A stretch of 64,000 nucleotides of DNA from an uncultured Gammaproteobacteria bacterium. Its GTDB lineage: Bacteria; Patescibacteriota; Patescibacteriia; UBA9934; GWF2-40-263. The position numbers and the translations under genes are program-made. The notes under the pieces were generated by a model. It searched no databases. It was not told the origin of the DNA and saw only the letters and a list, made by a program, of their open reading frames with translations. Position 1 is the stretch's first letter. Each line of letters begins with the position of its first letter. The stretch lies in contig CAYNRK010000005.1 of the NCBI GenBank assembly GCA_964399675.1, forward strand, positions 766 through 64,765, read 5' to 3'. Below, piece after piece: positions 1 through 64,000 of this stretch.

Positions 1-10
1 GGTTAGTTGA

Positions 11-694
11 AAGAGCGGTGCATTATGTATGGAAGACATATTATTTAATCAGATTGTTTCATTAGAGAATTTGTTCGGTGCCTGGCGCGAGTTCCGTTTA
101 GGGAAACGATCCAGGTAAGATGTTCAAGAGTTTGAACGGCATCTTGAGGATAGGATTTTTGAGCTTCACAACGACTTGATCAACAATCGTTACCATCACG
201 ACCCGTACCACCGTTTTCACATCTTTGATCCAAAACACAGAATTATTCATAAAGCCAGTGTTCGGGATCGTTTGGTTCATCATGCAATTTATCGAATTCT
301 TTATCCTCTTTTTGATCGATCGTTTATTTTTGACAGTTACAGTTGTCGAATTGGGAAAGGAACTCACGCAGCTGTGAATCGTCTTGAGGTTTTTGTTCGT
401 AAAGTTAGTAAGAACCATACAGGCTCATGTTGGGCTTTGAAGTTTGATATTAAGAAGTTTTTTGATTCAGTGGATCATGGGGTGTTGATGGGAATTCTCA
501 CTCATGTCATTTCGAGCTTGCCGAGAGATCTCTCCGTTCGGCCTTTAGCCTCAGTCGAGATGACACAAATAAAAAAGACCATTGATCTTTTGGAGGAGAT
601 CGTTGGCTCCTATTCAACTCAAAAATCCTTAGGGGGGGGTTGTCTTCTGAAAGAGATTTTGAAAACCGTCCACCTCAATAAGCTCCTCTTCTAA
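11..694 (+). pseudogene. Decayed DGR-type reverse transcriptase (RT remnant)
   Basis: Frame-2 translation (..IVSLENLFGAWREFRLGKRSR*DVQEFERHLEDRIFELHNDLINNRYHHDPYHRFHIFDPKHRIIHKASVRDRLVHHAIY..) parallels the N-terminal half of the intact RT at 22965..24068 (ISFENLYLAWEDFRKGK.., KASVRDRVVHQAI, GKGVHPAVNRL, KCDISKYFDSIRH). It has an in-frame TAA at 116-118, a 59-nt palindromic insertion at 506-564 that is not a multiple of 3, a G8 run at 634-641, and is truncated before RT motifs 4/5. Its 3' end overlaps the wbaP stop. Confidence 0.6.
506..564. repeat. Palindromic MITE-like insertion inside the RT pseudogene (gtcatttcgag ... gtcgagatgac)
   Basis: Outer inverted repeat gtcatttcgag / gtcgagatgac with an inner near-palindrome cgagagatctctccg. 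It interrupts RT homology between ..VLMGIL and IKKTIDLLEEI. Termini resemble the gtcattgcgag...ctcgcaatgac element at 5216..5332. Confidence 0.4.
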
Positions 695-2096
695 AAACTA
701 CCACTAGTGGCGTTTTAAGCAAAATGATGAGGTCTAGCCAAGGGCCCCAGTTTTCAATGTAATAAGTATCTAAGCGCACTTCATCATCAAAATCCAAATC
801 AGCTCTACCACTGATTTGTGCCATGCCTGTGATACCGGGTTTAATAGTATGAACTTTTTTGTGTTCGGGTTTGTAGGTTTTTACTTCTTCCGGGTAGTGG
901 GGCCGAGGTCCAACAAGTGACATTCTGCCCATAAGTACGATATAGAATTCAGGGAGTTCGTCCAGGCTAAATTTTCTAATCAACTTTCCAACTTTAGTTA
1001 CACGAGGGTCGTCTTTGAGTTTAAAAAGTGGTGAACCCTCTCGTTCGTTTCCATGTTTTTTTATAAACTCGGGATCAAAACGAAGTTTGTGGGCATCTCT
1101 GATCATTGAGCGAAACTTAAAATAATGAAACGGTTTTCCATTCTGGCCAATGCGCGTGATTTTTTTACCTTTTGGATCTTTTGAAAAAAGAACACCTCCA
1201 GGTTGTTCTAAAAAGAGTGCAATGGCAACGACCAGTTGGATTGGTGAAGTTAAGATGATAAGAACAAGCGCGCCCAAAATATCAAAGAGTCGTTTGTAAA
1301 TAGCCCCCCAGCCATCAAGCGGAGTTTTGCGTACTTCAATTACAGGTATACCTGCGTAAGTATGATTGATTGAACGTCCGGCTGCTGCTGCAAAAAGATC
1401 TGCTGAATAAAGGAACCCCAAGTGCTCAGTGTTTGTAAGTTGAATGATTTCAAGAGTTGTTTGTCGTGAAACTTCCGGATCGGCAAGTACAACTTCATCA
1501 ATTTTGTCGCTGCGTTTCATGCGGCGGATTCGATCAGCAACACTTTTATTGAATTCATTAAATTCTGAGATAACTTTAAATCCAAGCCGTTTTTTATTTT
1601 GGAATTCTTCTTTTAATGCCGAGCTGGTTGAATTATTGCCAATGATTACGATTCTGTGCACGCCGATTCCAGTTTTAAGAAGTGATCGTTGCAAGGCCCT
1701 AATAACAAGTCGTGCAACACAGACAAACAAAATTGAAAGACCCCATGCGGCAATTGCAATGAATCGGGATTCAAAAAGCGTGCGCGAGAAAAAGGTGATT
1801 GCAAAAACAAGTGCCATGGAAGATGAGCAGGCAAGTCCAATGCGCGTAAGCTCTGAAGCAATTGATTTCCTGCTTACTGTGTAAAGTCCGGAAACAGCAA
1901 ATACTAAAATCCAAATGAAAATGATTGGTGCAACTACTTTGAGATAACCTGAAAGTTGAAGATCAAAGATAACTGGTCGCATTGTTGTGAAGTATGGATG
2001 AAAGCGAGCATAAAAAGCCGCAACAGCAGCGGCAAAGAGTGCAAGTAAGTCAATTGGAACAAGTGCAAGTGTAAAGGCAAGTTCTGAACGTTTCAT
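675..2096 (-). CDS. Polyprenyl-phosphate hexose-1-phosphate transferase (WbaP/EpsB-type initiating sugar transferase)
   Basis: Multi-TM N-terminus, central Rossmann-like region, and a C-terminal bacterial sugar transferase domain (..LFSKDPKGKKITRIGQNGKPFHYFKFRSM.., DELPEFYIVLMGRMSLVGPRP, KPGITGMAQISGR). Confidence 0.85.
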   Translation of the reverse strand: MKRSELAFTLALVPIDLLALFAAAVAAFYARFHPYFTTMRPVIFDLQLSGYLKVVAPIIFIWILVFAVSGLYTVSRKSIASELTRIGLACSSSMALVFAITFFSRTLFESRFIAIAAWGLSILFVCVARLVIRALQRSLLKTGIGVHRIVIIGNNSTSSALKEEFQNKKRLGFKVISEFNEFNKSVADRIRRMKRSDKIDEVVLADPEVSRQTTLEIIQLTNTEHLGFLYSADLFAAAAGRSINHTYAGIPVIEVRKTPLDGWGAIYKRLFDILGALVLIILTSPIQLVVAIALFLEQPGGVLFSKDPKGKKITRIGQNGKPFHYFKFRSMIRDAHKLRFDPEFIKKHGNEREGSPLFKLKDDPRVTKVGKLIRKFSLDELPEFYIVLMGRMSLVGPRPHYPEEVKTYKPEHKKVHTIKPGITGMAQISGRADLDFDDEVRLDTYYIENWGPWLDLIILLKTPLVVVFRRGAY

Positions 2097-2149
2097 ACGA
2101 AATCTATATTAACAAAACATTTGTGTTTTTGCGAGGTATTAATAGATTC

Positions 2150-2262
2150 CCCTCCTTTTCAAGGAGGGGTTTCCGCCAAAGGCGGATCAGCCTCTGGCTG
2201 AAGGGGTGGTTATGATTCAGAGTTCTAACCCCCTGTAGTCCCCCTTGAAAAGGGGGACATTC
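2150..2262. other. Array of four short GC-rich hairpins
   Basis: Four hairpins: cccctcc-ttttcaa-ggagggg; ccgcc-aaa-ggcgg; cagcc-tct-ggctg; ccccc-ttgaaaa-ggggg. They lie between the terminator of 2331..3464 and the start of wbaP. Function unknown (structured leader or ncRNA?). Confidence 0.3.
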
Positions 2263-2267
2263 ATCGA

Positions 2268-2312
2268 AATAGAAACACCCCCGTGGCCAGCTGGCTGCGG
2301 GGGTGCGAGTGA
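2268..2312 (-). terminator. Rho-independent terminator of paralog gene 1
   Basis: cccccgtggccagctggctgcggggg stem-loop, followed on the minus strand by a T-rich tract (rc of aatagaaacac). Confidence 0.5.
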
Positions 2313-2330
2313 AGTGGTCGAGGAGTTCGT

Positions 2331-3464
2331 CTACTCGCCGTCTTCCTCCCTGGGAAGCCTGAGGCGCGAGATCATGAGTCGGTACTTGTGCCTGTGACGC
2401 TTGAGCGCCTTCATGTCGTCCTGGACGACATGAGCCCACATGTTGACCAGACCCACGTTTTCGATGTCGTGGGCGAACATGATCAGCCACGCGCGGTAGA
2501 TGCGCATCAGGTCTTCGTCGATCCGGGAAGCGAGTGCGCGGCGGTACATCATGCCGTGCATTTTTTGGCCTGAGGCTTGGATGAAGTCCGCATCTTCGTC
2601 GGCCTTCTCTGCGAAGTCGTCGAAGTTGAACTGTGTTGCCGTGAAGTGATGCTCGAGTCTCTTTGCAAGCTCCTGCTTTTGCGGGTCGGACAGCAGCTTG
2701 ATCGCCGTGCGAACCCATGGTCCGACCTTGAGCAGGACGGAAGGGTTTGCCACGAGTTTCTTGAGGGCTTCGGTGACCAGGTCGAACTCGTATTCTTCCG
2801 CCAGGAAGAACCCGAATGGTGTGAATCCGTCTCCCAACATCTGGTAGTTGGAGTAGTACGCGAACTGCTGGTACGAGGTCTCGAGCTCGGTGGTTGTTTC
2901 CAGGCCCTTCATGAGCAATCCCGCCAGCTCTTTGGGATCGCCCGAGAACTCGATCTTGTGATCCCGTGTTCGCCTTTCTCTTACGTGAACCGAACAGGTT
3001 ACGTAGTCGAGCTTGTCGGCCTCGCGCTTTAGCCAGTTTCCGTACGGTTCCATCGACTTATTGGACACGTCCAGGACGAACTCTGCTGCTGGAAGCAGCA
3101 GCTTCTTCTTGATCTTGGACGGAAGCTTGGGCAAGCTTGTTCCGAACGCGAATGCGCCTCTGACGGCTGCTTCCTTGGTTGCGATCAGCTCTGCCTTGCC
3201 CGCTTTGTCAGCGTCGACCTCTGCCTTGACCTTTGCGAACTCACTCGGGTTGAGCTTCTCGGCTTCCTCGAGCGTGCAGTCGACTCCCTTCTTGAGCTCG
3301 TTGGCGGGTCGTCCGAGTTCTGGCTCGGCTTCGACCTGAGCTACCGGAGCTGCTGCGGCTTCTTCGTTGTTGCTGAAGATCCACGAGCCAGTGGCCCAGA
3401 GCGCGAACGCTGCGACAGCAAGTAGCCCGACGACGATTGCGATTGCGTAACGGTTACGTAGCAC
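2331..3464 (-). CDS. Exported protein, paralog 1 of a four-member family (unknown function)
   Basis: GTG start preceded by aaggagg. Hydrophobic N-terminal anchor/signal. Conserved blocks shared with 3677..5137, 5411..6466 and 6607..7728: ELAGL, GPWVRTAIKLL, LMYRRALASRIDEDLMRIYRAWL..FAHDIE, W.HVVQDD.K.L. GC-rich. Confidence 0.65.
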   Translation of the reverse strand: MLRNRYAIAIVVGLLAVAAFALWATGSWIFSNNEEAAAAPVAQVEAEPELGRPANELKKGVDCTLEEAEKLNPSEFAKVKAEVDADKAGKAELIATKEAAVRGAFAFGTSLPKLPSKIKKKLLLPAAEFVLDVSNKSMEPYGNWLKREADKLDYVTCSVHVRERRTRDHKIEFSGDPKELAGLLMKGLETTTELETSYQQFAYYSNYQMLGDGFTPFGFFLAEEYEFDLVTEALKKLVANPSVLLKVGPWVRTAIKLLSDPQKQELAKRLEHHFTATQFNFDDFAEKADEDADFIQASGQKMHGMMYRRALASRIDEDLMRIYRAWLIMFAHDIENVGLVNMWAHVVQDDMKALKRHRHKYRLMISRLRLPREEDGE

Positions 3465-3508
3465 AACGCCTCCTTTTGTAGACGTAAGTTGGTAAGGTGC
3501 AGGGAGTG

Positions 3509-3537
3509 AAGATACCAGAAAATAAGGCTTTTGTCAA
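3509..3537 (-). promoter_or_regulatory. Sigma70-type promoter of paralog 1 (TTGACA-17-TATCTT)
   Basis: rc of 3509-3537 reads TTGACAaaagccttattttctggTATCTT. It is followed by the conserved leader ..ccttaccaacttacgtctacaaaaggagg and then GTG. Confidence 0.55.
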
Positions 3538-3546
3538 TAGTTAAAA

Positions 3547-3575
3547 ACAAAAAATTCCCAAAAATTGGGAATTTT
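3547..3575. promoter_or_regulatory. Perfect dyad aaaaattccc-aaaaatt-gggaattttt upstream of the paralog-1 promoter (candidate operator)
   Basis: 11-bp arms in perfect inverted repeat, centred about 30 bp upstream of the -35. A similar dyad cccccaaaattttgggag occurs at 8698..8730. Confidence 0.35.
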
Positions 3576-3584
3576 TTAATAGAA

Positions 3585-3652
3585 ACACCCGCCGTCGCTC
3601 TTGTAGAGCTATGGCGGGCGAGGCCCCCGTAGCCAGCTGGCCGCGGGGGTGT
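3585..3652 (-). terminator. Terminator region of paralog 2 (two GC hairpins)
   Basis: acccgccgtcgctc..gagctatggcgggcg and cccccgtagccagctggccgcggggg. T-rich on the minus strand after the first (rc of aatagaaac). Confidence 0.45.
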
Positions 3653-3676
3653 ACGTCGTTGAGCTCGACGAGTCGT

Positions 3677-5137
3677 CTACTCGCGAGGGGTGATCGAGGG
3701 AACGCAGTGGCCCTGGATGCTCAGCATCTCGAGCTTGACCTCCGGAACTGTGTTCATGAGTTTTTGGATCTCCGCGGCAAAGCCGGTTGGGAGATCGTGG
3801 AGCGTACAGCGTTTGGCCTTGACCACGACGCCTTGCTTCTGATCACCTTCGGCCTTGGCTCGGGCATCTTCCAGCTCTCCGGCTCGCTTGACCCCCTCCA
3901 GGTACGCTCGGTGGTCGGCATCGGCGTGCTCGGAAGCGCTGAGCTGTCCGTCACCGTCCTTGTCGCCCTTGAGCGGGGTATCGTGGTTCGCCCCCTTGAT
4001 CGGGAGGTCGTCGGCTTCCGGGGCTTTGTCGTGATCCGTGGCTGCCACGACTTCGCCGAGCAGCTCCTCGTAGAACTTCTTGTCCGCCCCGAGCTTTGCG
4101 AGATCATCCTGGGCGTCGTGGATCCAGAGCGCTGCCTCGTCTCCCTCGATGTCGTGTGCGAACACGGCCAGCCAGATCCGGTAGATCCGGATCATGTCTG
4201 CGTCAGCCTTGGACGCGATTGCCCGACGATAGAGCATGCTCTGCATGGGGTTGTCCTTCGCAAAGGATTCTGTGTCGTCCTCGTCCTCTTCGTCGTACTT
4301 GATCTCCTCGTCGAACGTCTCCCAGTCGAACCCGCTTGCTTGCCAGAGCTCGGTGAGTCTCCGGTTGAGCGCATTCCTCTGGGACTCGTTGAGGGTTCGA
4401 ATGGCGGTTCTGATCCAGGGGCCGCTCAAGCGCAGGGCGGTTCTGTTGGCCACGAGTTTTTTGAGGAGCTCCACGATTGGGTCGTACAACGAACCCTCTT
4501 CGCGATCGAACTTGCCGTACGGGATGAACTTGCCCTCGTGGTAGTACCTGTACTGCACGTCCACATCCGGGTTGGCGTGATCGGTTTTCGGGTTGTCCAG
4601 TCCAGACGCGATCAGGCCGGCCAGATCCTGAGGCCTACCTGAGAAGGTTACGGTCTGGGTGACCGCGTCCTTCCTCCAGCTGCTCTCCTTGACCTTGCAT
4701 GTCCAGTAGGTCCGTCCGTCTGCAGGACGGGTTACCAGCACCTGCGATCCCTCCAGCACATTCGTGCTTCTGCTGAGCACCAGGGGAACCGGCGGGAACC
4801 GGTTGTTCTTCAGGATCGGAAGGTCTTTGGGCGCACGCTTCACCTTGCCTCTCAGCAACTTGAAGCTGTCCTTGACGTCTGTTGCGAGCTCTGAGAGCTC
4901 GTCCTGTGCAGCCTGGGCTTTGCTGCGGATCTCTTGCTCTGTAGTCCGCGTTTCCTCGGGGTTGAGCCGCCGTGCAATCTCAGGGGTGCACTCAGTACTG
5001 GTGTCGAACTTGTTGTCCGGATCCGGGAGTGCCTTGGGGGTCTTGACTACCTTGGCTGCGGGTTCTGGCTTGCGATCTGCGCCGCAGGCGCAGAGCATGG
5101 CCGCAGTGGCCACTGCGAGAATGTAGGTGCGTAGCAC
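3677..5137 (-). CDS. Exported lipoprotein-like protein, paralog 2 (unknown function)
   Basis: Start trimmed to the GTG at 5137-5135 (GTG CTA CGC ACC TAC = M L R T Y), analogous to paralog 1 MLRNRY, paralog 4 MLRARV and paralog 3 MRHTY; it is preceded by aaaggag. The ORF-track start at 5194 is a TTG inside the promoter. N-terminus ..AVATAAMLCACGADRK is lipobox-like. Carries the conserved family blocks plus a long acidic C-terminal extension. Confidence 0.6.
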   Translation of the reverse strand: MLRTYILAVATAAMLCACGADRKPEPAAKVVKTPKALPDPDNKFDTSTECTPEIARRLNPEETRTTEQEIRSKAQAAQDELSELATDVKDSFKLLRGKVKRAPKDLPILKNNRFPPVPLVLSRSTNVLEGSQVLVTRPADGRTYWTCKVKESSWRKDAVTQTVTFSGRPQDLAGLIASGLDNPKTDHANPDVDVQYRYYHEGKFIPYGKFDREEGSLYDPIVELLKKLVANRTALRLSGPWIRTAIRTLNESQRNALNRRLTELWQASGFDWETFDEEIKYDEEDEDDTESFAKDNPMQSMLYRRAIASKADADMIRIYRIWLAVFAHDIEGDEAALWIHDAQDDLAKLGADKKFYEELLGEVVAATDHDKAPEADDLPIKGANHDTPLKGDKDGDGQLSASEHADADHRAYLEGVKRAGELEDARAKAEGDQKQGVVVKAKRCTLHDLPTGFAAEIQKLMNTVPEVKLEMLSIQGHCVPSITPRE

Positions 5138-5183
5138 TAGACGTCTCCTTTGTAGACGTAAGTTGGTAAGGTGCGGAGAATGA

Positions 5184-5212
5184 AGATACCACAAAATAGG
5201 CTTTTTGTCAAT
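5184..5212 (-). promoter_or_regulatory. Sigma70-type promoter of paralog 2 (TTGACA-17-TATCTT)
   Basis: rc reads TTGACAaaaagcctattttgtggTATCTT, followed by the conserved leader. Confidence 0.5.
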
Positions 5213-5215
5213 ATT

Positions 5216-5332
5216 CTTGCGTCATTGCGAGGAGGCCATCCGACGGCCGACGAAGCAACCCCGTTTTCGAGTTCGTAAACGAGATTGCTTCGCTTAATAA
5301 GCTATTCTCGCTCGCAATGACGCGAGTTGCAG
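5216..5332. repeat. Nested palindromic MITE/REP-like element (gcgtcattgcgaggagg ... ctcgcaatgacgc)
   Basis: Outer IR cgtcattgcgag / ctcgcaatgacg with an inner IR gaagcaa / ttgcttc. It is an extra ~117 bp here compared with the other three inter-paralog spacers. A partial inverted copy lies at 13585..13640. Confidence 0.45.
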
Positions 5333-5344
5333 TTTTCCAAATAG

Positions 5345-5385
5345 AAACACCCGCCGTCGCTCTTGTTGAGCTATGGCAGGTGAAG
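5345..5385 (-). terminator. Terminator of paralog 3
   Basis: acccgccgtcgctcttgttgagctatggcaggtg hairpin, preceded on plus by aaatagaaac (a T-run on the minus transcript). Confidence 0.45.
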
Positions 5386-5410
5386 TGGCTGGTTAGGCCG
5401 AGAGGGGTGT

Positions 5411-6466
5411 CTACTTGAGGCCTTGGACGAGCCGCTTGTAGAACGACTTGTCTTTCCGGAGCTTCCTGACGTCCTCTTGGACTTCGTGGATCCAGAGTCC
5501 GGCCTGGTCTGCCTCAATGTCTTGCGCAAGCGCTGCCAGCCAGATCCGGTAGATCCGGATCATGTCCTCGCCGATCTTGGAGGCCTTGGCGCGTTGGTAG
5601 AGCATTAGGCACATGGGATCCATTCTGCCGAAGTTGGCTTTTTTCACCCCCGAGTACTTGAGTCGGGTTGCATGCCAGAGCTCGAGAAGCCGTCGGTTGA
5701 GTCCGGTTCGTTGATCTTTGGTCAAGCCTTGCGCGATCTTGCGAACCCAGGGCCCGGCCTTCTTCACCGCCTTTGGGTTGGCGACGAGCTTTCGCAGCAG
5801 CATGACGATCGGGTCCTTGCCGTCGCTTCCTCTGAGGAACTTGCCGTACGGGATGAAATTCCCATTTGCGTAGAAGTGGTGTTGGCCAAAGCTGCCATCG
5901 TCTTTGTGGTTGCCAGGATGATGTGCCAGGCCCTTGACGATCATGCCGGCAAGCGTTCTGGGCAATCCATCGAATGGCACGTTGCGTGTGATCTCGCCTG
6001 ACTTGTCGAATTCTGGCACGACCTCGCAGGTGATATAGGTATAGTTGTCTGCCTTACGGGTCTTGGCAGGACAGTTGGGAGCGAGTCCTTTTTTGAAACG
6101 GACAGTGACGTTCACTGGAACCTGAGGGAACCTGCCTTTTCTGAGCAAGGGCAGATTCCTGGGAGCGTTTTTGATCCGCTCGTTGAGGTGGATCATCCCG
6201 TGATGTACGTCACTCTCGATGGCCTGGAAGTCTGTACGTGCCTTTTTTTCATGCTCGCGCAGTTGAGCTTCTGCACGATTGACCGAGTTTGGATGGAGCC
6301 TTGACCCCACCTCTACGGTGCATTGGTTGCACTCGCAATAGTCTGGAGCCGAGCCCAACAGTTTCGGTTCTTTCCCGGACGACTCGTCCGATGATGACTC
6401 ATCCGATCCGCTGCAAGCGCACAGCATGGCCGAAACGACCATTGCGAGAATGTAGGTATGACGCAT
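5411..6466 (-). CDS. Exported lipoprotein-like protein, paralog 3 (unknown function)
   Basis: ATG start. MRHTYILAMVVSAMLCACSGSDESSSDESSGKEP has a signal + Cys + Ser-rich linker. Conserved blocks: GPWVRKIAQGL, LMLYQRAKASKIGEDMIRIYRIWL, LWIHEVQEDVRKL. Confidence 0.65.
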   Translation of the reverse strand: MRHTYILAMVVSAMLCACSGSDESSSDESSGKEPKLLGSAPDYCECNQCTVEVGSRLHPNSVNRAEAQLREHEKKARTDFQAIESDVHHGMIHLNERIKNAPRNLPLLRKGRFPQVPVNVTVRFKKGLAPNCPAKTRKADNYTYITCEVVPEFDKSGEITRNVPFDGLPRTLAGMIVKGLAHHPGNHKDDGSFGQHHFYANGNFIPYGKFLRGSDGKDPIVMLLRKLVANPKAVKKAGPWVRKIAQGLTKDQRTGLNRRLLELWHATRLKYSGVKKANFGRMDPMCLMLYQRAKASKIGEDMIRIYRIWLAALAQDIEADQAGLWIHEVQEDVRKLRKDKSFYKRLVQGLK

Positions 6467-6513
6467 TGGCCGTCTCCTTGTGGTAGACGTAGGTTGATAA
6501 GGTACGGAGAGTT

Positions 6514-6542
6514 AAGATACTACAAAATCAGCTTTTTGTCAA
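6514..6542 (-). promoter_or_regulatory. Sigma70-type promoter of paralog 3 (TTGACA-17-TATCTT)
   Basis: rc reads TTGACAaaaagctgattttgtagTATCTT plus the conserved leader. Confidence 0.5.
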
Positions 6543-6549
6543 TAATAGA

Positions 6550-6585
6550 AACACCCCCGCGGTCAGCTGGTTGCGGGGGTATGTG
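6550..6585 (-). terminator. Terminator of paralog 4
   Basis: cccccgcggtcagctggttgcggggg hairpin; minus transcript continues tgtttctattatt. Confidence 0.5.
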
Positions 6586-6606
6586 TGTTGAGCCAAGAAG
6601 TCCTGT

Positions 6607-7728
6607 CTATTCCTCTTCCACTTTCTTGGGAAGGTTGAGGCGCGAGATGAGCAGCCTATACTTGTGTTTGTCCCTCTCGAGCTTCTTGAGATCCTCGCGG
6701 ACAACGTGCGCCCACTTGGCAACCTGGGCCTCTGCTCCTGCGTCGTGCGCGAACGTGATCAGCCAGGCTCTGTAGATCCTCATGAGATCTTCGCCAATGC
6801 GGGAAGCGAGCGCGCGACGGTACATGAGGCCGTGCATTTCGTTTCCGTCACTTTGTGTGAAGTCCTTATCGGCGTTGACCTGCTTGGCGAACTCGTCAAA
6901 GTCAAAGACGGTTGCCTTCCACAACTCCTCGAATCGCCCTGACAACACTCGTTTTTGCCCTTCGGGCAAAAGCTTGATCACCTTACGAACCCACGGTCCA
7001 GCATGTAGCAAGAAGAAGGGAGACACTACGAGCTCTTTGAGTTTTTCAGTGATTGGATCATGAATTGACCCATTAGGCTCGAAAGTTACCAAAGGGATGA
7101 ATCCGAATCCTTCTTCTGCGTCATAGTTGGAGTAGTACGTGTATTGTTCGTTGGTGTCTTCGAATCCAAAATCTTCGATTTTGTATAGTACCAGCCCTGC
7201 GAGTTCACGCGGGTTTCCAGAGAATTGCCCCATGTTTTCGTGGGTCATGTATTCGGTGTGATTGGTTATGCAGGTCGTATATGCGAGACCATCGGATTCG
7301 CGTTCCATTTCGAATTCGTAGGTTTCGAGATAGTTTTCTGGAACACTGAGCCAGAAGACGGGTTTTGCAAGCTGCACCTTTTTCTTTAGCTTGAATGGAG
7401 TTTTTGGAAGACTCCTTCCAAGCTCAAAGGCGCTTTTCAACGATGCTTTTACCCCTTCGATTTTTTTGGGATTTGCAGCCTCAGCATCTTCGAACTCTTT
7501 TTTGGATGATGCAGAGTGCTCTGGATCAAGCTTCCCAGCCATCACCTCAGTGCACTCCTCACCTTCCTTGAGTTCATTGCTTGGTCTGGGAAGCGGTTGA
7601 GGTTCAATGTCTGTTTGCGCGACTGGTTTTGGTGCTTCTGCGTTCGGGCTGAAACGCCAGAGCAGAAGAACTGCTGCGGCCAAGATCAAGGCCGCTCCGA
7701 CTACTGCAGCTACTCTTGCACGTAGCAT
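6607..7728 (-). CDS. Exported protein, paralog 4 (unknown function)
   Basis: ATG start. N-terminal hydrophobic anchor. Conserved blocks shared with paralog 1 along the whole length (PSNELKEGEECTE.., RELAGL, GPWVRKVIKLL, LMYRRALASRIGEDLMRIYRAWLITFAHD, WAHVVREDLKKL). Confidence 0.65.
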   Translation of the reverse strand: MLRARVAAVVGAALILAAAVLLLWRFSPNAEAPKPVAQTDIEPQPLPRPSNELKEGEECTEVMAGKLDPEHSASSKKEFEDAEAANPKKIEGVKASLKSAFELGRSLPKTPFKLKKKVQLAKPVFWLSVPENYLETYEFEMERESDGLAYTTCITNHTEYMTHENMGQFSGNPRELAGLVLYKIEDFGFEDTNEQYTYYSNYDAEEGFGFIPLVTFEPNGSIHDPITEKLKELVVSPFFLLHAGPWVRKVIKLLPEGQKRVLSGRFEELWKATVFDFDEFAKQVNADKDFTQSDGNEMHGLMYRRALASRIGEDLMRIYRAWLITFAHDAGAEAQVAKWAHVVREDLKKLERDKHKYRLLISRLNLPKKVEEE

Positions 7729-7768
7729 CGGTACTCTCCTTGATCGTATTGGTAAGGTGCGGAGAGTT

Positions 7769-7797
7769 AAGATATTACAAAATTAGCTTTTTGTCAA
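7769..7797 (-). promoter_or_regulatory. Sigma70-type promoter of paralog 4 (TTGACA-17-TATCTT)
   Basis: rc reads TTGACAaaaagctaattttgtaaTATCTT plus the conserved leader. Confidence 0.5.
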
Positions 7798-7804
7798 TAC
7801 GAAA

Positions 7805-7840
7805 CACCCGAGGAGTTTTTCGGGTGTGAGTCTGGTGTTG
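7805..7840 (-). terminator. Terminator of membrane-protein gene 7861..8670
   Basis: cacccgaggagtttttcgggtg hairpin; minus transcript followed by tttcgtatt. Confidence 0.4.
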
Positions 7841-7860
7841 AGTTGCCCTTTTGGGCGAGC

Positions 7861-8670
7861 CTATGGGTTCGGGCGGAGCCGGATCAGTTCGTTCAGATTC
7901 TGGTCCCAGGTGTGCATCAGCTTGAGCTGCACGATTACGCCACGATGCCCTTCGGAGAATCGCACTTGAAGGGGTGAATCAGCCAGGAGGTGTAGGTCGA
8001 GCGTTTCGAGAAGGTCGATCAGTCGACCACGCATCTTGCGCATGCCTTTGAGCCATTCCGCGTGGTCGTTGAGGTATGACTCAGGGTGAGTCACGTTTTC
8101 TTCGAGCCAGATGACCTCTTTGGCCCAGCGGGCTCTGAGGGTTCGCAGGCCTTTGAACCACGCGCACCTGAAGTCTGGGCTGATGTCGATGAACCTGCGC
8201 ATGAGGTGTCGGTTTTTTTCCGACAACCAGAACGCCAGGTAGTACCCAGCGAACACGGCCGCAAACATCACGAGCAAGATGTGTGCCGGAAAGGCACGTT
8301 CATTCACGAAGCTTGTGAAGCTGATGCCATCGGGCCGTGGACTGCTCAGGATTGCTGCGGTTGTGCCAAAGGCCATGATGAATGTGATGATGCACACCAC
8401 CATGTAGTCTGGCGGTACGTGCGCGATGAGGACAATGACGCCTATCATGTGCAGCAGCGCCAGGACGCGTTGCAGCAAGATGATTCGTTGGGTCCTTTGT
8501 TGTAGCGAACGAGCATGTGCTGGTTGCAGCGAAAGCAGATTGAACAGGTACAGAACACGTGACGTCAGAACATCATCGTTGATCCGCCTGATGTCGAGAG
8601 CGTTAGTAGCGGTGGTTGTCAATTCATTTCCCCTGGAGTGGTTCCTGCCAACGACAAAAGCTATCATCAT
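7861..8670 (-). CDS. Hypothetical integral membrane protein
   Basis: 269-aa ORF in the same orientation and GC-rich block as the paralogs, with several predicted TM helices (VIVLIAHV.., VVCIITFIMAFGTTAAIL, ILLVMFAAVFAGYYLAFWL). No recognisable motifs. Confidence 0.45.
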   Translation of the reverse strand: MMIAFVVGRNHSRGNELTTTATNALDIRRINDDVLTSRVLYLFNLLSLQPAHARSLQQRTQRIILLQRVLALLHMIGVIVLIAHVPPDYMVVCIITFIMAFGTTAAILSSPRPDGISFTSFVNERAFPAHILLVMFAAVFAGYYLAFWLSEKNRHLMRRFIDISPDFRCAWFKGLRTLRARWAKEVIWLEENVTHPESYLNDHAEWLKGMRKMRGRLIDLLETLDLHLLADSPLQVRFSEGHRGVIVQLKLMHTWDQNLNELIRLRPNP

Positions 8671-8697
8671 CCCAGCCTTTTGTCAATTATAGAAAAC

Positions 8698-8730
8698 AAA
8701 AGACCCCCAAAATTTTGGGAGTCTTTTGGT
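8698..8730. promoter_or_regulatory. Dyad cccccaaaattttgggag near the promoter of 7861..8670
   Basis: Near-palindrome aagaccccc-aaaatttt-gggagtctt next to cttttgtcaat (rc attgacaaaag, -35-like). Same CCCAAAA-TTTGGG core as 3547..3575. Confidence 0.3.
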
Positions 8731-9228
8731 GTCTCAGGATATGTCTGTAAGCCGAATTTTGTCTTCCCTTGGTTTTCACCAAGAGGAGGTGGAAATCTAT
8801 CTAGCCTGACCATTGCTGGCCAGATCATGCGAGCTACCAAATTTGCTCTTACACCGGAAAGGGTTTGCCACGTCTCCATGTCACCATGGGACGAAACATG
8901 TAGCAGATGAAATAAATCTCAACCACACCATGTCACTTTTCACGTTTCATTCAGCCGAAGCTGAACTAGTATCGTCTCTGCGGCACTTTCCCTAGGCTTA
9001 AGTTCAGATGCCAAGGAGTGAATAAATCCAACTCCTCGATTTCTGATTTGTATACCCGGTCGCCGTTAGCGACTTTCCTTTTTTTGTAAGGTTGCCCTAT
9101 ACAAAGGTGTTCGGACTTTCCTCGTATCCACAAAGGACACGTATCCACCCGACATTCCTGGGACGCGGAGATAGTACCAAAGATAGGACAAAAAGTCAAG
9201 GTTGTTTACTTTAATTAAGTTAAAACGA

Positions 9229-9262
9229 AAACCCGCCGTTGCTCCTTCGGAGCTATGGCGGG
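9229..9262 (-). terminator. Terminator of 9316..10335
   Basis: cccgccgttgctccttcggagctatggcggg hairpin; minus transcript followed by ttttcgtttt. Confidence 0.45.
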
Positions 9263-9315
9263 CAGGCGCGCTCTTGGCGCGTTGAGTGGGGTCGTGTTTT
9301 TTGAAACTGTCTTTG

Positions 9316-10335
9316 TCAGGCAGCTTCTTCCAGTTGGCTGTAGTCTTGCGTGGCGTTGAAGGCTTCGATCCTTCGGACGATCTCTCCATCACCTTCTCGG
9401 ATGAAGCTTCCGCCTTTGCAAGCCAGGCCCTCGTCGTCCAGACCAACGAAGATAGTGATGCCGCGTCCTTCGCCGTACTGTACTGCCTTGACCACGTTGA
9501 CTAGACGCGGCGGAGTGAACGAACCGTCCTTGAGTGCTGTTTCAAGCGGAGTGCCGCTAGCAGCAAACGTTGGGTTCAGGTGCATGGAGATGACTGCGCC
9601 AGGAATGCGATCCTGAATTCGGCTCAGGTAGTCGATTGCAGCCTGGATGTCAGCGACAGCTTCCTCTTCTGTCATGCCAGGCACTGGCTTGAACATGAAG
9701 TAGCACTTGGTATGGAAACCGTGCTTGGCAAGTCTTGCAACCAGCCTTTCGAACTGGTTGAGCGGAAGTCCTTTGAGAAAGACCCGCTCTCTGATTTGAT
9801 TGTCAAAGGCCTCGAATCCGACTGCGACTTCGAACGTGGTTGGGGTCTGCCCCTCGTCCACTGCCCGCCTGACGAATTCGAGCTCAGCGTCGTCCACGTA
9901 CTCTGCACGCGACTCAAACGAGAGAACCGCCATGTTGGGCAAGTGCTTGTTGCACATTGCAATGAAGTAGACGAGCGCAGCTGAGGAAAAGGTCTTCTGG
10001 TCAAGGACTGAGCCTTGGTTGCTGACGATTACCTTTCTGATCTTTTGGGCTCGAGTCTTGATCTCGTGGTGGTTGAACAGGTATTTGACCTGCTCCATGA
10101 TGTCCTCGAAACCGATGTGGTTTCGTGATGCTGTTGACGGCAGGTTGCAGCTAATGCATCTTTGCCATCTGCACGCTTGGGTGTGGAAGATCACGAACAG
10201 GACCAGGCCCTCGTGCGAGTTCTGGAAGAAGAACCTTACCGGACGAGTTGGGTCATGGTTGTCGTCAAACTCGTGAGTCTTGCCAACTGCCTTGTGGCCG
10301 CGTTCGATCCTTTGGCGTGTAGTTTCGTGTGGCAT
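9316..10335 (-). CDS. Putative radical-SAM-like enzyme (noncanonical CX4CX2C cluster)
   Basis: 339-aa GC-rich ORF. N-terminal HTQACRWQRCISCNL (Cys-x4-Cys-x2-Cys) followed by Gly-rich/TIM-barrel-like segments. Family assignment is uncertain; possibly a TIGR01210/RaSEA-like archaeosine-type radical SAM enzyme. Confidence 0.35.
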   Translation of the reverse strand: MPHETTRQRIERGHKAVGKTHEFDDNHDPTRPVRFFFQNSHEGLVLFVIFHTQACRWQRCISCNLPSTASRNHIGFEDIMEQVKYLFNHHEIKTRAQKIRKVIVSNQGSVLDQKTFSSAALVYFIAMCNKHLPNMAVLSFESRAEYVDDAELEFVRRAVDEGQTPTTFEVAVGFEAFDNQIRERVFLKGLPLNQFERLVARLAKHGFHTKCYFMFKPVPGMTEEEAVADIQAAIDYLSRIQDRIPGAVISMHLNPTFAASGTPLETALKDGSFTPPRLVNVVKAVQYGEGRGITIFVGLDDEGLACKGGSFIREGDGEIVRRIEAFNATQDYSQLEEAA

Positions 10336-10417
10336 TTCAAGCTCCCATGTTCAAAGAGCGTTCGGACGATTCCGAAGGTCGACTTTAGGGAAATTATCAA
10401 TTTTTGTCAATGCAAAT

Positions 10418-10447
10418 CAAAAACAGAGGATAACCTCTGTTTTTTTG
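10418..10447. terminator. Bidirectional rho-independent terminator (trpS 3' end)
   Basis: aaaaacagagg-ataa-cctctgttttttt with A-run and T-run on either side, 2 nt from the trpS stop. Confidence 0.6.
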
Positions 10448-10448
10448 T

Positions 10449-11432
10449 TTAAAGTTGAACTCCGATTTTTTTTCTAACTTCTACCATCTTTTTGCTTGCC
10501 ATCTTTTCCGCTTTTTTCGCTCCATCTGCTAAGACCTTTTTGAGCTTGTCTTCATCCTTTAGATAATCATTGATTTTTTCTTGGAGCGGAGTGAGGAATT
10601 CTGTTATGCGGGCTGCAAGGTCTTTTTTAAAGTCACCGTAACCTTTTCCATTAAATTTTTTCTCAATCGTTTTTATATCTTCATTTGTCACAAGTGCGTA
10701 GATTGTCAGAAGATTTGCCAAACCTTTTCTTGATTCATCGTAGACAATGGTTGATTCAGAATCAGTTACAGCACTTGCAATTTTTTTTGCAACGGTTTTT
10801 TCATCATCCATGAGGGAGATAAAGTTTTTCTCACTTGGTGCCGACTTTGACATTTTGTGATCTGGATCATCAAGCCCCAGAATGCGCGCGCCTTGTTTTC
10901 TGATTTGTGGTTTTGGAACAACAAAAGTTTCACCAAATCGATTATTGAATTTTTCTGCCAGATCTCTTGTGAGTTCAATATGTTGTTTTTGATCATCGCC
11001 AATTGGGACAATTTCAGTGTCATACAAAAGAATGTCCGCTGCCATTAAGACCGGATAATCGAATAGGCCAACGAAGTTATTTAATAGTTTCAACTTCTTA
11101 TCTTTATATTGTGTCATCCGTTCGAGTTCGCCCATTGTCGTTATGCAATTTAGTACCCATGCAAGTTCAGTGTGTTCTTGAACTGCTGACTGTTGAAATA
11201 GAATTGTTTTTTCAGGATCAACCCCGGCAGCTAAATAAGCTGCTGTTCCAAAAAGAATATTTTTGCGAAGATCTTTTGGATCTTGTGGAACAGTAATTGC
11301 GTGGTAATCAACAACAAATAAAAAATTTTCGTTTCCAGAATTCTGAAACTCAACAAATGGTTCCATGGCTCCGAAATAGTTTCCAATATGGAGCATTCCG
11401 GAAGGTTGTAGTGCGGTTAGTACTCTTGCCAT
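10449..11432 (-). CDS. trpS: Tryptophan--tRNA ligase
   Basis: Class I aaRS with the GNYFG HIGH-like region (LHIGNYFGA) and KMSKS (HKMSKSAP). Typical TrpRS length of 327 aa. Confidence 0.9.
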   Translation of the reverse strand: MARVLTALQPSGMLHIGNYFGAMEPFVEFQNSGNENFLFVVDYHAITVPQDPKDLRKNILFGTAAYLAAGVDPEKTILFQQSAVQEHTELAWVLNCITTMGELERMTQYKDKKLKLLNNFVGLFDYPVLMAADILLYDTEIVPIGDDQKQHIELTRDLAEKFNNRFGETFVVPKPQIRKQGARILGLDDPDHKMSKSAPSEKNFISLMDDEKTVAKKIASAVTDSESTIVYDESRKGLANLLTIYALVTNEDIKTIEKKFNGKGYGDFKKDLAARITEFLTPLQEKINDYLKDEDKLKKVLADGAKKAEKMASKKMVEVRKKIGVQL

Positions 11433-11461
11433 ATGTCCATTATCCTAACAGTTCTTTTTTA

Positions 11462-11490
11462 AAAAGAAAACACCCCTTGCGGGGCATTTT
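11462..11490. terminator. Terminator between rnj and trpS
   Basis: caccccttgcggggca hairpin flanked by T/A runs (aaaaagaaaa ... ttttcttaa). Confidence 0.5.
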
Positions 11491-11491
11491 C

Positions 11492-13354
11492 TTAAACTTC
11501 TATAATCACTGGCAAGATCATTGGTCTGCGTTCTGTTTTCTTAAACAAGAATTTTCCAATCTTATCTCTTATTTGATTACGAATGTGTTTTGGATCTGAA
11601 ACAGATTTTGGATCATTGTCTATAAGAATTTTTCTTACTTCTTTGCGAGTTGCATCAATGAGATCTTTGTGTTCTTTCATAAAGATGAATCCGCGACTGA
11701 TAATATCCGGACTGCCAACAAGTTTTCCAGATCGTTTTTGAATCTGTACGATCACCATGACCATGCCGTCTTCTGCAAGCATTTGTCTGTCACGCAGCAC
11801 TACCTGACTAACATCTCCAACACCAAGTCCATCAACAAACACATAATGAGTCGGCACTTTGTCTTTTTTCAGCACCCCATGTTTTTTTGTGAACTCCATG
11901 ATTTGTCCATTATCAACAACGAACACATGATCTTCATCCCATCCCATTGAGTATGCCACTTGGGCATTCTCTCGAAGCAAGAAATGGTTTCCTGCAATTG
12001 GGACATAGTATTGAGGTTTAAACAACGCAAGCATGAGCTTGATGTCTTCTTGTTTTGCGTGTCCACCTGCGTGCACATCCATCATGCGGTAATTAATCAC
12101 CTTGGCTTCTTTTCGATAGAGTGTGTCCATGAGTCGTTGAACAGTTGCTTCGTTTCCTGGAATGACCGAGCTGGAAAAGATCACGGTATCGGTCTTTCTA
12201 ATTTTAACAGAGCGATGTTCATTGTTTGCAATGCGGTTAAGCGCTGCTCGTTTTTCTCCTTGAGCACCTGTGCAAATAAGAACGACTTTATTTTCAGGAT
12301 AGCTGTCCATTTGTTCAGGAGTAATTAGAGTTGATTGAGCGCATTTGATGTAGCCTAATTGTTTGGAGATTTCCACGTTTGTTTTCATGGAGTATCCATC
12401 GATTGCTACTTTTTTACCAAGTCGTTCTGAAGCCTCAATAATTTGTTTTACACGAGACAAAAGCGATGCAAATGTTCCAATGATCACGCGCCCTTTTGCA
12501 TTTTCAATAATTGCTTTAAGTTCTTCTCCAATGACTTTTTCAGACACTTGCTGTCCGGGACTGTTTGCATTGGTTGAATCTCCCATTAAGCACAGAACAC
12601 CTTTTTTTCCAATTTCAGCAATGTGCTGAAAGTCTGCATGTTCTGTACCAGATGGGTGGAAGTCAAACTTCCAATCACCAGTGTGACAAACAGTTCCAGC
12701 AGGTGTGTCAACCACGATTCCAAAAGAGTCTGGGATACTGTGGTTGATGTGAAAGAAGGAAACAGTGAAGCTTCCAAGCTTTAGCACGTCACTTGTTTTT
12801 GTTGGTTTGATGTTTAACTTTTGTGTATGGAAGTCCTCTTGGCGGCGTTTAATAATTGCGGCCGAGAGTGGTAGCGCAAAGATCGGTGGGTTTCCAATAT
12901 TTGGAATTGTGTGCGGGATTGCGCCAATGTGGTCATAGTGACCGTGGGTAATGATGACACCTTTTACGTTCTTCTCTTTTCCTTTGAGGTATGACATGTT
13001 TGGAATTATATAGTCAACTCCGGGCATGTCTTCCTCTGGGAACTGAAGTCCCATGTCAATCATTATGATGTCGTTTTTGTATTCAAGAAGGGTACAGTTA
13101 CGACCAACTTCTTCGCAGCCACCAAGTACCATGACGCGAAGCTTGTCACCTGTGGGCCCCTTGAATGTTTTAGTTTGCACCTGCCCTTGTTTTGTTGCAG
13201 GAGCTTTGGTTGTTTTACTTTGAGCAGAACCAGGCTTTGCGCGAAATACACGGCCTTTGAATTTCGAAGGGCCGCGTGTTCCTCGAGAGCTTGGTTTCTT
13301 ACCCGAGCGACTGCCTGATCGGCTGTGTCGCGCAGGTTTCTTTTTTTGAACCAT
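11492..13354 (-). CDS. rnj: Ribonuclease J
   Basis: Metallo-beta-lactamase motif ITHGHYDHIGA, beta-CASP region and C-terminal domain. ~75-aa Lys/Arg/Ser-rich N-terminal extension. Confidence 0.9.
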   Translation of the reverse strand: MVQKKKPARHSRSGSRSGKKPSSRGTRGPSKFKGRVFRAKPGSAQSKTTKAPATKQGQVQTKTFKGPTGDKLRVMVLGGCEEVGRNCTLLEYKNDIIMIDMGLQFPEEDMPGVDYIIPNMSYLKGKEKNVKGVIITHGHYDHIGAIPHTIPNIGNPPIFALPLSAAIIKRRQEDFHTQKLNIKPTKTSDVLKLGSFTVSFFHINHSIPDSFGIVVDTPAGTVCHTGDWKFDFHPSGTEHADFQHIAEIGKKGVLCLMGDSTNANSPGQQVSEKVIGEELKAIIENAKGRVIIGTFASLLSRVKQIIEASERLGKKVAIDGYSMKTNVEISKQLGYIKCAQSTLITPEQMDSYPENKVVLICTGAQGEKRAALNRIANNEHRSVKIRKTDTVIFSSSVIPGNEATVQRLMDTLYRKEAKVINYRMMDVHAGGHAKQEDIKLMLALFKPQYYVPIAGNHFLLRENAQVAYSMGWDEDHVFVVDNGQIMEFTKKHGVLKKDKVPTHYVFVDGLGVGDVSQVVLRDRQMLAEDGMVMVIVQIQKRSGKLVGSPDIISRGFIFMKEHKDLIDATRKEVRKILIDNDPKSVSDPKHIRNQIRDKIGKFLFKKTERRPMILPVIIEV

Positions 13355-13584
13355 ATTTTTTAGTAATCAATAAAATAGAAATATAGTAGAAATATAGTAG
13401 AAATAAAATTGAAATAAGTTGTTTGTAAACAATCTATTTCTATTTGTTTCAATTTATTTCTGTATATTTCTCTTTCCAATTTTTTCCTTCAATTGTTAAA
13501 GAACATACTCTCTCCTTACATGTACGTGATCTTTTTGCAATGCACATTTGTGCGCTGAATAAAAAACCATCTACTTTTTACGGA

Positions 13585-13640
13585 GATTGCCGCGTCGGCC
13601 CGTCTGACGGGCCTCCTCGCAATGACGCAGTGTGTTTTTA
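13585..13640. repeat. Partial inverted copy of the gcgtcattgcgaggagg element
   Basis: The rc cactgcgtcattgcgaggaggcccgtcagacgggccgacgcggcaatctccg matches the left half of 5216..5332. Confidence 0.35.
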
Positions 13641-13706
13641 TTATACGTTTTTTCCTAACAATAGGAAAGAATACTATCATGAATTGTTTATTTTGTCAAA
13701 GATTCG

Positions 13707-13793
13707 TGGTGGGCGAGGAGGGACTCGAACCCTCACGAGGAAACCTCACTACGCCCTGAACGTAGCGCGTCTACCAGTTCCGCCACTCGCCCA
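13707..13793 (-). tRNA. tRNA-Leu (anticodon CAG), CCA encoded
   Basis: The rc folds as GGGCGAG / D-arm GCGG..AACTGGTAGA / anticodon stem CTACG-TTCAGGG-CGTAG (anticodon CAG) / long variable arm GAGGTTTCCTC / T-arm GAGGG-TTCGAGT-CCCTC / CTCGCCC-A-CCA. Confidence 0.85.
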
Positions 13794-13797
13794 ACAT

Positions 13798-15420
13798 TTA
13801 TTTCAAAGCCTTCTTTGTCTTGATATACCAATTTTCAATTCCTGCGAACCTGTCAGAAGCAACGCCAATTTTTTGAAGATCAATATTTTGAATTCTGTCT
13901 GTAACTGCATATCCATATGTTGATTCATATAAATGAACGTATGGGATATCAGTTGCCAGTTGTTCTTTAAAGAGATTTATATTTTCATTTCGTGTTTCTT
14001 CATCTGTTGCTGTTCGGGCTTTTTCTAACCACGAGTCCACCTTGTCGTTTTTATATCCGGCAAGATTAAGTCCGGGCTTTTTTGTTTGAGACGAGTGCCA
14101 GAAGAAATAATAATCCGGATCTGGAGTAAGCAGTATTGCAGTCAGGAGAATCTCAAAATTTCGCGGTTCAAGCACGTTTGTGAAAAAGAGTTCTTTTGGA
14201 ACAAGGTTAATCTCAATATTAAAGTTTAAAGGCTCAAGTTTATTCTTAATGCTTTCGGCCTGGAGTCGAAGTTCTTCGCTGTCAACTGTTGTGAGTGTTA
14301 TTGTTTCTTTCTCTTCGCCCAGGCTGAAGCCTGGGGCTACCTCATCTAGAATTTTTTCAATATCTTGTCTAACGCTTTTCTTTTTTAATGGCTCGCTTAA
14401 TTTTTGATTGAAAAGCAGCACTACATTTCTTGGTTGCGTTGGTTCATAGAGGTTAACAGAACGCAGGTTTCTTACTTGATCCAAAGATTCAAAAGGCACA
14501 TACGCAACACCTTCAACATGCTTTTCTTCAAGTGCGTTAATGGCAGTTTGTGAATCAGGGTAGAATTTAAATGTCAGACGTTCAAGGAACGCTGGGTTAT
14601 CATAGTAGTCCTCGTTTCGTTCCAGTGTGTATGATCGGATTGAACCTTTTTTGTCTTTTGTAAATTCTGCGAATTTGTATGGGCCACTTCCGATTGGTTG
14701 AATGTTGTAGGTAGCAAGCGGTGCGTTTTGCGGCAGAATTTCTGCCCATAGACTTGCAGGCAAAATACCAACAGTGAGTTGATCCTTGAAATGATAAAAA
14801 GGTTCTTCAAGAATGAATGAGATTGTTTTGTCATCAACTTGCAAGACACTGACATTTGCAAAAGAACTGGCAAGCGGGCTTCTGTAAGAAGTGTTTTGAA
14901 TTACACTTATAGTAAACAAAACATCTCTGGCTCTGACTTCCTCGCCATTATGGAATCGAGCGTTGTCTTTGATTTTTATTGTGTAAGTTTTTCCGTCCTC
15001 GCTTACTTCAAACGACTCAGCAAGATCAAGAATAAGTCCTTTGTCCTGATCCCATTTAAGAAGTCCTGAATAGATTAGTGATGCAAGATCAGCATCTACA
15101 TCGCTTGTGCGACCGTAGATAGGATTTATGAGTTGTGGTTCACCAATGAGTGCTTCTGTGTATTCACCTCCAACAGCTGGAATTACAACACGGTTCATAA
15201 CAACATATCCAATGATTAACATCAGAACTGACAACACTATCACGCCAAACGCGAATTTGATTACAGTTGATTCAGAGCCATTGAGAATATTGGGAAGTTG
15301 TTTCCATTGCGCCCAGCTTGGCATTGATTTTGTTTTGGACACGGAAAAAACCTGAGCTAATGTCAGGTTTTTGGTTTCATCAGTTGGTTTTCGTTTAAAA
15401 AAACGGATGAGGAATTTCAT
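13798..15420 (-). CDS. ABC transporter substrate-binding protein, family 5 (oligopeptide/nickel type)
   Basis: 540 aa with an N-terminal TM anchor, then an SBP_bac_5-like sequence (..YSGLLKWDQDKGLILDLAESFEVSEDGKTYTIKIKDNARFHNGEEV..). Confidence 0.7.
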   Translation of the reverse strand: MKFLIRFFKRKPTDETKNLTLAQVFSVSKTKSMPSWAQWKQLPNILNGSESTVIKFAFGVIVLSVLMLIIGYVVMNRVVIPAVGGEYTEALIGEPQLINPIYGRTSDVDADLASLIYSGLLKWDQDKGLILDLAESFEVSEDGKTYTIKIKDNARFHNGEEVRARDVLFTISVIQNTSYRSPLASSFANVSVLQVDDKTISFILEEPFYHFKDQLTVGILPASLWAEILPQNAPLATYNIQPIGSGPYKFAEFTKDKKGSIRSYTLERNEDYYDNPAFLERLTFKFYPDSQTAINALEEKHVEGVAYVPFESLDQVRNLRSVNLYEPTQPRNVVLLFNQKLSEPLKKKSVRQDIEKILDEVAPGFSLGEEKETITLTTVDSEELRLQAESIKNKLEPLNFNIEINLVPKELFFTNVLEPRNFEILLTAILLTPDPDYYFFWHSSQTKKPGLNLAGYKNDKVDSWLEKARTATDEETRNENINLFKEQLATDIPYVHLYESTYGYAVTDRIQNIDLQKIGVASDRFAGIENWYIKTKKALK

Positions 15421-15437
15421 TCGATCGCAGAATGCGA

Positions 15438-15659
15438 TTATAACAGTGCGTTTGCAAGAGCGATGCCGAAAAACAGAATCGCTATCACAATTGTGAGCTG
15501 ATGAATTTTTTTCTCAGCTCCACGTTTTGTGCGGTACACATTACCTCCTCCTCCAAAGGCAGCACCAAGTCCTGTGCCGCTTGCCTGTATCATAATGGCA
15601 ACAATAAGGAGCACTGCAAGGACTATTTGAGAAATATCGAGAATGAGTTCAAGATTCAT
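15438..15659 (-). CDS. secG: Preprotein translocase subunit SecG
   Basis: MNLELILDISQIVLAVLLIVAIMIQASGTGLGAAFGGGGNVYRTKRGAEKKIHQLTIVIAILFFGIALANALL shows the typical SecG two-TM architecture with the Gly-rich loop. Start trimmed to the internal ATG (the ORF track begins 16 codons upstream). Confidence 0.7.
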   Translation of the reverse strand: MNLELILDISQIVLAVLLIVAIMIQASGTGLGAAFGGGGNVYRTKRGAEKKIHQLTIVIAILFFGIALANALL

Positions 15660-15902
15660 AGGTGTTTTTAACGCAGGAACTCTAACAAAGCGTTGGCTTT
15701 TCGTCAATGCTTTAACTTTTTTGGTGTAGCAAAGCGTTTCATTCCTTTTCCACTCATGCGCATTTTAGTTTTCTTTTTCTTTTCCCTGCGCTCTGCACGT
15801 TTTTTTTCTTTTGCTTCTGCGTTGTTCATAGGTCTTATAGGTCAAATAGGACCTATTTGATTTCTGATAAGGGTTTCATTTATATGATATACTTTTTACT
15901 AT

Positions 15903-16643
15903 ATGAACGCCACGCCAGATGTGGTTGAGAATCAAAAAAGAAGTTGGATTGCAACGATCATAACTCTCGTTGTGCTTTTGGGTCTTGGTGCGTTTGCATG
16001 GAAAGTTGTTCGTTATGCTGATCTAATTAGTTCAGGTGAAATAAATACACTTGTTCAAGAACTTGATGGAACATATTCAGCCAGTGTTGTCCTTTCAACT
16101 ACCCCTATCCCAGACGGTGAGTTTGATGTATTAAGCACGGATGATCCTACATTGGGTGTTTCAAATGCGCCTGTTACTATTGTTGAGTTTGCAGATTTTG
16201 GCTGTCCTTATTCTCGTAGGTCAAGTTTGGTGATGAGAGAACTTGCAATGGAATATCCAACTTACATTAATTACACCTATCGTGACTTTCCGCTTGTTGA
16301 GCTTTATCCTTTTGCAAACAAGGCTGCTGAAGCAGGTCAGTGTGCGCATGATCAAGGAAAGTTTTGGGAGTATCATGACAAGTTGTATCAGAACCAAAAC
16401 AGACTTGATGAACAAGCGCTTTTTGATTTTGCATCGTCACTTAATATGAACACTCGTTTATTTAAGTCATGTCTTGAATCAGGAAAATACACAGAGGAGG
16501 TTCAAAAAGATTATGAAGATGGTGTTGAGGCTGGTGTCCGTGGCACACCAACATTTTTTATTAATGGCAATAGAGTTTCTGGGAGCATTCCAAAGGATGT
16601 GTTAGATCAAATCATCCAAAGTATTGTAAAGAATAGTTTATGA
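15903..16643 (+). CDS. DsbA-family thioredoxin-fold protein with a CPYS (CXXS) active-site motif, membrane-anchored
   Basis: N-terminal TM. VTIVEFADFGCPYSRRS sits at the position of the DsbA CPHC motif, but the second Cys is Ser. C-terminal GTPTFFINGNRVSG is a typical DsbA cis-Pro region. Its stop overlaps the start of 16640..18091 (ATGA). Confidence 0.7.
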   Translation: MNATPDVVENQKRSWIATIITLVVLLGLGAFAWKVVRYADLISSGEINTLVQELDGTYSASVVLSTTPIPDGEFDVLSTDDPTLGVSNAPVTIVEFADFGCPYSRRSSLVMRELAMEYPTYINYTYRDFPLVELYPFANKAAEAGQCAHDQGKFWEYHDKLYQNQNRLDEQALFDFASSLNMNTRLFKSCLESGKYTEEVQKDYEDGVEAGVRGTPTFFINGNRVSGSIPKDVLDQIIQSIVKNSL

Positions 16644-18091
16644 CAAGATCGTTTTCAAAAAGTATAAGACTTGCAATGATCGCAATGACGATCATGCTTG
16701 GTTTTTCATTTGCCTCACCAGCAAACGCACAAGCAACTCCTCCAGAGCCTTGCACTTGTTTTTGTAAAACAAAAGAAGATGGTGCAGTAGCAGAAAAAAC
16801 CAAAATGATTCCATCTGTATGTAGTTCTGCTTGCAATGATAAGAAAACAGGGAAAATTGGAGTCGCAGTGTGTGCTTACAGTTTTTCTGAATACCCAAGT
16901 CGCAGATTGAGTTGTTTTACAGAAGATGAATGTATTGGAAAAAATTATAAAGGTCTTTGGGATGCAAAATATAAACCACCAGAATGTCCGAAAAGCATGC
17001 GTTATTGTTATCCAGATCCTGCCAAGGGGAAGAAGACAAAACTTAATGTAGCGATCGGAGATTTGGAAATCACAGCTGACATTGGTGAGTATATGAGCCA
17101 GATGTATCGATTTTTATTAGGTGCAGGAATTGCCATTGCCATTGTTCTTACAATGGTAGGTGGCCTTCAATATGTTTTAGCTGCCGGTTCCGGACAAGTT
17201 ACAAGTGCAAAAAAACGTATTACAAATTCAATTACAGGACTTGTATTGTTGGTGTTTGCTTACACAATTCTCTACACTATTAATCCAAATCTTGTAACAC
17301 TTAAGGTTCCAAGTTTTCCAATTATTAAAACTGTGATATTGGCGGCAGAGAATTCTTGTGAGCAAATGATAAAAGATGGATTTGTTATTGAGCGTGAAGA
17401 CAACGGACAGAAACTTAGAGCATCATTTAAAGGCGTTGTTAAATGTGGGGTCATGGGCAAGGTTATTTCAGATGCAGCAGGTCAACAGGTTTCAGAAGGT
17501 GCGACTTGTCAGTTTGTTGGCTGTCCAAAAGATAAAAAATGTCTTGGTATTGGTAAAAATGCGATTTGTGGAGCCTGCACTGACGTATATCCTGATGCAG
17601 TAGAAAAAACCGGTGTTAAACCAAGTGAGTCGGTCTGTCAAGGATTAAAAAAGGACAATGTTGTCAAAGCGGGTGTAACAACAGAATGGAATTATTGTTG
17701 GCATTCACGAGATTTGGATTTACTTTTTGATAATTTTGATAAAGCCGGATATGCTGTTGGGGCTGGTACGGGCCCCCTTGGTGTTGCACTTGCTGCAAAA
17801 GTTGCAACAAACGATCTTCAATATGGAATTTGTTCTGAATTAAAAATAGATTGTTCGGAAATTACCAATTGTAAAAAATATGAAGACCTTAAAGTTAAGA
17901 CGTATCAATTAACAGAGGATTTGGATGATGTGCGAAGTAGCGACTGGGGTGCTGGAAATGTTAACTTAACCACGATTTGTGAATCTGATCCATGTGGGGT
18001 TGGAAAAGCGAAACCAGGAAAGGCAGCAGATCCGTGTCAGGTTGGTCTAGATGCTGAAGCAAATGATTGCGATCATGCATCAAATTGGTAG
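16640..18091 (+). CDS. Cysteine-rich secreted/membrane protein with a TrbC/VirB2-like double-TM pilin core
   Basis: Signal peptide (..SFASPANAQA), about 34 Cys in the extracellular regions, and a central pilin-like segment GEYMSQMYRFLLGAGIAIAIVLTMVGGLQYVLAAGSGQVTSAKKRITNSITGLVLLVFAYTILYTINPNL. Confidence 0.5.
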   Translation: MTRSFSKSIRLAMIAMTIMLGFSFASPANAQATPPEPCTCFCKTKEDGAVAEKTKMIPSVCSSACNDKKTGKIGVAVCAYSFSEYPSRRLSCFTEDECIGKNYKGLWDAKYKPPECPKSMRYCYPDPAKGKKTKLNVAIGDLEITADIGEYMSQMYRFLLGAGIAIAIVLTMVGGLQYVLAAGSGQVTSAKKRITNSITGLVLLVFAYTILYTINPNLVTLKVPSFPIIKTVILAAENSCEQMIKDGFVIEREDNGQKLRASFKGVVKCGVMGKVISDAAGQQVSEGATCQFVGCPKDKKCLGIGKNAICGACTDVYPDAVEKTGVKPSESVCQGLKKDNVVKAGVTTEWNYCWHSRDLDLLFDNFDKAGYAVGAGTGPLGVALAAKVATNDLQYGICSELKIDCSEITNCKKYEDLKVKTYQLTEDLDDVRSSDWGAGNVNLTTICESDPCGVGKAKPGKAADPCQVGLDAEANDCDHASNW

Positions 18092-18104
18092 ATCAGTTTT
18101 AATT

Positions 18105-18148
18105 ACAAAAAAACAGGCAAGAGGTGAGTCTCTTGCCTGTTTTTATTT
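18105..18148 (+). terminator. Rho-independent terminator
   Basis: acaggcaagag-gtga-gtctcttgcctgt followed by ttttatttt. Confidence 0.6.
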
Positions 18149-18185
18149 TATGTGATAGAGTGCCGGCCAGTGTTTATTTTAGAAA

Positions 18186-18300
18186 ATAGTTAATGGTTGA
18201 CAGAAAATGGTAATGGAAAATTGAAAATAGAAATTAGATTAACCAATTTCCAATAACCAATTTCCATTACTACTTTCCATTAACCAACAACCAATTTCCA
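18186..18300. promoter_or_regulatory. uvrA upstream region with repeated CCAATTTCCA motifs and a TTGACA box
   Basis: ttgacagaaaatggtaatggaaaattg ... accaatttccaataaccaatttccattactactttccattaaccaacaaccaatttccagc. There are at least three direct copies of ccaatttcca plus an inverted tggaaaattg. Candidate operator sites (SOS-type regulation is inference). Confidence 0.3.
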
Positions 18301-18308
18301 GCACTTCT

Positions 18309-21149
18309 ATGTCCGACTATATTTCCGTACGCGGAGCTCGCGTTCACAATTTGAAAAACATTGACGTCAACATTCCGAAGAACAAGTTGGTGGTAGTTAC
18401 CGGGCTTTCCGGTTCTGGAAAATCTTCGATTGCTTTTGACACTGTGTATGCTGAAGGGCAGCGTAGATACATGGAGTCGCTTTCCAGTTACGCACGTCAA
18501 TTTCTTGAGCTCCAAGACAAACCAGATGTAGATGAAATTTTAGGTCTTTCTCCAACCATTGCCATTGATCAAAAAAGCTCTTCGCACAATCCACGTTCAA
18601 CCGTTGGAACTGTGACTGAGATTTATGATTTTTTGCGCGTGTTGTTTGCGCGCGCCGGTCGTCCGCATTGTCCAAAATGTGGCACACTTGTTAAAGAACA
18701 AACTCTTGATCAGATTGTAGACAAGGTCGCTGATATGATCGGCAATGATCCTATCAATTTATTTGCACCGGTTGTGCAACAGCTTAAAGGCGAGCACAAG
18801 CACGTGCTCAAAGCAGCAACAAACACTGGCTTCACAAGAGTTCGTTTTGATGGATTTTTAATGGATATTGATGAAGCGGTTTCAATGCGCAAGGACAAAA
18901 AGAAACCTCATGATGTTGATGTTCTTATCTTTACTTTTGATCCGGAGATTGAGTATTCAAAAGACCATATAAAGCAACTTGCAAAAAAAGCTCTTGATTA
19001 TGGGAATGGTTTCATTACGCTTGTTAATGATGAAAACGGTGATGAAGTTACACTTTCTCAAAGTTTCATGTGTGGAACCTGCTCGCTTAATCTGCCAAAA
19101 CCAGAGCCTAGACTTTTTTCATTTAACTCTCCGTTTGGAGCATGCAAAGAATGTACCGGTCTTGGAGAAAAATTAGTGCTTGAACCAGAGCTTGTAATTC
19201 CAAACAAGCGCCTCACGTTTGCAGAGGGTGCGGTGCGGCCCTGGACAAGAATTGCCGGGAATCAGACAAGCTACATTCGCATGCTTGAGATGGTTGGCAA
19301 GAAACATCGTGTTTCAATGAACACACCAATAGAAAAAATTACAAAAAAGAAATTAGATCTTGTTTTATTCGGCACAGGCGAAGATGAATATAAATTTGAT
19401 GGCATCACTGTTACGTTCCCTGGAATTTTGGCACAACTTTCTCAGAAGTATCGCGAGACTGATTCTGAATATGTTCGATCAGAACTTGAAGGATACATGC
19501 GTAGAATGATATGTCCGTCATGTGAAGGAAAAAGACTTAGCCCTGAAGTTCTTGCTGTAACAATTGGCGACAAATCAATTGCTGATGTTGTAAACATGCC
19601 AATCGAAGATGTTGTTGCATTATTTTCAGATCTTACTAAAAACGGAAGAAGTAAAGACGAGCTCACAGAAGAGGAGCAAATGGTTGTTGATCGTGTTTCA
19701 AAAGAAGTGCAAGCACGTTTGTCTCAATTAACTGATGTTGGGCTTGGGTATTTGACCCTTAATCGTTCTGCAATGACATTGTCCGGCGGAGAAGCTCAAC
19801 GTGTTCGGCTTGCCACACAACTTGGATCACAACTTTCCGGTGTGATTTATATTTTAGACGAGCCATCAATTGGTCTTCATCCACGCGACAACGATCGATT
19901 GATTTCAACCATTCAAAAATTAAAAGCTTTTGGAAATTCAGTAATTGTTGTTGAGCATGATGCTGCAATGATTGAAGCCGCTGATTATGTTTTTGATGTT
20001 GGGCCTGGTGCTGGTGAATACGGCGGTGAAGTTGTTGCAGAGGGTACGGCAGCTCAGATTAAAAAGAAACCAGATTCGCTTACGGGTCAGTACATGTCAG
20101 GAAAGAAATCAATTCCACTTCCAAAAAAGTATCGAAAGGGAAATGGAAAGAATTTGGTTATTCAAGGCGCAACTGCTTTTAATCTAAAAAACATTGAAGC
20201 AGAGATTCCGCTTGGAAAGCTTGTGTGTGTGACAGGTGTTTCAGGTTCTGGAAAATCAACACTCATTCTTGATATTTTAGGCAAGGCACTTTCCAGAAAG
20301 TTTTATCGAGCAAAAGTTTATCCAGGTGATCACAAAGCAATTAAAGGAATCGAACACATTGATAAAGTTGTGGCTGTTGATCAGTCTCCGATTGGACGAA
20401 CACCTCGATCTAATCCTGCAACATACACCGGTGTGTTCACAGCGATTCGTGATCTTTATACAAACGTTCCGGAAGCCAAGATGCGCAACTTTGACGCAGG
20501 GAAGTTTAGTTTTAATGTAAAAGGTGGTGGGCGCTGTGAGCCGTGTTCCGGAGATGGTATGCGTCGTATTGAAATGCAATTTTTGCCGGATGTTTATATT
20601 GAATGTTCAGAGTGCAGGGGAACTCGTTACAACACAGAAGTTTTGGAAATCCATTACAAACAAAAAAACATAGCGGATGTTCTTTCTATGACAGTTGAGG
20701 AAGCACGGCGCTTTTTTGCTGATCAGTCTGCTATTTTTGACAAGCTTAATATTTTGCATGAAGTGGGACTTGGCTACATTAAGCTTGGTCAACCTGCTAC
20801 CACGCTTTCAGGTGGAGAGGCACAGCGCGTAAAGCTTGCAACAGAACTTTCACGCCGCGCAACCGGGCGTACTCTTTATGTTTTGGATGAACCAACAACA
20901 GGACTTCACTTTGAAGATATTAAGCGGCTGCTTGGCGTTTTGCATCAGCTTGTTGATAAGGGAAATACTGTTGTAATCATTGAGCACAATATGGACGTGA
21001 TAAAAGGCGCGGATTGGATTATTGATATGGGTCCAGAGGGCGGTATTAAGGGTGGGGAAATAGTGGCGATTGGCACACCAAAGGAAATTGTTAAAGTAAA
21101 AGAAAGTTTGACCGGAAAGTATTTAAAAAATTCTCTGAAATCAAAGTAA
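18309..21149 (+). CDS. uvrA: Excinuclease ABC subunit A
   Basis: 946 aa. Two ABC ATPase modules (GLSGSGKSS and GVSGSGKST Walker A; LSGGEAQR signatures) and zinc-finger Cys clusters ([24 protein letters not shown]). Confidence 0.95.
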
Positions 21150-21180
21150 TTTAGCTAAAATTAGTAAAGTTTCCATGAAA

Positions 21181-21206
21181 GCCTGTTGACAAAACAGGCT
21201 TTTTGG
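21181..21206 (+). terminator. uvrA terminator hairpin (contains a TTGACA box)
   Basis: gcctgttgacaaaacaggc followed by tttttgg. The 22-nt core ttgacaaaacaggctttttggt recurs at 24101..24122. Confidence 0.5.
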
Positions 21207-21327
21207 TTTACTTTAGGTCAGTTCATCGGGAGTTAATCTCTTGAAAACCCGCGCACGGCGGTTCCGTGTATTAGCTGGTGTCTAGGCGTTACAAGCGTTA
21301 CATGGGCATCAGACAAGGAGAGTCACA

Positions 21328-22107
21328 ATGAGTGACAAAAGAGTCGTCTCTAACAGAGACGAACTGGCGCTTCGGCGTCAGTGGGATGAGGTTCTTCAGC
21401 AGGTTTTGCGTGACTCTGGCATGTTTGCGCAATTGCGCTACTGCGTGCAGCAAGTTGGCGAGGGTCACAACATTGTCGATCCTGCGCAACTTGGCCAGGC
21501 AAAGCAAAAGCACAACCGCGCTCAGGAACGCCAGCAGGCCATGGAGACGTTCTACCGCGATCTCGGGTTCGACGAGCTCGAGATCCCTGTGCCCACAATG
21601 GACGGCAAGCCAATCTCCAACCGCGAGTTCGGTCGAAGAGCAAAGGCCAACCAAGCGCTTTTTTACCGTCCGGCCACTTCGGACGTCTCCTACGAGGCGT
21701 TCATGCAGGCCGTGGGTCAGGACGAGCACTGGACGGTCGCGGACGAGGACGAGCGTGCAAAGATCGCCTGGGAGCCCACTGAGGAAGGCTACTGGTTCTG
21801 GGCTGAGGTCCAGGACAGCTGCCCACGTACGGGCACGTGTTGGAACGACCTCACTGCCGAGCACACCCTTCTCTGCATTGAGGAGTACGTGATCGTTTGG
21901 CATGCCATGCGCGTGCTCGAGGACACGCTCATCGATCGTTCTACGTGGTCTTGGCTGCGAACACGCTACCAGACCGATTCCGGCTCCGGTGCCCTCTACG
22001 TCTTCGAGTACGATGGCGGGGTGGACGTCTACAGGAGCAGGCCTGAGCACTTGTCGATCGACTACGACTACGTTGGCGGTCGTGTCTCGGAAGTGGTCAA
22101 CCTCTGA
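21328..22107 (+). CDS. DGR target (variable) protein with C-terminal variable repeat
   Basis: 259-aa GC-rich ORF. The last ~42 codons (..DSGSGALYVFEYDGGVDVYRSRPEHLSIDYDYVGGRVSEVVNL) are a diversified copy of the TR at 22470..22595. The VR ends 5 nt before the stop, as is usual for DGR targets. A CLec/FGE-like fold is inference. Confidence 0.8.
   Translation: MSDKRVVSNRDELALRRQWDEVLQQVLRDSGMFAQLRYCVQQVGEGHNIVDPAQLGQAKQKHNRAQERQQAMETFYRDLGFDELEIPVPTMDGKPISNREFGRRAKANQALFYRPATSDVSYEAFMQAVGQDEHWTVADEDERAKIAWEPTEEGYWFWAEVQDSCPRTGTCWNDLTAEHTLLCIEEYVIVWHAMRVLEDTLIDRSTWSWLRTRYQTDSGSGALYVFEYDGGVDVYRSRPEHLSIDYDYVGGRVSEVVNL
21977..22102 (+). repeat. DGR variable repeat (VR)
   Basis: 126 nt aligned to the TR with 15 mismatches. 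14 of them are at TR adenines (VR has T, TT, G, G, G, T, G, C, T, TT, G ...); one is at a TR thymine. Confidence 0.85.
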
Positions 22108-22469
22108 GTCTTGTGACTTGAGAGCCTGGGTCTCCTGTTCACCTGTCTCTTGTTCCCCAACGTCGAGCTGCGCTCGACGTTGGGGGATTTTCAATTAAGC
22201 TCAATTTTTGAGATAATCATCTTGATGAAGGTTCGTAGATTCAAGTTTTCTGAATTTGGATTACCAACATCCTCTGGTTATTGATGAGAGTCTATGCTTA
22301 ATAAGCAAAGAGAGGTCAATAACTAGCAGAAATAAAGTTGACCACTTCGTGCTGTTTTTAGTGTGGATAGCCATAACTGGCTTGCCACTGCAGTCTCCTC
22401 CGAAGCTCGGAGTACAGAAGGTGACCTGCGGGTTTCCTTTGGTGATTACGGATGGGAACAGCACAATGC

Positions 22470-22595
22470 AATCCGGCTCCGGTGCCCTCAACGTCAACGA
22501 GTACAATGGCAGGGTGAACGTCAACAGGAACAGGCCTGAGAACTTGTCGATCGACTACGACAACGAAGGCGGTCGTGTCTCGGTAGTAGTCAACC
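22470..22595 (+). repeat. DGR template repeat (TR)
   Basis: Non-mutated, A-rich cognate of the VR; in frame it is full of AAC/AAT codons (..ALNVNEYNGRVNVNRNRPENLSIDYDNEGGRVSVVVN). 363 nt downstream of the target stop, upstream of avd/RT. Confidence 0.85.
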
Positions 22596-22601
22596 AAACA
22601 G

Positions 22602-22626
22602 AAAACGTCCCTTTGTGGGACGTTTT
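22602..22626. other. Perfect 10-bp stem-loop immediately 3' of the TR
   Basis: aaaacgtccc-tttgt-gggacgtttt. It could be the structured RNA element flanking the TR (used for priming in characterised DGRs) and/or the terminator of the convergent avd gene. Confidence 0.45.
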
Positions 22627-22628
22627 CG

Positions 22629-23042
22629 CTATGGGTCAAGGCCGAGTTTTTTTCTTGTATTCTTTCGCCAACTTCCTAGCATCTTTCCAATTTTTTGCAA
22701 ACGTTCTTGTCGATATGTGTATCCTTGAAGCTTATAAATACCAAGGTCATGGATAAGTCTAATGAAAATTTTCATCAAGTCCAATTTTCTTTGGGTTTTA
22801 TCAAGCAAGATTATTCTTTCTGGTAATGAAAGATTATTTGCTTCCCACACAGATTCGATGATATAGAGTGTGTTGTTTTTCAGTTTTTCACCAATGGCAT
22901 ATCGTTCTGTTTTAGGATATCGACTCACATCCATGTGTAATAGTTTGTACCATTCATAGAGTTTATGTATCAATCCGAACTCTTCACCAACAAATCCTGT
23001 GAGCCATTTATCAAGTCCCGTGAGGGGGGGCTTAATTGTCAT
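22629..23042 (-). CDS. avd: Accessory variability determinant (Avd)-like four-helix-bundle protein
   Basis: 137-aa basic protein with the Avd / 23S-rRNA-IVS-protein family signature ..RYPKTERYAIGEKLKNNTLYIIESVWEAN.. (PK-E-R-Y-x-[IL]-x-x-[KQ]-L pattern). Sits between the TR and the RT on the opposite strand. Confidence 0.6.
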   Translation of the reverse strand: MTIKPPLTGLDKWLTGFVGEEFGLIHKLYEWYKLLHMDVSRYPKTERYAIGEKLKNNTLYIIESVWEANNLSLPERIILLDKTQRKLDLMKIFIRLIHDLGIYKLQGYTYRQERLQKIGKMLGSWRKNTRKKLGLDP

Positions 23043-24068
23043 AGTTTATTTGATAATTGCATATCGTTTGAAAATTTATATCTTGCTTGGGAAGATTTTC
23101 GGAAAGGTAAGATGTTTAAAGCAGATATTCTTGCGTTTTCCATGCATCTTGAAGATGAATTATTTTGTCTTCATCAAGAGCTTTCGACAGGCACATATCA
23201 ACATGGAACTTACAAACAGTTTTATGTTCATGACCCAAAGCGACGATTAATTAGCAAAGCAAGCGTGCGGGATCGGGTGGTTCATCAGGCGATTGTAGAT
23301 ACGATCGGTCATCATTTTGAGAAGAGCTTTATTCATGATACTTATTCTTCTTTGGTTGGAAAAGGTGTTCATCCGGCTGTGAATCGTCTTGATAAATTTT
23401 TAAGGCAAGCCTCAAGTAATGGTCAACATATCGTCTATGCACTCAAATGTGACATTAGTAAGTACTTTGACTCGATCAGACACGACATCCTTCTCTCATT
23501 TATAAGAGATCGTATCGAAGATGAAAAGATGCATGCTCTTATTGAAATCATCGTTCATAGTTTTTCGTCAGACAAACAAAAAATACGTGGGTTACCTCTT
23601 GGAAATACTACAAGTCAATTGTTTGCCAATGTTTATCTTGATCGATTTGATCATTGGATAAAGGAACGCTTGCGCGTGCGGTGGCACGTTAGATTCTGTG
23701 ACGACTTTGTTATTTTACATGAAGACAAAGAATTACTTAACCGACTGTTAGAACCAATTCAACAATATCTTACTCGAGAATTGGATTTACAACTACATCC
23801 AAACAAAATTGTTATCAGAAAATATTCGCAGGGGATTGATTTTTTAGGTCAGATTTTGCGACCTTATTGTCGGACAATGCGCAAGAAAACAAAGAAACGA
23901 GCTATTAGAAATACACATACACGGGTTTTGGAGTACAAAAAGGGTGAAATTACAGACGGGGAATTTCGGTCATCGATTCAGTCGTATGTTGGGTTACTCA
24001 AACACGTTTCAGAGAGAAAGCTATACTATTTAATCAAGGAAATTTGTTTAGTTTTAGTTAAAAAATAG
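22965..24068 (+). CDS. DGR reverse transcriptase
   Basis: RT motifs: ISKASVRDRVVHQAI (motif 1), ALKCDISKYFDSIRH (motif 2), GLPLGNTTSQLF (the [ILV]GxxxSQ motif-4 signature that distinguishes DGR RTs from the group II QGxxxSP), RFCDDFVIL (catalytic DD), GIDFLGQ. The true start may be the GTG at 23021; the 5' end overlaps the divergent avd start. Confidence 0.9.
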   Translation: MYQSELFTNKSCEPFIKSREGGLNCHSLFDNCISFENLYLAWEDFRKGKMFKADILAFSMHLEDELFCLHQELSTGTYQHGTYKQFYVHDPKRRLISKASVRDRVVHQAIVDTIGHHFEKSFIHDTYSSLVGKGVHPAVNRLDKFLRQASSNGQHIVYALKCDISKYFDSIRHDILLSFIRDRIEDEKMHALIEIIVHSFSSDKQKIRGLPLGNTTSQLFANVYLDRFDHWIKERLRVRWHVRFCDDFVILHEDKELLNRLLEPIQQYLTRELDLQLHPNKIVIRKYSQGIDFLGQILRPYCRTMRKKTKKRAIRNTHTRVLEYKKGEITDGEFRSSIQSYVGLLKHVSERKLYYLIKEICLVLVKK

Positions 24069-24100
24069 ATGTTTTACTGCCTGCAAGTTCGATTCTTGCA

Positions 24101-24122
24101 TTGACAAAACAGGCTTTTTGGT
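24101..24122 (+). repeat. Second copy of the 22-nt ttgacaaaacaggctttttggt (direct repeat flanking the DGR; promoter-like TTGACA-17-TATATT)
   Basis: Identical 22-mer to 21186..21207. Here it is followed by gtatattg, giving TTGACA-17nt-TATATT upstream of 24222..25934. Confidence 0.5.
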
Positions 24123-24221
24123 GTATATTGTTGCGTTATCTACTATTGAAAAAAATGGATAGATATGTATAGATAAGCAGGAACAAGCTTTATCAACTCA
24201 CATCCATCATCAATAAAAATT

Positions 24222-25934
24222 ATGCTTAAGAAATCAATTACTATTCTCGCGGTCCTTGCGATCGCTGTGAGCCCACTCCTTCCATCAGCCCAGGCGGACG
24301 ATGGTTCTTGGCATTCTGTGATTGCAGAGTCAAGTTGGGATTACGATTTTTATCGGGTTCAACAGGTTGCTTTTGATAAGAATGTCAGTGACCTGCACGA
24401 GCTTGGAGATGCTGTGTTTGTAACACAAACGTCTGAGTTGTGTGAGTACGAAGATTTGTGTAACCAAGTGGACGTAACAGTTTTCAAAGACGGTTCGTCT
24501 CGAACAATCAGTGGTGTAGACAATCGTATTACTTCACCGTTTTGGCACTTAGCTCAAGATGATCACTTTGTTTATTTTATCCCATCAGAAGGCGAGGATA
24601 AGTGGCTAACAGTTTTTGAATACGATTCGGTTCTTGGAACAATAAACGAACTTACAGAACTCGAGCGTGAAGAAAAGGAACTCAAGTTCATGACTCTTGC
24701 TACAGACAGTAATCGAGTTTATACATCGATTATTCGTGAAGAGCCTGAGTCACATGAAGTAGAAACGATGCTTTCTGTTAATGACTTTGAAAATGGTTTT
24801 GAGCGAGATGATTTCACTTCAACTCTAACTGCTCCATGGCAGGAGATTGTTGATGTGCGTGAAAACGTTGCGCTTGTGAAGTTTCAGTTTGAAGGTGGGT
24901 TTAAGCAACTTTGGTTGGTTGATCAAACCAATCGTCAGATGGATTCAATTCCGAAAACCTGGACAGAACCCCATGCTGATCTTATTGCCCCACACTTTCG
25001 TTCAGATGGAACAGTGAGTTACTTCCAAAACTTTCGACGATATACATATGATCCATCAGTAGAGAATGCACAGCCAATTGAACACGGCGGCGCATACCTA
25101 AACTGGTTGGAAGATCCTGCTGATGTAATTCAGGTTAGCGGTGATCGGGTTGCTTGGGTTGACGACACCAACATGCTTTATGTAAGTGATGTAAATGGTG
25201 TGAGTAAATTCGGAATTGCTCTTAACGGTTTGTTTGCTCTTGGAAATGATAATATCTATTTTCAGAGTGTAGACGGCTATATGGGATACAGTTTTTCTAC
25301 AGGTACATGGGTTAAACGAGCTTTCCACGTAACAGATACTTATGAGGATATTGTTGTCGGTATTGATGAAAATCAAAATATTTGGTACGAAAACACCACA
25401 AGTGGATACATGCTCAATATGGGGTATGGATCTGAGCCACTTCTTTCTGACCGCGAACATGCGTATTGGAAAGGTGTGGATGGAAAGGTGTATCAGGTAA
25501 GTTTCTCAGGTCTTCTTGATGTGCAGATGCCAGAGGTTCAAGCCTATAGTTCTTATAACAGCGACAAGATTTATCTTATTTCAGAAAATAAGATTTCACA
25601 TGTTCCAAACCCTGATGTTTATTTCAGCTACTTTGACTCATATTCACAGGTAAAGAATGTGACAAGTGCAACTTTGGATGTGTATAAGGATTTGTATCAA
25701 GATGCCGGTCAGGCCGGGTTTGCAGTAGGAACACGAATCAAAGCAAAAAACAATTCCCGTGTTTACGTTGTTGGAACAGATGGAAAACTTCACTGGATTA
25801 TTTCTGAAACCGTTGCTGATTCAATTTATGGATCAGATTGGAATCAGGGAATCATGGAAGTGAATCCTGAGTATCTGTGGCGATACGCACACGGAACAAA
25901 TATTGCATCCGGAAAAGCAATGAAAACAATTTAA
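24222..25934 (+). CDS. Hypothetical secreted protein
   Basis: 570 aa with a signal peptide (MLKKSITILAVLAIAVSPLLPSAQA). No recognisable catalytic motif; aromatic/Gly-rich segments may be beta-propeller-like. Confidence 0.5.
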   Translation: MLKKSITILAVLAIAVSPLLPSAQADDGSWHSVIAESSWDYDFYRVQQVAFDKNVSDLHELGDAVFVTQTSELCEYEDLCNQVDVTVFKDGSSRTISGVDNRITSPFWHLAQDDHFVYFIPSEGEDKWLTVFEYDSVLGTINELTELEREEKELKFMTLATDSNRVYTSIIREEPESHEVETMLSVNDFENGFERDDFTSTLTAPWQEIVDVRENVALVKFQFEGGFKQLWLVDQTNRQMDSIPKTWTEPHADLIAPHFRSDGTVSYFQNFRRYTYDPSVENAQPIEHGGAYLNWLEDPADVIQVSGDRVAWVDDTNMLYVSDVNGVSKFGIALNGLFALGNDNIYFQSVDGYMGYSFSTGTWVKRAFHVTDTYEDIVVGIDENQNIWYENTTSGYMLNMGYGSEPLLSDREHAYWKGVDGKVYQVSFSGLLDVQMPEVQAYSSYNSDKIYLISENKISHVPNPDVYFSYFDSYSQVKNVTSATLDVYKDLYQDAGQAGFAVGTRIKAKNNSRVYVVGTDGKLHWIISETVADSIYGSDWNQGIMEVNPEYLWRYAHGTNIASGKAMKTI

Positions 25935-25988
25935 ACGATCTTAAAAGATCAAAATCAAAACATGCGACGGTCGTCGCATGTTTTGATT

Positions 25989-26495
25989 TTAGGCTTGTGT
26001 CTCTTTAAGTTTTCTCTTAAAGCGGCGTTTAACATTTTTGAGAAAGCCTAGCTTTGCACGTCTAACCTTTGCTGATTTCACAAGTTCAATCTTTGCAACA
26101 ACAGGGGAGTTGATTGGAAAGATTTTTTCTACAGCGTATCCACCGGTTGAGATTTTTCTAATGGTGAGTGTTCGTGAAATACCCGCACCTTTGATTCCAA
26201 GGATGATCCCTTCAAATATTTGAACACGCTCCCGTTCTGTGCCTTTGGCTGAAATGTCTTTAATCCGTTCATGTAACTTTACGGTTTGTCCCGGTTTGAG
26301 CTCATCAAAGTTTACAAGCTTTGATTTGTAGGCAGGCTCAGTTTTTTTGTCTGTGTCATCTCGACCGGAGTCCGACCCTTGGTCGGACGGAGCGGAGAGA
26401 TCTCGAGATCCCTCGGCTTCGCCAGCTTCGCTGGCTTCGCTCGGGATGACATGGTGAGTATTTTTTTCAATTGTGTTTTGGTCTTCTTCAGTCAT
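25989..26495 (-). CDS. rplS: 50S ribosomal protein bL19 with an acidic/Ser-rich N-terminal extension
   Basis: C-terminal 115 aa match bL19 (..GQTVKLHERIKD..RVQIFEGIILGIKGAGISRTLTIRKISTGGYAVEKIFPINSPVVAKIELVKSAKVRRAKLGFLKN). ~50-aa N-terminal extension that includes the palindrome gtccgacccttggtcggac. Confidence 0.8.
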   Translation of the reverse strand: MTEEDQNTIEKNTHHVIPSEASEAGEAEGSRDLSAPSDQGSDSGRDDTDKKTEPAYKSKLVNFDELKPGQTVKLHERIKDISAKGTERERVQIFEGIILGIKGAGISRTLTIRKISTGGYAVEKIFPINSPVVAKIELVKSAKVRRAKLGFLKNVKRRFKRKLKETQA

Positions 26496-26507
26496 AGTAG
26501 CGAGAGC

Positions 26508-27047
26508 TTATATGTTTTTGAGAATTTCGTCAACCACCTGGTCCGGAGTCAAATTTGTTGTGTCGATCACAAGATCATAGTTAGATTTCTCTAAATATTC
26601 AATATTATAGTATTTTTTGTACCTTTTATTATCAGAGTCTAATCGATTTTTTATTCTTTCTTTTGCTTGTTGTTGGGATTCAAATGGATCCTCATCTGAT
26701 CTGGTTCCTTGTTTTGCATCATTAAAAATTCGTTTACTAGCCTCATCAAGACTAACGTCTAAAAAGACCTTGAGTGAGTTTGGAACAAAATGCCAAGATG
26801 TCCTGCCGTCTAAAATAATATTATCTTCTGTTTTACCAAGCTCTGCTTGGTAAGCATCAACTTCTTTGTCAGTGAAGTCTTCGGTCTCGCCAAGTTTATT
26901 TAGCTCATCAATTGTCATTCCACGTTCTTCAGCCATTTTTCCACGCAAATCACCAATTGAATACCATGGCATGGCAAGTTTGTCTGAGAGCATTTTTGCA
27001 ATTGTAGATTTTCCAGATCCTGGAAGCCCGGTTAAAGTAATGATCAT
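26508..27047 (-). CDS. P-loop nucleoside-monophosphate kinase, cytidylate-kinase-like (archaeal-type CMK family)
   Basis: 179 aa. Walker A at the N-terminus (MIITLTGLPGSGKSTIAKMLS). Small NMP-kinase architecture. Confidence 0.5.
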   Translation of the reverse strand: MIITLTGLPGSGKSTIAKMLSDKLAMPWYSIGDLRGKMAEERGMTIDELNKLGETEDFTDKEVDAYQAELGKTEDNIILDGRTSWHFVPNSLKVFLDVSLDEASKRIFNDAKQGTRSDEDPFESQQQAKERIKNRLDSDNKRYKKYYNIEYLEKSNYDLVIDTTNLTPDQVVDEILKNI

Positions 27048-27048
27048 A

Positions 27049-28353
27049 TTAGTTTTGAATCACTTTCAAGAATGTTTTTAATAAAATTTTGAAATCTAAA
27101 AACCAATTTCGATATTTGACATAGTATAAATCATATTCCAATTTTCGTCTGGTGTCCTCGATTGAGCGGCCATAGGGATAATTAATTTGCGCCCATCCTG
27201 TAACGCCGGGTCTTACAATATGTCGCAAAGAGTAGAAGGGGACAATGCGATTAAATTCGTTGACAAACTCAGGTTGTTCTGGCCGAGGTCCGATTAGAGA
27301 CATGTTGCCTTTGAGTACATTGAATAGTTGGGGGAGTTCATCTAAATGTGTGTATCGAAGCAAAGATCCAATCCTGGTTATTCTTTGGTCGTTTGTTTGA
27401 GCCCAAACTTGCTGTGTTTGTTTTGGAGCATGCGTCATTGTTCGAAACTTGCAAATCGTAAATGGTTTTCCGTTTTTTCCAACTCGTATTTGGCGATAGA
27501 GAACAGGACCAGAGGAAAATAGTTTAATTGCGATTGAGATGAGCACAATAAGCCATGAGAGCAGAATTAACAGTATTAGACTTACCAGAAGATCGGATGC
27601 TCGTTTAAACATTTCGAATTCTCGTTTGTGGGCTTCTGTGAAGTGTTTGAGGATCCACGAGGTGTCTGTTATGGAAAGAGGGATTTTTGATCTAAGCTCT
27701 TCCCAAAAGGATGTATCATCAATAACTCTTATGCCATGGAGCACATGCTTGTAAAGTTCTTTTCGAAATGGGTGATAACTATTTTTTCCAACCACAAGTA
27801 TGTCAATTGTTGTGTTGAGTTTAAATTCATTGTCTTGGGAAAGTTGTACAACATCTTCAACGTGATATAGAGCAAGAGAACTGGATGATAGTTTATTCAC
27901 CATTGACATTGAATCAGAGTCAATGTTTACAAACAAGACTCTTTTTCGGAATCGTTGGTCAGTAAAGACTTTTCCAATAATACTTCTCCAGATGAGGAAC
28001 AGTGCTGAGTAAATTACAATGTAGATGAACAAATTTGTTTTTGGACTGATTTTTACAATTGGTGCGATTACATAAAAGAAAAAAGTTGCAAGCAGAGTAT
28101 TAACAACCATGGCTTGTAAAAATTTTTGGAAAAAGATTCCACTTATTCGAAAATGGTATCTAGCATAAAGATCAAAGATATAAAAGGAGGCGATCCAGAA
28201 AAGATGAAGAATTGTAAAAGGCAAAACATGACGATCCCAATCCAGTTGCACAAATTCAAAACCACCTCGTACATACAATGTGATGCCAAGGGCCAGATAC
28301 ATGAGAACAAAGTCCCCTGTAAGAAATATCCAACTTCGGAGTTTAAGAGTCAT
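27049..28353 (-). CDS. Polyprenyl-phosphate sugar-1-phosphate transferase (second WbaP/EpsB-type initiating transferase)
   Basis: Multi-TM N-terminus plus a C-terminal bacterial sugar-transferase domain (..VLYRQIRVGKNGKPFTICKFRTM.., DELPQLFNVLKGNMSLIGPRPE, RPGVTGWAQIN). Confidence 0.8.
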   Translation of the reverse strand: MTLKLRSWIFLTGDFVLMYLALGITLYVRGGFEFVQLDWDRHVLPFTILHLFWIASFYIFDLYARYHFRISGIFFQKFLQAMVVNTLLATFFFYVIAPIVKISPKTNLFIYIVIYSALFLIWRSIIGKVFTDQRFRKRVLFVNIDSDSMSMVNKLSSSSLALYHVEDVVQLSQDNEFKLNTTIDILVVGKNSYHPFRKELYKHVLHGIRVIDDTSFWEELRSKIPLSITDTSWILKHFTEAHKREFEMFKRASDLLVSLILLILLSWLIVLISIAIKLFSSGPVLYRQIRVGKNGKPFTICKFRTMTHAPKQTQQVWAQTNDQRITRIGSLLRYTHLDELPQLFNVLKGNMSLIGPRPEQPEFVNEFNRIVPFYSLRHIVRPGVTGWAQINYPYGRSIEDTRRKLEYDLYYVKYRNWFLDFKILLKTFLKVIQN

Positions 28354-29464
28354 GAGTTTTATGGAACAGAATTGATTCGTAGACCTTCATTGTCTTATCA
28401 CACATTATTTGAACAGAGAAATCTTGCTCAGCAATTTTTTTCCCAGCTTCTCCCATTTGTTCCCGTAACTCTCTGTTTTGGATAAGAGTGCTTAGAGCGT
28501 TTACGAGTTTGTCTAAGTTTCCCTTGGGGATTAGGATGCCTGCTTTGTTTTGAAGAGCCTCACGCACACCTCCGATATCTGAAGCAATGACTGGAATGCC
28601 AAAAGACATTGCTTCAAGGATTGTATAAGGGAATCCTTCCCAGTTTGAGATAAGCACAAACAGATCAGCTTGTTTATCCAATAATTCTAAAACCTTTTTT
28701 CGAGGTGTTGATCCGGTGAGTGTTACTTTGTTTTGGATTGAATTTTTTTTGACAAAGTCATAAAGCTTTCCTTCTTGAGGCCCAGTGCCAATAATGGTTA
28801 AGCGTGCACGCTGTTGTAACTCTTTTGGTAATTGAAGGTAGGCACGGATGAGTTTGATTGGTTCTTTTGGCAGAGCAATTCTTCCGACAAAAAAAATGTC
28901 CAGAATATCTTTTGATTGTTTTTTAGGTATCAAGGTCGGAATATCGATCCCATTGTAAACGACAGTCAACTTGTTACTTGGTGCGATTTTTAATCTTTGT
29001 GCAAGTTGTAAATCATTTTGCGAAACGCAAATTATTTTTTCACAAAACAATCCAGCTAGTTTTTCAAGTGGTTTTATGAAAAGTCTTCTGTAAAAAGGTG
29101 CTCCTTGAGTAAACGCCCAACCGTGTGCTGTAAAAACTGTTGGAATTCGATTACGTAAAGTAAATCTTCCAAGAAGACCTGCGATTGTGCTGTGACAGGC
29201 TACTAAGTCAGGCTGGAATTCTTTTACAGCTTTTAGAAATTCACTTGATGATCGAAGAAGTCGAAAAGGATTTGCTGTGTTGCCCAAGAATGCGTTGGGA
29301 TAAAATTTAACATTGTTTTTTTTCGCCTGTTGTTCCAACCATCCTCCTGGAGCACTCATGATTGTGACTTCATGACCGCGTGAAGTTAAATACGTTGCAA
29401 GCTGTGCAACGTGCGTTTGGGCTCCACCCTGTTCCGATTTTGTTATGAAGTAGAGGACTTTCAT
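28343..29464 (-). CDS. Glycosyltransferase family 4
   Basis: GT-B fold; EX7E-like C-terminal motif (ISNWEGFPYTILEAMSFGIPVIASDIGGVRE). Confidence 0.8.
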   Translation of the reverse strand: MKVLYFITKSEQGGAQTHVAQLATYLTSRGHEVTIMSAPGGWLEQQAKKNNVKFYPNAFLGNTANPFRLLRSSSEFLKAVKEFQPDLVACHSTIAGLLGRFTLRNRIPTVFTAHGWAFTQGAPFYRRLFIKPLEKLAGLFCEKIICVSQNDLQLAQRLKIAPSNKLTVVYNGIDIPTLIPKKQSKDILDIFFVGRIALPKEPIKLIRAYLQLPKELQQRARLTIIGTGPQEGKLYDFVKKNSIQNKVTLTGSTPRKKVLELLDKQADLFVLISNWEGFPYTILEAMSFGIPVIASDIGGVREALQNKAGILIPKGNLDKLVNALSTLIQNRELREQMGEAGKKIAEQDFSVQIMCDKTMKVYESILFHKTHDS

Positions 29465-30282
29465 GTGGCTTTATGAGCGTACATTTTTTGTTTGAAAATA
29501 TGAACTCGAATGAATCGGACAATAGGCAAGGGAAGTATTGTGGCAAGAAAAGGCTTGAGAAAAAAGATCAAGTTCCAAACTGGATATTGTTGACGTTTCA
29601 ACGCGGCTTGTCGAGCCTTCAACGCAAAACGAATCTGCTCACGTTCTGTTTTGAATGAGATCATGTTTTTGGTAAAACGTTTCTGCATCAGGATTTCGGG
29701 AAGGTTTGCAAGCTCAGTTATCTTTGCCGCACGCAACCACAAGTCATAATCTTGCGCTTTGTAGTAGTTCTTGTCATAACCACTGACTTGATCAAGGACA
29801 CTTTTTCGCATAATCACTGAGCTGTGTAGGAACGGATTGAATCGAATAAGAATCCGTTTTATTTTTTTGTTGGTGAGTGGTGGATGCTTTTCTCCAATAA
29901 CAGCCCCAGATTCGTCAATGAATTCATAAGCACACCCAACGATTCCAACTTCAGGGTGCGTTTCAATATACTCGATCTGGCGCTCAAATCTTTTTGGCAC
30001 GGCAATGTCATCAGCATCCATACGAGCAATAAACTTGCCTTGAGCTTGGCTGATCGCCTTGTTAAGCGATTTGGTTAATCCCAGATTGGTTTGGTTGGTT
30101 ATAATTTTAATTCGTTCATCTTGATGAGCCAGTGTTCTCAAGATTTCTGGCGTTCGATCCGTTGAGCCATCGTCAATAATAATAAATTCAAAATCACCAT
30201 ATGTTTGAGAGAGAATGCTTTGAATTGCTTGTTTCAAAAACCGTTCTCCATTGTAGACTGACATTATGACTGATAAGTGCAT
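29461..30282 (-). CDS. Glycosyltransferase family 2
   Basis: LSVIMSVYNGERFLKQAIQSILSQTYGDFEFIIIDDGSTD (GT-A N-terminal signature with the DXD region). Confidence 0.8.
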   Translation of the reverse strand: MHLSVIMSVYNGERFLKQAIQSILSQTYGDFEFIIIDDGSTDRTPEILRTLAHQDERIKIITNQTNLGLTKSLNKAISQAQGKFIARMDADDIAVPKRFERQIEYIETHPEVGIVGCAYEFIDESGAVIGEKHPPLTNKKIKRILIRFNPFLHSSVIMRKSVLDQVSGYDKNYYKAQDYDLWLRAAKITELANLPEILMQKRFTKNMISFKTEREQIRFALKARQAALKRQQYPVWNLIFFLKPFLATILPLPIVRFIRVHIFKQKMYAHKAT

Positions 30283-30321
30283 AGAATCGTCAAATCTGAT
30301 AAACTTTTTTCATTGTAAACT

Positions 30322-31578
30322 ATGAGAATTTCAACATTAAAACAGAATATTTACAAGTTCTTGCGATGGTCAGAGAAATATACAAAAACAGACATGGTTT
30401 ATTTGGCTCAAGGAAGTTTTTGGATGCTGATAAAAAAAATTACGCTTTCCTTCATTGGGCTCATAATGGTTGTTGCTTTTGCAAATTTGTTGCCACAGGA
30501 AACCTATGGGACCTATAAGTTTGTGTTGTCGATTACCGCCATTTTGGCTATTAGCACACTTTCTGGAATGAACCCATCTCTTATTCGATCTGTTGCAAAA
30601 GGATATGAAGGTTCATTGATTCCAGTTTTTTATGCTCGACTTAAATGGGGGGCCATAGGGAGCGTCGGGGGCTTGGGTCTTGCATTATATTATTATGTTC
30701 AAGGCCATACAACGCTCACGATTGTTTTTATACTTTTTGCACTCTTTCTTCCTTTTAAAAATGCTTTTTCGATTTATAAAGCATATTGGCAAGGAAAAAA
30801 ACAATTCGATACGTTTGCAAAATTTATTGTACTACACGAATTATTGGTAATGATACCAATACTGCTAACTCTTTTATTCACAGATAACATTGTCACAATT
30901 TTTGTTGTCTATTTGTTGTCTTGGGTGATTCCTGCAGCAGGGTTCTTTTTCTTCACCATTCGAAGAGTAAAGAATACGCAGCGTGATTCTGAGACAATTA
31001 CATACGGAAAATTTTTGAGCCTCATTGGGATTCTTTCAACGATTGCCAACCATTCGGCAAATATTCTTATTTGGCATTTTGCCGGTGCAATTCCAGTGGC
31101 GCTTTACAACTTTGCTGTCAGACCCCCGCAGGAGATAAAACGGATCTTTACAGAAACATTTCCAATATCGTTTCCGAAATTTAGCGAACGTTCCAAAAAG
31201 GAAATTAAGCAAACATTATTGAAGAAAGTTGCAAAGCTGTACATTGTGCTTATACCAGCAACAATTATCTATATCCTTCTTGCACCGATGATCTATAACA
31301 TCTTTTTTCCAAAATACACAGAAGTTATTTTTTATTCCCAACTTTTTGCAGTTACCATATTATTAATCCCTTCATCACTTTTTGGGATTCTCTATCAGGC
31401 TCAAGCATCAAAAAAGGAAATGCTGATTTCAGGAACCTTAATGCCGATCATTGTGATTAGTTCCCTACTGATTTTTGTTCCTAAGTACGGGATTCTTGGT
31501 GCTATTATTGCATCAGTGATTACACATGTGCTAGGTTTGGCTCTTCAGATTTTTTTATTTAGACGAATGAAAGTATGA
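30322..31578 (+). CDS. Polysaccharide/oligosaccharide flippase (Wzx/MOP superfamily)
   Basis: 418-aa polytopic membrane protein (~12 predicted TM segments), located among the GT genes. Confidence 0.65.
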   Translation: MRISTLKQNIYKFLRWSEKYTKTDMVYLAQGSFWMLIKKITLSFIGLIMVVAFANLLPQETYGTYKFVLSITAILAISTLSGMNPSLIRSVAKGYEGSLIPVFYARLKWGAIGSVGGLGLALYYYVQGHTTLTIVFILFALFLPFKNAFSIYKAYWQGKKQFDTFAKFIVLHELLVMIPILLTLLFTDNIVTIFVVYLLSWVIPAAGFFFFTIRRVKNTQRDSETITYGKFLSLIGILSTIANHSANILIWHFAGAIPVALYNFAVRPPQEIKRIFTETFPISFPKFSERSKKEIKQTLLKKVAKLYIVLIPATIIYILLAPMIYNIFFPKYTEVIFYSQLFAVTILLIPSSLFGILYQAQASKKEMLISGTLMPIIVISSLLIFVPKYGILGAIIASVITHVLGLALQIFLFRRMKV

Positions 31579-32672
31579 AAAAGATATCATTATCATTTTT
31601 TGCTACAAAAGAAATAGATGTTTCTCAAACAGGCAATCTTCATTCAGGTTTTTCAAATCCTCCAGATCGTCTTGTCTACGGATTTGAACACGACGATGAA
31701 TTTACGTTAACGGTTTCTGCAAAACGAAACAGCTTGCTTCAGCTTTTATGGAAGCCATTTGAAAAATTTTTGATTTATCGAACAGGTGTTGGTTTTAGAC
31801 TTGATCAGGTAATCATTAACTTAAAGCAGATTCGTTCACAAGACATTGTTTTGGCTCAAACGGATTCTTGCGGACTACCGATTGTGCTTTTGAAAAAACT
31901 CAATCTTATAAAATGCAAAGTTGGATTTCTCTCTGCCGGTCTTATTAATAATTTGGAGCTCCAACAAAACACCTTTCTTTTTCGATTTTATAAATGGTTT
32001 CTTAAAGAAGCGGATTTTATTGTATGCTGGTCTTTGCTTGAAGAAAAGATGTACAAAGAGCTAATTGGAGTTAATGCAAAATTTGTTCTTTTGGAAACAG
32101 ATCTTGATTTTTATCAACCTAATTTCGAAATAGAGCTAGAAGATTATGTCTTGTGTGTTGGAAGAGATGTTGGGAGAGATTTTCAATCATTGTTTCAGGT
32201 GCTTGAAGAATTAAACATACCAGCAAAAGTCATAACACAACCGAATCGTATAAAAGGTCTGGAGGTGCCAAAAAATGTTGAATTATATTTAGAAAAAGTA
32301 AGTTATCCTACGTTATTAGATTGGTATAAAAAGGCGCGGCTTGTTGTAATAAATCTCCAAGAGATAAATCGTTTTACTGGGCAGCGGGCTCTTTTGGAAG
32401 CTTTGGCCATGGGCAAAGGGGTTGTTGCTGCAAAAACCAAAGCGCTCACAGAGACTTATGTACTTGAAGACGGAAACCATCTTGTTTATTATGAGCCAGG
32501 CAATAAAGAAGATTTAAAAGAGAAAATAAGTGTCTTGTATAGGGATGAAGAAAAAATAAAAAGGTTGAAAAGAAACGCCCGTCAGTTTGTTGAATCATTA
32601 CCAAAAGATTCTTTTTTTAGAGGAGTTAAAAAAATATTGTTAGATGCTGTTACTTATGTGGAGACTAAATAG
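31575..32672 (+). CDS. Glycosyltransferase (GT-B, family 4-like)
   Basis: C-terminal ..RALLEALAMGKGVVAAKTKALTETYVLEDG.. resembles the GT4 nucleotide-sugar binding motif. Confidence 0.5.
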   Translation: MKKISLSFFATKEIDVSQTGNLHSGFSNPPDRLVYGFEHDDEFTLTVSAKRNSLLQLLWKPFEKFLIYRTGVGFRLDQVIINLKQIRSQDIVLAQTDSCGLPIVLLKKLNLIKCKVGFLSAGLINNLELQQNTFLFRFYKWFLKEADFIVCWSLLEEKMYKELIGVNAKFVLLETDLDFYQPNFEIELEDYVLCVGRDVGRDFQSLFQVLEELNIPAKVITQPNRIKGLEVPKNVELYLEKVSYPTLLDWYKKARLVVINLQEINRFTGQRALLEALAMGKGVVAAKTKALTETYVLEDGNHLVYYEPGNKEDLKEKISVLYRDEEKIKRLKRNARQFVESLPKDSFFRGVKKILLDAVTYVETK

Positions 32673-33369
32673 CAAATACCTTAAATTTAAAAAGTATGCC
32701 ACGTATGCGCGTGAACCTTTCTTTGAGATCGCAAAAAAATATTCAGAAGGGAAGAAACGTATCATGGACATGGGGCCAGGTGATGGAAAATTTGCTGACT
32801 ATCTTGGGCGTGAAGATATTTATTTGATAGAAGGGAATCCGCGATCTTGTGATCGGTTGAAATTAATATATCCAAATGTTATAAACGCTCGTCTTCCGGA
32901 GCAATTGTCATTTGAAGACGGAACATTTGATTTTATTCATTGTAGTCACATTATTGAACACCTTTCTAATTCGGAAGCACATACGTTGTTTAAAGAGATA
33001 AATCGATTGTTAAGTGTTGGTGGTGTTTTGGTGATTTCTGCCCCCACGCTTTATGATGGCTTTTACAATGATTTATCGCATGTGAAGCCTTACAATCCAG
33101 CTGTTTTTCTTAAATACTTTGTGCGTGGTAATGAGTGCAGTGCGACTCGTAGCATAATTAGCTGTAACTACGAAAAAGTTGAGTTGGTTTGGAGATTTAC
33201 ATTTACACAGATGAAAGTACCTATTTGGGCAAACGGAGAGACAAAAACGTTCTTTAACAAAGTGCTATATGCTCTTCATTTACTCATAAAAAAAATTGGA
33301 TTTGGTCAATATCAACGCAGCGGTTTTACGTTAGTATTGAGGAAAAGAGAACGATCAAATGTTGAATAG
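32644..33369 (+). CDS. Class I SAM-dependent methyltransferase
   Basis: Motif I (IMDMGPGDGKFADYLG), then DFIHCSHIIEHL and the post-I region (Methyltransf_11-like). Confidence 0.7.
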   Translation: MLLLMWRLNSKYLKFKKYATYAREPFFEIAKKYSEGKKRIMDMGPGDGKFADYLGREDIYLIEGNPRSCDRLKLIYPNVINARLPEQLSFEDGTFDFIHCSHIIEHLSNSEAHTLFKEINRLLSVGGVLVISAPTLYDGFYNDLSHVKPYNPAVFLKYFVRGNECSATRSIISCNYEKVELVWRFTFTQMKVPIWANGETKTFFNKVLYALHLLIKKIGFGQYQRSGFTLVLRKRERSNVE

Positions 33370-34181
33370 TATGGGTTTTGTGTTTTCACTCGCCAAAGAT
33401 AGAGTGGGACTTTGGCGCAAATGCTATCTTGAAACATTTCAACAACCTGAAAATTAAAATCTCGATCTGCACCGCGACCGCGGTCTGATGGCCGGATTCG
33501 TAATTCTCGTGGCCGGAAAGAAATAGTATCAAAAATTTTCCGTTTTACCAGTGTGGGACCAGCTGCGCATGGGTATGGATCCCAGTTGCGAAAAAATAGT
33601 TTTAATCTTCTTTTAATTGGGAAGGGAATATATTGGTGTGTTGTTTTAAAAAGAGAAAATCCAACCCCTTTTGTTTTTTTTGCCAAATCCAATATTTTTT
33701 TAGTCTTTATAATTGCGCCTGGATTATTTTTTAAATAGCGATTGATATCAATTGATTTTTCAATAAGTTTTTCATCAAATTTTTGCCAATCAATACAGAC
33801 GTGAGATGAGTTGTATTTTTGTGCTAATTGATACTGAGCCTCAATTCGATTCCGCAATGATGCATCGTCAGCATCCTGAAACGTAATCCATTCGCCTTGT
33901 GTCTTATTGATTCCATGATTACGCGCCATCCATCCGGCATTTATGTTTACTCCTTTTCTGTTGCATCGATGTGGGTCATCAAAGGGAAGGGAATAGTATT
34001 TCACATTCTGATTTTTTTGTGAGATTTTTTTTACCACCTTCTGAGTATGGTCAGTACTATTATCATCAACCACAATGATTTCGAGATTCGGATACGTCTG
34101 TTGCAAAATAGAATCAATCGCCACTTTGATTGTCTCTGCCGAATTATATGTGGGTATGATTACGGAGATCAAAGGATCCAT
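33312..34181 (-). CDS. Glycosyltransferase family 2
   Basis: ISVIIPTYNSAETIKVAIDSILQQTYPNLEIIVVDDNSTDHT. Confidence 0.8.
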   Translation of the reverse strand: MDPLISVIIPTYNSAETIKVAIDSILQQTYPNLEIIVVDDNSTDHTQKVVKKISQKNQNVKYYSLPFDDPHRCNRKGVNINAGWMARNHGINKTQGEWITFQDADDASLRNRIEAQYQLAQKYNSSHVCIDWQKFDEKLIEKSIDINRYLKNNPGAIIKTKKILDLAKKTKGVGFSLFKTTHQYIPFPIKRRLKLFFRNWDPYPCAAGPTLVKRKIFDTISFRPRELRIRPSDRGRGADRDFNFQVVEMFQDSICAKVPLYLWRVKTQNPYYSTFDRSLFLNTNVKPLR

Positions 34182-34183
34182 AC

Positions 34184-35122
34184 TTAACTGAAATCATTCC
34201 TATTTTCCAAAAACCATGTATAGAGTTTTTTTACCCCTTCCTCCAGAGAAGTTTTTGGTTTCCATCCCAAGCTTTGTAATTTACTAACATCCATAAGTTT
34301 ACGAGGAGTTCCATCAGGTTTTGATAAGTCGTGTTCGATTTCTCCTTCATAGCCTACAACCTTGCAGATAAGCAGCAACAAATCTTTAATCGCAATATCT
34401 TCTCCCATTCCAACATTATACAGTCCATGATTAACATCTGATTCCATCAGAAAAACGCATGCGTCACCAACGTCATCAACATACAAAAATTCTCTTAGTG
34501 GTTTTCCTGTTCCCCACATTACGATTTCTGGTTCATTGTTTTCCTTTGCCTGAACGACTTTGCGAAGTAGTGCCGGCATAACATGTGAGGTTTTAGGATC
34601 AAAATTATCATTCTCACCATAGAGATTACATGGCATGACCGCAACGTATGAGAATCCGTATTGGTCGTGATAGGCCTCGCACATTTTAATGGCTGCGATT
34701 TTTGCTGTTGCATAGCCAAAATTTGTTGGTTCCAAATGGCCTGTCATCAAACTCTCTTCTTTGATTGGTTGGTCAGCAAATTTTGGATAAATACAGGAAC
34801 TTCCAAGAAAGCAGAATTTTTTAACACCAGTGAGGTGCGCAGCATGGATTGTATTAAGTTCGATCGCCATGTTGTTGTAAAAAAATTCACCTTGAGCTTC
34901 TTTGTTGGCCAAAATTCCACCAACCTTTGCGGCTGCTAAAAACACATAGTCTGGTTTGTTCTTTTCAAAAAAATCAGTGGTTGCTTGTTGATTTCGTAAA
35001 TCTAATTCCGAGCTTGTTTGTAAAAGTAAATTTTCATAACCATGTTTTTTTAACTCTCTTACAATTGCAGATCCGACCATTCCTTTATGGCCAGCCACAT
35101 AAATTTTTGATTCCTTTTCCAT
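34184..35122 (-). CDS. fcl: GDP-L-fucose synthase (GDP-4-keto-6-deoxy-D-mannose 3,5-epimerase/4-reductase)
   Basis: SDR fold (IYVAGHKGMVGSAI), the conserved fucose-synthase blocks (YPKFADQPIKEE.., GYATAKIAAIKMCEAY.., MPCNLYGENDNFD) and typical length of 312 aa. Confidence 0.9.
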   Translation of the reverse strand: MEKESKIYVAGHKGMVGSAIVRELKKHGYENLLLQTSSELDLRNQQATTDFFEKNKPDYVFLAAAKVGGILANKEAQGEFFYNNMAIELNTIHAAHLTGVKKFCFLGSSCIYPKFADQPIKEESLMTGHLEPTNFGYATAKIAAIKMCEAYHDQYGFSYVAVMPCNLYGENDNFDPKTSHVMPALLRKVVQAKENNEPEIVMWGTGKPLREFLYVDDVGDACVFLMESDVNHGLYNVGMGEDIAIKDLLLLICKVVGYEGEIEHDLSKPDGTPRKLMDVSKLQSLGWKPKTSLEEGVKKLYTWFLENRNDFS

Positions 35123-35194
35123 AACTTAATATAAAGACATGACTTAGATTGAATTATAATAGCAAAATTTGTGATATACACAACAATTATAATA

Positions 35195-35222
35195 CGAAAA
35201 GACCCCGAGGGTTTCAAGGGGT
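35195..35222 (-). terminator. Terminator of the NUDIX gene
   Basis: aagacccc-gagggtttcaa-ggggtctt; minus transcript followed by ttttcgtatta. Confidence 0.5.
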
Positions 35223-35223
35223 C

Positions 35224-35973
35224 TTAGATCAGTTGCAATCGTCCCAGTTGCTTTAGAGCCAGCAAGGTCACGACATGTGAAGAGGCCTCAAGGACGAGTC
35301 CTTGAGTAATGAGCTTCCACCACTCTGAAAGTGGAACAAGTATACATGCAAGGTGTTCGGTCCCATCAAGCGAAGACGGCTGTGGACGGATGGGCTCTTT
35401 TATGATTCCCAGGAACGGGAAAACGAGCTGATTGGTTTGGCGAGAGCTGACTGCAATGCCATGGTCTGACAATGGTGTCAGGCTTTCCAAAGCCAGTCCG
35501 GTTTCTTCTTCGAACTCGCGCTTGGCGCATCGTTCCATTGGACAAGGGTGTGTTTGATCTTTCTTGTTTGGAACCCCGGCCGGTGGAGAAAGCGAAAGGA
35601 CTTCAGCTCCATGCTTCCACTCACCAATGATGGGGACAAGCTCCTCACCGTCTTCGTGTTGGTTGGGCACCAGAGCAAAGACAGTTCCCCAATCTCGTCC
35701 CATGCTTCGAAATCCAGTGAACAGCCTTCCGTTGGGCTGTTCAAAGAACGCTGCCTGCGCTTGAGGAGCAAAACGTGCCAGCTCCTCACGTTGGGGATCA
35801 CTCAGATCGCTTTCTGCGTACGTTACCAAGTCCTGCGGAGGTCTGAGTTGGCGCCAGGCTTGAATACCTAGTTGTTCCAGCTCTGCAAAGACCGTGTCTG
35901 ATGTTACGATTGGAAGACCGTATTGTGTTTCCACGTTTCCTCTTTTACAGCATGAATATGCGGAGACATCCAA
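35224..35973 (-). CDS. NUDIX-family hydrolase (possibly GDP-sugar hydrolase, Gmm/NudD-like by context)
   Basis: NUDIX-box-like ..ERCAKREFEEETGL. GC-rich ORF, unlike its neighbours. Its adjacency to fcl mirrors the gmd-fcl-gmm arrangement of colanic-acid loci; that link is inference. Confidence 0.5.
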   Translation of the reverse strand: MDVSAYSCCKRGNVETQYGLPIVTSDTVFAELEQLGIQAWRQLRPPQDLVTYAESDLSDPQREELARFAPQAQAAFFEQPNGRLFTGFRSMGRDWGTVFALVPNQHEDGEELVPIIGEWKHGAEVLSLSPPAGVPNKKDQTHPCPMERCAKREFEEETGLALESLTPLSDHGIAVSSRQTNQLVFPFLGIIKEPIRPQPSSLDGTEHLACILVPLSEWWKLITQGLVLEASSHVVTLLALKQLGRLQLI

Positions 35974-36001
35974 ATATAGCAGGCTTTCTAAGCCATGTCA
36001 A

Positions 36002-36733
36002 TCAGCTCCTAGTAGTATGTTTTTTAAAAAATCCCTGACGTCCAGGTAACTCTATTTTCCAATTAAAAAAATATTGACCAGCCAGATCCTTGCGAACATA
36101 GAAAACATTTCCTATATGCAGAACAGGAAAGTATCCAGCTGAATCCATAATGTTGATTTGTTTTTGTAGATTTTTGTCAGACGAGGAGTCTATTTCGGCA
36201 ATAACAAAAAAGGGACAGAAACGATTCCAATCAATGGCGCTTAATATTTCATTATCACTACCGTCGGTATCAATAGAAAAAAAACCAATCTCTTTTGGGG
36301 TGTTGAATTTTGTGAGTACTTCGTTTACTTCTGTTATTGTTGTCTTTTGATTTTGGAAATGTCCGTGCCAATTAATAGTCCCTTCTTGTGTTGTTTTTTC
36401 TCCAACAGCCATTTTTGATAAAGCGATCCCGCTATGGTCTTTATACAGCTCTTCAAGTTTTGCAAAAGTTGGTTCATTAGGTTCTATTAATAGGCCGTTG
36501 AATTGATATTTTTCAATAAGCAAACGGCTGTTACTAAATTCAATACCATCGCTTGCTCCTATATCGATGATAAAGCGTGGGATCAGAGGAACTTTATTTA
36601 AAATAAATTCAATAACACCATCCTCTCCATTTTGGGAATATATATTAGATCGAAAAATCGGAAAGGCTAAATGTCGATTCTCTATACCAAAACAGGACAG
36701 GATTATTTTGATGGTTTTTTTAAATTTAAACAT
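36002..36733 (-). CDS. FkbM-family methyltransferase
   Basis: ..RFIIDIGASDGIEFSNSRLLIEKYQFNGLLIEPNEPTF.. matches the typical FkbM core. Confidence 0.6.
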   Translation of the reverse strand: MFKFKKTIKIILSCFGIENRHLAFPIFRSNIYSQNGEDGVIEFILNKVPLIPRFIIDIGASDGIEFSNSRLLIEKYQFNGLLIEPNEPTFAKLEELYKDHSGIALSKMAVGEKTTQEGTINWHGHFQNQKTTITEVNEVLTKFNTPKEIGFFSIDTDGSDNEILSAIDWNRFCPFFVIAEIDSSSDKNLQKQINIMDSAGYFPVLHIGNVFYVRKDLAGQYFFNWKIELPGRQGFFKKHTTRS

Positions 36734-36737
36734 ATAT

Positions 36738-37754
36738 TTATCGGAACGGGTTATGTCGTTTTAGTATCCAACTATCTTCAGATGAAGAATATTCAAAAAT
36801 CTTGTAACAGTATTTCGACAGAATAGGAACATGACAAAAAATTTTATTTGGAATATTTGTGAACGCAAAACGGAATAATCGACATAATCTATAGAGATAC
36901 GCCAGAGTTTTTTCTTTTAATGGAACAGCTTGCTTCAATTCCTTGAGATAAATTTCGCTTGGTTCAAGAAAAGCCATGATGTCTTTTACTGTCTTGCTTT
37001 GTTCTCCTTTGCGAAAGGCTCCAATTGGTGTTGCTGCATGGTAGTGTTCCGTGTGTTGAAAAAACCGTGTCCAGAGCTCTGTGTCAAACGCCCATTTTTG
37101 ATCCTCAATTAATTTTCCACCCGATTTGTTCCACAACGATCTTCGGAAAAATGTCGATTCTTGTTGGATTATTTTCCAGTTACCAACAAGGAAGTCATAG
37201 AGATGTTTGAGGCGCAACTTAGAGTTTATGATTTCGGAGCGTTTATTAATGGTTGTTGCCATGCCGGTCATCCATTCGACTTCAGGATGTTCTGTAAAAA
37301 TTTTCGCAATAACAAAAAGACTGTTTGGCAAAAGAACATCGTCACTATTGAGCCACATCAGGATCTCTCCAGTTGTTTTTTCAAATCCTTTGTTAAGTGT
37401 AATGACAGGGGTGTCTCGATATCCAGTTAATCGTTCTGCGCACGATAGTTGATCGATGTATTGACTGATGATTTCCCAGCTATTGTCGGTGCTGCCATCA
37501 TCATAAACAATATATTCAAGGTTCGGATATTTTTGAGACAAGATAGACTCTATTGTCTCAGCGATGAAATTTCCATGATTGTAACAAGTGGTTACAATTG
37601 AAATTTTGGGGAATTTTATGGCATCCATAAATATTATGTGCACCAGAATATTTAGAAGATTGTGTATATAAACGGAGCTATTGCTGAGCTTTCTGCAAAT
37701 ACGATAACAATTCCGATCATAACAAGCAAAACAATTATTGGGCCAATCCACCAT
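36738..37754 (-). CDS. Glycosyltransferase family 2
   Basis: ISIVTTCYNHGNFIAETIESILSQKYPNLEYIVYDDGSTDNS. Confidence 0.75.
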   Translation of the reverse strand: MVDWPNNCFACYDRNCYRICRKLSNSSVYIHNLLNILVHIIFMDAIKFPKISIVTTCYNHGNFIAETIESILSQKYPNLEYIVYDDGSTDNSWEIISQYIDQLSCAERLTGYRDTPVITLNKGFEKTTGEILMWLNSDDVLLPNSLFVIAKIFTEHPEVEWMTGMATTINKRSEIINSKLRLKHLYDFLVGNWKIIQQESTFFRRSLWNKSGGKLIEDQKWAFDTELWTRFFQHTEHYHAATPIGAFRKGEQSKTVKDIMAFLEPSEIYLKELKQAVPLKEKTLAYLYRLCRLFRFAFTNIPNKIFCHVPILSKYCYKIFEYSSSEDSWILKRHNPFR

Positions 37755-37852
37755 TTTTTATGTTCTTTCATTAATATCCAAATTTCTGCAAAGATTGAAA
37801 GCTTGCTTTTTTTTATTTTGTGCCAAAAGTTTTTCATATGCATTGTTTTCAA
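37652..37852 (-). CDS. Small hydrophobic membrane protein (hypothetical)
   Basis: 66 aa with one TM segment (WWIGPIIVLLVMIGIVIVF). Overlaps the GT2 5' end, so the call is uncertain. Confidence 0.25.
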   Translation of the reverse strand: MKTMHMKNFWHKIKKSKLSIFAEIWILMKEHKKWWIGPIIVLLVMIGIVIVFAESSAIAPFIYTIF

Positions 37853-39061
37853 TTATTTATACAAAATACCACGCTCTATTAAATTATTTGCAACGTGCTT
37901 GGCAATCACATTGTTAAAATAAGGAGTGTAGTGAACCGCATCAACATACAAGTTACCTTCTTCTGCTTCTTGAAGACTCGATAGATCTAAAAAGTTTTTT
38001 TGTAATGCCTCATGTTTTTCATCAACCAGCTTTTGCATCAGTTCATACCCTTTGCTTGCCCGACTTCCCATTCCATAAGGATAAAACAAATGTTTTTTTC
38101 TTTCGTACTTATAGGTTGGGGTTGGCTGCCAAATAAATAATGTCTTGAATCCAAAGTTCATTGCAATCGATTCAATGATTTTTTTGTTAATTAGATAACG
38201 CTGAATCGTTAACTTTAAATTTTCATCAGAAAGCTCATTGTCTTCAGAAGCATCAGCATCTTTCGTTTCTTTATTGGAAATTTTTCGCATAACAGACGCT
38301 ACGGCTCTGTTTACTGGTAAGCGCGTGAAGATATCTTTTATCTCTTTTAAAATGATTTTTTCATGTCTTAAGCTTCCCTGGGTTTTAAACATCTCTGTAA
38401 GTTTTTGAGTTTTTTTGGTTTGAGTGGAAATTTTAGTTGGAGCATAGTCATAAGAAAGGTCATTAATTCCATCAATAAAAATTACAACATCCGGATTAAA
38501 TCCTTTCTCTAAGAGGATTTCTAAGAAAATCCTTTCCTGGGTGCTATAAAAGGAACCAACACCAAAATTGTAAATTGCAATATCTTCCATTTTGTCACGC
38601 AGTTGTTCTTGAAGCTGTGATGCAATGGTCTGGTGATCTGCAACTCCTGCTCCATAGGTTGTTGATCCGCCAAAAATGAAAACATTAATATTTTTTTCAC
38701 TTGGTGGCCATGAAGCTTGTTTTTTTATGTACCGAAATCCTTCCTTACTAATATTCACGTATTTACCACTATAACTAGTGTGCATGACTTGTGTGTATGG
38801 GTGATATTCTAATTTTGGATACCAATTTTCCTTGAGAAGTTCGCGAATCTCTTCGTCAGGGAGCTTGGGATAAGCAAGCCTCGCTTTATCAATACCATAA
38901 GATAATGCTCCTGGATTTTCTTTGTACTCCTCATCAGCTACGAAGTATAATAAACCAAGAATCAAATTTAATATAAGAAATATAATAGAACCAATAATAA
39001 GAATCAAAACAGAATCATAAAACAACCGCCTTCCTTTTTTTTCTTTTATTCCGTTCTTCAT
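37853..39061 (-). CDS. Membrane-anchored SGNH/GDSL-like hydrolase (candidate polysaccharide esterase/acyltransferase partner)
   Basis: N-terminal TM. GDS-like block FIFGGSTTYGAG and a DGINDL block in the typical SGNH order. Confidence 0.45.
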   Translation of the reverse strand: MKNGIKEKKGRRLFYDSVLILIIGSIIFLILNLILGLLYFVADEEYKENPGALSYGIDKARLAYPKLPDEEIRELLKENWYPKLEYHPYTQVMHTSYSGKYVNISKEGFRYIKKQASWPPSEKNINVFIFGGSTTYGAGVADHQTIASQLQEQLRDKMEDIAIYNFGVGSFYSTQERIFLEILLEKGFNPDVVIFIDGINDLSYDYAPTKISTQTKKTQKLTEMFKTQGSLRHEKIILKEIKDIFTRLPVNRAVASVMRKISNKETKDADASEDNELSDENLKLTIQRYLINKKIIESIAMNFGFKTLFIWQPTPTYKYERKKHLFYPYGMGSRASKGYELMQKLVDEKHEALQKNFLDLSSLQEAEEGNLYVDAVHYTPYFNNVIAKHVANNLIERGILYK

Positions 39062-39121
39062 AATGCTATAAAACCTTCAGGTGGGTACACTGAGTGTATA
39101 ACTCACTAACCCATTAAGGTT

Positions 39122-40165
39122 ATGTTAAATACTAAAGAGTATGTTGGTGTGGATCTGCACAAGAGGTTCTTTGTTGCACACTTCACCAACGAGAAAGGTC
39201 AACAGTCTCAGACAAAGAAGTATGAGACCAATCGTGATGAGATTGAGGTGTTCATGGACGACCTTCACCCGCAGGCTTCTATTGCAGTGGAACCGGTAAG
39301 CCAGTGGTCCTGGTTCTGTGACACACTTGAGCGTGAGGGGTTTGACACCCATCTTGCTCATCCTATGCAAGTAAAGGCCATAGCCAATGCTCGCATTAAG
39401 ACAGACAAGATCGACGCCAAAGTCCTGGCAGATCTGTTACGGTGCAATATGCTTCCTGAAGCATATCAGTCTCCACTACACGTTCGTGAGTGGAAAGAAC
39501 TCACAAGACATCGTGTGTCTTTTGTACGTCAGAGAACACAGAACATGAATAGAATTCATGCAATTCTGTTCAAGAACGCTCTTCACTATGAAGGAAGACT
39601 TTGGGGAAAGACGGGAAGGAAATGGCTCAAGGATCAGGATCTTTCAAACCATCACAAGATGTTGGTTGGCGAACACTTGCAAACCATAGATGAGCTCAAT
39701 GCACAGATAGACAGGATTGCAACAATCATTCAGACAACCGTGGAGAACCACGAGGGAGCAAAGCTCCTTACCACCATTCCAGGCATTAGCTATATCTGGG
39801 CTCTCACCATTATGGCAGAGATTGGAGACATTGCTCGTTTCAAGAAGGCCAAGAAGCTCATGAGCTATGCCGGGCTTGTGCCTTCAACATATTCATCAGG
39901 AGGAAACACCAGGCATGGCAGGATCACCAAGAGAGGATCTAATTGGCTTCGTCTTGCCATGATTGAAGTAACGCATGTACAAGGAAGACTCAGAAAGAGT
40001 CATGGCCTTAGGTGGTACTACAACAAGATGAAGACAAGAAAAGATACAAAGACAGCAGCCGTTGCGACTGCCAGAAAACTTCTGGCAGTCGTCTGGACCG
40101 TCCTTACGGAGAATCGTCCATATGAGGACCGTCCACGATCTGGGAATAGTGAAGTGCGCACCTAA
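39122..40165 (+). CDS. IS110-family transposase (DEDD RuvC-like N-domain + Transposase_20 C-domain)
   Basis: N-terminal YVGVDLHKRFF (DEDD_Tnp_IS110-like). C-terminal ..LLTTIPGISYIWALTIMAEIGDIARFKKAKKLMSYAGLVPSTYSSGGNTRHGRITKRGSNWLRLAMIE.. is the canonical IS110 family C-domain. Confidence 0.9.
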   Translation: MLNTKEYVGVDLHKRFFVAHFTNEKGQQSQTKKYETNRDEIEVFMDDLHPQASIAVEPVSQWSWFCDTLEREGFDTHLAHPMQVKAIANARIKTDKIDAKVLADLLRCNMLPEAYQSPLHVREWKELTRHRVSFVRQRTQNMNRIHAILFKNALHYEGRLWGKTGRKWLKDQDLSNHHKMLVGEHLQTIDELNAQIDRIATIIQTTVENHEGAKLLTTIPGISYIWALTIMAEIGDIARFKKAKKLMSYAGLVPSTYSSGGNTRHGRITKRGSNWLRLAMIEVTHVQGRLRKSHGLRWYYNKMKTRKDTKTAAVATARKLLAVVWTVLTENRPYEDRPRSGNSEVRT

Positions 40166-40353
40166 TAATATTCACCCGCTCTGCGCGTTAGGTGCTTTTC
40201 ATAATTGTGCGGTTTCACTCACCCCACCAGCATTCTGTGGTATGACAGTCTCTTTAAAAGACAGTCTGACTTTAAGAGTCACCACGTATCGGTAACTGGC
40301 AGATCGCCCTTCTTTTAGAAGGACGATGCTGACCCAAGAATCTTTAACGACCT
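40166..40353 (+). ncRNA. Candidate IS110-family bridge RNA locus (3' non-coding end of the IS)
   Basis: Inference only. IS110/IS1111 elements encode a structured guide (bridge) RNA in their larger non-coding end. This ~190-nt region is rich in local dyads (gtctctttaaaagacagtc, gactttaagagtc). Confidence 0.25.
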
Positions 40354-41546
40354 CTGGCCGTCGCAACGGCTGCTGTCTTTATAATATCTTGAAATGAACT
40401 CATCTGAGTTTTAGAACATTCATATGCTCTAAGACTCAATGAAATCAGTTCGTACTTATCCACTGGACAGGTTTTATCGGTATTATTTGAGGATGAAGAA
40501 ATTTTAAGATCCAATAGATTTGTAAGTTGTTCCCAAGTATTTTTTTTATTGAATCGTTTTGTGTCCATTATTGCTTGTGGCCGTATCTTATTCAATTCAT
40601 TCTCAGGAGCATTGATTGCCTTATCAATTTGAGATAAAAGGGAATTTTGGTTTCTGTCCTTAGCTAAAAAGCAGTTATCTTCATTCATCCATTCTAGTCC
40701 TCCTCCCATAGCAAAACCAATGACCACGCATCCCAACCAAGCGGCTTCCACTGGCGGCATTGGAAATCCAAGCAAATGTCCTTTAGGAACAATCCAGTCA
40801 TTTTTGTTTTTTAGTATCTCACGGAAATCAGATGAGATCATATACTTTATTCCTTTTTTGATTTGATGTTTCAATTTTGGTTTTTCAATACCATCGTCAG
40901 TGCTGATAAAATATTTGTGACAAAGAAGCTCTTCAAAAAAATCGCGCTCATGAAATGGTTGGGTTAAAATGGTAATTCTTTCTCGACTGGAAAAATGTTT
41001 TTGTATTAGGGGGATATATTTTTGACCTCGTCTTGCCAGAATTAATATTCCATCTCGATCCAACTCGGCTCTTTCCTGAAACTCTTTCATTGTTGGCGAA
41101 TCAAAAAAAGGATGAACAATAGACATTTTGAGATTATGGTTTTTCTGAAAATAATCCCCACACGCTTTGCTTACATTCCAATGTTGAGTGTAAGGATTTC
41201 CTTGGCAAAACACACTATCCCCAATAGTTAGTCCGCCTTTTGGAACAGACGCACCATGCTGCCAGAAGACTCGTGTTTGATTCCTTTTTTGAGATGCAAT
41301 ATTAACCAACCTTTTGTCTGCCCAAAAATCTATCGTAATATCTTCTTTTTTTAGTTGAGAAGAATATTCTTCAATATTGATTGTTTTTGCAGGTTGATCA
41401 AGAAATGTTGCTTTTTGAGAATTATCTGCACAAACAACAAAACTTTCAAAACCATGTTCTTCAAAGAGCACGGCAACTTGATTCATCACTTTGACACCAC
41501 CACTTGGCTTGTTTGAAGGGCCGGTGATAAAGATTTGCATATTCAA
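40344..41546 (-). CDS. Glycosyltransferase-like protein whose 3' end is replaced by IS-derived sequence
   Basis: 400 aa. GT-B-like C-terminal region (..[19 protein letters not shown]..). The last residues ..[13 protein letters not shown] are encoded by the inverted-repeat copy of transposase codons ([12 protein letters not shown]), so the IS inserted into this gene's 3' end. Confidence 0.5.
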
Positions 41547-42553
41547 AGCACAACTCCGTTCATTTGATCTTCCAAAAGTTTTTTATCCTCATCTACCATT
41601 ATTTTTACTAAATCATGAAATTTCATTTTCGCCTCCCAGTTTAATTCGTTTTTTGCTTTTGTAGTATCGCCTATGAGCACATGTGCTTCAGTGGGACGAA
41701 AGTAACGTTGGTCAATTTCTACATAGTTATTCCAGTCACCTAATCCGGCACAACGAAACGCTTCCTCAACAAATTCTTTTACAGAGTGAGTTTCTCCTGT
41801 TGCTATTACGTAGTCATCAGGTTTGTCTTGTTGCAACATTAACCACATGGCTTCGACATATTCTTTTGCATAACCCCAATCCCGCTTGGCATCAAGGTTT
41901 CCTAAGTAAAGTTTTTTATCCAACCCCGCTTGAATCCTTGCTATACCACGAGTGATTTTTCTTGTTACAAAGGTCTCTCCTCTGCGCGGAGATTCATGAT
42001 TAAACAAAATACCATTACATGCAAACATGTCGTAAGCATTTCGATAATTTCGTGTTGTATGATAGGCAAACACTTTTGCGCAAGCATATGGGCTTTGGGG
42101 ATTAAAACGAGTTTCTTCATTATAAGGTGGGGCAGAAATTGGATTCCCAAACATTTCACTGGAACTTGCCTGATAGAATTTCATTTTTGGATTTACAACT
42201 CGAATGGCATCGAGCACTCTTAATGTTCCAAGTCCGGTAACATCACTGGTGTACTCTGGGATATCAAAGCTAACACGTACATGACTTTGAGCCCCAAGGT
42301 GATAAATTTCATCAGGTTGAATTTTAGTCAAAAGAGCAAGAAGGGTGCCCATATCTGAGAGGTCTCCATAATGCAGATGAAGTCGTCGTTCGCTTTCATG
42401 TGGGTCTTGATAAATATGGTCAATTCGAGGGGTGTTCAATGTGCTTGAACGGCGAATTAGCCCATGTACTTCGTATCCTTTTTTTAATAAAAATTCAGCA
42501 AGGTATGAACCGTCTTGTCCTGTAATGCCCGTGATAAAAGCTTTTTTGTCCAT
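41543..42553 (-). CDS. gmd: GDP-mannose 4,6-dehydratase
   Basis: [27 protein letters not shown].., the catalytic YxxxK region and other Gmd-specific blocks ([25 protein letters not shown]). Confidence 0.92.
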
Positions 42554-42632
42554 AGAGATTAAATATCAATACTAATCTTGATTATTCGCATGAGTTCAAT
42601 CCTATACGTACTTGAACAAAAAATCAACAAAT

Positions 42633-43712
42633 TTAAGCAACAAATTCCTGGAATCCGAGTTGGTCTTTGATTTCCAAAATTTGTGCAAGTAAAGAGAGTC
42701 CCCACAAAAACAGAGTTGTTCCATGAATGTCGGGTTCGGCAAGTCCTTTAGTGATTGTTGCACCATAATAATGATCATTTGATCGTTTTTCAAAAAAAGA
42801 AAAACCACCGTGTTCAGGCCAATAGAATTTTCGATAGGAGGACAAGAGCTTAGTTGCAAAGTCTTTTATCTCCTTGTTTCGATATTGATATTCTGTTGCT
42901 TCATTTGCATATTTTAAAACATAGATAACATTGAAATTGTCACAGGCGTGTTTATTGTTTTTTGTCTTAAGCGCCAGGTCAATGAGTTTTTCTGCGTAAC
43001 TGAATCTCATTTTGTTTACAGCGCGCAAGCCTGTTAGAATTTTCATGGCTCCGTTTATCTTTTGTTGTAATGAGGGATCGTTTTTGTACCATGCACCTGT
43101 TTTAGGATTTTGAATCGATGATATCCAATTGATTGCATAATCTATAAGGTGATTTTTATTTGAAAGATCGCTGTTTGCAAGAAAAAATAATAAATGTGAA
43201 AAATGACTTCCAGCAGCCCATGGCTTGGTCCAATTCAAGACAGAGAGGTAAGTGCGTATTTCTTCTGTTGACTTTGGAAATTGTTTTGGATAGATGTCTG
43301 GTTTTTCATCTAATAGTTTTAGTGCGGATACTGCTTGACGGGTTTCTGCTCGTATTGTTTGTTGATGAAAAAAGTTATTAAAATCATTATGCTTGATTGC
43401 TGATAACTTCTCGCGCCAAAAAGCTTTTTGTTTTACAAGAGGATCGAAGATAGTTCCATCAGACTTTTGAAAACTCTTGATAAGGTTTGCCATGTCTTTG
43501 CGATCTTGTTTTGGTAATTTGTTTAATAGATTAAGTGTATAGAAACTCTTCACAGCAAAGACTGTATTACCCAATCCCCAGTGAGTATTTTCATCATACA
43601 GATCACCTGAAAGCGAGTAATGAAAAAAACCAGGACGTTTTTTTCCTTTAAGACGCTTGAGAAAGAGTAGAGCCTCTTTTTTTAAATTTAATAACCAATC
43701 GATGTCATTCAT
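42633..43712 (-). CDS. Hypothetical protein (possibly alpha/alpha-toroid fold)
   Basis: 359 aa with a repeated aromatic/Gly pattern (HWGLGNTVFAVKSF, KPWAAGSHFSHLLFFL, KTGAWYKNDPS). Function unknown. Confidence 0.35.
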   Translation of the reverse strand: MNDIDWLLNLKKEALLFLKRLKGKKRPGFFHYSLSGDLYDENTHWGLGNTVFAVKSFYTLNLLNKLPKQDRKDMANLIKSFQKSDGTIFDPLVKQKAFWREKLSAIKHNDFNNFFHQQTIRAETRQAVSALKLLDEKPDIYPKQFPKSTEEIRTYLSVLNWTKPWAAGSHFSHLLFFLANSDLSNKNHLIDYAINWISSIQNPKTGAWYKNDPSLQQKINGAMKILTGLRAVNKMRFSYAEKLIDLALKTKNNKHACDNFNVIYVLKYANEATEYQYRNKEIKDFATKLLSSYRKFYWPEHGGFSFFEKRSNDHYYGATITKGLAEPDIHGTTLFLWGLSLLAQILEIKDQLGFQEFVA

Positions 43713-44758
43713 GAAGACTTGTTAAATTTTGATGCGAAGCGATAATAGCGTAATAGTAGATCCATTTTCGTTATGTCGGTTTTTGCATAAGCCCCTTTTT
43801 TCTTCTTTATTGAATGAAAAAGAAGAGAGTATTGATTACACATTTTATTGTTTGTATTTGGATAGTTTTCCATTTTTTCTGCAATAAAATCAAATCGATC
43901 AACGAGTTTTTTTAAATTTGGGATAATGTCATTTTTGTTATTAAACATTACGCCATACCCATCACAATATTCTGGCAGTGCACCACTGTTTCTATAAAGA
44001 AGCGGAAGACCACATAAAGCTCCCTCAATGTGATGCATGCCGGCTGGTTCATTCAAGGACGCTGTTATATATACATCACACGACTGAAGCATCTTTGCAA
44101 GGTCTTTTCCTGATCTGGGGGGATGGATTTGGATACGCTTTACCTCTATATTTTTGGGTGCGTTCCCTATGTAATGAAATTCAAATCTATCACCCAAATT
44201 TGTTTCGTTCAACATACGATCAATATACAAATAAACATCCCATCCTTTTTTCCAATTTCCACTCCAATGATGTGTTACAAGTCGTATTTTTCTGTCTTTC
44301 GGCAGCTGCCTTTTTTGATAAGTAAAGATATTTGGGTCTGCACCATTTTTAATAACTGATTGACTTTCTGTAAAGGTGTGCTGAGCTTGAAGCAGACGAG
44401 CAAGCCAGGACGAAATAAATACAGTATGATCAGCAACCGTATTTGCCAGGGCGAGTTGTTTGTTTGTTGTTTTGGTTCCTTTCCGTTCATCGCACTCATT
44501 GGTGCGATGAACCACAATAACATTTGGATTGACATTCCGAATATATTTCATAATTTCAACAGGGCCAAAGGAAACAGATTTGAGTGATGTTCGCGGATCG
44601 GTCATAAGAACGATGTCCAGATTTGGTTCGTTTAAATCAAAAAAAATCTCATCACCTTTGCTTTGGAGATACGAGGAAAGCGATTTACCAAATTGGTTTC
44701 CTCCACCAAAGGATCCGTCTTGCAAATGCATGCCAAAGGCGATTTTCATACACAGCAT
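43709..44758 (-). CDS. Glycosyltransferase family 4
   Basis: ..ITASLNEPAGMHHIEGALCGLPLLYRNSGALPEYC.. (GT4 EX7E-type motif). Confidence 0.7.
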   Translation of the reverse strand: MLCMKIAFGMHLQDGSFGGGNQFGKSLSSYLQSKGDEIFFDLNEPNLDIVLMTDPRTSLKSVSFGPVEIMKYIRNVNPNVIVVHRTNECDERKGTKTTNKQLALANTVADHTVFISSWLARLLQAQHTFTESQSVIKNGADPNIFTYQKRQLPKDRKIRLVTHHWSGNWKKGWDVYLYIDRMLNETNLGDRFEFHYIGNAPKNIEVKRIQIHPPRSGKDLAKMLQSCDVYITASLNEPAGMHHIEGALCGLPLLYRNSGALPEYCDGYGVMFNNKNDIIPNLKKLVDRFDFIAEKMENYPNTNNKMCNQYSLLFHSIKKKKGAYAKTDITKMDLLLRYYRFASKFNKSS

Positions 44759-44761
44759 TTT

Positions 44762-46471
44762 TTAAGCCACTCTTGAATTTTTTGAAACCATATAATTTTC
44801 CATAAACAAATAATCTATATCTGTGTTTAAAAAGCACTTTATTGCATCAGTTGGAGTACATACAATTGGCTCACCGCGCACATTAAATGATGTATTAATA
44901 ACAACCGGGCAGTTTGTGAAGTTTTCAAATCGTTGTATTAGGTCGTAATATTTTTTATTCTCATCACGATTTACTGTTTGCAGTCGTGCAGAATTATTAA
45001 CATGTGTGACTGCAGGAATATCAGGTCTTTTTACAGGTGCGGTTATTAGCATAAATGGATTTGGGCATGAACCATCAAAATATTCATGACTACGATCTTC
45101 AAGAACTGATGGAGCAAATGGGCGAAAACTTTCACGAAATTTCACTTTTAAATTAACACGCTGCCAATTTTTTTTGTCTCTTGGATCAGCCAGGATCGAA
45201 CGATTACCTAAAGCACGTGGTCCATATTCCATTCTTCCTTGAAACCACCCAATCACATGATTTTTAGCAAGGAGTAAAGCAGCAATCTCAATAATTTCAT
45301 CTTGACTTTTTTTCAGAAATGGAATCTGCATTTTTTTGAGAGAACGTTCAATCTCTTCATTTGAAAATGATGGTCCTAGAAACGCATTTTTCATTTCATT
45401 CTCTTTTGGATTTTTTAAAATTGCATGCCATAAATATAATGCAGCCCCCAAGGCCCCACCCGCATCTCCTGCTGCAGGTTGAATGAAAACATTTTTAAAT
45501 TGTGAGTTTTTTAAAATTTTTTCATTTGCAACACAGTTAAGCGCCACCCCTCCTGCAAGACACAGATTGTCACTGGGATGAATACGATAAGCGTGTTTGA
45601 TAATATTTAATACTGCTTCTTCTAACACGCATTGCATACTCGCAGCAATGTCTTTCTCTTTTTGTGTAAGAGGTGATTCTGGCTTTCTGGGTTTTCCATC
45701 AAAAAGTTTATCAAAGTTTGCATTTGTCATTGTTTGTCCGTAAGTATATGCAAAATATTTTTGATTGAGAGAATAACTTCCATCATCGTGTAGTTGGATC
45801 AGTTTTTTCACTTTGTCATAATATTTTTCTGGATTTCCATAAGGTGCCAGTCCCATTGCTTTGTACTCTCCACCGTTTACCTTAAATCCAAGGTAATATG
45901 TAAGCGCAGAATAAAACAGTCCCAACGAATCAGGAAAATTTATACATTTTGAAATTGACAAATCTGAACCATGTCCATAGCCGATCGTGGTTGTCTCCCA
46001 TTCGCCCACACCGTCAATTGTCACAACAGTGGCTTCATTAAACGGAGAAACATAAAAAGCACTGGCTGCATGTGAAGTATGGTGTTTTGAAAATAATATT
46101 GGTCCGTTGTAATTGAGTCTTTTTTGAATTATCTGTTTAATCCATAATTTCGATTTTAACCAAACAGGCATTGCTTTAAGAAACGAAAGAAAACTTTTTG
46201 GCCATGAGGTTATGAAAGTTTCAAGGATTCTTTCAAACTTTAAAAGAGGTTTGTCGTAAAAAATGACGTAATCCAGATCATCTATTTTGATTTGAGCTTC
46301 ATGCAAACAATAATCTATTGCATTTTTTGGAAACGAATCATCATGTTTTTTTCTTGTAAAACGTTCCTCTTGAGCTGCTGCAACAACCTCTCCGTTTTTT
46401 AAAAGAGTAGCAGCGGAATCATGATAAAAACATGAAATGCCTAAAATGTATTTTGCTTTTTTATAATCCAT
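44762..46471 (-). CDS. Carbamoyltransferase (NodU/CmcH family)
   Basis: N-terminal YILGISCFYHDSAATLLKNGEVVAAAQEERFTRKKHD (Kae1/YgjD-like carbamoyltransferase N-domain). 569 aa with a C-terminal carbamoyltransferase domain. Confidence 0.85.
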   Translation of the reverse strand: MDYKKAKYILGISCFYHDSAATLLKNGEVVAAAQEERFTRKKHDDSFPKNAIDYCLHEAQIKIDDLDYVIFYDKPLLKFERILETFITSWPKSFLSFLKAMPVWLKSKLWIKQIIQKRLNYNGPILFSKHHTSHAASAFYVSPFNEATVVTIDGVGEWETTTIGYGHGSDLSISKCINFPDSLGLFYSALTYYLGFKVNGGEYKAMGLAPYGNPEKYYDKVKKLIQLHDDGSYSLNQKYFAYTYGQTMTNANFDKLFDGKPRKPESPLTQKEKDIAASMQCVLEEAVLNIIKHAYRIHPSDNLCLAGGVALNCVANEKILKNSQFKNVFIQPAAGDAGGALGAALYLWHAILKNPKENEMKNAFLGPSFSNEEIERSLKKMQIPFLKKSQDEIIEIAALLLAKNHVIGWFQGRMEYGPRALGNRSILADPRDKKNWQRVNLKVKFRESFRPFAPSVLEDRSHEYFDGSCPNPFMLITAPVKRPDIPAVTHVNNSARLQTVNRDENKKYYDLIQRFENFTNCPVVINTSFNVRGEPIVCTPTDAIKCFLNTDIDYLFMENYMVSKNSRVA

Positions 46472-46477
46472 ATTTAT

Positions 46478-46711
46478 TTAAGATTGATGAGATACTCTTT
46501 CCATACTAGGTGGTTCATGTGATACTTTTCCCCAAGTGCTTTGTTTTGATTTTTTATTGATACAATGAATTCCTTTACGTATAATTGCGACAAAGCCTAG
46601 AATAAAAAAATAGAAAATACTTAACAAGATTTTTGTATTAACTCTGCCTAATAAGTTAGCAAATTTCATCCAGGTGAATTTGATCAGAGAGAAAGTATTT
46701 TTTAAAGACAT
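46478..46711 (-). CDS. Small membrane protein (hypothetical)
   Basis: 77 aa with one TM segment (ILLSIFYFFILGFVAII), next to the carbamoyltransferase gene. Similarity to SxtJ-type small partners is speculative. Confidence 0.25.
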   Translation of the reverse strand: MSLKNTFSLIKFTWMKFANLLGRVNTKILLSIFYFFILGFVAIIRKGIHCINKKSKQSTWGKVSHEPPSMERVSHQS

Positions 46712-46722
46712 AATTACAGTTT

Positions 46723-47721
46723 ATGGTACAGAATGAAATAACGTTTATTTGCCCAGTATGCAATATGATTTTGGAGTTGTCTAGTGATAGTATTCAATGC
46801 TCTAATTGCAGATTACTTTTTAAGTTTCAAGATAATATCCCGCTGTTATTTTGGTCAAATGAATGGAACGATTCAAGGCAAGATATTACAAATACAATGA
46901 AGTCTTTTTATGAAGAAAATCCTTTTCCAAATTATGAAGAGTTTGATTCCAAATGGAGCTTGAAAGTGAAAGCAAGAAAAGGGGTTTTTGCTCGATTGCT
47001 TGATGACCAGATTCCTCATAATGCAAAAGTGCTCGAAGTTGGATGTGGTACCGGGCAATTGAGTAATTTTTTAGCAACAAAGTGGGGAAGAACCGTTTAT
47101 GCCACAGACATGTGTTTGAACTCTTTAAAATTAGGTCAGGAGTTCAAAGAAAAAAATCAGATTGATCAAGCAACTTTTTTACAAATGAATTTATTTAGAC
47201 CAGTATTTAAACCAGAAAGTTTTGATGTTGTGATTTGTAATGGTGTTCTACACCATACAAGTGATCCGTTTTTGGGTTTTCAGTCAATTGCGAATTTAGT
47301 AAAAAAGGATGGATATATTATTATTGGTCTTTATAACAAATTTGGAAGATTGATTACTGATATCAGACGAGCTATTTTTAATGTTTTTGACAACCGTTTT
47401 ACGTTTCTTGATAGTCGTCTGAGGGATCATGATGTTAGCAACACAAGAAAGCATATTTGGTTTATGGATCAATATAAAAATCCACATGAATCAAAACATA
47501 CAATTGGAGAAGTACAAGATTGGTTTGAGCAATCCGGGTTTGAATTTATAAATTGTTTACCAAAACTTACAATAACAGATTCATTTTTTTCTGATAAAAA
47601 ATTATTTAAAAAAAGACCAAAGGGGTCATTGACGGACCGTTTTTTGGTTCAATTGGAAACGGTGTTTCGAGGTGGAAGGGAAGGCGGTTTTTTTATAATG
47701 ATCGGTCGAAAGAAATTCTAG
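46723..47721 (+). CDS. SAM-dependent methyltransferase with an N-terminal zinc-ribbon
   Basis: CPVCN..(12)..CSNC ribbon, then motif I VLEVGCGTGQLSNFLA and a DVVICNGVLHH post-I region. Confidence 0.7.
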   Translation: MVQNEITFICPVCNMILELSSDSIQCSNCRLLFKFQDNIPLLFWSNEWNDSRQDITNTMKSFYEENPFPNYEEFDSKWSLKVKARKGVFARLLDDQIPHNAKVLEVGCGTGQLSNFLATKWGRTVYATDMCLNSLKLGQEFKEKNQIDQATFLQMNLFRPVFKPESFDVVICNGVLHHTSDPFLGFQSIANLVKKDGYIIIGLYNKFGRLITDIRRAIFNVFDNRFTFLDSRLRDHDVSNTRKHIWFMDQYKNPHESKHTIGEVQDWFEQSGFEFINCLPKLTITDSFFSDKKLFKKRPKGSLTDRFLVQLETVFRGGREGGFFIMIGRKKF

Positions 47722-48790
47722 TAGGTGAAACTACAGAATAAATTTTTTCATTATACGTAAATGCGATTTGATTCCAATCGTATTTTTTTACTTTAACAAG
47801 AGCTGTGTTTGCCAGTTGTTTTTTAAGAGCGTCATCTGTGAGTAAACGATTTGCTTGTTGTGAAATACCGGCCAGATTTTCTATTTCAACGAGTAGGGCG
47901 GTTTTATTATGTTCAGCAATATCCGGCACCATACCTACTTGTGTTGAAACAACTGGCACGCCGCTTGCCCAAGCCTCAAGGATTGATTTTGGCCCACCTT
48001 CAATTCGTGAGGTAATAAGGTAGAGATCAAGAGCATTATACATTTTCGGTAGTTCTTCTACTGTTTTTACATAAACGTGTTTATAGTCAATGCCATTTTG
48101 TTCAAGCCCACGTTTAACATATCCTCTGGCCGGTCCGGTTAACAGCACAAAGGGATTTAAGTGTTTAAGACGCGCGATTGTTTCAACAAGGACATCCGGG
48201 CCTTTGATCAATTTAGGTTTAAGTCCTTCATCCCAACCCACACCGTCTTTTTGAAATGAACCAATCACAAGTCTATTTTGATTGATTCCAAGACGACTTC
48301 GAACACCCTTTTTTTCTTCATCTGTTGCAGGTGTAAATAATGTTGTATCAACACCCAGTGGGATCACTACGATTTTTTTGTCATCAACACCGGCAGCGAT
48401 TAAATCATTCTTGGTTTTTTGGCAAGACGTATGAATCAGATGTAGATCTTGCTGCGCTTGTTTGATTAGTTTTAGTCGTGGATCATTTGGAACAACATGA
48501 AACCAAGTTAGGATTGGCTTGTTCGATGAATGGGCTTTGTGCCAACGGCCGTGGCGAAAAAAAGTATTAACCGAACCAAAATGAACGATTTGATTTCGCA
48601 ATCCGATCGGGGAGTAGGAGATACGTGCGCGTAATAAGGTTTGTCTGTTTAGTGCGCATGTGATGGATTGCCCATCATTTTTAATAGACCAATCGCATGC
48701 TTCAACAACATAAGTCAGCTGATATCCCGACAGGTTTGAGAGAAGATTCCAACGTATGCTAAATAGACGTTTAATTACGTTTTTTATCAT
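47693..48790 (-). CDS. Glycosyltransferase family 4
   Basis: ..LITSRIEGGPKSILEAWASGVPVVSTQVGMVPDIAEH.. Confidence 0.75.
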   Translation of the reverse strand: MIKNVIKRLFSIRWNLLSNLSGYQLTYVVEACDWSIKNDGQSITCALNRQTLLRARISYSPIGLRNQIVHFGSVNTFFRHGRWHKAHSSNKPILTWFHVVPNDPRLKLIKQAQQDLHLIHTSCQKTKNDLIAAGVDDKKIVVIPLGVDTTLFTPATDEEKKGVRSRLGINQNRLVIGSFQKDGVGWDEGLKPKLIKGPDVLVETIARLKHLNPFVLLTGPARGYVKRGLEQNGIDYKHVYVKTVEELPKMYNALDLYLITSRIEGGPKSILEAWASGVPVVSTQVGMVPDIAEHNKTALLVEIENLAGISQQANRLLTDDALKKQLANTALVKVKKYDWNQIAFTYNEKIYSVVSPTRISFDRSL

Positions 48791-49625
48791 ATTCTTCTAT
48801 CATCTCCTTTTGAAGGTGTTCCTGTTTTGGAAATGTTCTGGCTTTTTAATAGTTCAGAGTTATATTTTTCTACTTGTTCATGGAGTGAAAGTTGTAGTCC
48901 ATTTTCTTGTGCAAGTTGTATCAACGCTTGAATATCCTTTGTCAAACACTTTCCACCATAACCTCGATATCCTTTGTGAAAGATTTGAAGATGCATAGGT
49001 TCGATCCATTTGTCTGCTGCAGCTGCTTGTTTCACTTTTTCATATTCAATGCCGAGAGACTCGCAAAGATCATACATTTGGTTTGCAAATGCAACTTTAA
49101 GTGCGTAGAACGTATTGCTGAAGTACTTTACCATTTCAGCTTCTGTTGCTGGCATGGTTGTTTCATACGGTGCTCGTGCAAGAAGTCGAAGGATCTTATT
49201 GGCAAATTGTTTTGATTCGGTTTTTTTGTGTAACCAATAATTTGCCTGCAGGGAAACAGTGTGTCATTTTCTGCTGACGATTCAGTTAAAAATTCGGGAT
49301 TAAAAAAAAGTGTATGTTGCGAATATTTTTTTTGTAACATTTCTGTTGTCCCAGGAAGAACAGTAGATTTTATTACGACATTTTTTTCTCCTTTCAGATT
49401 ACCAATACTCTCTTCTACAAATGATAGATCAAATCCTCGCGTTTCATTATAGGGAGTTGGAACACAAATAAATACAATGTGTGCTTTATTGACCTCCTCG
49501 ATCGATCCAAGGTTTTTTCCTTTGTCAAACAAAAATAATTGGAGATTTTGTTGCTGTTCAAAATATCGTTGCAACGCACCTCCTACCATTCCGACTCCCA
49601 CAATACCAATTTGTCTTGTTTCCAT
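48787..49625 (-). pseudogene. ugd: UDP-glucose/GDP-mannose 6-dehydrogenase-family gene split by a frameshift in an A7 homopolymer
   Basis: N-part (49625..49128): IGIVGVGMVGGA Rossmann fold, NPEFLTE, ..RQIIGYTKK. C-part (from 49155 down to 48787): TEAEMVKYFSNTFYALKVAFANQMYDL.., GYGGKCLTKD. Homology continues in the second frame upstream of its ATG (..HKKTESKQFANKILRLLARAPYETT). The two frames meet at the ttttttt run at 49221..49227 (A7 on the coding strand); one extra A would give a continuous ~280-aa ORF. Confidence 0.6.
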
Positions 49626-49634
49626 AAAAAGAAT

Positions 49635-50765
49635 TTATTGAATATAAAGGGAAAGTTCTTGTCTCAGCACAGATTCAAGGCCAAAGCTTTCTTCAATCGT
49701 TTTTCGAGCCTCAATTGTTATTTGGTTTTTTAAATCAGGATTTGCCAGAACTTCTTTTATTGCTGGGCTAATCGATTCAACATTTGTTTCACAAAGATAT
49801 CCATTTTGTTTATGAATAATAATTTCTCGTACTCCCACCACATCTGTACCAATCACTGGAAGTCCACATGCCATGGCCTCAAGCAAAACCTTTGGATTGC
49901 CCTCAAATAATGATGGCAAAATAAATAGTTCGCTCTTGTTTAATTCAATAGGTAATTGTTCATTTGGAACATTCCCTAGAAATTCCACGTTGACTTGTAG
50001 ATTTTTTACAAGGGTTTTTAATTCTCGTTCTTTTTCTCCTGAACCGATAAGGACAAGTCGAATTTCGGTTTTCTCCAGCGCCTTAATCAGATTGAGAAGG
50101 TTTTTGTCATCAGCGAATTTTGCAATACAACAAATTCGTCCTTTTTCTTTTTGAACCTCGGGCATGTATTTAAAAAGTTTTGTATCAATGTAGTTGGGAA
50201 TGACGAGTATCTTACTTTCGGATACAGCAAATTCTTTTGTAATGAATTGTTTGGCTTCTTTTGAACTAATTATAATTTTATCTGCCATTGAATAGACTAT
50301 TTTTTCAACAATCCATATGATTATTCTTTGCCAAACAGGTTTATTGCGTAGCTTTGAAAACAGAAACCATTCAAAACCGGCGCGTGCAATAAGAGATTTC
50401 TTGTACAACAACTTTGCAATTACCGCAGCCAAACCTCCTTTTATTTGGTTCGTTTTATAAATGTCGACTCTTTTTAATGTTTCTCTTTCAACAAATGGCA
50501 AAAGTAGCATGTAAAGAGAATCAGGTGCATTAATTTTTTTAGGAACAATTTCAATATTTTCAGGAAGTCGATTTTTATATTCCAGATCTTCTTTATTTCC
50601 ATAAGTAAAGAAATAAATTTTGTTGAAGTGCTTAGCGAGTTCTTTGTACAGTTTTAATTCGCGAGATAAGTTTCCCACCTCATCCCATATTTTTAAAGAA
50701 ATCCCGCAGGTAAAAAATAATGCGAGATTTTTTTTCTTTAAATTTTGAGTTTCAGAAAGGTTCAC
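49635..50765 (-). CDS. Glycosyltransferase family 4
   Basis: ..LFILPSLFEGNPKVLLEAMACGLPVIGTDVVGVREII.. Confidence 0.8.
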   Translation of the reverse strand: MNLSETQNLKKKNLALFFTCGISLKIWDEVGNLSRELKLYKELAKHFNKIYFFTYGNKEDLEYKNRLPENIEIVPKKINAPDSLYMLLLPFVERETLKRVDIYKTNQIKGGLAAVIAKLLYKKSLIARAGFEWFLFSKLRNKPVWQRIIIWIVEKIVYSMADKIIISSKEAKQFITKEFAVSESKILVIPNYIDTKLFKYMPEVQKEKGRICCIAKFADDKNLLNLIKALEKTEIRLVLIGSGEKERELKTLVKNLQVNVEFLGNVPNEQLPIELNKSELFILPSLFEGNPKVLLEAMACGLPVIGTDVVGVREIIIHKQNGYLCETNVESISPAIKEVLANPDLKNQITIEARKTIEESFGLESVLRQELSLYIQ

Positions 50766-51781
50766 AAATGACGCAAGGTTAATGTGCGATCCTCAAATCG
50801 TACATTGTCATTATTTGTTTCATTATGAAAGTTAACGTACCAATCAAGAAATCGTTTCATACCATCCTCTAATCTTACTTTGGGTTGCCAGTCTAATAAT
50901 TCCTTTGCTTTGTTAATATCTGCGTAAGTTCGTCTCATATCACCCGGTTGCATGGGAAGATAATTTTTCACAGCTTCTTTGCCCAAATTTTGTTCAATCA
51001 ACCCAATAAATTTTCCAAGCGAATCTGGGTTTCCTTGTCCTAAATTAATAATTTCCCAGGAGTTGTTTTTTTGAATTGCTTGAACAACTCCATCTACAAT
51101 ATCATCAATGTATGTGAAGTCGCGTTCCATATCACCTTGCCCATAAACATCAATTGGCTCTCCATTCAATATGCTTTTTGTGAATTTAAAATATGCCATG
51201 TCAGGACGTCCCCATGGACCGTACACAGTAAAGTATCGCAAGCAGGTGATTGGAGTGTTGTAAAGCCGGTGGTAAGCATGTGCAATGAGTTCACCTGATT
51301 TTTTTGTAGCTGCATAAAGCGAGACGGGCTTGTCGGTCATTTGTTCTTCTTTCAGTGGGAACTGTTGGGTATCACCATAAACAGATGAACTTGATGCAAG
51401 CACCATTCCTTTAATTTTAAACATTCGAGCAAGCTCGAGTAAATTTAAAGTGCCATTGAAATTTGTGCGTGCATATTTAAAAGGTACGGTTCCGGCGTAG
51501 CGCACTCCAGCTTGTGCGGCTTGGTGGCACACATAATCAATTTTGTGTTTTTTGAAAATCTGTTCAAGGGCAGTGTAATTTTCAATATCAGCTCGATACA
51601 ATGTAAAAGGCACATCCTTTAAGAATTCTCTAATCCTAGCTTCTTTGAGCTTTGGATCATAGTAGGGATTGAAATTATCAATTACAATAATCTCATGACC
51701 CATTTCAGCCAGTTTTTTTACCAAATGAGAGCCAATAAACCCAGCCCCGCCAGTGACTAGAATGGTGTGTTTTGATAACAT
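50762..51781 (-). CDS. NAD-dependent nucleotide-sugar epimerase (UDP-glucuronate 4-epimerase / GalE-like SDR)
   Basis: ILVTGGAGFIGSHLVKKL, a YAATKKSGE (YxxxK) block, and ~340 aa extended SDR. Confidence 0.8.
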   Translation of the reverse strand: MLSKHTILVTGGAGFIGSHLVKKLAEMGHEIIVIDNFNPYYDPKLKEARIREFLKDVPFTLYRADIENYTALEQIFKKHKIDYVCHQAAQAGVRYAGTVPFKYARTNFNGTLNLLELARMFKIKGMVLASSSSVYGDTQQFPLKEEQMTDKPVSLYAATKKSGELIAHAYHRLYNTPITCLRYFTVYGPWGRPDMAYFKFTKSILNGEPIDVYGQGDMERDFTYIDDIVDGVVQAIQKNNSWEIINLGQGNPDSLGKFIGLIEQNLGKEAVKNYLPMQPGDMRRTYADINKAKELLDWQPKVRLEDGMKRFLDWYVNFHNETNNDNVRFEDRTLTLRHL

Positions 51782-51840
51782 AACCTTGGTATTATAGCAG
51801 AATGATCTTATGCAAAAAGCCAGAATGAGTAAAGAGCCTG

Positions 51841-53907
51841 TTGTGTTTTATTTTAATTATGACTAACAGAATGAGCACAGTGAAAAAGGCTGATGTTTTA
51901 CTACAACTTGTGAAGTTTGGTATTTACGGGCTTTTTGTTGTCCCCATGCTAAATTGGCATTCGCTCATGTTTTCTTTTGAAACAACTAAGGGCTTGCTAA
52001 TCATTGTTATTGCCGAGATTGTTTTTGTTCTTTATTTGTGGCTAATCTCTGTTGCGCCTCAATATCGTCCTTCTTTTGGTTTAATAGAAAAAACGTTATT
52101 CTTTTTTATTGCAATTTTTTCTCTCGCATCGTTTTTTGGAATAGATCCTTTATTCAGTTTTTGGGGAGATGTTGATCGAATGACAGGTGGGTTTATCTGG
52201 CTTCACCTTATTGCGATTTTTGTTGTGTTAGTTGGTGTTTTTAGGTCTGAAAGAGAATGGTTACATTTATTTTCATTTTCAATCGGCATTGCACTTTTTA
52301 TTGTTTTTTTACATTTTTTAACAAAGCTGGGATTTGATTTGATTCCGGATCATCGTGCTGGGTCAACGTTTGGTAATTCATCATATTTTGCAGTCTACCT
52401 TTTGTTTCATGTCTTTTTTTCATTTTTTGTTGCGCTTCATGCAAAAACAAAACAAATGAAAATTTATGGTCTATTATCATTTTTATTTCTAATCGTTGCG
52501 CTTTTTTTTGTGCCCGCCAATGCAGTGAGATATGCTGTTTTTGGAGGATTGATACTTTGCTTTGCGCTTATTCTAATTAGTCATGGCAAAGCAAAATTGC
52601 AAATCTGGTCTGGGTGGATCCTTCTTGGTATTTTGTCTTTGTTTTCGTTTATCATAATATTTACAGCCTTTCAGCCCGGTAGTAAGTCGCATGAACATTT
52701 TGTAGAAATATCTTCTGAAGCAAGATTTGTTGTGTGGAATATTGCCTGGGAAGGAATCAAGGAACGCCCGTTTTTTGGTTGGGGGCCTGAGAATTTTAAG
52801 TATGTTTTTTTGAAATATTATGATCCTTGCTTTGGATCAAAAAGATGCGGTCCTGAGATGTCTTTTGACCGTGCTCACAATAAGATACTTGATTCTTTGA
52901 TTGAGTATGGTTTTATTGGATCAGTTTTTTATTTAATGATTTTTGTAGCGGCAATTTTTGAGCTTTGGAAAAGAAAAAACAGAAAAAGACTTGGATTTAT
53001 ACCTGCGATTTTTACCTCGCTCGTGATCGCATACTTTATACAGAATTTAACCATTCTTGATGTATCTACAAGCTTGCTATTTTTTATTATAGTATTATCT
53101 TTCGTTTCTGTTTCCATTAACAAGCAGTTTTTTCAAGACAAGCGCCCAGTACTTTCTGATCCTATGAAAAAGAAGAACATAGCGTTACCTCTGATTGCTT
53201 CTTTGCTTTTTCCAATCAGCCTTTTTTATTTTTTTGTTCAGCCTGCACGAGCGTCTGTGGCTGCGCTAAAGATCGATGGCAGAATGACACATGCCAGACG
53301 AATTGAATTATTCCAAATCGCAGCAGATGCCTCCCCATTTGGTTTAAGAACAAGACGAGGTTATATTTGTTTTCAAACTATTAAGTGGATTTGGGCCAAT
53401 GGGTCGGAATTGATTGTTTCAAATCGTCCTTTGATCGAGGATGAGATAAAGCGTACAGAAGAATATTTATTAGATACTTTAGAGAGAACACCAAACTATC
53501 TAAGAGGTTACATTGAGTTGGGGGCTCTTTATCAGCTAAGCGGGCGTTTTGTAAATCCAGAAGACTTTCAAAAAGCTGAAAATATTTTACTAAAAGCCGC
53601 ACAGTTAAATCCCAATCATCCAAATCCATTTTGGGCACTAGCGTCACTTTATGTTGAACAGGGAAGATACAAAGAGGCGTTAACACTCACACAGGAGGTT
53701 ATTGCCAGAGATCCAATGGTTATTGAAGCGCAAATAAATGATTTGGTTGTATCAAAATTTTTGGATGATCAGGATCAACTGGAAGAAAAAGCTCAGCGTA
53801 TCTCAAAGATTTTTCCTCAATATGCACATGTAGTTGATAATGTTATGAAAGCGGATATACAAGAACAGTTTCATGTGCTTCTTTATGAAATTTATGGAGG
53901 TTTTTAA
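51841..53907 (+). CDS. O-antigen ligase/polymerase-like (Wzy_C) membrane protein with C-terminal TPR repeats
   Basis: ~10 TM helices; Wzy_C-like core (..GSTFGNSSYFAVYLLF.., WNIAWEGIKERPFFGWGPENFKYVF, FDRAHNKILDSLIEYGFIG); C-terminal TPR-like helices. Paralog of 53935..55980. Confidence 0.65.
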   Translation: MCFILIMTNRMSTVKKADVLLQLVKFGIYGLFVVPMLNWHSLMFSFETTKGLLIIVIAEIVFVLYLWLISVAPQYRPSFGLIEKTLFFFIAIFSLASFFGIDPLFSFWGDVDRMTGGFIWLHLIAIFVVLVGVFRSEREWLHLFSFSIGIALFIVFLHFLTKLGFDLIPDHRAGSTFGNSSYFAVYLLFHVFFSFFVALHAKTKQMKIYGLLSFLFLIVALFFVPANAVRYAVFGGLILCFALILISHGKAKLQIWSGWILLGILSLFSFIIIFTAFQPGSKSHEHFVEISSEARFVVWNIAWEGIKERPFFGWGPENFKYVFLKYYDPCFGSKRCGPEMSFDRAHNKILDSLIEYGFIGSVFYLMIFVAAIFELWKRKNRKRLGFIPAIFTSLVIAYFIQNLTILDVSTSLLFFIIVLSFVSVSINKQFFQDKRPVLSDPMKKKNIALPLIASLLFPISLFYFFVQPARASVAALKIDGRMTHARRIELFQIAADASPFGLRTRRGYICFQTIKWIWANGSELIVSNRPLIEDEIKRTEEYLLDTLERTPNYLRGYIELGALYQLSGRFVNPEDFQKAENILLKAAQLNPNHPNPFWALASLYVEQGRYKEALTLTQEVIARDPMVIEAQINDLVVSKFLDDQDQLEEKAQRISKIFPQYAHVVDNVMKADIQEQFHVLLYEIYGGF

Positions 53908-53934
53908 TTATTTAGATTAATGTAGGCAATAGTT

Positions 53935-55980
53935 ATGCAAAAAGCCGAAATAAGTAAAGATCCTTCAATGCTTGGATACATAAAGGTTGGAATTTGTCTG
54001 CTCATGTTTACTCCGCTGGTTCATGGCAAGGTTTTTTATTTTCCATATTCAAGCACAAAAACCTTCTTTTTTCTTGCTGTGATTGAAGTGATTTTTCTTT
54101 GTTACGCCTGGCTCATTTTTTTTCATCCACAGTATCGTCCACGGTTTAGTTTAATGGGGAAGTCCTTGTTTCTATTTGTCGGGATACTTTTGTTGGCATC
54201 AATTTTCGGCAATGATCCTGTCTATAGTTTTTGGGGAGGTGCCATGCGGTCTCTGAGCATAATTGTTTGGATTCATTTAGCCGGTCTGTATATCGTGCTT
54301 GTTTCCGTGTTTCGTACAATAAAAGATTGGCAAAATTTATTGCTGGTGTCTGTTTGTGTTGGTGTTGTTGTATCACTGATCTATCTATTGTCGCTTGCTG
54401 GTTTTGATTTATTTGTTAAACCAAAATCTGGATCTACACTTGGCAATTCATCTTTTTTAGGTGCGTATCTTTTGTTTCAAATCAGCTTTGCTTTTCTTTT
54501 GGCTTTTATCAAAACAAATTCATGGAAACGCACGTTCGGAATTTGCAGTTTTATTTTTCTTGTTTTTACTCTTTTGCAAACCCATGCAAATGCAGCGATT
54601 TTTTCTTTATATGGAGCCGTTGTTCTTTTTCTCGCACTCTTTTTGATTACTCGTAAAAAAAGCATGTTTCAGAAGAACGCAGGCAAGTTGTTGCTTGTTG
54701 GATTAGGTGTTGCTTTTTTTTCCTTTCTTGTTCTTACGTTTGTTCCTGAAAGTTTTGTGCGCGAATTCATTATTGATAAATCAAGCGGTACACGTTTTGT
54801 TTTGTGGGATATTGCCTGGAAAGGCATTAAGGAACGGCCGCTATTAGGCTGGGGTCTTGAAAATTACCAAAATCTTTTTGCGAAATTTTACAATCCTTGT
54901 TTGGGATCACAGGCATGCGGATTTGAAATTTGGTTTGATCGAGCACACAATAAAATTCTTGATGTTCTTGTTGAAACCGGGGTAATTGGATTAATTGCCT
55001 ATATGAGTATTTTCGTTTCCGCCCTTTTGACGATTTGGAGATCTTATAAAAAACAAATGATTAACGGGATTGTGGTTTCGTTGATTCTTGCAATCTTGGC
55101 TGCCTATTTTGTCATGAACTTAACAGTTTTTGACACCCTATTAAGTTATGTTTTCTGGTTGGTACTTCTAGCATTTATTGAAGTTACAACAAGATCAAAT
55201 ATTGACCAAGAGTTAAATCACACAAAGCGCAAGGTAATTATTCCTGCGCTCGTGCCAGTTATTGCCACTCTTGTCATGCCTGTTACATTTTTCTTTTTTG
55301 TCATTCAACCTGTTCGTGCAAACATTGCAACAAGAAATGTTGTTATTAGCATGACAATGAATGAGCGTTTTTCAGATTATGAAAAAGCTTTGGGAATTTC
55401 TATGATGGGTATTGATAAGCGGAGATCTTTTTTAGCAGCACAGACAACAGCGCTAATTTGGGATACAGATCTCAAGATACTACAAGACAACAAAGAATTA
55501 TTTCAAAAAGAATTATGGTTAGCGCAAAATGGTTTAATACAGACAATAGAACGCCGCCCAAATTATTTGCGGGCATATTTAGATCTTGGATTTCTATATC
55601 AAACAGAAGCGCGATTTTATAATCCTGTGATGTATAAAGATGCAGAAGAAATTACTATTCGGGCATTGGAGTTAAATCCAAACAGTCCTCTTCCTTATTG
55701 GGCGCTTGTTTCGATTTATATTGATCAAGATCAAATTAAGAAAGCGCTGCCATTTGTTGAGAAAGCTGTGGCTTTAGATTCGCAGGTGCCTGACTCTCAT
55801 CTGCGACGTCTTGTTGCTATGAAATTTACCGAAGATAAAAATTTAATCCAACAGGCAATAGATGAATCACTTCAAACCCATCCCACACTTGAAGAAAAAA
55901 TACAGACTCTCATTTCAGCTGATCTTGATCAGTACAGGGATATTTTATTGTTCAGATTTTATTACGATGCGCGGTTATAG
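53935..55980 (+). CDS. O-antigen ligase/polymerase-like (Wzy_C) membrane protein with C-terminal TPR repeats (tandem paralog)
   Basis: Same blocks as 51841..53907 (GSTLGNSSFLGAYLLF, WDIAWKGIKERPLLGWGLENYQNLF, FDRAHNKILDVLVETGVIG). Confidence 0.65.
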   Translation: MQKAEISKDPSMLGYIKVGICLLMFTPLVHGKVFYFPYSSTKTFFFLAVIEVIFLCYAWLIFFHPQYRPRFSLMGKSLFLFVGILLLASIFGNDPVYSFWGGAMRSLSIIVWIHLAGLYIVLVSVFRTIKDWQNLLLVSVCVGVVVSLIYLLSLAGFDLFVKPKSGSTLGNSSFLGAYLLFQISFAFLLAFIKTNSWKRTFGICSFIFLVFTLLQTHANAAIFSLYGAVVLFLALFLITRKKSMFQKNAGKLLLVGLGVAFFSFLVLTFVPESFVREFIIDKSSGTRFVLWDIAWKGIKERPLLGWGLENYQNLFAKFYNPCLGSQACGFEIWFDRAHNKILDVLVETGVIGLIAYMSIFVSALLTIWRSYKKQMINGIVVSLILAILAAYFVMNLTVFDTLLSYVFWLVLLAFIEVTTRSNIDQELNHTKRKVIIPALVPVIATLVMPVTFFFFVIQPVRANIATRNVVISMTMNERFSDYEKALGISMMGIDKRRSFLAAQTTALIWDTDLKILQDNKELFQKELWLAQNGLIQTIERRPNYLRAYLDLGFLYQTEARFYNPVMYKDAEEITIRALELNPNSPLPYWALVSIYIDQDQIKKALPFVEKAVALDSQVPDSHLRRLVAMKFTEDKNLIQQAIDESLQTHPTLEEKIQTLISADLDQYRDILLFRFYYDARL

Positions 55981-55985
55981 TTAAG

Positions 55986-56906
55986 CTACCGTTCGTTATT
56001 CAACACCTCTTTTAGTTCATGAGGAAGATCAACTTCAAAGCTGCGTTGTTTTTTGTTTGAGAGTTTAATGGTTAGTTTTCGCGCGTGTAAGAAAATTCTA
56101 TCAAGTTTAATGGGTTTAATATTTTTCATCCGTTTTTTTTTATAAAGTTTATCGCCAACTATTGGATGATCAAGTGCTTGAAAGTGCACGCGGATTTGAT
56201 GTGTGCGACCAGTTAGGATTTTAACGCGCACATAGGTTGTTTTTTTGAGTCGTTCAATAACATCGTATTGCGTGATGGCATCTTTTCCTTCTTGCGATTC
56301 AGGGCGTGCAACCATGCGACCACGTGCTCTTGATCTTGCAATGCGTAATTTTATTTCATCAAAATCTTTTGGCAGTTCACCATAGACCAGTGCTAAGTAT
56401 TCTTTTTCAACAGTTCGTGTTTGAAATTGATGTTTGAGATTTTCAAACATCTCTTGTGTTTTTGCAACCACCATTACACCGGAAACATCCTTATCCAATC
56501 TGTGCACAATACCGGGTCGGGTTGGATCATCGCCTACGTCTGCAATTTCAGGAAAGATTTCCAAAAGACCATCAACCAAAGTGTGCTCAGTGTCTTGATC
56601 ATTTACTTGATGGACAATAAGTCTGGCTGGTTTGTTAATTACAAACACATCATCGTCTTGATAGATTACATCAAGAAGTGGGGTACGGCCTTTTTTTGTT
56701 GCTGGTGTTTCTTGTTCGACTTCTGGGTAAAATAAAACATCTCCAGTTTGCACAGGTGATTTGGGTTTGCAAGGTTTGTTATTAAGCAAGATGCTTTGTC
56801 TTTTAATGAGCTTTTGGATTTGTGATCGCGAGAGCTCCATGTGATCTGTTAGAATATGGTCAACACGTTTTCCATTTTGATCTTCTGTAATAGTTATTGT
56901 TGGCAT
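55986..56906 (-). CDS. rluD: RluA-family 23S rRNA pseudouridine synthase (RluD-like, S4 domain)
   Basis: N-terminal S4 domain (RVDHILTDHMELSRSQIQKLIK), the catalytic HRLDKDVSGVMVVAKT block and GRTHQIRVHF. Confidence 0.85.
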   Translation of the reverse strand: MPTITITEDQNGKRVDHILTDHMELSRSQIQKLIKRQSILLNNKPCKPKSPVQTGDVLFYPEVEQETPATKKGRTPLLDVIYQDDDVFVINKPARLIVHQVNDQDTEHTLVDGLLEIFPEIADVGDDPTRPGIVHRLDKDVSGVMVVAKTQEMFENLKHQFQTRTVEKEYLALVYGELPKDFDEIKLRIARSRARGRMVARPESQEGKDAITQYDVIERLKKTTYVRVKILTGRTHQIRVHFQALDHPIVGDKLYKKKRMKNIKPIKLDRIFLHARKLTIKLSNKKQRSFEVDLPHELKEVLNNER

Positions 56907-57153
56907 AAGATTAGCTCAAAGCAATCGCGCGGAAAAAGAGTCCAAAAAAGACAATTAAAATAATGGCAGCAATAAGAAGCCCGGTCATTCCAACGATTCC
57001 TTCTTTATCTTGTGTTTTAATGGCGCGACGTAAGAAAATTATCGCAATAATCAATACAATGACACCAAGGAGAAAATAGGACATATTTGGTATTTGTTAT
57101 CATTATATCAGGTTGACAAGAAGTGGTGATATAATAGAGTGACTTGGTTACAC

Positions 57154-57229
57154 GGGGGCGTAGCTCAGCGGTTAGAGCGCCAAGCTTATACCTTGGTGGT
57201 CGATGGTTCGAATCCATCCGCCCCCACCA
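57154..57229 (+). tRNA. tRNA-Ile (anticodon TAT/UAU), CCA encoded
   Basis: GGGGGCG-TA-GCTC-AGCGGTTA-GAGC-G-CCAAG-CTTATAC-CTTGG-TGGTC-GATGG-TTCGAAT-CCATC-CGCCCCC-A-CCA. Anticodon-loop positions 34-36 are TAT. Confidence 0.75.
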
Positions 57230-57240
57230 TATATAAACAT

Positions 57241-57687
57241 ATGTTATACAATCTATCATCTTTTGTAATATTTCTCTCGATTTTGTGGTTTTTTGTGTAT
57301 TGGATTTTGGGAGGTGTGTTGTTTGCACTTTTGACCATTTTACGGCTTGGTCGAGTGAAAAAGGTGAGATTTAGCTGTTTGTTTACGATATTGTCAGCAG
57401 CTTGTGGATTTGGAGCAGCTTATTATGGGATGCAATATGCACAAGAATCAGTGAGTATTTGCGTTTCAGAGGCGGTTAATAGGGCACAGACAGTAGCTGC
57501 GGTGTTTGGTTGTGGCTTTTCTGGAGTATTTGGAGCATTCTTGATTGGAGCCGCCATTCTCACTTTTGGTGGGTTTGTGATTTTGGCAATTTCAAAGAGT
57601 AAGGCAAAGCCATGGATTGTATTGGAAGAGGCTGGAGAAGTCGGAGAGGTCGGAGAAGTCCGAGAGGGAAAGAGTAAGTTTTTTTAA
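57241..57687 (+). CDS. Small hypothetical membrane protein between two tRNA genes
   Basis: Start trimmed to MLYNLSSFVIFLSILWFFVYWILGG... ~148 aa with several TM helices and a C-terminal EAGEVGEVGEVREG repeat. The ORF-track version overlaps tRNA-Ile. Confidence 0.3.
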   Translation: MLYNLSSFVIFLSILWFFVYWILGGVLFALLTILRLGRVKKVRFSCLFTILSAACGFGAAYYGMQYAQESVSICVSEAVNRAQTVAAVFGCGFSGVFGAFLIGAAILTFGGFVILAISKSKAKPWIVLEEAGEVGEVGEVREGKSKFF

Positions 57688-57764
57688 GGGCGTATAGCTC
57701 AGTTGGTTAGAGCGTCGCATTGACATTGCGGAGGTCAGAGGTTCGAATCCTCTTACGCCCACCA
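57688..57764 (+). tRNA. tRNA-Val (anticodon GAC), CCA encoded
   Basis: GGGCGTA-TA-GCTC-AGTTGGTTA-GAGC-G-TCGCA-TTGACAT-TGCGA-GGTCAG-AGG-TTCGAAT-CCT-CTTACGCCC-A-CCA. Confidence 0.85.
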
Positions 57765-57765
57765 T

Positions 57766-57868
57766 CCCTCGTCGCTCGACAATGTCGAGCTATGAGGGAT
57801 GCCCCCAACGTAGCTCTTTGAGCGAAGTGGGGCAAAAAATACCGACCTAAGCGTCGGTATTTTTTTTA
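57766..57868. terminator. Two stem-loops after the tRNA cluster; the distal one is a bidirectional terminator
   Basis: ccctc-gtc-gctcgaca-a-tgtcgagc-tat-gaggg (57766..57798), and aaaaaat-accgac-ctaagc-gtcggtat-tttttttt (57836..57868). The cca stop codon (57847-49) sits inside the second. Confidence 0.6.
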
Positions 57869-59184
57869 AGCCATGCAAGTGCTGATGCGCGATTCATTAT
57901 GTCTCCGTCTAATTGTTTGTCGCGTGCTTTGTCCAAAATGATTCTCACCTTTGGTCCGGCTTTGGTTCCGGCTGATAACACATCATCGCCAGAGAGTAGG
58001 GGAGGGATAGGATCGCCTTCTTCTATGTTCCAACGTTTTTGAATTTCGTGTTTTCTTTTTTGGGCAGCGTTTGTTATGTGTTTTTGTCCGGTGAGATCTA
58101 GTGCTGATAAGAGCAAATTTCCATTCCCATTGAAAAACCATTTTTCAAATCGTGATGCTTTCATTGTTTTTACATTCTCAATTAACAAGCCACTGTTTAA
58201 TCTTTCAATAATTTTTTTGATTTGCCCTATCTCAATTCTTCTTGAAGACGACTTTGAAAGTGTTGACAGGCCGGTTAGTTTTACGGTTTTTTCAAAGTCT
58301 TTTTGTGTCAAATCTTTTAATAGCAGGATTATAAATAATGACACACGATGATTTTTTATATTTCCCAGCATTTTTGTATTTCTCGGGCTTGTGCGGAGAT
58401 TAGTAAAAAGAAGATCTAGTATTTTTGTTTCCTGAAGGAGTTCAAAAGTTTTCTGCGGATTTGCATAGATCATTTTGGCAAGTTCTGCGCCAACAATTTC
58501 TCGTGGCACAATAAACTGAAGTTTGTTGTTTACACGACGCTTCTTGTTTATGCTCGCAATATTTTTTTTAATTGCCAAAAATGTTTTCTTTTCTATTTCA
58601 AAATTTAACTCGCATGCAAATCGAAGTGCCCGCAACATCCGTGAGTAATCTTCTTTAAAACGATCGGATGGATTTCCAACCGCTCTGATTAATTTCTTTT
58701 TTAAATCTCTTGTTCCTTTGAACGGGTCGATCAGTTCATTGGTTTTTATATTGAATGCCATTGCATTGATAGTAAAATCTCGACGGGACAAATCATCAGT
58801 AATAGAAAGGGTTGCATCTGTCATAACATTAAAATCTTTATAACCACCGGACTGTTTTTTCTTTGTAGCTTCCTTTCTGGGAAGTGCAATGTCAATGAAA
58901 GGTGTTGATATATTTTTTGGCATGAATTTGTATACACCAAAGTTTTTTCCAACCAGTTGAACCTTGCCGTTTTTTGCAAGAAAATTCTCAATTGACTTTT
59001 TATTCAAGTTGCGTATGACAAAATCAAAATCCAATTCTTTATTTTTTCTTTTAAGCAAAAGGTCACGTACGGCACCGCCAACAAGATAGAGTTCTGCTTT
59101 AGGAAATTCATTAAGAAACTTATCAATAAAAAAAAGAGAATTGGTTTTTTTAAACACTCTTTTAATTTCCTCCTCATGTTTCAT
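57847..59184 (-). CDS. cca: CCA-adding tRNA nucleotidyltransferase (class II, PolyA_pol family)
   Basis: N-terminal ELYLVGGAVRDLLLKRK..DFDFV, RRDFTINAMAF and the PolyA_pol head/neck. 445 aa. Confidence 0.85.
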   Translation of the reverse strand: MKHEEEIKRVFKKTNSLFFIDKFLNEFPKAELYLVGGAVRDLLLKRKNKELDFDFVIRNLNKKSIENFLAKNGKVQLVGKNFGVYKFMPKNISTPFIDIALPRKEATKKKQSGGYKDFNVMTDATLSITDDLSRRDFTINAMAFNIKTNELIDPFKGTRDLKKKLIRAVGNPSDRFKEDYSRMLRALRFACELNFEIEKKTFLAIKKNIASINKKRRVNNKLQFIVPREIVGAELAKMIYANPQKTFELLQETKILDLLFTNLRTSPRNTKMLGNIKNHRVSLFIILLLKDLTQKDFEKTVKLTGLSTLSKSSSRRIEIGQIKKIIERLNSGLLIENVKTMKASRFEKWFFNGNGNLLLSALDLTGQKHITNAAQKRKHEIQKRWNIEEGDPIPPLLSGDDVLSAGTKAGPKVRIILDKARDKQLDGDIMNRASALAWLKKNTDA

Positions 59185-59192
59185 ATTTTTTT

Positions 59193-59332
59193 ACCAACCC
59201 CGGGGGTTGGTAAATAGGTAAGTGGATAACATTTTTTGTCTACAGTAATGTGGTCAAAAATATTATTGCAGACTTATTTTTTCCAAATTTCATAAACAAT
59301 TCGTCTATTTTTTTACCAACCCCGGGGGTTGG
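59193..59332. promoter_or_regulatory. Two copies of a ~30-nt near-palindrome tttttttaccaaccccgggggttggtaaat, 116 bp apart, in a divergent intergenic region
   Basis: Copies at 59186..59219 and 59302..59335. Core taccaacccc|gggggttggta. The first abuts the cca start codon (it would cover the RBS). Candidate operator or RNA-structure element. Confidence 0.4.
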
Positions 59333-59530
59333 TAAATTGTTATGAGAATTGTGAAAAAATCTTCTTTCAAAATACCACACTTCGTCAAGTTTTTTATGGT
59401 GATTTTCTTGGGAATTTATACACAGGGTAATTGTTTGTACCCTATATGTCACCATGATATAATTTTATCGAACTTTTTTGACGCGACCACGTCAATTTAA
59501 ATTTAATTTCGATCTTAAAATTTTTTCATT

Positions 59531-61444
59531 ATGAAAAAGATCGCCGTCCTCTTCCCAACGCTTGCAATCGCCCTTTTCGGCATTGTGGGCATCGGCGTCT
59601 CCACGGTTTTTGCAGCCGGTAGCGCAACTATGAATCTCTCGCCAACGAATGTTTCCGTTGACCCTGGTGAGACATTTACGCTCAGTGTTGTAGTAAATCC
59701 AAATGGAGCATCGCTCGATACAGTGCGACTGAATATCAGATACGATTCAGACGCCATTGAGGCTTTGTCATATGACAACGGAAGCCTCTTTCCATTCCTT
59801 TCTCCAGCTAACGAGATTGATAACGACTCCGATGGAGTTGGAGAACTCAGTTATGGGGCATTCAAATTTGGATCTCCTGTAACAAGCTCTGGTGTTGTAG
59901 GAACTGTTACGTTCCGCGCACTGACTGGCGGAAGCCATACTGTAACCGTGAACAGCACATCAAAGCTGATCTCTGACGGAATTGAAAAACTTAATACAAG
60001 CAACTTGGGATCAACAAGCGTTTCTGTTAGTGGCGGAAGTGCAGATAAGACACAGCTTACAGACACACCAACAGCAGACGTCACAATTGGTGGCGAAACA
60101 GAAGAGGATGCAACTGATGAAGAAAATGCTCTTACATATTTCACCGCTCTTGCAGGCCGCACCCCATCAACGCTAGAAGATTGGGACATGCACCAGTGCA
60201 TAATTGATGACTCCTGTCTTGATGTAAATGCCCGAGACCTTAGTTATGAAAATGCTGCACTTGCTTTCTTTAACAACGTATTCGGAACTAATCCATCTTC
60301 AGCAATGGATTGGAACTCAGTGCATGCACTTGCATATACAAGTGTTGGACAAGGGATTCTGGGGCTTGAACCATTAAGTACTGAAGTAGTGGAAACACCA
60401 ACAGCAACGGAAACTCCCGCAGCAGAGGAAGAGGCTGCTGAGGAAGAAGAAGTCGTGGAAGAAGAAAAAGACTACTCAGTAATGACAGATGTAGAAAAAG
60501 AAGCAACAGCACTTAAGTACTTCGGAGCATTCTACGGACGCATGCCAAGTTCCGGTAATGATTGGGACGCATTGCACTGCATGGCTTATGGCGGATGCCA
60601 AGGTGATCCACGAGATGTAGAGGCAGAAGCAGCAGCTCTTGAAACTTATGGAGCTAAGTACGGCAAGATGCCGGAAACAACAATTGAATGGAACACACTC
60701 CACGTTCTTGCTTACACAGATTTGTTGCAAGCAGGAGAAGAAGAGGTCGGAGAGGTTGAAGAGGTCGAAGAAGTCGAAGAGGTTGTCGAAGAGGAAGTGG
60801 TTGTTGAAGAGGTAGTTGAGGAAGTTGTTGAGGAAGAAGAAAAAGACTACTCAGTAATGACAGATGTAGAAAAAGAAGCAACAGCACTTAAGTACTTCGG
60901 AGCATTCTACGGACGCATGCCAAGTTCCGGTAATGATTGGGACGCATTGCACTGCATGGCTTATGGCGGATGCCAAGGTGATCCACGAGATGTAGAGGCA
61001 GAAGCAGCAGCTCTTGAAACTTATGGAGCTAAGTACGGCAAGATGCCGGAAACAACAATTGAATGGAACACACTCCACGTTCTTGCTTACACAGATTTGT
61101 TGCAAGCAGGAGAAGAAGAGGTCGGAGAGGTTGAAGAGGTCGAAGAAGTCGAAGAGGTTGTCGAAGAGGAAGTGGTTGAAGGAGAAGTTGTTGAGGAAGA
61201 ATCAGATGAACTTACTGATGAAGATGCAATCGGTCTTTATGGACAGATTTATGGAGAGTTGCCAGGGGATGGAAATAGCGGCTGGTCTTTCGTTGACATT
61301 GCTGTGAATGGATACACAGGCGAACGAGATCTGGATGCTGAAGCAGCAGCACTTGAAACTTACACCTCAACCTTTAATAGTCTTCCTGCAAGTGATTCAG
61401 ATTGGAGAGTAATGGATGCAATCGCTTATTCAACAACTAGTTAA
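59531..61444 (+). CDS. Secreted protein with N-terminal cohesin-like domain and repeated acidic ~40-aa C-terminal modules
   Basis: Signal peptide. Cohesin-like beta-sandwich pattern (ATMNLSPTNVSVDPGETFTLSVVVNPNGASLDTVRLNIRYDSDAIEAL..GVVGTVTFRALTGGSHTVTV). Then at least 6 copies of a module E..AL.YF...YGR.P....DW..LH..AY... separated by EEV acidic linkers. Confidence 0.55.
   Translation: MKKIAVLFPTLAIALFGIVGIGVSTVFAAGSATMNLSPTNVSVDPGETFTLSVVVNPNGASLDTVRLNIRYDSDAIEALSYDNGSLFPFLSPANEIDNDSDGVGELSYGAFKFGSPVTSSGVVGTVTFRALTGGSHTVTVNSTSKLISDGIEKLNTSNLGSTSVSVSGGSADKTQLTDTPTADVTIGGETEEDATDEENALTYFTALAGRTPSTLEDWDMHQCIIDDSCLDVNARDLSYENAALAFFNNVFGTNPSSAMDWNSVHALAYTSVGQGILGLEPLSTEVVETPTATETPAAEEEAAEEEEVVEEEKDYSVMTDVEKEATALKYFGAFYGRMPSSGNDWDALHCMAYGGCQGDPRDVEAEAAALETYGAKYGKMPETTIEWNTLHVLAYTDLLQAGEEEVGEVEEVEEVEEVVEEEVVVEEVVEEVVEEEEKDYSVMTDVEKEATALKYFGAFYGRMPSSGNDWDALHCMAYGGCQGDPRDVEAEAAALETYGAKYGKMPETTIEWNTLHVLAYTDLLQAGEEEVGEVEEVEEVEEVVEEEVVEGEVVEEESDELTDEDAIGLYGQIYGELPGDGNSGWSFVDIAVNGYTGERDLDAEAAALETYTSTFNSLPASDSDWRVMDAIAYSTTS
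60461..61180 (+). repeat. Perfect 375-bp tandem duplication inside 59531..61444
   Basis: gaagaaaaagactactcagtaatgacag... recurs exactly 375 nt later (60461 vs 60836). The antisense ORFs 60476..60730 and 60851..61105 are identical 84-mers. The second copy diverges after ~340 nt. Confidence 0.85.
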
Positions 61445-61464
61445 TTTACGGAGGCACAAGCGAT

Positions 61465-62313
61465 ATGAAATACAACATTCTCATCCTAGCCCTCGCACTC
61501 GTGATGTTTCCGTTCGGAGTATTTGCAGCAAAATCAAGCACAAGCTACATATTGGATCCTGCTGACAACGTTACGACAATACACCACTCAGTAAGCTCAA
61601 CAAGTTATGCGATTGACGGCTCTCTTGACCCAATGACCGGCAGTCTCTCGTCCACTTCATATGCTATTGAATCAGGTGATGCAGCTCGATTCTTTTGCGG
61701 AGACGGATTCGTAGATTCCGGCGAAGATTGTGACAGTGACGATTTATTAAACGGCGGAACATGTGTAAGCGAAGGATTCTCAAGCGGAACACTAACTTGT
61801 TCATCAACCTGTGCATACGTCACCACTTCCTGTAACTCCGGAGGCGGCGGAGGCGGCGGAGGCGGAGGTGGAGGCGGCGGTAGTGTTACCGTGCCAAACC
61901 CGGCAACTGTTTCAAGTGAAATTACAGGTCTGGAATTCACTTACAGTTCAAGCATGCTTCTTTATGGAGGCAAAACAGTAAGTGCATCAGGTGTAAAAAT
62001 TAACACCTCAACATCCGGGGTTACATATCCGAACTCAACTTCCTGGCAGAAAACAGTTTCACTTTCTTACAGATCCAACTCATTTGACATTGTTGCATTC
62101 AGTGGTGGTGGAAGTGCGGCAACAACAACCTATGAAATTTACAGGCGATTGATTGGAGATCTTACTGAGGACAACACAGTAGACGACTATGACCTTAGTA
62201 AGTTCGTTGGACTGTGGGGAGGTTCGGACAGAGCAGGGGACTTTAATGAAGATAGTACAGTTGATGATTACGACTTCTCAATGTTAGTTGCTCGTTGGGG
62301 AACATCGGTTTAA
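61465..62313 (+). CDS. Secreted protein with Cys-rich module, poly-Gly linker and C-terminal dockerin-like repeat pair
   Basis: Signal peptide. CGDGFVDSGEDCDSDD..TCVSEG..CSSTCAYVTTSC Cys-rich repeat, then a G14 linker. C-terminal GDLTEDNTVDDYDLSKFV / GDFNEDSTVDDYDFSMLV are two calcium-binding dockerin-type segments. Confidence 0.55.
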   Translation: MKYNILILALALVMFPFGVFAAKSSTSYILDPADNVTTIHHSVSSTSYAIDGSLDPMTGSLSSTSYAIESGDAARFFCGDGFVDSGEDCDSDDLLNGGTCVSEGFSSGTLTCSSTCAYVTTSCNSGGGGGGGGGGGGGGSVTVPNPATVSSEITGLEFTYSSSMLLYGGKTVSASGVKINTSTSGVTYPNSTSWQKTVSLSYRSNSFDIVAFSGGGSAATTTYEIYRRLIGDLTEDNTVDDYDLSKFVGLWGGSDRAGDFNEDSTVDDYDFSMLVARWGTSV

Positions 62314-62334
62314 AGGGGGCAAGATGAATAAATT

Positions 62335-63522
62335 ATGAAACAATTTTTAACCGGACTGATGATCTTGAGTGTCATGGTGTTGATCGCACCAGTGGCACAA
62401 GCAGCAAGCGCAACCATGAGTCTTAGTACAGATGTACAGACAATTCAGAGGGGACAAACGTTTGATGTAGTGATCGGAGTGAATCCAAACGGCGAAGAGC
62501 TCGATACAGCAAGAGCTGTTATAACCTTTACTCCAGGAGTGCTCAGTATTGAAGATTCAGAACTAACAGGATCGTTTAATCGAACCTCGCCAGGGAATTC
62601 AGCCAACAATTCAACAGGGAAACTTTCACTAGGGGGTTTCACTCTTGAAGGGCCGATCACAAGATCAGGAGAGTATGCGCGAGCAAGTTTCAGAGCACAG
62701 CAAACAGGCACTGCAACAATCACAGTTTCACCGGACTCAAGACTTATTTCAGCAGGGGAAGAAAAGATTGACACAGCATTTGTTTCATCAGTTGAGATAA
62801 CTGTGGAAGATGCACAAGACGATCAGGAAGTAGCAAGACTGGCAGTGAGCTCAGACTCACACAAAAACCCTGCCATTTGGTATAGCAACAACACGGTTGA
62901 TCTCTCATGGGAGGTTAACCAAGCTGGAGCAACAGATTTAACAGGATTTTATGTAACATTTGACCAACAATCTGACACAGACCCAACAGTATTTGTAAGC
63001 GCTTCGACTTTAAGCCGAACATACTCGGACGTTGAAGATGGTGTGTGGTACTTCCACATCAAAGGCCAGCACGAGAATGGTAAACAAACAAAAACCGTTC
63101 ATCGTCGCGTGGCAGTTGACACAACACCACCAAACGAACTTGCAGTAACGTTTAGCTACTCTCAATTACTTGAGACAGAAACAACAGAAGCATTTTTTGG
63201 AACAACAGACGATACTTCCGGAGTTCTCTACTATGAGGCAGCGATTAATCGTGGGGCATTTGAGCCACATGTTAGTCCGCTTACTTTAGGAAACATGCCA
63301 GTGGGAACATATTTTGTTGAAGTCAAAGCAATTGATAAAGCAGGTAATGAAATTTTTGGGTCAAACACCTTACGAGTTTATCCAAAAGGAACAGAATTAA
63401 TTAGACCGGAAGAAACAGAAAAATCTGGCCTAACAAATAGAATGAAGATTTTGATAACTGTTGTGTTGGGAGCTCTCATCCTCTTTACAATAATTTATGG
63501 AATTAAAAAAAGAAAAAATTAA
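62335..63522 (+). CDS. Cell-surface protein with N-terminal cohesin-like domain, Ig/FN3-like repeats and C-terminal TM anchor
   Basis: Signal peptide. N-domain parallels that of 59531 (ATMSLSTDVQTIQRGQTFDVVIGVNPNGEELDTARAVITF..GEYARASFRAQQTGTATITV). C-terminal MKILITVVLGALILFTIIYGIKKRKN TM segment with a basic tail. Confidence 0.5.
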   Translation: MKQFLTGLMILSVMVLIAPVAQAASATMSLSTDVQTIQRGQTFDVVIGVNPNGEELDTARAVITFTPGVLSIEDSELTGSFNRTSPGNSANNSTGKLSLGGFTLEGPITRSGEYARASFRAQQTGTATITVSPDSRLISAGEEKIDTAFVSSVEITVEDAQDDQEVARLAVSSDSHKNPAIWYSNNTVDLSWEVNQAGATDLTGFYVTFDQQSDTDPTVFVSASTLSRTYSDVEDGVWYFHIKGQHENGKQTKTVHRRVAVDTTPPNELAVTFSYSQLLETETTEAFFGTTDDTSGVLYYEAAINRGAFEPHVSPLTLGNMPVGTYFVEVKAIDKAGNEIFGSNTLRVYPKGTELIRPEETEKSGLTNRMKILITVVLGALILFTIIYGIKKRKN

Positions 63523-63688
63523 TAAACAATAATAAATATCACCAAGTCTTAAAAAATTAAGGCTTGGTGATTGAGTCGTTTGAGGAATTTTTCATCAACC
63601 GACTTGATTACCAAGCCGAGTGTGAGTATGACCACTCACGCTCAGTCAAATTTTAAAAAATTAATTGCATATACAAATAAAAAAAAGT

Positions 63689-64000
63689 ATGCGCGTCGCC
63701 AAAACACTTCTAAACACTTTCGTCGGAATCTCCCTGGTGTTTTACACACTAGCCATTGGAATTCTGGCAACACCGCTTGCTGCAGAAGCTGCAACAACCG
63801 GTATCCCAGATACAATCACGTATCAGGGTCGATTAAAAAATTCAAGTGGTGCTGCCTTAACAGGTACGTACGACTTTATTTTCTATCTGTACGATGCTTC
63901 TACAGGTGGAACTTTAACAGCAACTGTCACAAAGGATGATGTAACAGTAACAAGTGGTTATTTTACAACATCACTCAGCTTTGATGACACGATTTCTGAT
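63689..64000 (+). CDS. Hypothetical secreted protein (partial; runs off the window end)
   Basis: MRVAKTLLNTFVGISLVFYTLAIGILATPLAAEAATTGIPDTITYQGRLKNSSGAALTGTYDFIFYLYDASTGG.. Signal peptide. Open in frame 2 to the end of the window. Confidence 0.4.
   Translation, partial: MRVAKTLLNTFVGISLVFYTLAIGILATPLAAEAATTGIPDTITYQGRLKNSSGAALTGTYDFIFYLYDASTGGTLTATVTKDDVTVTSGYFTTSLSFDDTISD

What the first reader, a model, noticed from the sequence alone, without database searches (positions are those of the whole stretch)
39062..41546. IS110/IS1111-family element inserted into the 3' end of a glycosyltransferase gene, with a long 3' non-coding end (bridge-RNA candidate) and a 24-bp inverted repeat
A GC-rich ~1.3-kb IS carries a DEDD-type transposase and lies within the AT-rich glycan locus. 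It has only ~60 nt of non-coding sequence 5' of the transposase but ~190 nt 3' of it (40166-40353), the arrangement of the IS1111 subgroup. In recently characterised IS110-family recombinases the larger non-coding end encodes the structured bridge (guide) RNA. A 24-bp inverted repeat (1 mismatch) pairs transposase codons (40051-40074, ..[12 protein letters not shown]) with the element's outer edge (40354-40377). The outer copy supplies the last codons (..[11 protein letters not shown]) of the minus-strand GT gene 40344..41546, so that gene's native C-terminus was displaced.
Basis: partly seen in the sequence, partly recalled or inferred. Interest (0 to 1): 0.6.

Follow-up and report, generated by a model that had tools for sequence, protein, structure and literature searches.

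The report
IS1111-type element with embedded bridge RNA
This is a 1.42-kb RNA-guided insertion sequence in a probable candidate-phyla-radiation bacterium, and the reported inverted repeat is a conserved long helix that ties transposase codons to the non-coding tail and encloses the element's guide (bridge) RNA.

Summary
The transposase and the inverted repeat are real, but the element's limits and the glycosyltransferase (GT) claim are wrong. Related copies in other contexts show the IS runs to ...ATCGGTA at 40482, not about 40353-40377. It is 1,420 bp (39063-40482), and a TA core sits at both junctions (39061-62 and 40481-82). The 3' non-coding end is 317 nt.

GT orthologues stop about 7 codons before the junction. 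The IS therefore lengthens that ORF by 47 codons rather than displacing its C-terminus.

The repeat (40045-75 / 40353-83) lies inside the IS. It is present in every relative with at least 45% transposase identity and adequate flank, covaries at synonymous codon positions, and is absent at 43% or below.

Inside it lies a two-loop bridge/seek RNA. The target loop has one guide on the stop codon (40164-71) and one at 40196-205. The donor loop has guides at 40229-34 and 40287-94. Each guide covaries with its own flank or IS end across about 50 elements. A covariance model built without this subclade hits 40151-40311 (E=8e-9).

Verdict: a new IS1111-group member with a previously undescribed closing helix that uses coding sequence. 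What that helix does is inferred, not shown.

The parts
39055..39060 (+). Left target half (LT), TCTTCA. This is host DNA matched by the left-target guide UUUUCA, with one U.G wobble at 39056.
   Evidence: Flanks of copies of near-identical IS diverge upstream of these 4-6 nt. The guide matches its own left flank at 4.48 of 6 positions against 3.19 when shuffled, 0/2000.
39061..39062 (+). Left copy of the core dinucleotide TA (inferred crossover site). Its T also supplies the A of the ATG of the minus-strand GDSL gene.
   Evidence: TA is invariant at this position of the left end and as the last 2 nt of the right end in all relatives.
39063..40482 (+). The IS itself, 1,420 bp, counting one core copy.
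   Evidence: blastn and MAFFT against L007-L011 and L092-93 in other contexts. Clade-wide conserved ends.
39068..39076 (+). Left subterminal inverted repeat, ATAAAACCT. The overlapping TATAAA (39067-72) is the predicted -10 of the circle-junction promoter.
   Evidence: Best inverted match between the left and right ends in most relatives. Coordinates.
39122..40165 (+). Transposase/recombinase gene, 347 aa. D11, E57, D95/D98 and S259-G260 are invariant in the alignment.
   Evidence: Pfam PF01548 and PF02371. Invariant columns.
40045..40075 (+). 5' arm of the long helix H1, inside codons D308-R318 (..[10 protein letters not shown]).
40065..40091 (+). Local hairpin (12 bp, perfect) that competes with H1 for 40065-40075.
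   Evidence: pair I13. Covariation at wobble positions and G.U on the + strand.
40157..40160 (+). Helix H2, 5' strand (GCAC), inside the last codons. It pairs with 40207-40210 and closes the target-binding loop.
   Evidence: Columns 153-156:232-235. Pair 154:234 is CG18/UA18/GC11/UG5.
40164..40171 (+). Right-target guide AAUAAUAU, overlapping stop codon TAA 40163-65. It is complementary to the target top strand A|TA|TTATT.
   Evidence: Guide against own right flank: contiguous match 2.46 against 0.70 shuffled, 0/5000. The window guide predicts TTATTAGG and the flank is TTATTTGA.
40173..40194 (+). Helix H3 hairpin (CACC 40173-76 : GGTG 40191-94), the inner stem of the target-binding loop.
   Evidence: Columns 168-171:216-219, 98.6% paired. 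The window's CACC:GGTG is compensatory to CGTC:GACG in other relatives.
40196..40205 (+). Left-target guide UUUUCA-UA-AU: left target half, core, then the first 2 nt of the IS left end.
   Evidence: The extension equals the first 2 nt of the left end in 46/52 elements.
40207..40210 (+). Helix H2, 3' strand (GUGC).
40229..40234 (+). Right-donor guide AGCAUU, complementary to AATGCT (39062-67) at the IS left end.
   Evidence: Seen by inspection of the alignments, no permutation test: left-end GCT/GGT/GAT/GAC goes with guide AGC/ACC/AUC/GUC across subclades.
40236..40286 (+). Helix H4 (UGUGG 40236-40 : CCACG 40282-86). Its apical loop is enlarged in this subclade: cmsearch skips 39 nt (40244-40282) where the model has 3.
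   Evidence: Columns 264-268:325-329, 95.4% paired. Insertion visible.
40287..40294 (+). Left-donor guide UAUCGG-UA, a same-sense copy of the IS right end plus core (40475-82).
   Evidence: The guide 6-mer equals the element's own right-end 6-mer in 51/52 elements (TCGGTA 37, TTGGTA 8, TCGATA 5, TTGATA 1).
40353..40383 (+). 3' arm of helix H1.
40384..40455 (+). Variable spacer with a subclade-specific hairpin. No clade-wide consensus structure.
40456..40463 (+). TTATCCAC, a motif resembling a DnaA box. Role unknown.
   Evidence: At least 8/9 match to TTATCCACA on the + strand in 18/45 distinct right ends, against 2.3% of shuffles.
40464..40469 (+). TGGACA (TTGACA in most relatives), the predicted -35 of the circle-junction promoter. 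It lies 13 nt from the right end.
   Evidence: The 17-nt spacing to TATAAA is read from the sequence.
40469..40477 (+). Right subterminal inverted repeat, AGGTTTTAT.
40481..40482 (+). Right copy of the core TA, the last bases of the IS.
40483..40487 (+). Right target half (RT), TTATT. This is host DNA. On the minus strand it is codons ..NN of the extended GT ORF.
40488..41546 (-). Native part of the glycosyltransferase gene. Orthologues end near 40509.

Best explanation
Window 39063-40482 is an intact IS1111-group (IS110-family) insertion sequence in a probable Patescibacteria genome. It sits at a TA within TCTTCA|TA|TTATT, between a GT gene and a GDSL-lipase gene.

Its recombinase is guided by a bridge (seek) RNA transcribed as the 3' part of the transposase transcript. 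The RNA has two stem-loop arms, each carrying an internal loop.
- The target-binding loop (between helices H2 and H3) reads the right target half with a guide that overlaps the stop codon. It reads the left target half plus core with a second guide on its 3' side.
- The donor-binding loop (between helices H5 and H4) reads the IS left end with its 5' side. It reads the IS right end plus core with its 3' side.

The 31-bp inverted repeat is helix H1. It pairs codons 308-318 ([10 protein letters not shown]) with non-coding sequence 188 nt beyond the stop codon. It therefore closes a domain of about 340 nt that holds the last 30 codons and both guide loops. A 12-bp local hairpin competes for the same 5' arm.

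Shown here: the element's limits, the helices, the guide-to-DNA covariation, and the clade-specific conservation of H1.

Inferred: H1 acts in the + strand RNA as a closing or insulating stem for the guide domain. It may also serve as a double-strand-RNase (RNase III-type) processing site or a 3'-end-defining site, and its formation competes with translation through the 5' arm. Also inferred: excision to a circle rebuilds a promoter, TGGACA, then 17 nt, then TATAAA.
For: Limits of the element:
- Homology with relatives at 91% and 82% protein identity, in several different flanking contexts, runs from 39054/57 to about 40485.
- Clade-wide ends are ..CA|TA|ATGCT-ATAAAxCC and TTGACR-GGTTTTAT-CGG|TA.

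Helix H1:
- Present in every relative with at least 45% identity and enough 3' flank (49 distinct helices, 16-34 bp). Absent in all relatives at 43% or below.
- Pairs 23:459 (GC26/AU12/UA8) and 26:456 (CG20/UA20/GC7/AU3) are compensatory at synonymous positions.

Whole structure (H1-H4): 91.2% of cells paired against 78.5% shuffled. Covariation score 0.375 against 0.143, 0/500. Slid controls give 24-54%.

Local hairpin: covariation 0.274 against 0.127, 0/500. G.U occurs in 49/52 and 25/52 sequences at two pairs, which is + strand RNA evidence for that hairpin only.

Guides:
- Left-donor guide equals the element's own right end in 51/52.
- Left-target guide against own left flank: 0/2000 shuffles reach the observed identity.
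- Right-target guide against own right flank: 0/5000.
- Right-donor guide tracks GCT/GGT/GAT/GAC variants of the left end (by inspection).

Helix H5: duplex energy -6.09 for own partner against -4.72 for swapped partners, 0/300.

Covariance model R1 was built from 32 elements that exclude this subclade. It gives one hit in the 64-kb window, 40151-40311, 42.7 bits, E=7.6e-9, full length.

Family features match published IS1111 descriptions: subterminal repeats, 3' non-coding region, junction promoter, RNA made from the transposase transcript (PMC11187229). The two-loop logic with the core included in each pairing also matches (PMC11208160).
Against: - No RNA data. Transcription, RNA ends and recombinase binding are untested.
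- Rfam 15 has no matching family.
- Mismatches inside H1 show no + strand G.U excess (G.U 28, A.C 35, other 54). An RNA-level role for H1, as opposed to a DNA-level role or repeat homogenisation, is therefore not demonstrated.
- The unconstrained minimum-energy fold of the window RNA prefers an alternative pairing (40158-65 with 40188-95) over H2/H3, with z-score only -1.8.
- The target match is short and A/T-rich (5 nt of the right half; 6 nt of the left half with one wobble).
- No empty site was found. The reconstructed empty site leaves the GT frame open into the GDSL ORF, which is odd.
- All 14 contigs that carry this exact transposase show the same single insertion, so activity of this particular copy is unproven.
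Confidence: 0.75

Rival explanations
1. First reader's model. The IS ends at about 40353-40377, the outer repeat copy marks its edge and provides the GT gene's last codons, and the GT C-terminus was displaced.
For: The minus-strand ORF 40344-41546 does read ..[11 protein letters not shown] through the repeat.
Against: Relatives in unrelated contexts share about 100 nt beyond the repeat, up to ..ATCGGTA. The repeat is present in about 50 diverged elements that have no GT gene next to them. GT orthologues end about 7 codons before the junction.
Confidence: 0.02
2. The repeat is a chance match or a decaying remnant, for example a fragment of a second inverted IS copy or an old partial duplication of the transposase 3' end, with no function.
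For: The 3' arm read on the minus strand mimics the conserved AAVATAR peptide. Ala/Val/Thr codons make the arm quasi-palindromic.
Against: The repeat is kept at the same place in all elements down to 45% protein identity. There are 12 pairs with changes on both sides, and no shuffle reaches the observed covariation. An unselected 25-30-bp repeat would not survive that much divergence.
Confidence: 0.03
3. H1 is selected at the DNA level rather than the RNA level. It could be a hairpin in single-stranded DNA during replication or transfer, or a protein-recognised inverted repeat. Alternatively the arms are kept alike by gene conversion.
For: Mismatches inside H1 show no G.U-over-A.C bias on either strand (28 against 35).
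Against: H1 exactly brackets an RNA domain whose inner helices behave as + strand RNA, with U.G pairs in H2 and H4. The competing local hairpin has G.U in 49/52 sequences. The arms are 190-280 bp apart in duplex DNA, which is unfavourable for cruciform extrusion. IS110-family transposition uses a double-stranded circle (PMC11208160). Conversion between 25-bp repeats is inefficient (general knowledge, not tested).
Confidence: 0.12
4. H1 is mainly a translational or stability device for the transposase mRNA. It would act as a 3' exonuclease barrier or a ribosome roadblock lowering transposase output, and is irrelevant to guide-RNA maturation.
For: Its 5' arm lies in the ORF 30 codons before the stop. 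No terminator-like site follows the element apart from a weak one inside the 3' arm itself. Many IS elements damp transposase expression through mRNA structure (general knowledge; ISPpu9 5'-UTR structure, PMC12288879).
Against: Nothing excludes it, and it can coexist with the closing-stem role. The precise enclosure of both guide loops argues that the guide domain is what is being delimited.
Confidence: 0.2

Closest known systems
IS1111-family elements with seekRNA (ISEc11, ISPa11, ISKpn4, ISPst6; Siddiquee et al. 2024, PMC11187229)
   Same: - DEDD transposase of 330-350 aa with the GLxPxxxxS/TG motif.
- Subterminal inverted repeats and a long non-coding region downstream of tnp.
- Size of about 1.4 kb (ISEc11 is 1,443 bp) and no real target duplication.
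- A -35 in the right end and a -10 in the left end that would join in a circle.
- A guide RNA derived from the tnp transcript, in which the segment complementary to the top strand lies 5' of the one complementary to the bottom strand. The same order is seen in both loops here.
   Different: - Transposase identity is only about 25% to IS5075 and at most 38% to any plasmid-borne relative.
- The core is TA and the target is A/T-rich.
- The right-target guide and one strand of H2 lie inside the ORF or on the stop codon.
- A 16-34-bp helix (H1) pairs conserved codons with the non-coding end and encloses the whole RNA. No comparable inverted repeat was found in IS5075 or a Rhizobium relative, and none is mentioned in the papers read.
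IS621 / IS110-group bridge RNA (Durrant et al. 2024, PMC11208160; Hiraizumi et al. 2024, PMC11208158)
   Same: - Two internal loops, one for the target and one for the donor.
[quoted passage not shown] - The recombinase has invariant D, E and D residues and an S-G pair.
   Different: - The RNA is 3' of the gene rather than in the left end.
- The order of the two guides within each loop is reversed.
- The core is TA rather than CT.
- The RNA is embedded in the mRNA 3' end and closed by H1.
- Their discovery pipeline took only 50 bp of 3' coding sequence. The H1 5' arm, 90-120 nt before the stop, would fall outside it.
IS4321/IS5075 (IS1111 family; Partridge and Hall 2003, as cited in PMC11208160)
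   Same: Subterminal inverted repeats with short terminal extensions, orientation-specific insertion at a defined sequence, and no duplication.
   Different: [quoted passage not shown] Identity is 24.5%. No helix between coding sequence and non-coding end was found.

Membership tests
IS110 family (DEDD recombinase IS) | N-terminal RuvC-like DEDD domain (PF01548) | tested here: met
   E=8.8e-22, residues 8-149. D11, E57, D95 and D98 are invariant in 36 homologues.
IS110 family (DEDD recombinase IS) | C-terminal Tnp domain (PF02371) with conserved Ser-Gly | tested here: met
   E=3.3e-24, residues 214-289. YAGLVPSTYSSG is present, and S259 and G260 are invariant.
IS110 family (DEDD recombinase IS) | Site-specific insertion with a short core repeated at both junctions and no longer target duplication | tested here: met
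   TA is present at both junctions in all about 50 elements. The flanks are otherwise unrelated.
IS1111 group | Subterminal inverted repeats of 7-17 bp | tested here: met
   ATAAAACCT 39068-76 and AGGTTTTAT 40469-77, 9 bp. They lie 5 nt (after the core) and 5 nt (including the core) from the ends. The same repeat type is seen across the clade.
IS1111 group | The longer non-coding end lies downstream of the transposase gene | tested here: met
   59 nt upstream against 317 nt downstream, using the corrected ends.
IS1111 group | Transposase related over its full length to IS1111-type enzymes, 330-350 aa | tested here: inconclusive
   Length 347 aa and the motif fit (criteria). Identity to IS5075 is only 24.5% over 95% of the length. 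No phylogeny with ISfinder references was possible.
IS1111 group | Circular intermediate whose junction creates a promoter | not testable with these tools
   From sequence only: TGGACA (TTGACA in relatives), then 13 nt of right end plus ATGC, then TATAAA, giving a 17-nt spacer.
Bridge RNA / seekRNA | Structured RNA with conserved, covarying helices next to the recombinase gene | tested here: met
   H2, H3 and H4 are 92-99% paired and 12 of their 14 pairs change on both sides. Model R1 hits the window at E=7.6e-9.
Bridge RNA / seekRNA | Loop segments that match both strands of the target around the core | tested here: met
   Left-target guide against own left flank, 0/2000. Right-target guide against own right flank, 0/5000.
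Bridge RNA / seekRNA | Loop segments that match the element's own ends (donor) | tested here: met
   Left-donor guide equals own right end in 51/52. Right-donor guide tracks left-end variants (inspection, no permutation test).
Bridge RNA / seekRNA | The RNA is expressed, binds the recombinase and is needed for recombination | not testable with these tools
   No transcript or biochemical data.
Any curated Rfam family | A hit at or above the gathering score | tested here: not met
   Nothing in 38800-40700 even at E<=10 apart from two chance-level hits. The whole window gives only RNase P RNA and tRNAs.

The most novel reading that the evidence does not exclude
H1 and its competing local hairpin form a switch that couples translation to guide-RNA biogenesis. 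While ribosomes read codons 308-323, H1 cannot form and the transcript serves as mRNA. Once translation has cleared, the free 5' half of the arm nucleates on the 3' arm, displaces the hairpin and forms a perfect duplex of about 30 bp. A double-strand RNase such as RNase III cuts that duplex. The cut releases the bridge RNA, which carries the last 30 codons, and at the same time removes the stop codon from the mRNA. This would be a previously undescribed route by which an RNA-guided transposon carves its guide out of its own open reading frame and limits its own transposase output. It would also mean that retargeting the guide rewrites the protein's C-terminal tail.
Probability: 0.25. Interest if true: 0.7.

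Novelty: new variant of a known kind. Interest (0 to 1): 0.55.

Why it matters
Bridge/seek-RNA recombinases are recent programmable genome-editing enzymes. How IS1111-type guides are produced from the transposase transcript is unresolved: PMC11187229 only infers that the short RNA derives from a longer one.

This clade is largely from Patescibacteria. It offers four things:
- A compact 1.42-kb system with a TA core and fully mapped guide positions.
- A guide that lies inside the reading frame or on the stop codon.
- A strongly covarying 16-34-bp helix that uses conserved codons as one strand and brackets the guide RNA. This gives a concrete, testable handle on guide maturation and on coupling between translation and guide release.
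- A caution for discovery pipelines. Those that look only at non-coding flanks, or at 50 bp or less of coding sequence, would miss this part of the RNA.

For genome annotation, the 400-aa "GT" ORF is a chimera with 47 IS-derived codons.

Tried and rejected
- Rfam scan of 38800-40700 at E<=10 gave only two chance-level hits. The whole window at gathering score gave only RNase P RNA and three tRNAs.
- A single-protein scan of reference genomes found no close relative. The alignment-based scans worked.
- An exact-pattern search for the empty GT-GDSL junction in JGI metagenomes gave 0 hits. The empty site is therefore reconstructed, not observed.
- All 14 contigs carrying the exact transposase show the same insertion, so there is no second copy of this element to compare.
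- I first read the left end as TTCATAATGC.. or as starting 4 nt upstream with CATAAT as the -10. I tried TT/YT, AT, AAT and 4-bp cores. All failed across copies. Only TA is invariant at both junctions.
- The G.U-versus-A.C test meant to assign H1 to + strand RNA showed no bias. My earlier impression of G.U enrichment came from a scoring scheme that favoured G.U, and I dropped it.
- The unconstrained fold of 40150-40352 does not reproduce H2/H3. The window structure rests on homology and the covariance model.
- The spacer between the H1 3' arm and the right subterminal repeat has no clade-wide consensus structure.
- Orthologous GT loci lack the GDSL gene, so they cannot show the ancestral junction.
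- Full-text searches found no description of bridge-RNA processing, RNase III involvement or a helix between coding sequence and non-coding end. The library is incomplete, so this is only absence of evidence.
Full report
**What is at the coordinates.** ORF 39122-40165 (+) encodes a 347-aa protein. It matches DEDD_Tnp_IS110 (PF01548, 8.8e-22) and Transposase_20 (PF02371, 3.3e-24). The stretch has GC 0.44-0.49 in a locus of 0.33-0.37. The inverted repeat is real: 40045-40075 pairs with 40353-40383, 31 nt, 94% complementary. It is one of only five inverted pairs of at least 24 nt in the whole window. The neighbours are minus-strand genes of a glycan locus. They are a GDSL lipase (37853-39061), a weak Glycos_transf_1 protein (40344-41546) and GDP-mannose 4,6-dehydratase (41543-42553).

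**Limits of the element.** The exact transposase occurs on 14 metagenome contigs, all with this same insertion. The closest relatives (91%, L007; 82%, L008-L011, L092-93) sit in several different flanking contexts. Their DNA homology with the window runs from 39054/57 to about 40485.

Two alignment-based scans then gave about 60 elements with 45-57% transposase identity. Where the source organism is named, they come mostly from Patescibacteria (Saccharibacteria, Portnoybacteria). All share these ends:
- Left end: ..CA-TA-ATGCT-ATAAAxCC
- Right end: TTGACR-GGTTTTAT-CGG-TA, after which the flanks diverge

The only bases invariant at both junctions are TA. I take TA as the core. That gives:
- IS = 39063-40482, 1,420 bp, with core copies at 39061-62 and 40481-82.
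- 9-bp subterminal inverted repeats at 39068-76 and 40469-77.
- 59 nt of 5' non-coding sequence and 317 nt of 3' non-coding sequence.

Joining the ends would place TGGACA (TTGACA in most relatives) 17 nt from TATAAA. This is the junction-promoter arrangement reported for ISEc11 (PMC11187229). It is read from sequence only.

**The glycosyltransferase.** Eleven orthologues (56-63% identity, 344-359 aa) are named Uhrbacteria or Parcubacteria where a name exists. They end at ...LLxL, aligned with window residue about 346. The window ORF continues KISSSSNN and then 47 IS-encoded residues. The IS therefore lies just beyond the conserved end of the gene and lengthens the ORF. It did not displace the C-terminus.

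The GDSL start codon uses the left core T, and an empty site would keep it. The reconstructed empty site (..CCGTTCTTCA-TA-TTATTTGAGG..) leaves the GT frame open into the GDSL ORF. I cannot explain this. No empty site was found, and orthologous loci lack the GDSL gene.

**The inverted repeat is a conserved, covarying helix (H1).** In every relative with at least 45% identity and enough 3' flank, the codons for ..AAVATARK.. pair with a non-coding segment. That segment lies 80-150 nt after the stop, or 188-204 nt in the window's subclade. None of the roughly 90 relatives at 43% or below has it. The helices are 16-34 bp long.

Because the 5' arm encodes an invariant peptide, its variation is synonymous, and the non-coding arm follows it. 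Examples are pair 23:459 (GC26/AU12/UA8) and pair 26:456 (CG20/UA20/GC7/AU3).

On alignment A3 (52 sequences), H1 together with three inner helices gives:
- 91.2% standard pairs, against 78.5% in shuffles.
- Covariation score 0.375 against 0.143 (0/500 shuffles reach it).
- 24-54% pairing when partners are slid by 1-3 columns.

A 12-13-bp local hairpin (window 40065-76 / 40080-91) uses the 3' half of the same arm. It also covaries at wobble positions (0.274 against 0.127, 0/500) and has G.U pairs on the + strand in 49/52 and 25/52 sequences. The two structures are mutually exclusive.

**What H1 encloses: a bridge/seek RNA.** Between the arms, RNAalifold and pair counts support these helices:
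- H2, window 40157-60 : 40207-10.
- H3, 40173-76 : 40191-94. The window's CACC:GGTG is compensatory to CGTC:GACG in other relatives.
- H4, 40236-40: 40282-86.
- H5, less well aligned, closing the second loop (own-partner duplex -6.09 against -4.72 kcal/mol for swapped partners, 0/300).

This leaves two internal loops whose four strands match DNA.

1. The 3' side of loop 1 (40196-205, UUUUCA-UA-AU) has the same sense as the left flank plus core.
   - It follows quite different left flanks in other lineages: GCCGGA in L100, AGACA in L094, ACATTG in L130, TTGTGC in L128.
   - Identity to its own flank is 4.48 of 6 against 3.19 shuffled, 0/2000.
   - Its last two bases equal the first two bases of the IS left end in 46/52 elements.
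2. The 5' side of loop 1 (40164-71, AAUAAUAU) is complementary to A-TA-TTATT, which is the core plus the right flank.
   - Across 41 insertions the anchored match to the element's own right flank is 2.46 nt against 0.70 shuffled, 0/5000.
   - Predicted against observed examples: AAACGGTG/AAACGGCG, TTTTTAAG/TTTTTAAA, CAATAAAC/CAATAAGA.
   - In most relatives this guide lies inside the last codons of the ORF. In the window it overlaps the stop codon.
3. The 3' side of loop 2 (40287-94, UAUCGG-UA) copies the IS right end plus core. It tracks right-end variants in 51/52 elements (TCGGTA, TTGGTA, TCGATA, TTGATA).
4. The 5' side of loop 2 (40229-34, AGCAUU) is complementary to AATGCT at the IS left end.
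   - Its centre follows left-end variants: GCT/GGT/GAT/GAC goes with AGC/ACC/AUC/GUC.
   - This was judged by inspection, not by permutation.

This is the two-loop logic of bridge RNAs, with the core included in each pairing (PMC11208160). The strand order within each loop is the one reported for IS1111 seekRNAs, with the top-strand match 5' of the bottom-strand match (PMC11187229).

A covariance model built from 32 elements that exclude the window's subclade finds one hit in the 64-kb window. It covers 40151-40311, scores 42.7 bits at E=7.6e-9, is full length, and has all three modelled helices paired. It also finds weaker hits just after the stop codon in a few distant relatives that lack H1 (L033, L024, L086). 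In the window's subclade the apical loop of H4 is enlarged: cmsearch skips 39 nt (40244-40282) where the model has 3, and this subclade's enclosed domain is about 80-100 nt longer than in typical members.

**How it probably works.**
- Shown: the limits, the helices, the guide-to-DNA covariation, and the clade-specific conservation of H1.
- Inferred from the family: the recombinase, loaded with this RNA, excises the IS as a circle across the TA cores and inserts it at TA sites that match the target loop. For this copy the site is TCTTCA|TA|TTATT, with one U.G wobble.
- Inferred for H1: it is an RNA helix that closes and insulates the guide domain within a long transcript that has no obvious terminator. 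It may be a site for double-strand-specific processing or for 3'-end definition, and translation through codons 308-323 would compete with it.

The caveat for H1 is real. Mismatches inside H1 show no G.U excess on either strand (28 against 35), so a DNA-level constraint is not excluded. The unconstrained fold of the window RNA also prefers an alternative to H2/H3.

**Comparison and novelty.** The element meets the tested IS110 and IS1111 criteria (see the membership table). It is remote from characterised members: 24.5% identity to IS5075 and at most 38% to any plasmid-borne relative. IS5075 and a Rhizobium relative show no comparable inverted repeat between the transposase 3' end and the downstream non-coding region. 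The papers I could read do not describe one. The published discovery pipeline took only 50 bp of 3' coding sequence, which would miss the 5' arm.

I therefore rate this a new variant of a known kind. It is an IS1111-type bridge-RNA element whose guide RNA reaches into the reading frame and is closed by a helix built on coding sequence. Rfam has no family for it.

**Limits of this analysis.**
- No expression or activity data.
- No observed empty site.
- A single insertion of this exact element.
- Host assignment rests on names attached to homologues, not on marker genes.
- Novelty rests on an incomplete literature library.

Noticed in passing
window 40456-40463, and the same relative position in L013, L014, L015, L104, L141, L130 and others: TTATCCAC(A), which equals the DnaA-box consensus as I recall it, sits 27-57 nt from the IS right end. 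It matches at least 8/9 on the + strand in 18 of 45 distinct right ends, against 2.3% of shuffles. It could be a host-factor site, a recombinase site or part of an RNA.
   Followed up: partly
window 35224-35973 (-): A 249-aa ORF with GC 0.52-0.54 lies inside the AT-rich glycan locus. It contains ..REFEEETGL.., which resembles a Nudix box. It may be a horizontally acquired sugar-nucleotide hydrolase. No domain search was run.
   Followed up: no
L008 1-60 against L010 144-230; right flanks L008 1483-1530 = L010 1651-1700: Two contigs carry the same IS (identical protein P0002) and share the right flank but have different left flanks. Either the IS mediated a rearrangement or the assemblies are chimeric across IS copies.
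   Followed up: no
L121 right flank (after ..CGGTA) and L122 right flank: The right flank immediately repeats the left-target-plus-core sequence: TATTCATAA in L121 and TTTTCATAAC in L122. A second target-like site therefore abuts the inserted IS. This could be tandem targets or a footprint of how sites are chosen.
   Followed up: no
window 40483-40510 (minus-strand GT tail) and T-run 40502-40505: In the reconstructed empty site the GT frame runs into the GDSL ATG without a stop. With one base fewer in the A4/T4 run, the GT frame would end in TGA overlapping the GDSL ATG (ATGA). That suggests a frameshift in this lineage. All contigs agree on the present sequence.
   Followed up: partly
window 40241-40281: The enlarged apical loop of helix H4, specific to the window subclade, contains two small hairpins (GACAGUCUCUUUAAAAGACAGUC and UGACUUUAAGAGUCA). 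In the 82% relatives a different sequence fills the same position and includes an extra TTTCATAA copy.
   Followed up: partly
L033 1167-1281, L024 3012-3135, L086 3027-3150: Distant relatives (37-39% transposase identity; Woesearchaeota, Nitrospirae and Chlorobium MAGs) give weaker covariance-model hits right after their stop codons (19-27 bits) but lack helix H1. The two-loop RNA is therefore older than H1.
   Followed up: partly
window 3475-3539, 5149-5213, 6480-6544, 7735-7799; also 3578-3621, 5340-5383, 9222-9265: A 65-nt direct repeat family (68-100% identity) ending ..TTTTTGTCAATA recurs every 1.3-1.7 kb. GC-rich palindromic, terminator-like repeats lie next to it. This looks like a tandem array of paralogous gene cassettes with conserved intergenic signals.
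   Followed up: no
window 60100-61225: A highly repetitive GAA/GAG/GTT-rich coding stretch, including a 300-nt unit duplicated at 98% identity (60443-60742 / 60818-61117). It probably encodes an acidic repeat protein.
   Followed up: no
window 8731-9160 (-), 13710-13792 (-), 57154-57226 (+), 57688-57761 (+): Bacterial class A RNase P RNA (146.5 bits) and three tRNAs. These show the window is chromosomal.
   Followed up: no

Follow-up and report, generated by a model that had tools for sequence, protein, structure and literature searches.

In Clostridium (Acetivibrio) thermocellum, the scaffoldin CipA has a type II X-dockerin that binds to cohesins in SdbA, OlpB, and Orf2p. Non-cellulosomal cohesin-like and dockerin-like modules are scattered among bacteria and archaea, for example in Archaeoglobus fulgidus. 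Pairing outside of the cellulosome is also found with the NagH/NagJ toxin-complex pairs of Clostridium perfringens (PDB 2jnk and 2ozn). A symmetric, dual-binding mode of dockerins has been described in a review (PMC12484212), and a role in attachment has been proposed for the "dockerin-type" giant surface proteins of the Omnitrophota (bioRxiv 10.1101/2023.11.21.568195).

Here we describe a cassette of four genes, denoted g1 to g4, in a 64-kb stretch of DNA (the window) from an uncultured, ultra-small member of Candidatus Uhrbacteria (CPR/Patescibacteria). The cassette resembles the anchoring arm of the clostridial cellulosome in that a Ca2+-loop dockerin with internally symmetric halves directly follows an Ig-like module, the mono- or oligovalent cohesin proteins have a part for anchoring in the cell envelope, and the logic is one of tethering rather than catalysis. 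It differs in that the anchor is a transmembrane helix (g3) or, putatively, an 82-aa helical module (g1) instead of SLH repeats or a sortase signal, and in that the dockerin is borne by a small, non-enzymatic adaptor instead of a multi-cohesin scaffoldin. In addition, enzymes and CBMs are absent from the cassette, the CPR host has a tiny genome, and the dockerin of about 54 aa has D-Y recognition residues that are not of the S/T type.

The C. perfringens pairs share with this locus a non-cellulosomal use of the two modules and a small helical or Ig-type module N-terminal to the dockerin, but they join large secreted glycoside hydrolase toxins, whereas the Uhrbacteria proteins are free of catalytic domains and include one membrane-anchored partner. 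As with the scattered modules, one or a few cohesins and dockerins are present in an organism that does not degrade cellulose; the Uhrbacteria genes, however, form a fixed, lineage-wide cassette with a 2:1 ratio of cohesins to dockerin, a defined anchor, and a giant fiber-like neighbor. The Omnitrophota are likewise ultra-small and possibly host-dependent, with dockerin/EF-hand repeats tied to giant surface proteins. In that phylum, the giant protein itself contains the dockerin repeats, and genes for a dedicated cohesin partner have not been described, whereas the g4 orthologs lack dockerins and the cohesin-dockerin pair is supplied by the separate trio of g1, g2, and g3. No published description of such a four-gene cohesin-dockerin cassette was found in a literature search.

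Organization of the Locus

The features that define the locus are as follows.

59531..61444, + strand: g1, secreted single-cohesin protein of 637 aa with four C-terminal 82-aa modules
61465..62313, + strand: g2, secreted dockerin protein of 282 aa (open reading frame)
62335..63522, + strand: g3, membrane-anchored single-cohesin protein of 395 aa (open reading frame)
63540..63569, + strand: hairpin CACCAAGTCTT-loop-AAGGCTTGGTG within the 166-nt g3-g4 spacer, from the sequence
63689..64000, + strand: g4, 5' end of a giant gene that runs off the window (4572 aa on the parent contig)

The initial annotation had proposed three consecutive secreted proteins, and these are indeed encoded by co-oriented, tightly spaced open reading frames inside positions 59531-63522, with intergenic gaps of 20 nt (g1/g2) and 21 nt (g2/g3). 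By hydropathy, each product begins with a hydrophobic, signal-peptide-like segment; a further hydrophobic segment (aa 372-390), followed by KKRKN, is present in g3 alone. The start of g3 at 62335 (MKQ...) is backed by orthologs; gene callers chose 62359. The trio is thus real, but the unit is larger than the three-gene module proposed: the giant fiber gene g4 comes next, and the resulting cassette of four genes is vertically inherited in the Uhrbacteria lineage. There is no T-run 3' of the hairpin in the g3-g4 spacer, and the terminator scan made no call there. A search of all six frames of the window with family HMMs built here returned exactly one dockerin and two cohesins, and therefore this set of modules is not due to chance.

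The Dockerin Protein g2

The following features were located in g2, all on the + strand.

61534..61674, + strand: three S-T-S-Y-x-[IL] beta-repeats, aa 24-70, conserved in a 26-sequence alignment
61696..61833, + strand: six-Cys module CGDGxxDxxExCD...C, aa 78-123, similar to DUF4215 and the Myxococcus Cys-rich repeat
61837..61878, + strand: Gly14 linker, from the sequence (TRF array 61839-61877; pLDDT <50)
61882..62148, + strand: Ig-like beta-sandwich in the model, aa ~140-228, directly N-terminal to the dockerin
62149..62310, + strand: dockerin, aa 229-282, with two F-hand loops, each with a helix (HMM and model)

The homologs of g2 (n = 104) are about 270-300 aa in length and are named Uhrbacteria, Parcubacteria, or Patescibacteria. 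The paired repeat reported at the C-terminus is present, and the F-hand ligands are complete in both repeats: the loops D232-T-D-D240-D243 and D259-N-D-D267-D270 place D, T/N, D, D, and D at positions 1, 3, 5, 9, and 12. The Ca-ligand positions and the D-Y-D triplet at loop positions 10-12 are invariant in the family alignment. Dockerin_1 was matched in 23 of the 26 orthologs, while g2 of the window itself scored 13.8, under the Pfam cut-off of 22.9. The g2 family profile reaches the solved dockerins 2jnk/2ozn, its best sequence match of known structure (E 9e-5), as well as 4fl4 and 1daq. The AlphaFold model of the domain was superimposed by Foldseek on the solved dockerin 2y3n_B with an rmsd of 1.2 Å (TMt 0.82). 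The dockerin of g2 is of the canonical, internally symmetric double-F-hand type with two Ca2+ loops.

The Cys-rich module and the Gly14 linker were also found as described, the module having six Cys residues that are invariant in 26/26 aligned sequences (pLDDT 71-87). DUF4215 gave weak matches in one g2 ortholog and in the L055 dockerin protein. The S-T-S-Y region was modeled as short strands with low confidence (pLDDT 40-50).

The Ig-like module between Gly14 and the dockerin is absent from the initial annotation. It was modeled with a pLDDT of 91-97 (>94 for the stretch aa 140-282), the Foldseek matches are Ig, FN3, and Glucodextranase-B-type modules, and Pfam Glucodextran_B was matched in 6/26 orthologs. 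In the model, the Ig-like module and dockerin adopt a layout that resembles that of an X-module and its dockerin. The earlier reading of g2 as cargo must be amended: the dockerin stands, but the head is non-enzymatic and Cys-rich, and the Ig-like module had been missed.

The Cohesin Proteins g1 and g3

The features of g1 and g3 are listed below.

59531..59614, + strand: g1 signal-peptide-like segment, aa 1-28, with a ...TVFA/AG boundary (sequence and hydropathy)
59618..60043, + strand: g1 cohesin module, aa ~30-171 (Pfam PF00963 and own HMM)
60098..60349, + strand: g1 82-aa four-helix module, copy 1, aa 190-273 (HMM 7e-33)
60482..60730, + strand: g1 82-aa module, copy 2, aa 318-400 (HMM 9e-37)
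60857..61105, + strand: g1 82-aa module, copy 3, aa 443-525, a recent tandem duplicate of copy 2
61196..61438, + strand: g1 82-aa module, copy 4, aa 556-636, at the extreme C-terminus (HMM 1e-26)
62404..62820, + strand: g3 cohesin module, aa 24-162 (homology to the g1 cohesin, HMM)
62836..63384, + strand: two g3 Ig/FN3-like modules, aa ~168-350 (profile matches)
63448..63519, + strand: g3 C-terminal transmembrane helix, aa 372-390, with the basic tail KKRKN (hydropathy)

The proposed cohesin-like nature of the g1 N-domain was borne out, as the domain (aa 35-151) scored 38.8 bits against Pfam Cohesin PF00963 with a gathering cut-off of 24.1, and 1.6e-41 with the cohesin HMM built here. The homologous domain claimed for g3 is 36% identical to that of g1 (E 2e-24) and scored 1.2e-57 with the same HMM. 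Pfam Cohesin was matched in 17/21 g3 orthologs, with no match at E<=1 for g3 of the window itself, and no solved cohesin among the PDB sequences was reached by the g3 family profile. The two cohesin groups have 16 identical positions in common that are conserved at >=90%, and each of the proteins g1 and g3 has a single cohesin, both belonging to one subfamily.

The Ig/FN3-like repeats and C-terminal anchor attributed to g3 (n = 52 homologs) were likewise recovered. Matches to this region in the orthologs include Big_13, fn3, K319L-like PKD, and Y_Y_Y. Further matches are to an OmpL47-type barrel (5e-07) and to the FN3 domain of chitinase 6bt9 in the PDB. The transmembrane helix and K/R tail are kept in 21/21 aligned orthologs, and with this arrangement the cohesin would lie outside of the membrane.

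In g1, no transmembrane anchor was found by hydropathy, the N-terminal segment being the only hydrophobic one. Its homologs (n = 56; 352-686 aa) are all from CPR (Uhrbacteria or Patescibacteria). The "at least 6 acidic repeats" ascribed to g1 are repeats with acidic, E/V-rich linkers, but they are really four 82-aa copies, each composed of two helix-loop-helix halves, and thus eight half-repeats. Copies 2 and 3 form a tandem duplication with a period of 375 bp (2.0 copies, 98% identity, 60457-61199), and contig L006 has exactly one 375-bp unit fewer with 0 mismatches elsewhere. Copy 2 was modeled by AlphaFold2 as four helices (pLDDT 92). The 82-aa module has no match in Pfam or NCBIfam, and the modeled copy 2 has no fold match in the PDB.

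The 82-aa module family spans 1190 representative clusters, and in 106 of the 150 best matches from these clusters the module ends <=5 aa from the C-terminus. Its partners are S8 peptidases, CarboxypepD_reg, LRR, beta-helix, and Laminin_G_3 domains, cohesin proteins, and giants of 2-3.5 kaa. Across the CPR, it forms the extreme C-terminus of many secreted proteins that are otherwise unrelated. The g1 repeats constitute a new, undescribed family of C-terminal modules and are not simple acidic repeats.

The Giant Neighbor g4

The g4 product is a repetitive surface protein rich in D, T, A, and G. It has a hydrophobic segment that is conserved at the N-terminus, and the motif I-x-Y-Q-G-R-L. The gene follows g3 in every locus with sufficient downstream sequence, except for L035. 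Among the complete orthologs, that of L033 contains Peptidase_S74 (51 bits) and that of L037 has a weak H_lectin match. Judged from these orthologs, g4 probably encodes a tail-fiber-like giant surface protein. The orthologs resemble tail-fiber proteins with a C-terminal intramolecular chaperone (Peptidase_S74/endosialidase chaperone) in their long, repetitive, fiber-like body and in the S74 domain of the L033 protein, but g4 is chromosomal and syntenic within a CPR lineage and is not prophage-borne. Neither a dockerin nor a cohesin was found in the g4 orthologs by domain and family HMM searches, and thus g4 is linked to the trio by synteny only.

Conservation and Proposed Pairing of the Modules

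The order cohesin, dockerin, TM-cohesin, and giant fiber gene is kept across the lineage. Of 45 species-level loci, about 35 have the sequence g1-g2-g3. Exactly one reading frame for a dockerin and exactly two for cohesins are found in 36/46 loci, and exactly one dockerin reading frame in 45/46 (loci up to about 20 kb). Gene pairs in which a dockerin precedes a TM-cohesin recur in other Parcubacteria and Patescibacteria. The recognition residues of the dockerin and a cohesin motif co-vary between lineages: the cohesin motif is [LIVA]-D-x-x-R in every one of the 47 loci whose dockerins read V-[DN]-D-Y-D, and it is I-N-[AT]-x-[ESD] in the three loci with V-N-[LI]-x-D dockerins, a comparison based on only three motif classes that are phylogenetically clustered. 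Both types coexist in L051, where each dockerin gene adjoins its matching cohesin gene.

These observations bear on the reading, which we regard as unlikely, that the modules are real but unpaired and belong to surface proteins that are transcribed together but have separate roles. In that case, the double EF-hand of g2 would be a Ca2+-stabilized structural element or bind a ligand other than a cohesin, and the cohesin-like sandwiches would be generic Ig-like spacers. A 2009 survey by Peer et al. reportedly left most dockerin-like and cohesin-like modules outside of cellulosomes without a known function. The sub-threshold Pfam scores of g2 and g3 in the window agree with such a reading, as does L038, which has g2 and g4 with no cohesin gene in the 7.4 kb upstream. 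Against it, the dockerin and TM-cohesin genes adjoin in about 45 species, independent pairs exist in other CPR lineages, the motifs co-vary at the class level with matched neighbors within one genome, and the 16 positions common to both cohesin paralogs stand beside an invariant D-Y-D in the dockerin.

It is quite improbable that g3 or g1 is the scaffoldin of a minimal cellulosome-like organizer for dockerin-bearing hydrolases (glycosidases or peptidases) encoded elsewhere, with g2 as one client. The parts are of the cellulosome type, secreted S8 peptidases and lectin-like proteins of the CPR carry the 82-aa module of g1, other CPR dockerin proteins occur (one of 974 aa is encoded in L051), and the inspection covered 74 kb of a 264-kb contig. 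However, catalytic and CBM domains are absent from g1-g4, each of the two cohesin proteins is monovalent, and the window contains a single dockerin, as do nearly all of the loci. The strict 2:1 gene ratio and the fixed order point to a dedicated partner and argue against a pool of clients.

Pairing between cells, in which the released dockerin protein (or g1) would bind cohesins or dockerins of a host or neighbor in episymbiont-host adhesion, is about equally improbable. CPR bacteria are commonly episymbionts, g1 and g2 lack transmembrane anchors, and the g4 orthologs have tail-fiber and lectin features. An essential dockerin-domain envelope protein has been reported in a Saccharibacterium (PMC10633639). 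On the other hand, cognate-looking partners lie side by side in one genome and co-vary, g3 is fixed in the membrane of its own producer, and no host is known. The cassette is not a cellulosome, as it contains no CAZyme, CBM, or multi-cohesin scaffoldin.

Proposed Function

We consider it probable that the cassette encodes a genuine but divergent non-cellulosomal cohesin-dockerin surface system for Ca2+-dependent display or attachment. The anchored cohesin plus dockerin system put forward in the initial annotation agrees with the domain profiles, the dockerin model, the transmembrane helix of g3, the conserved gene order, and the motif covariation, and its placement outside of a cellulolytic context holds, with no glycoside hydrolase or CBM in the cassette. 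The cassette has no part in polysaccharide breakdown. It is most likely a device for assembly or attachment at the cell surface, because there are no enzymes, the conservation is lineage-wide, and a giant fiber-like gene comes next.

In the proposed mechanism, g1, g2, and g3 would be exported by the Sec pathway. The dockerin of g2 is predicted to plug in a Ca2+-dependent manner into the cohesin of g3, that of g1, or both; binding to g3 would tether g2 to the membrane. Since both halves of the dockerin have the same D-Y-D recognition triplet, either orientation may be allowed in a dual-binding mode. Judged from their architectural position, the 82-aa modules may retain g1 in the cell envelope, much as SLH-type modules do for anchoring scaffoldins. 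The Cys-rich and S-T-S-Y head of g2 would be shown outward on the Gly14 tether. More speculatively, the complex and g4 could act jointly, either in the architecture of the envelope or in attaching the cell to a host or substrate. The plug-and-socket components of cellulosomes would thus be reused without enzymes in an ultra-small CPR bacterium.

Organization and Conservation of the Cassette

Three consecutive open reading frames, g1, g2, and g3, lie on the + strand at 59531–63522, with gaps of 20 nt (g1/g2) and 21 nt (g2/g3). The initial annotation had described them as three consecutive secreted proteins with cohesin-like and dockerin-like modules. This description is confirmed by the reading frames, by the hydrophobic signal-peptide-like segment found at the N-terminus of each protein, and by the domain matches. 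A second hydrophobic stretch was found only in g3. A giant gene, g4, starts 166 nt past g3 and runs off the window. On the parent metagenomic scaffold of the window (L001, 264 kb) the cassette DNA is identical to that of the window, and g4 encodes 4572 aa. The names attached to the homologs of the cassette proteins place the DNA in Candidatus Uhrbacteria, a lineage of the CPR/Patescibacteria.

Features of the cassette and of a related locus (window coordinates unless a contig is named)
59531–61444, + strand: g1, open reading frame of 637 aa
60098–61438, + strand: copies of the 82-aa module in g1 (aa 190–636), from profile matches; also matched in proteins P0210–P0352
61465–62313, + strand: g2, open reading frame of 282 aa
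62335–63522, + strand: g3, open reading frame of 395 aa
After the g3 cohesin, + strand: two Ig/FN3-like modules, from Big_13, fn3, PKD-like, and Y_Y_Y matches in orthologs and an OmpL47-type barrel
g3 aa 372–390, + strand: C-terminal transmembrane (TM) helix, then the basic tail KKRKN, from hydropathy; conserved in orthologs
63689–64000 (L001:12225–20849), + strand: g4, D/T/A/G-rich repetitive protein with a conserved N-terminal hydrophobic segment
L051:3407–4871 and L051:7247–11019: two dockerin/TM-cohesin pairs with differing recognition motifs on a Parcubacteria contig

When the family HMMs were run against the six-frame translation of the 64-kb window, exactly one dockerin and two cohesins were found. 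A scan using one genome per species yielded 45 loci, about 35 of which preserve the order g1-like, g2-like, g3-like. In 36 of 46 loci (the 45, two copies of one separately fetched Uhrbacteria locus, and the parent contig, minus loci without hits), a single dockerin ORF accompanies exactly two cohesin ORFs; most of the exceptions are truncated at contig ends. The flanking genes, which encode an RluD-type pseudouridine synthase and Wzy_C proteins, recur as well. The recurrence of the cassette together with flanking housekeeping genes argues for a vertically inherited chromosomal feature rather than a mobile island. Some of the orthologs are already labeled "cohesin domain-containing" or "dockerin type I domain-containing" at NCBI.

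Public gene calls begin g3 at the second ATG (62359, 387 aa); the upstream ATG at 62335 is favored here because the MKQ... N-terminus is conserved in orthologs. The spacer between g3 and g4 contains a perfect hairpin with an 11-bp stem (63540–63569) that is not followed by a T-run and was missed by the terminator scan. The counts from the promoter and terminator scans were at or under the shuffled expectation. Just upstream of the cassette, at 51841–55980, are two adjoining genes for Wzy_C (O-antigen ligase/polymerase-like) membrane proteins, one with TPR repeats, and one related genome also has a Wzy_C gene upstream of its cassette; these genes may provide a surface-glycan context. Elsewhere in the window, four paralogous ORFs of 351–505 aa with signal- or lipoprotein-like N-termini occupy the - strand at 2331–7728. 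They share the motifs GPWVR and MIRIYR.WL..FAHD, have no Pfam match, and adjoin the RNase P RNA gene (8731–9160, - strand). The GC content of this block is 51–58%, compared with 36–41% in the remaining window, and the block may be an acquired island.

The Dockerin Protein g2

In an alignment of 26 g2 orthologs, the signal segment is followed by three S-T-S-Y-x-[IL] repeats, then by a six-Cys module (CGDGxxDxxExCD...), a poly-Gly run, a beta-sandwich, and finally the dockerin. The initial annotation had placed a Cys-rich module and a Gly14 linker before the dockerin, and both are present: all six Cys residues are invariant in the 26 orthologs, and the poly-Gly run in the g2 of the window is Gly14. 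The pattern CGDG...E.CD resembles DUF4215 and the Myxococcus cysteine-rich repeat. Pfam DUF4215 itself matched 1 of the 26 orthologs, weakly (E = 0.009), and also gave a weak match in the dockerin protein of the related locus L055.

The claim that g2 ends in a canonical paired calcium-binding repeat of the dockerin type holds. The dockerin is composed of two 12-residue F-hand loops, with a helix after each loop and D/N/T ligands in positions 1, 3, 5, 9, and 12 (D232, T234, D236, D240, and D243 in the first loop; D259, N261, D263, D267, and D270 in the second). Most of these ligands are invariant in the 26 orthologs, as is D-Y-D at positions 10–12 of both loops. The Pfam check that had been proposed for this domain gave a divided result. 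Dockerin_1 was matched in 23 of the 26 orthologs at E ≤ 0.01 (best, 3.8e-7), and the family profile retrieved dockerins from the PDB, beginning with C. perfringens NagH (2jnk/2ozn, 9e-5), then 4fl4 and 1daq. The g2 of the window, however, scored 13.8 bits against Dockerin_1 (PF00404), under the cut-off of 22.9, and 18.9 against NCBIfam dockerin_GC, under the cut-off of 29. When g2 by itself was compared with PDB sequences, the only matches were to scFv and fusion constructs; these are artefacts of the Gly linker and were set aside.

In the AlphaFold2 model of g2 the pLDDT exceeds 91 from aa 140 to the end and is about 95 over aa 229–282, a segment that Foldseek superimposed on the dockerin 2y3n_B with an rmsd of 1.2 Å over 54 columns (TMt 0.82, 24% identity). 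The dockerin helices are modeled at aa 241–250 and 268–276. Residues 140–228 form an Ig-like sandwich abutting the dockerin, and the S-T-S-Y region is of low confidence (pLDDT 40–50). As modeled, an Ig-like module preceding the dockerin would be similar in layout to the dyads of X-module and dockerin known from anchoring dockerins; the sandwich has no sequence similarity to known X-modules.

The Cohesins of g1 and g3

The N-terminal domain of g1 (aa 35–151) matches Pfam Cohesin (PF00963) with 38.8 bits, above the gathering cut-off of 24.1. The N-terminal domain of g3 had been proposed to be a homologous cohesin-like domain, and this was upheld by its 36% identity to the g1 cohesin (E = 2e-24) and by Pfam Cohesin matches in 17 of 21 g3 orthologs at E ≤ 0.01. 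The proposed Cohesin check thus stands for g1 and for most g3 orthologs but not for the g3 of the window, which has no Cohesin match at E ≤ 1. The g3 family profile retrieved FN3/Ig modules and no solved cohesin when it was compared with PDB sequences. At least 90% conservation was found at 27 positions of the g1-type and 21 positions of the g3-type cohesins, and 16 of these are identical in both, as expected if both serve one invariant dockerin. The Ig/FN3-like repeats and the C-terminal TM anchor ascribed to g3 agree with the Pfam matches in orthologs and with the conserved TM helix and basic tail.

Three distant g3-like proteins of 515–631 aa (P0139, P0141, and P0154) are annotated as "four helix bundle protein" and have precomputed matches to PF05635 and PF22296, and the g3-like proteins of the related loci L053 and L054 have long, charged, coiled-coil-like tails beyond the TM helix. 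This suggests that g3-like proteins of other lineages have a cytoplasmic extension.

Proposed Pairing of Dockerins and Cohesins

Beyond the core clade, pairs consisting of a dockerin gene followed by a TM-cohesin gene are found twice on L051 and similarly on L053, L054, and L055. On L051, both dockerins and one of the two cohesins exceed the thresholds of Dockerin_1 and Cohesin, respectively; the second cohesin was recognized only by a cohesin model built in this analysis. The dockerin loop residues were compared with the cohesin residues that align with g3 L56–R60, a column that we take to lie roughly where C. thermocellum Coh2 touches its dockerin via strand 3. In each of the 47 loci whose dockerins read V-[DN]-D-Y-D, the cohesins read [LIVA]-D-x-x-R; three loci combine V-N-[LI]-x-D dockerins with I-N-[AT]-x-[ESD] cohesins. 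On L051 itself, the D-Y-D dockerin gene adjoins an A-D-T-V-R cohesin and the D-A-L-D/D-I-L-D dockerin gene adjoins an I-Y-T-A-K cohesin, so that the two pairs look orthogonal at the level of their motifs. The covariation would fit an acidic residue of the dockerin lying opposite an arginine of the cohesin. With three classes only, phylogenetically clustered, it is suggestive of the cassette neighbors being cognate partners.

A distant Patescibacterium encodes a 238-aa protein that combines a cohesin with a dockerin (L055:5589–6305, - strand) and could self-associate or polymerize head to tail.

The 82-Residue Module of g1

The remainder of g1 is composed of four copies of an 82-aa unit with E/V-rich linkers between them, and the g1-like proteins of the loci with conserved order have a cohesin and 2–5 copies of the unit. 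Copies 2 and 3 correspond to a 375-bp tandem duplication (60457–61199, 98% identity) that adds one module and its linker. A second sequence from the same population, L006:2589–4127, has exactly one g1 unit fewer and zero mismatches elsewhere, and the difference in copy number is either a real polymorphism or a short-read assembly collapse.

When modeled alone, the module consists of four helices in two helix-loop-helix halves (pLDDT 92). Foldseek found no PDB fold better than E = 1.3. The matches of g1 aa 190–637 to Pfam and NCBIfam were at chance level, with none to SLH, PG_binding_1, LysM, or CWB2. The sole PDB sequence match of the profile, the designed helical-repeat protein 8fje, was judged to be nonhomologous, as it involves a short AL..Y....G.LP motif. 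Among 1.84 billion representative proteins the profile matched 1190 clusters (690 clusters at E ≤ 1e-10), and in 106 of the 150 best matches no more than 5 residues separate the end of the top-scoring copy from the C-terminus. The carriers are otherwise unrelated (S8 peptidases, CarboxypepD_reg, LRR, beta-helix, Laminin_G_3, CHB_HEX, lectin-like, and cohesin proteins) and include giants of 2,200–3,500 aa with 2–4 terminal copies behind low-complexity linkers. The named sources are Uhrbacteria, Patescibacteria, and Peregrinibacteria. On these profile matches, the 82-aa unit is an undescribed, widespread C-terminal domain family. Since its promiscuous, tandem, C-terminal distribution on secreted proteins is like that of SLH, LysM, and CWB2, we infer by analogy that g1 is held in the envelope by these modules.

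The Giant Neighbor g4

In loci with enough downstream sequence, with the exception of the related locus L035, a giant gene with a conserved N-terminus (MRTAKI.LH...VFYTLA..., then I-G-Y-x-G-R-L) is found 3' of g3; in several assemblies it is interrupted by N-runs. Complete g4 orthologs match either Peptidase_S74, an intramolecular chaperone (51 bits), or, weakly, an H-type lectin, features that probably mark g4 as a tail-fibre-like surface fibre. Searches of the g4 orthologs with the family HMMs found no dockerin, cohesin, or 82-aa unit, and g4 was therefore rejected as dockerin cargo.

Relation to Known Systems and Proposed Assembly

A cellulosome was rejected, as the cassette has no CAZymes, CBM, multivalent scaffoldin, SLH, or sortase anchor. 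No catalytic domain was found in g1–g4 or their orthologs, the 64-kb window has a single dockerin, and g1 and g3 have one cohesin each and no CBM. The Pfam and NCBIfam searches gave no SLH or LPXTG match in the cassette proteins. In contrast to the cellulosome, the cassette would be anchored by the TM helix of g3 and, presumably, by the 82-aa module. The placement of the system outside the cellulolytic context agrees with the absence of CAZyme and CBM domains from g1–g4. The cassette may, by analogy, work like the anchoring arm of the cellulosome, in which an X-dockerin enters an anchored cohesin, and it resembles the non-cellulosomal pairs of C. perfringens. Peer et al. reportedly described cohesin-like and dockerin-like modules outside cellulolytic bacteria in 2009.

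The proposal of an anchored scaffold with a dockerin partner is supported, with additions, by the domains of g1–g3, the anchoring part of g3, the linkage of the genes across loci, and the covariation of motifs. We propose that all three proteins would be exported, with g3 held in the membrane and its cohesin extended outward on the two Ig-like modules. The g2 dockerin is predicted to bind the cohesin of g3, of g1, or of both in a Ca2+-dependent manner, and its symmetric D-Y-D halves would allow either orientation. Type I dockerins have symmetric halves and bind in either orientation (PMC12484212). The Cys-rich/S-T-S-Y head of g2 would be displayed on the Gly14 tether, and g1 would provide a second, envelope-associated cohesin socket. 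That the head contacts the giant fibre g4, and that the complete assembly is used to attach to a host or substrate, is speculative.

A broader reading, to which we would give only a slim chance, makes the cassette a lineage-specific attachment organelle of Uhrbacteria comprising g1–g4, with the 82-aa module as a CPR-wide envelope anchor. The membrane cohesin of g3 and the envelope cohesin of g1 would clamp the symmetric dockerin of the adaptor g2, whose head would hold or cap g4 as a giant, trimeric, tail-fibre-like adhesin touching the host cell. The 82-aa module would then serve over 1000 protein families, among them proteases and giants several thousand residues long.

Significance

The CPR/Patescibacteria account for much of bacterial diversity; most of them have not been cultured, and as a group they are believed to live attached to other cells. 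To our knowledge, nearly all of the proteins that form their surfaces lack annotation. In the literature searched, no published description of cohesin-dockerin cassettes in Uhrbacteria or Parcubacteria was found. The nearest reports are of dockerin-rich giant proteins in Omnitrophota (bioRxiv 10.1101/2023.11.21.568195) and of an essential envelope protein with a dockerin domain, mentioned in passing, in a Saccharibacterium (PMC10633639).

The locus offers a testable surface-assembly module with a D-Y-D dockerin plug, two D-T-x-R cohesin sockets, a membrane anchor, and a conserved giant fibre as its putative partner, and it would add to the known cohesin-dockerin systems a minimal format that has no enzymes and is anchored in the membrane. 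The apparently orthogonal pairs D-Y-D/D-T-x-R, N-L-x-D/I-N-A-x-E, and D-A-L-D/I-Y-T-A-K could serve as small affinity parts. Further significance comes from the possible link to the giant fibre and from the CPR-wide 82-aa module, which, with about 1200 clusters, may be a general surface-retention signal of CPR secreted proteins.
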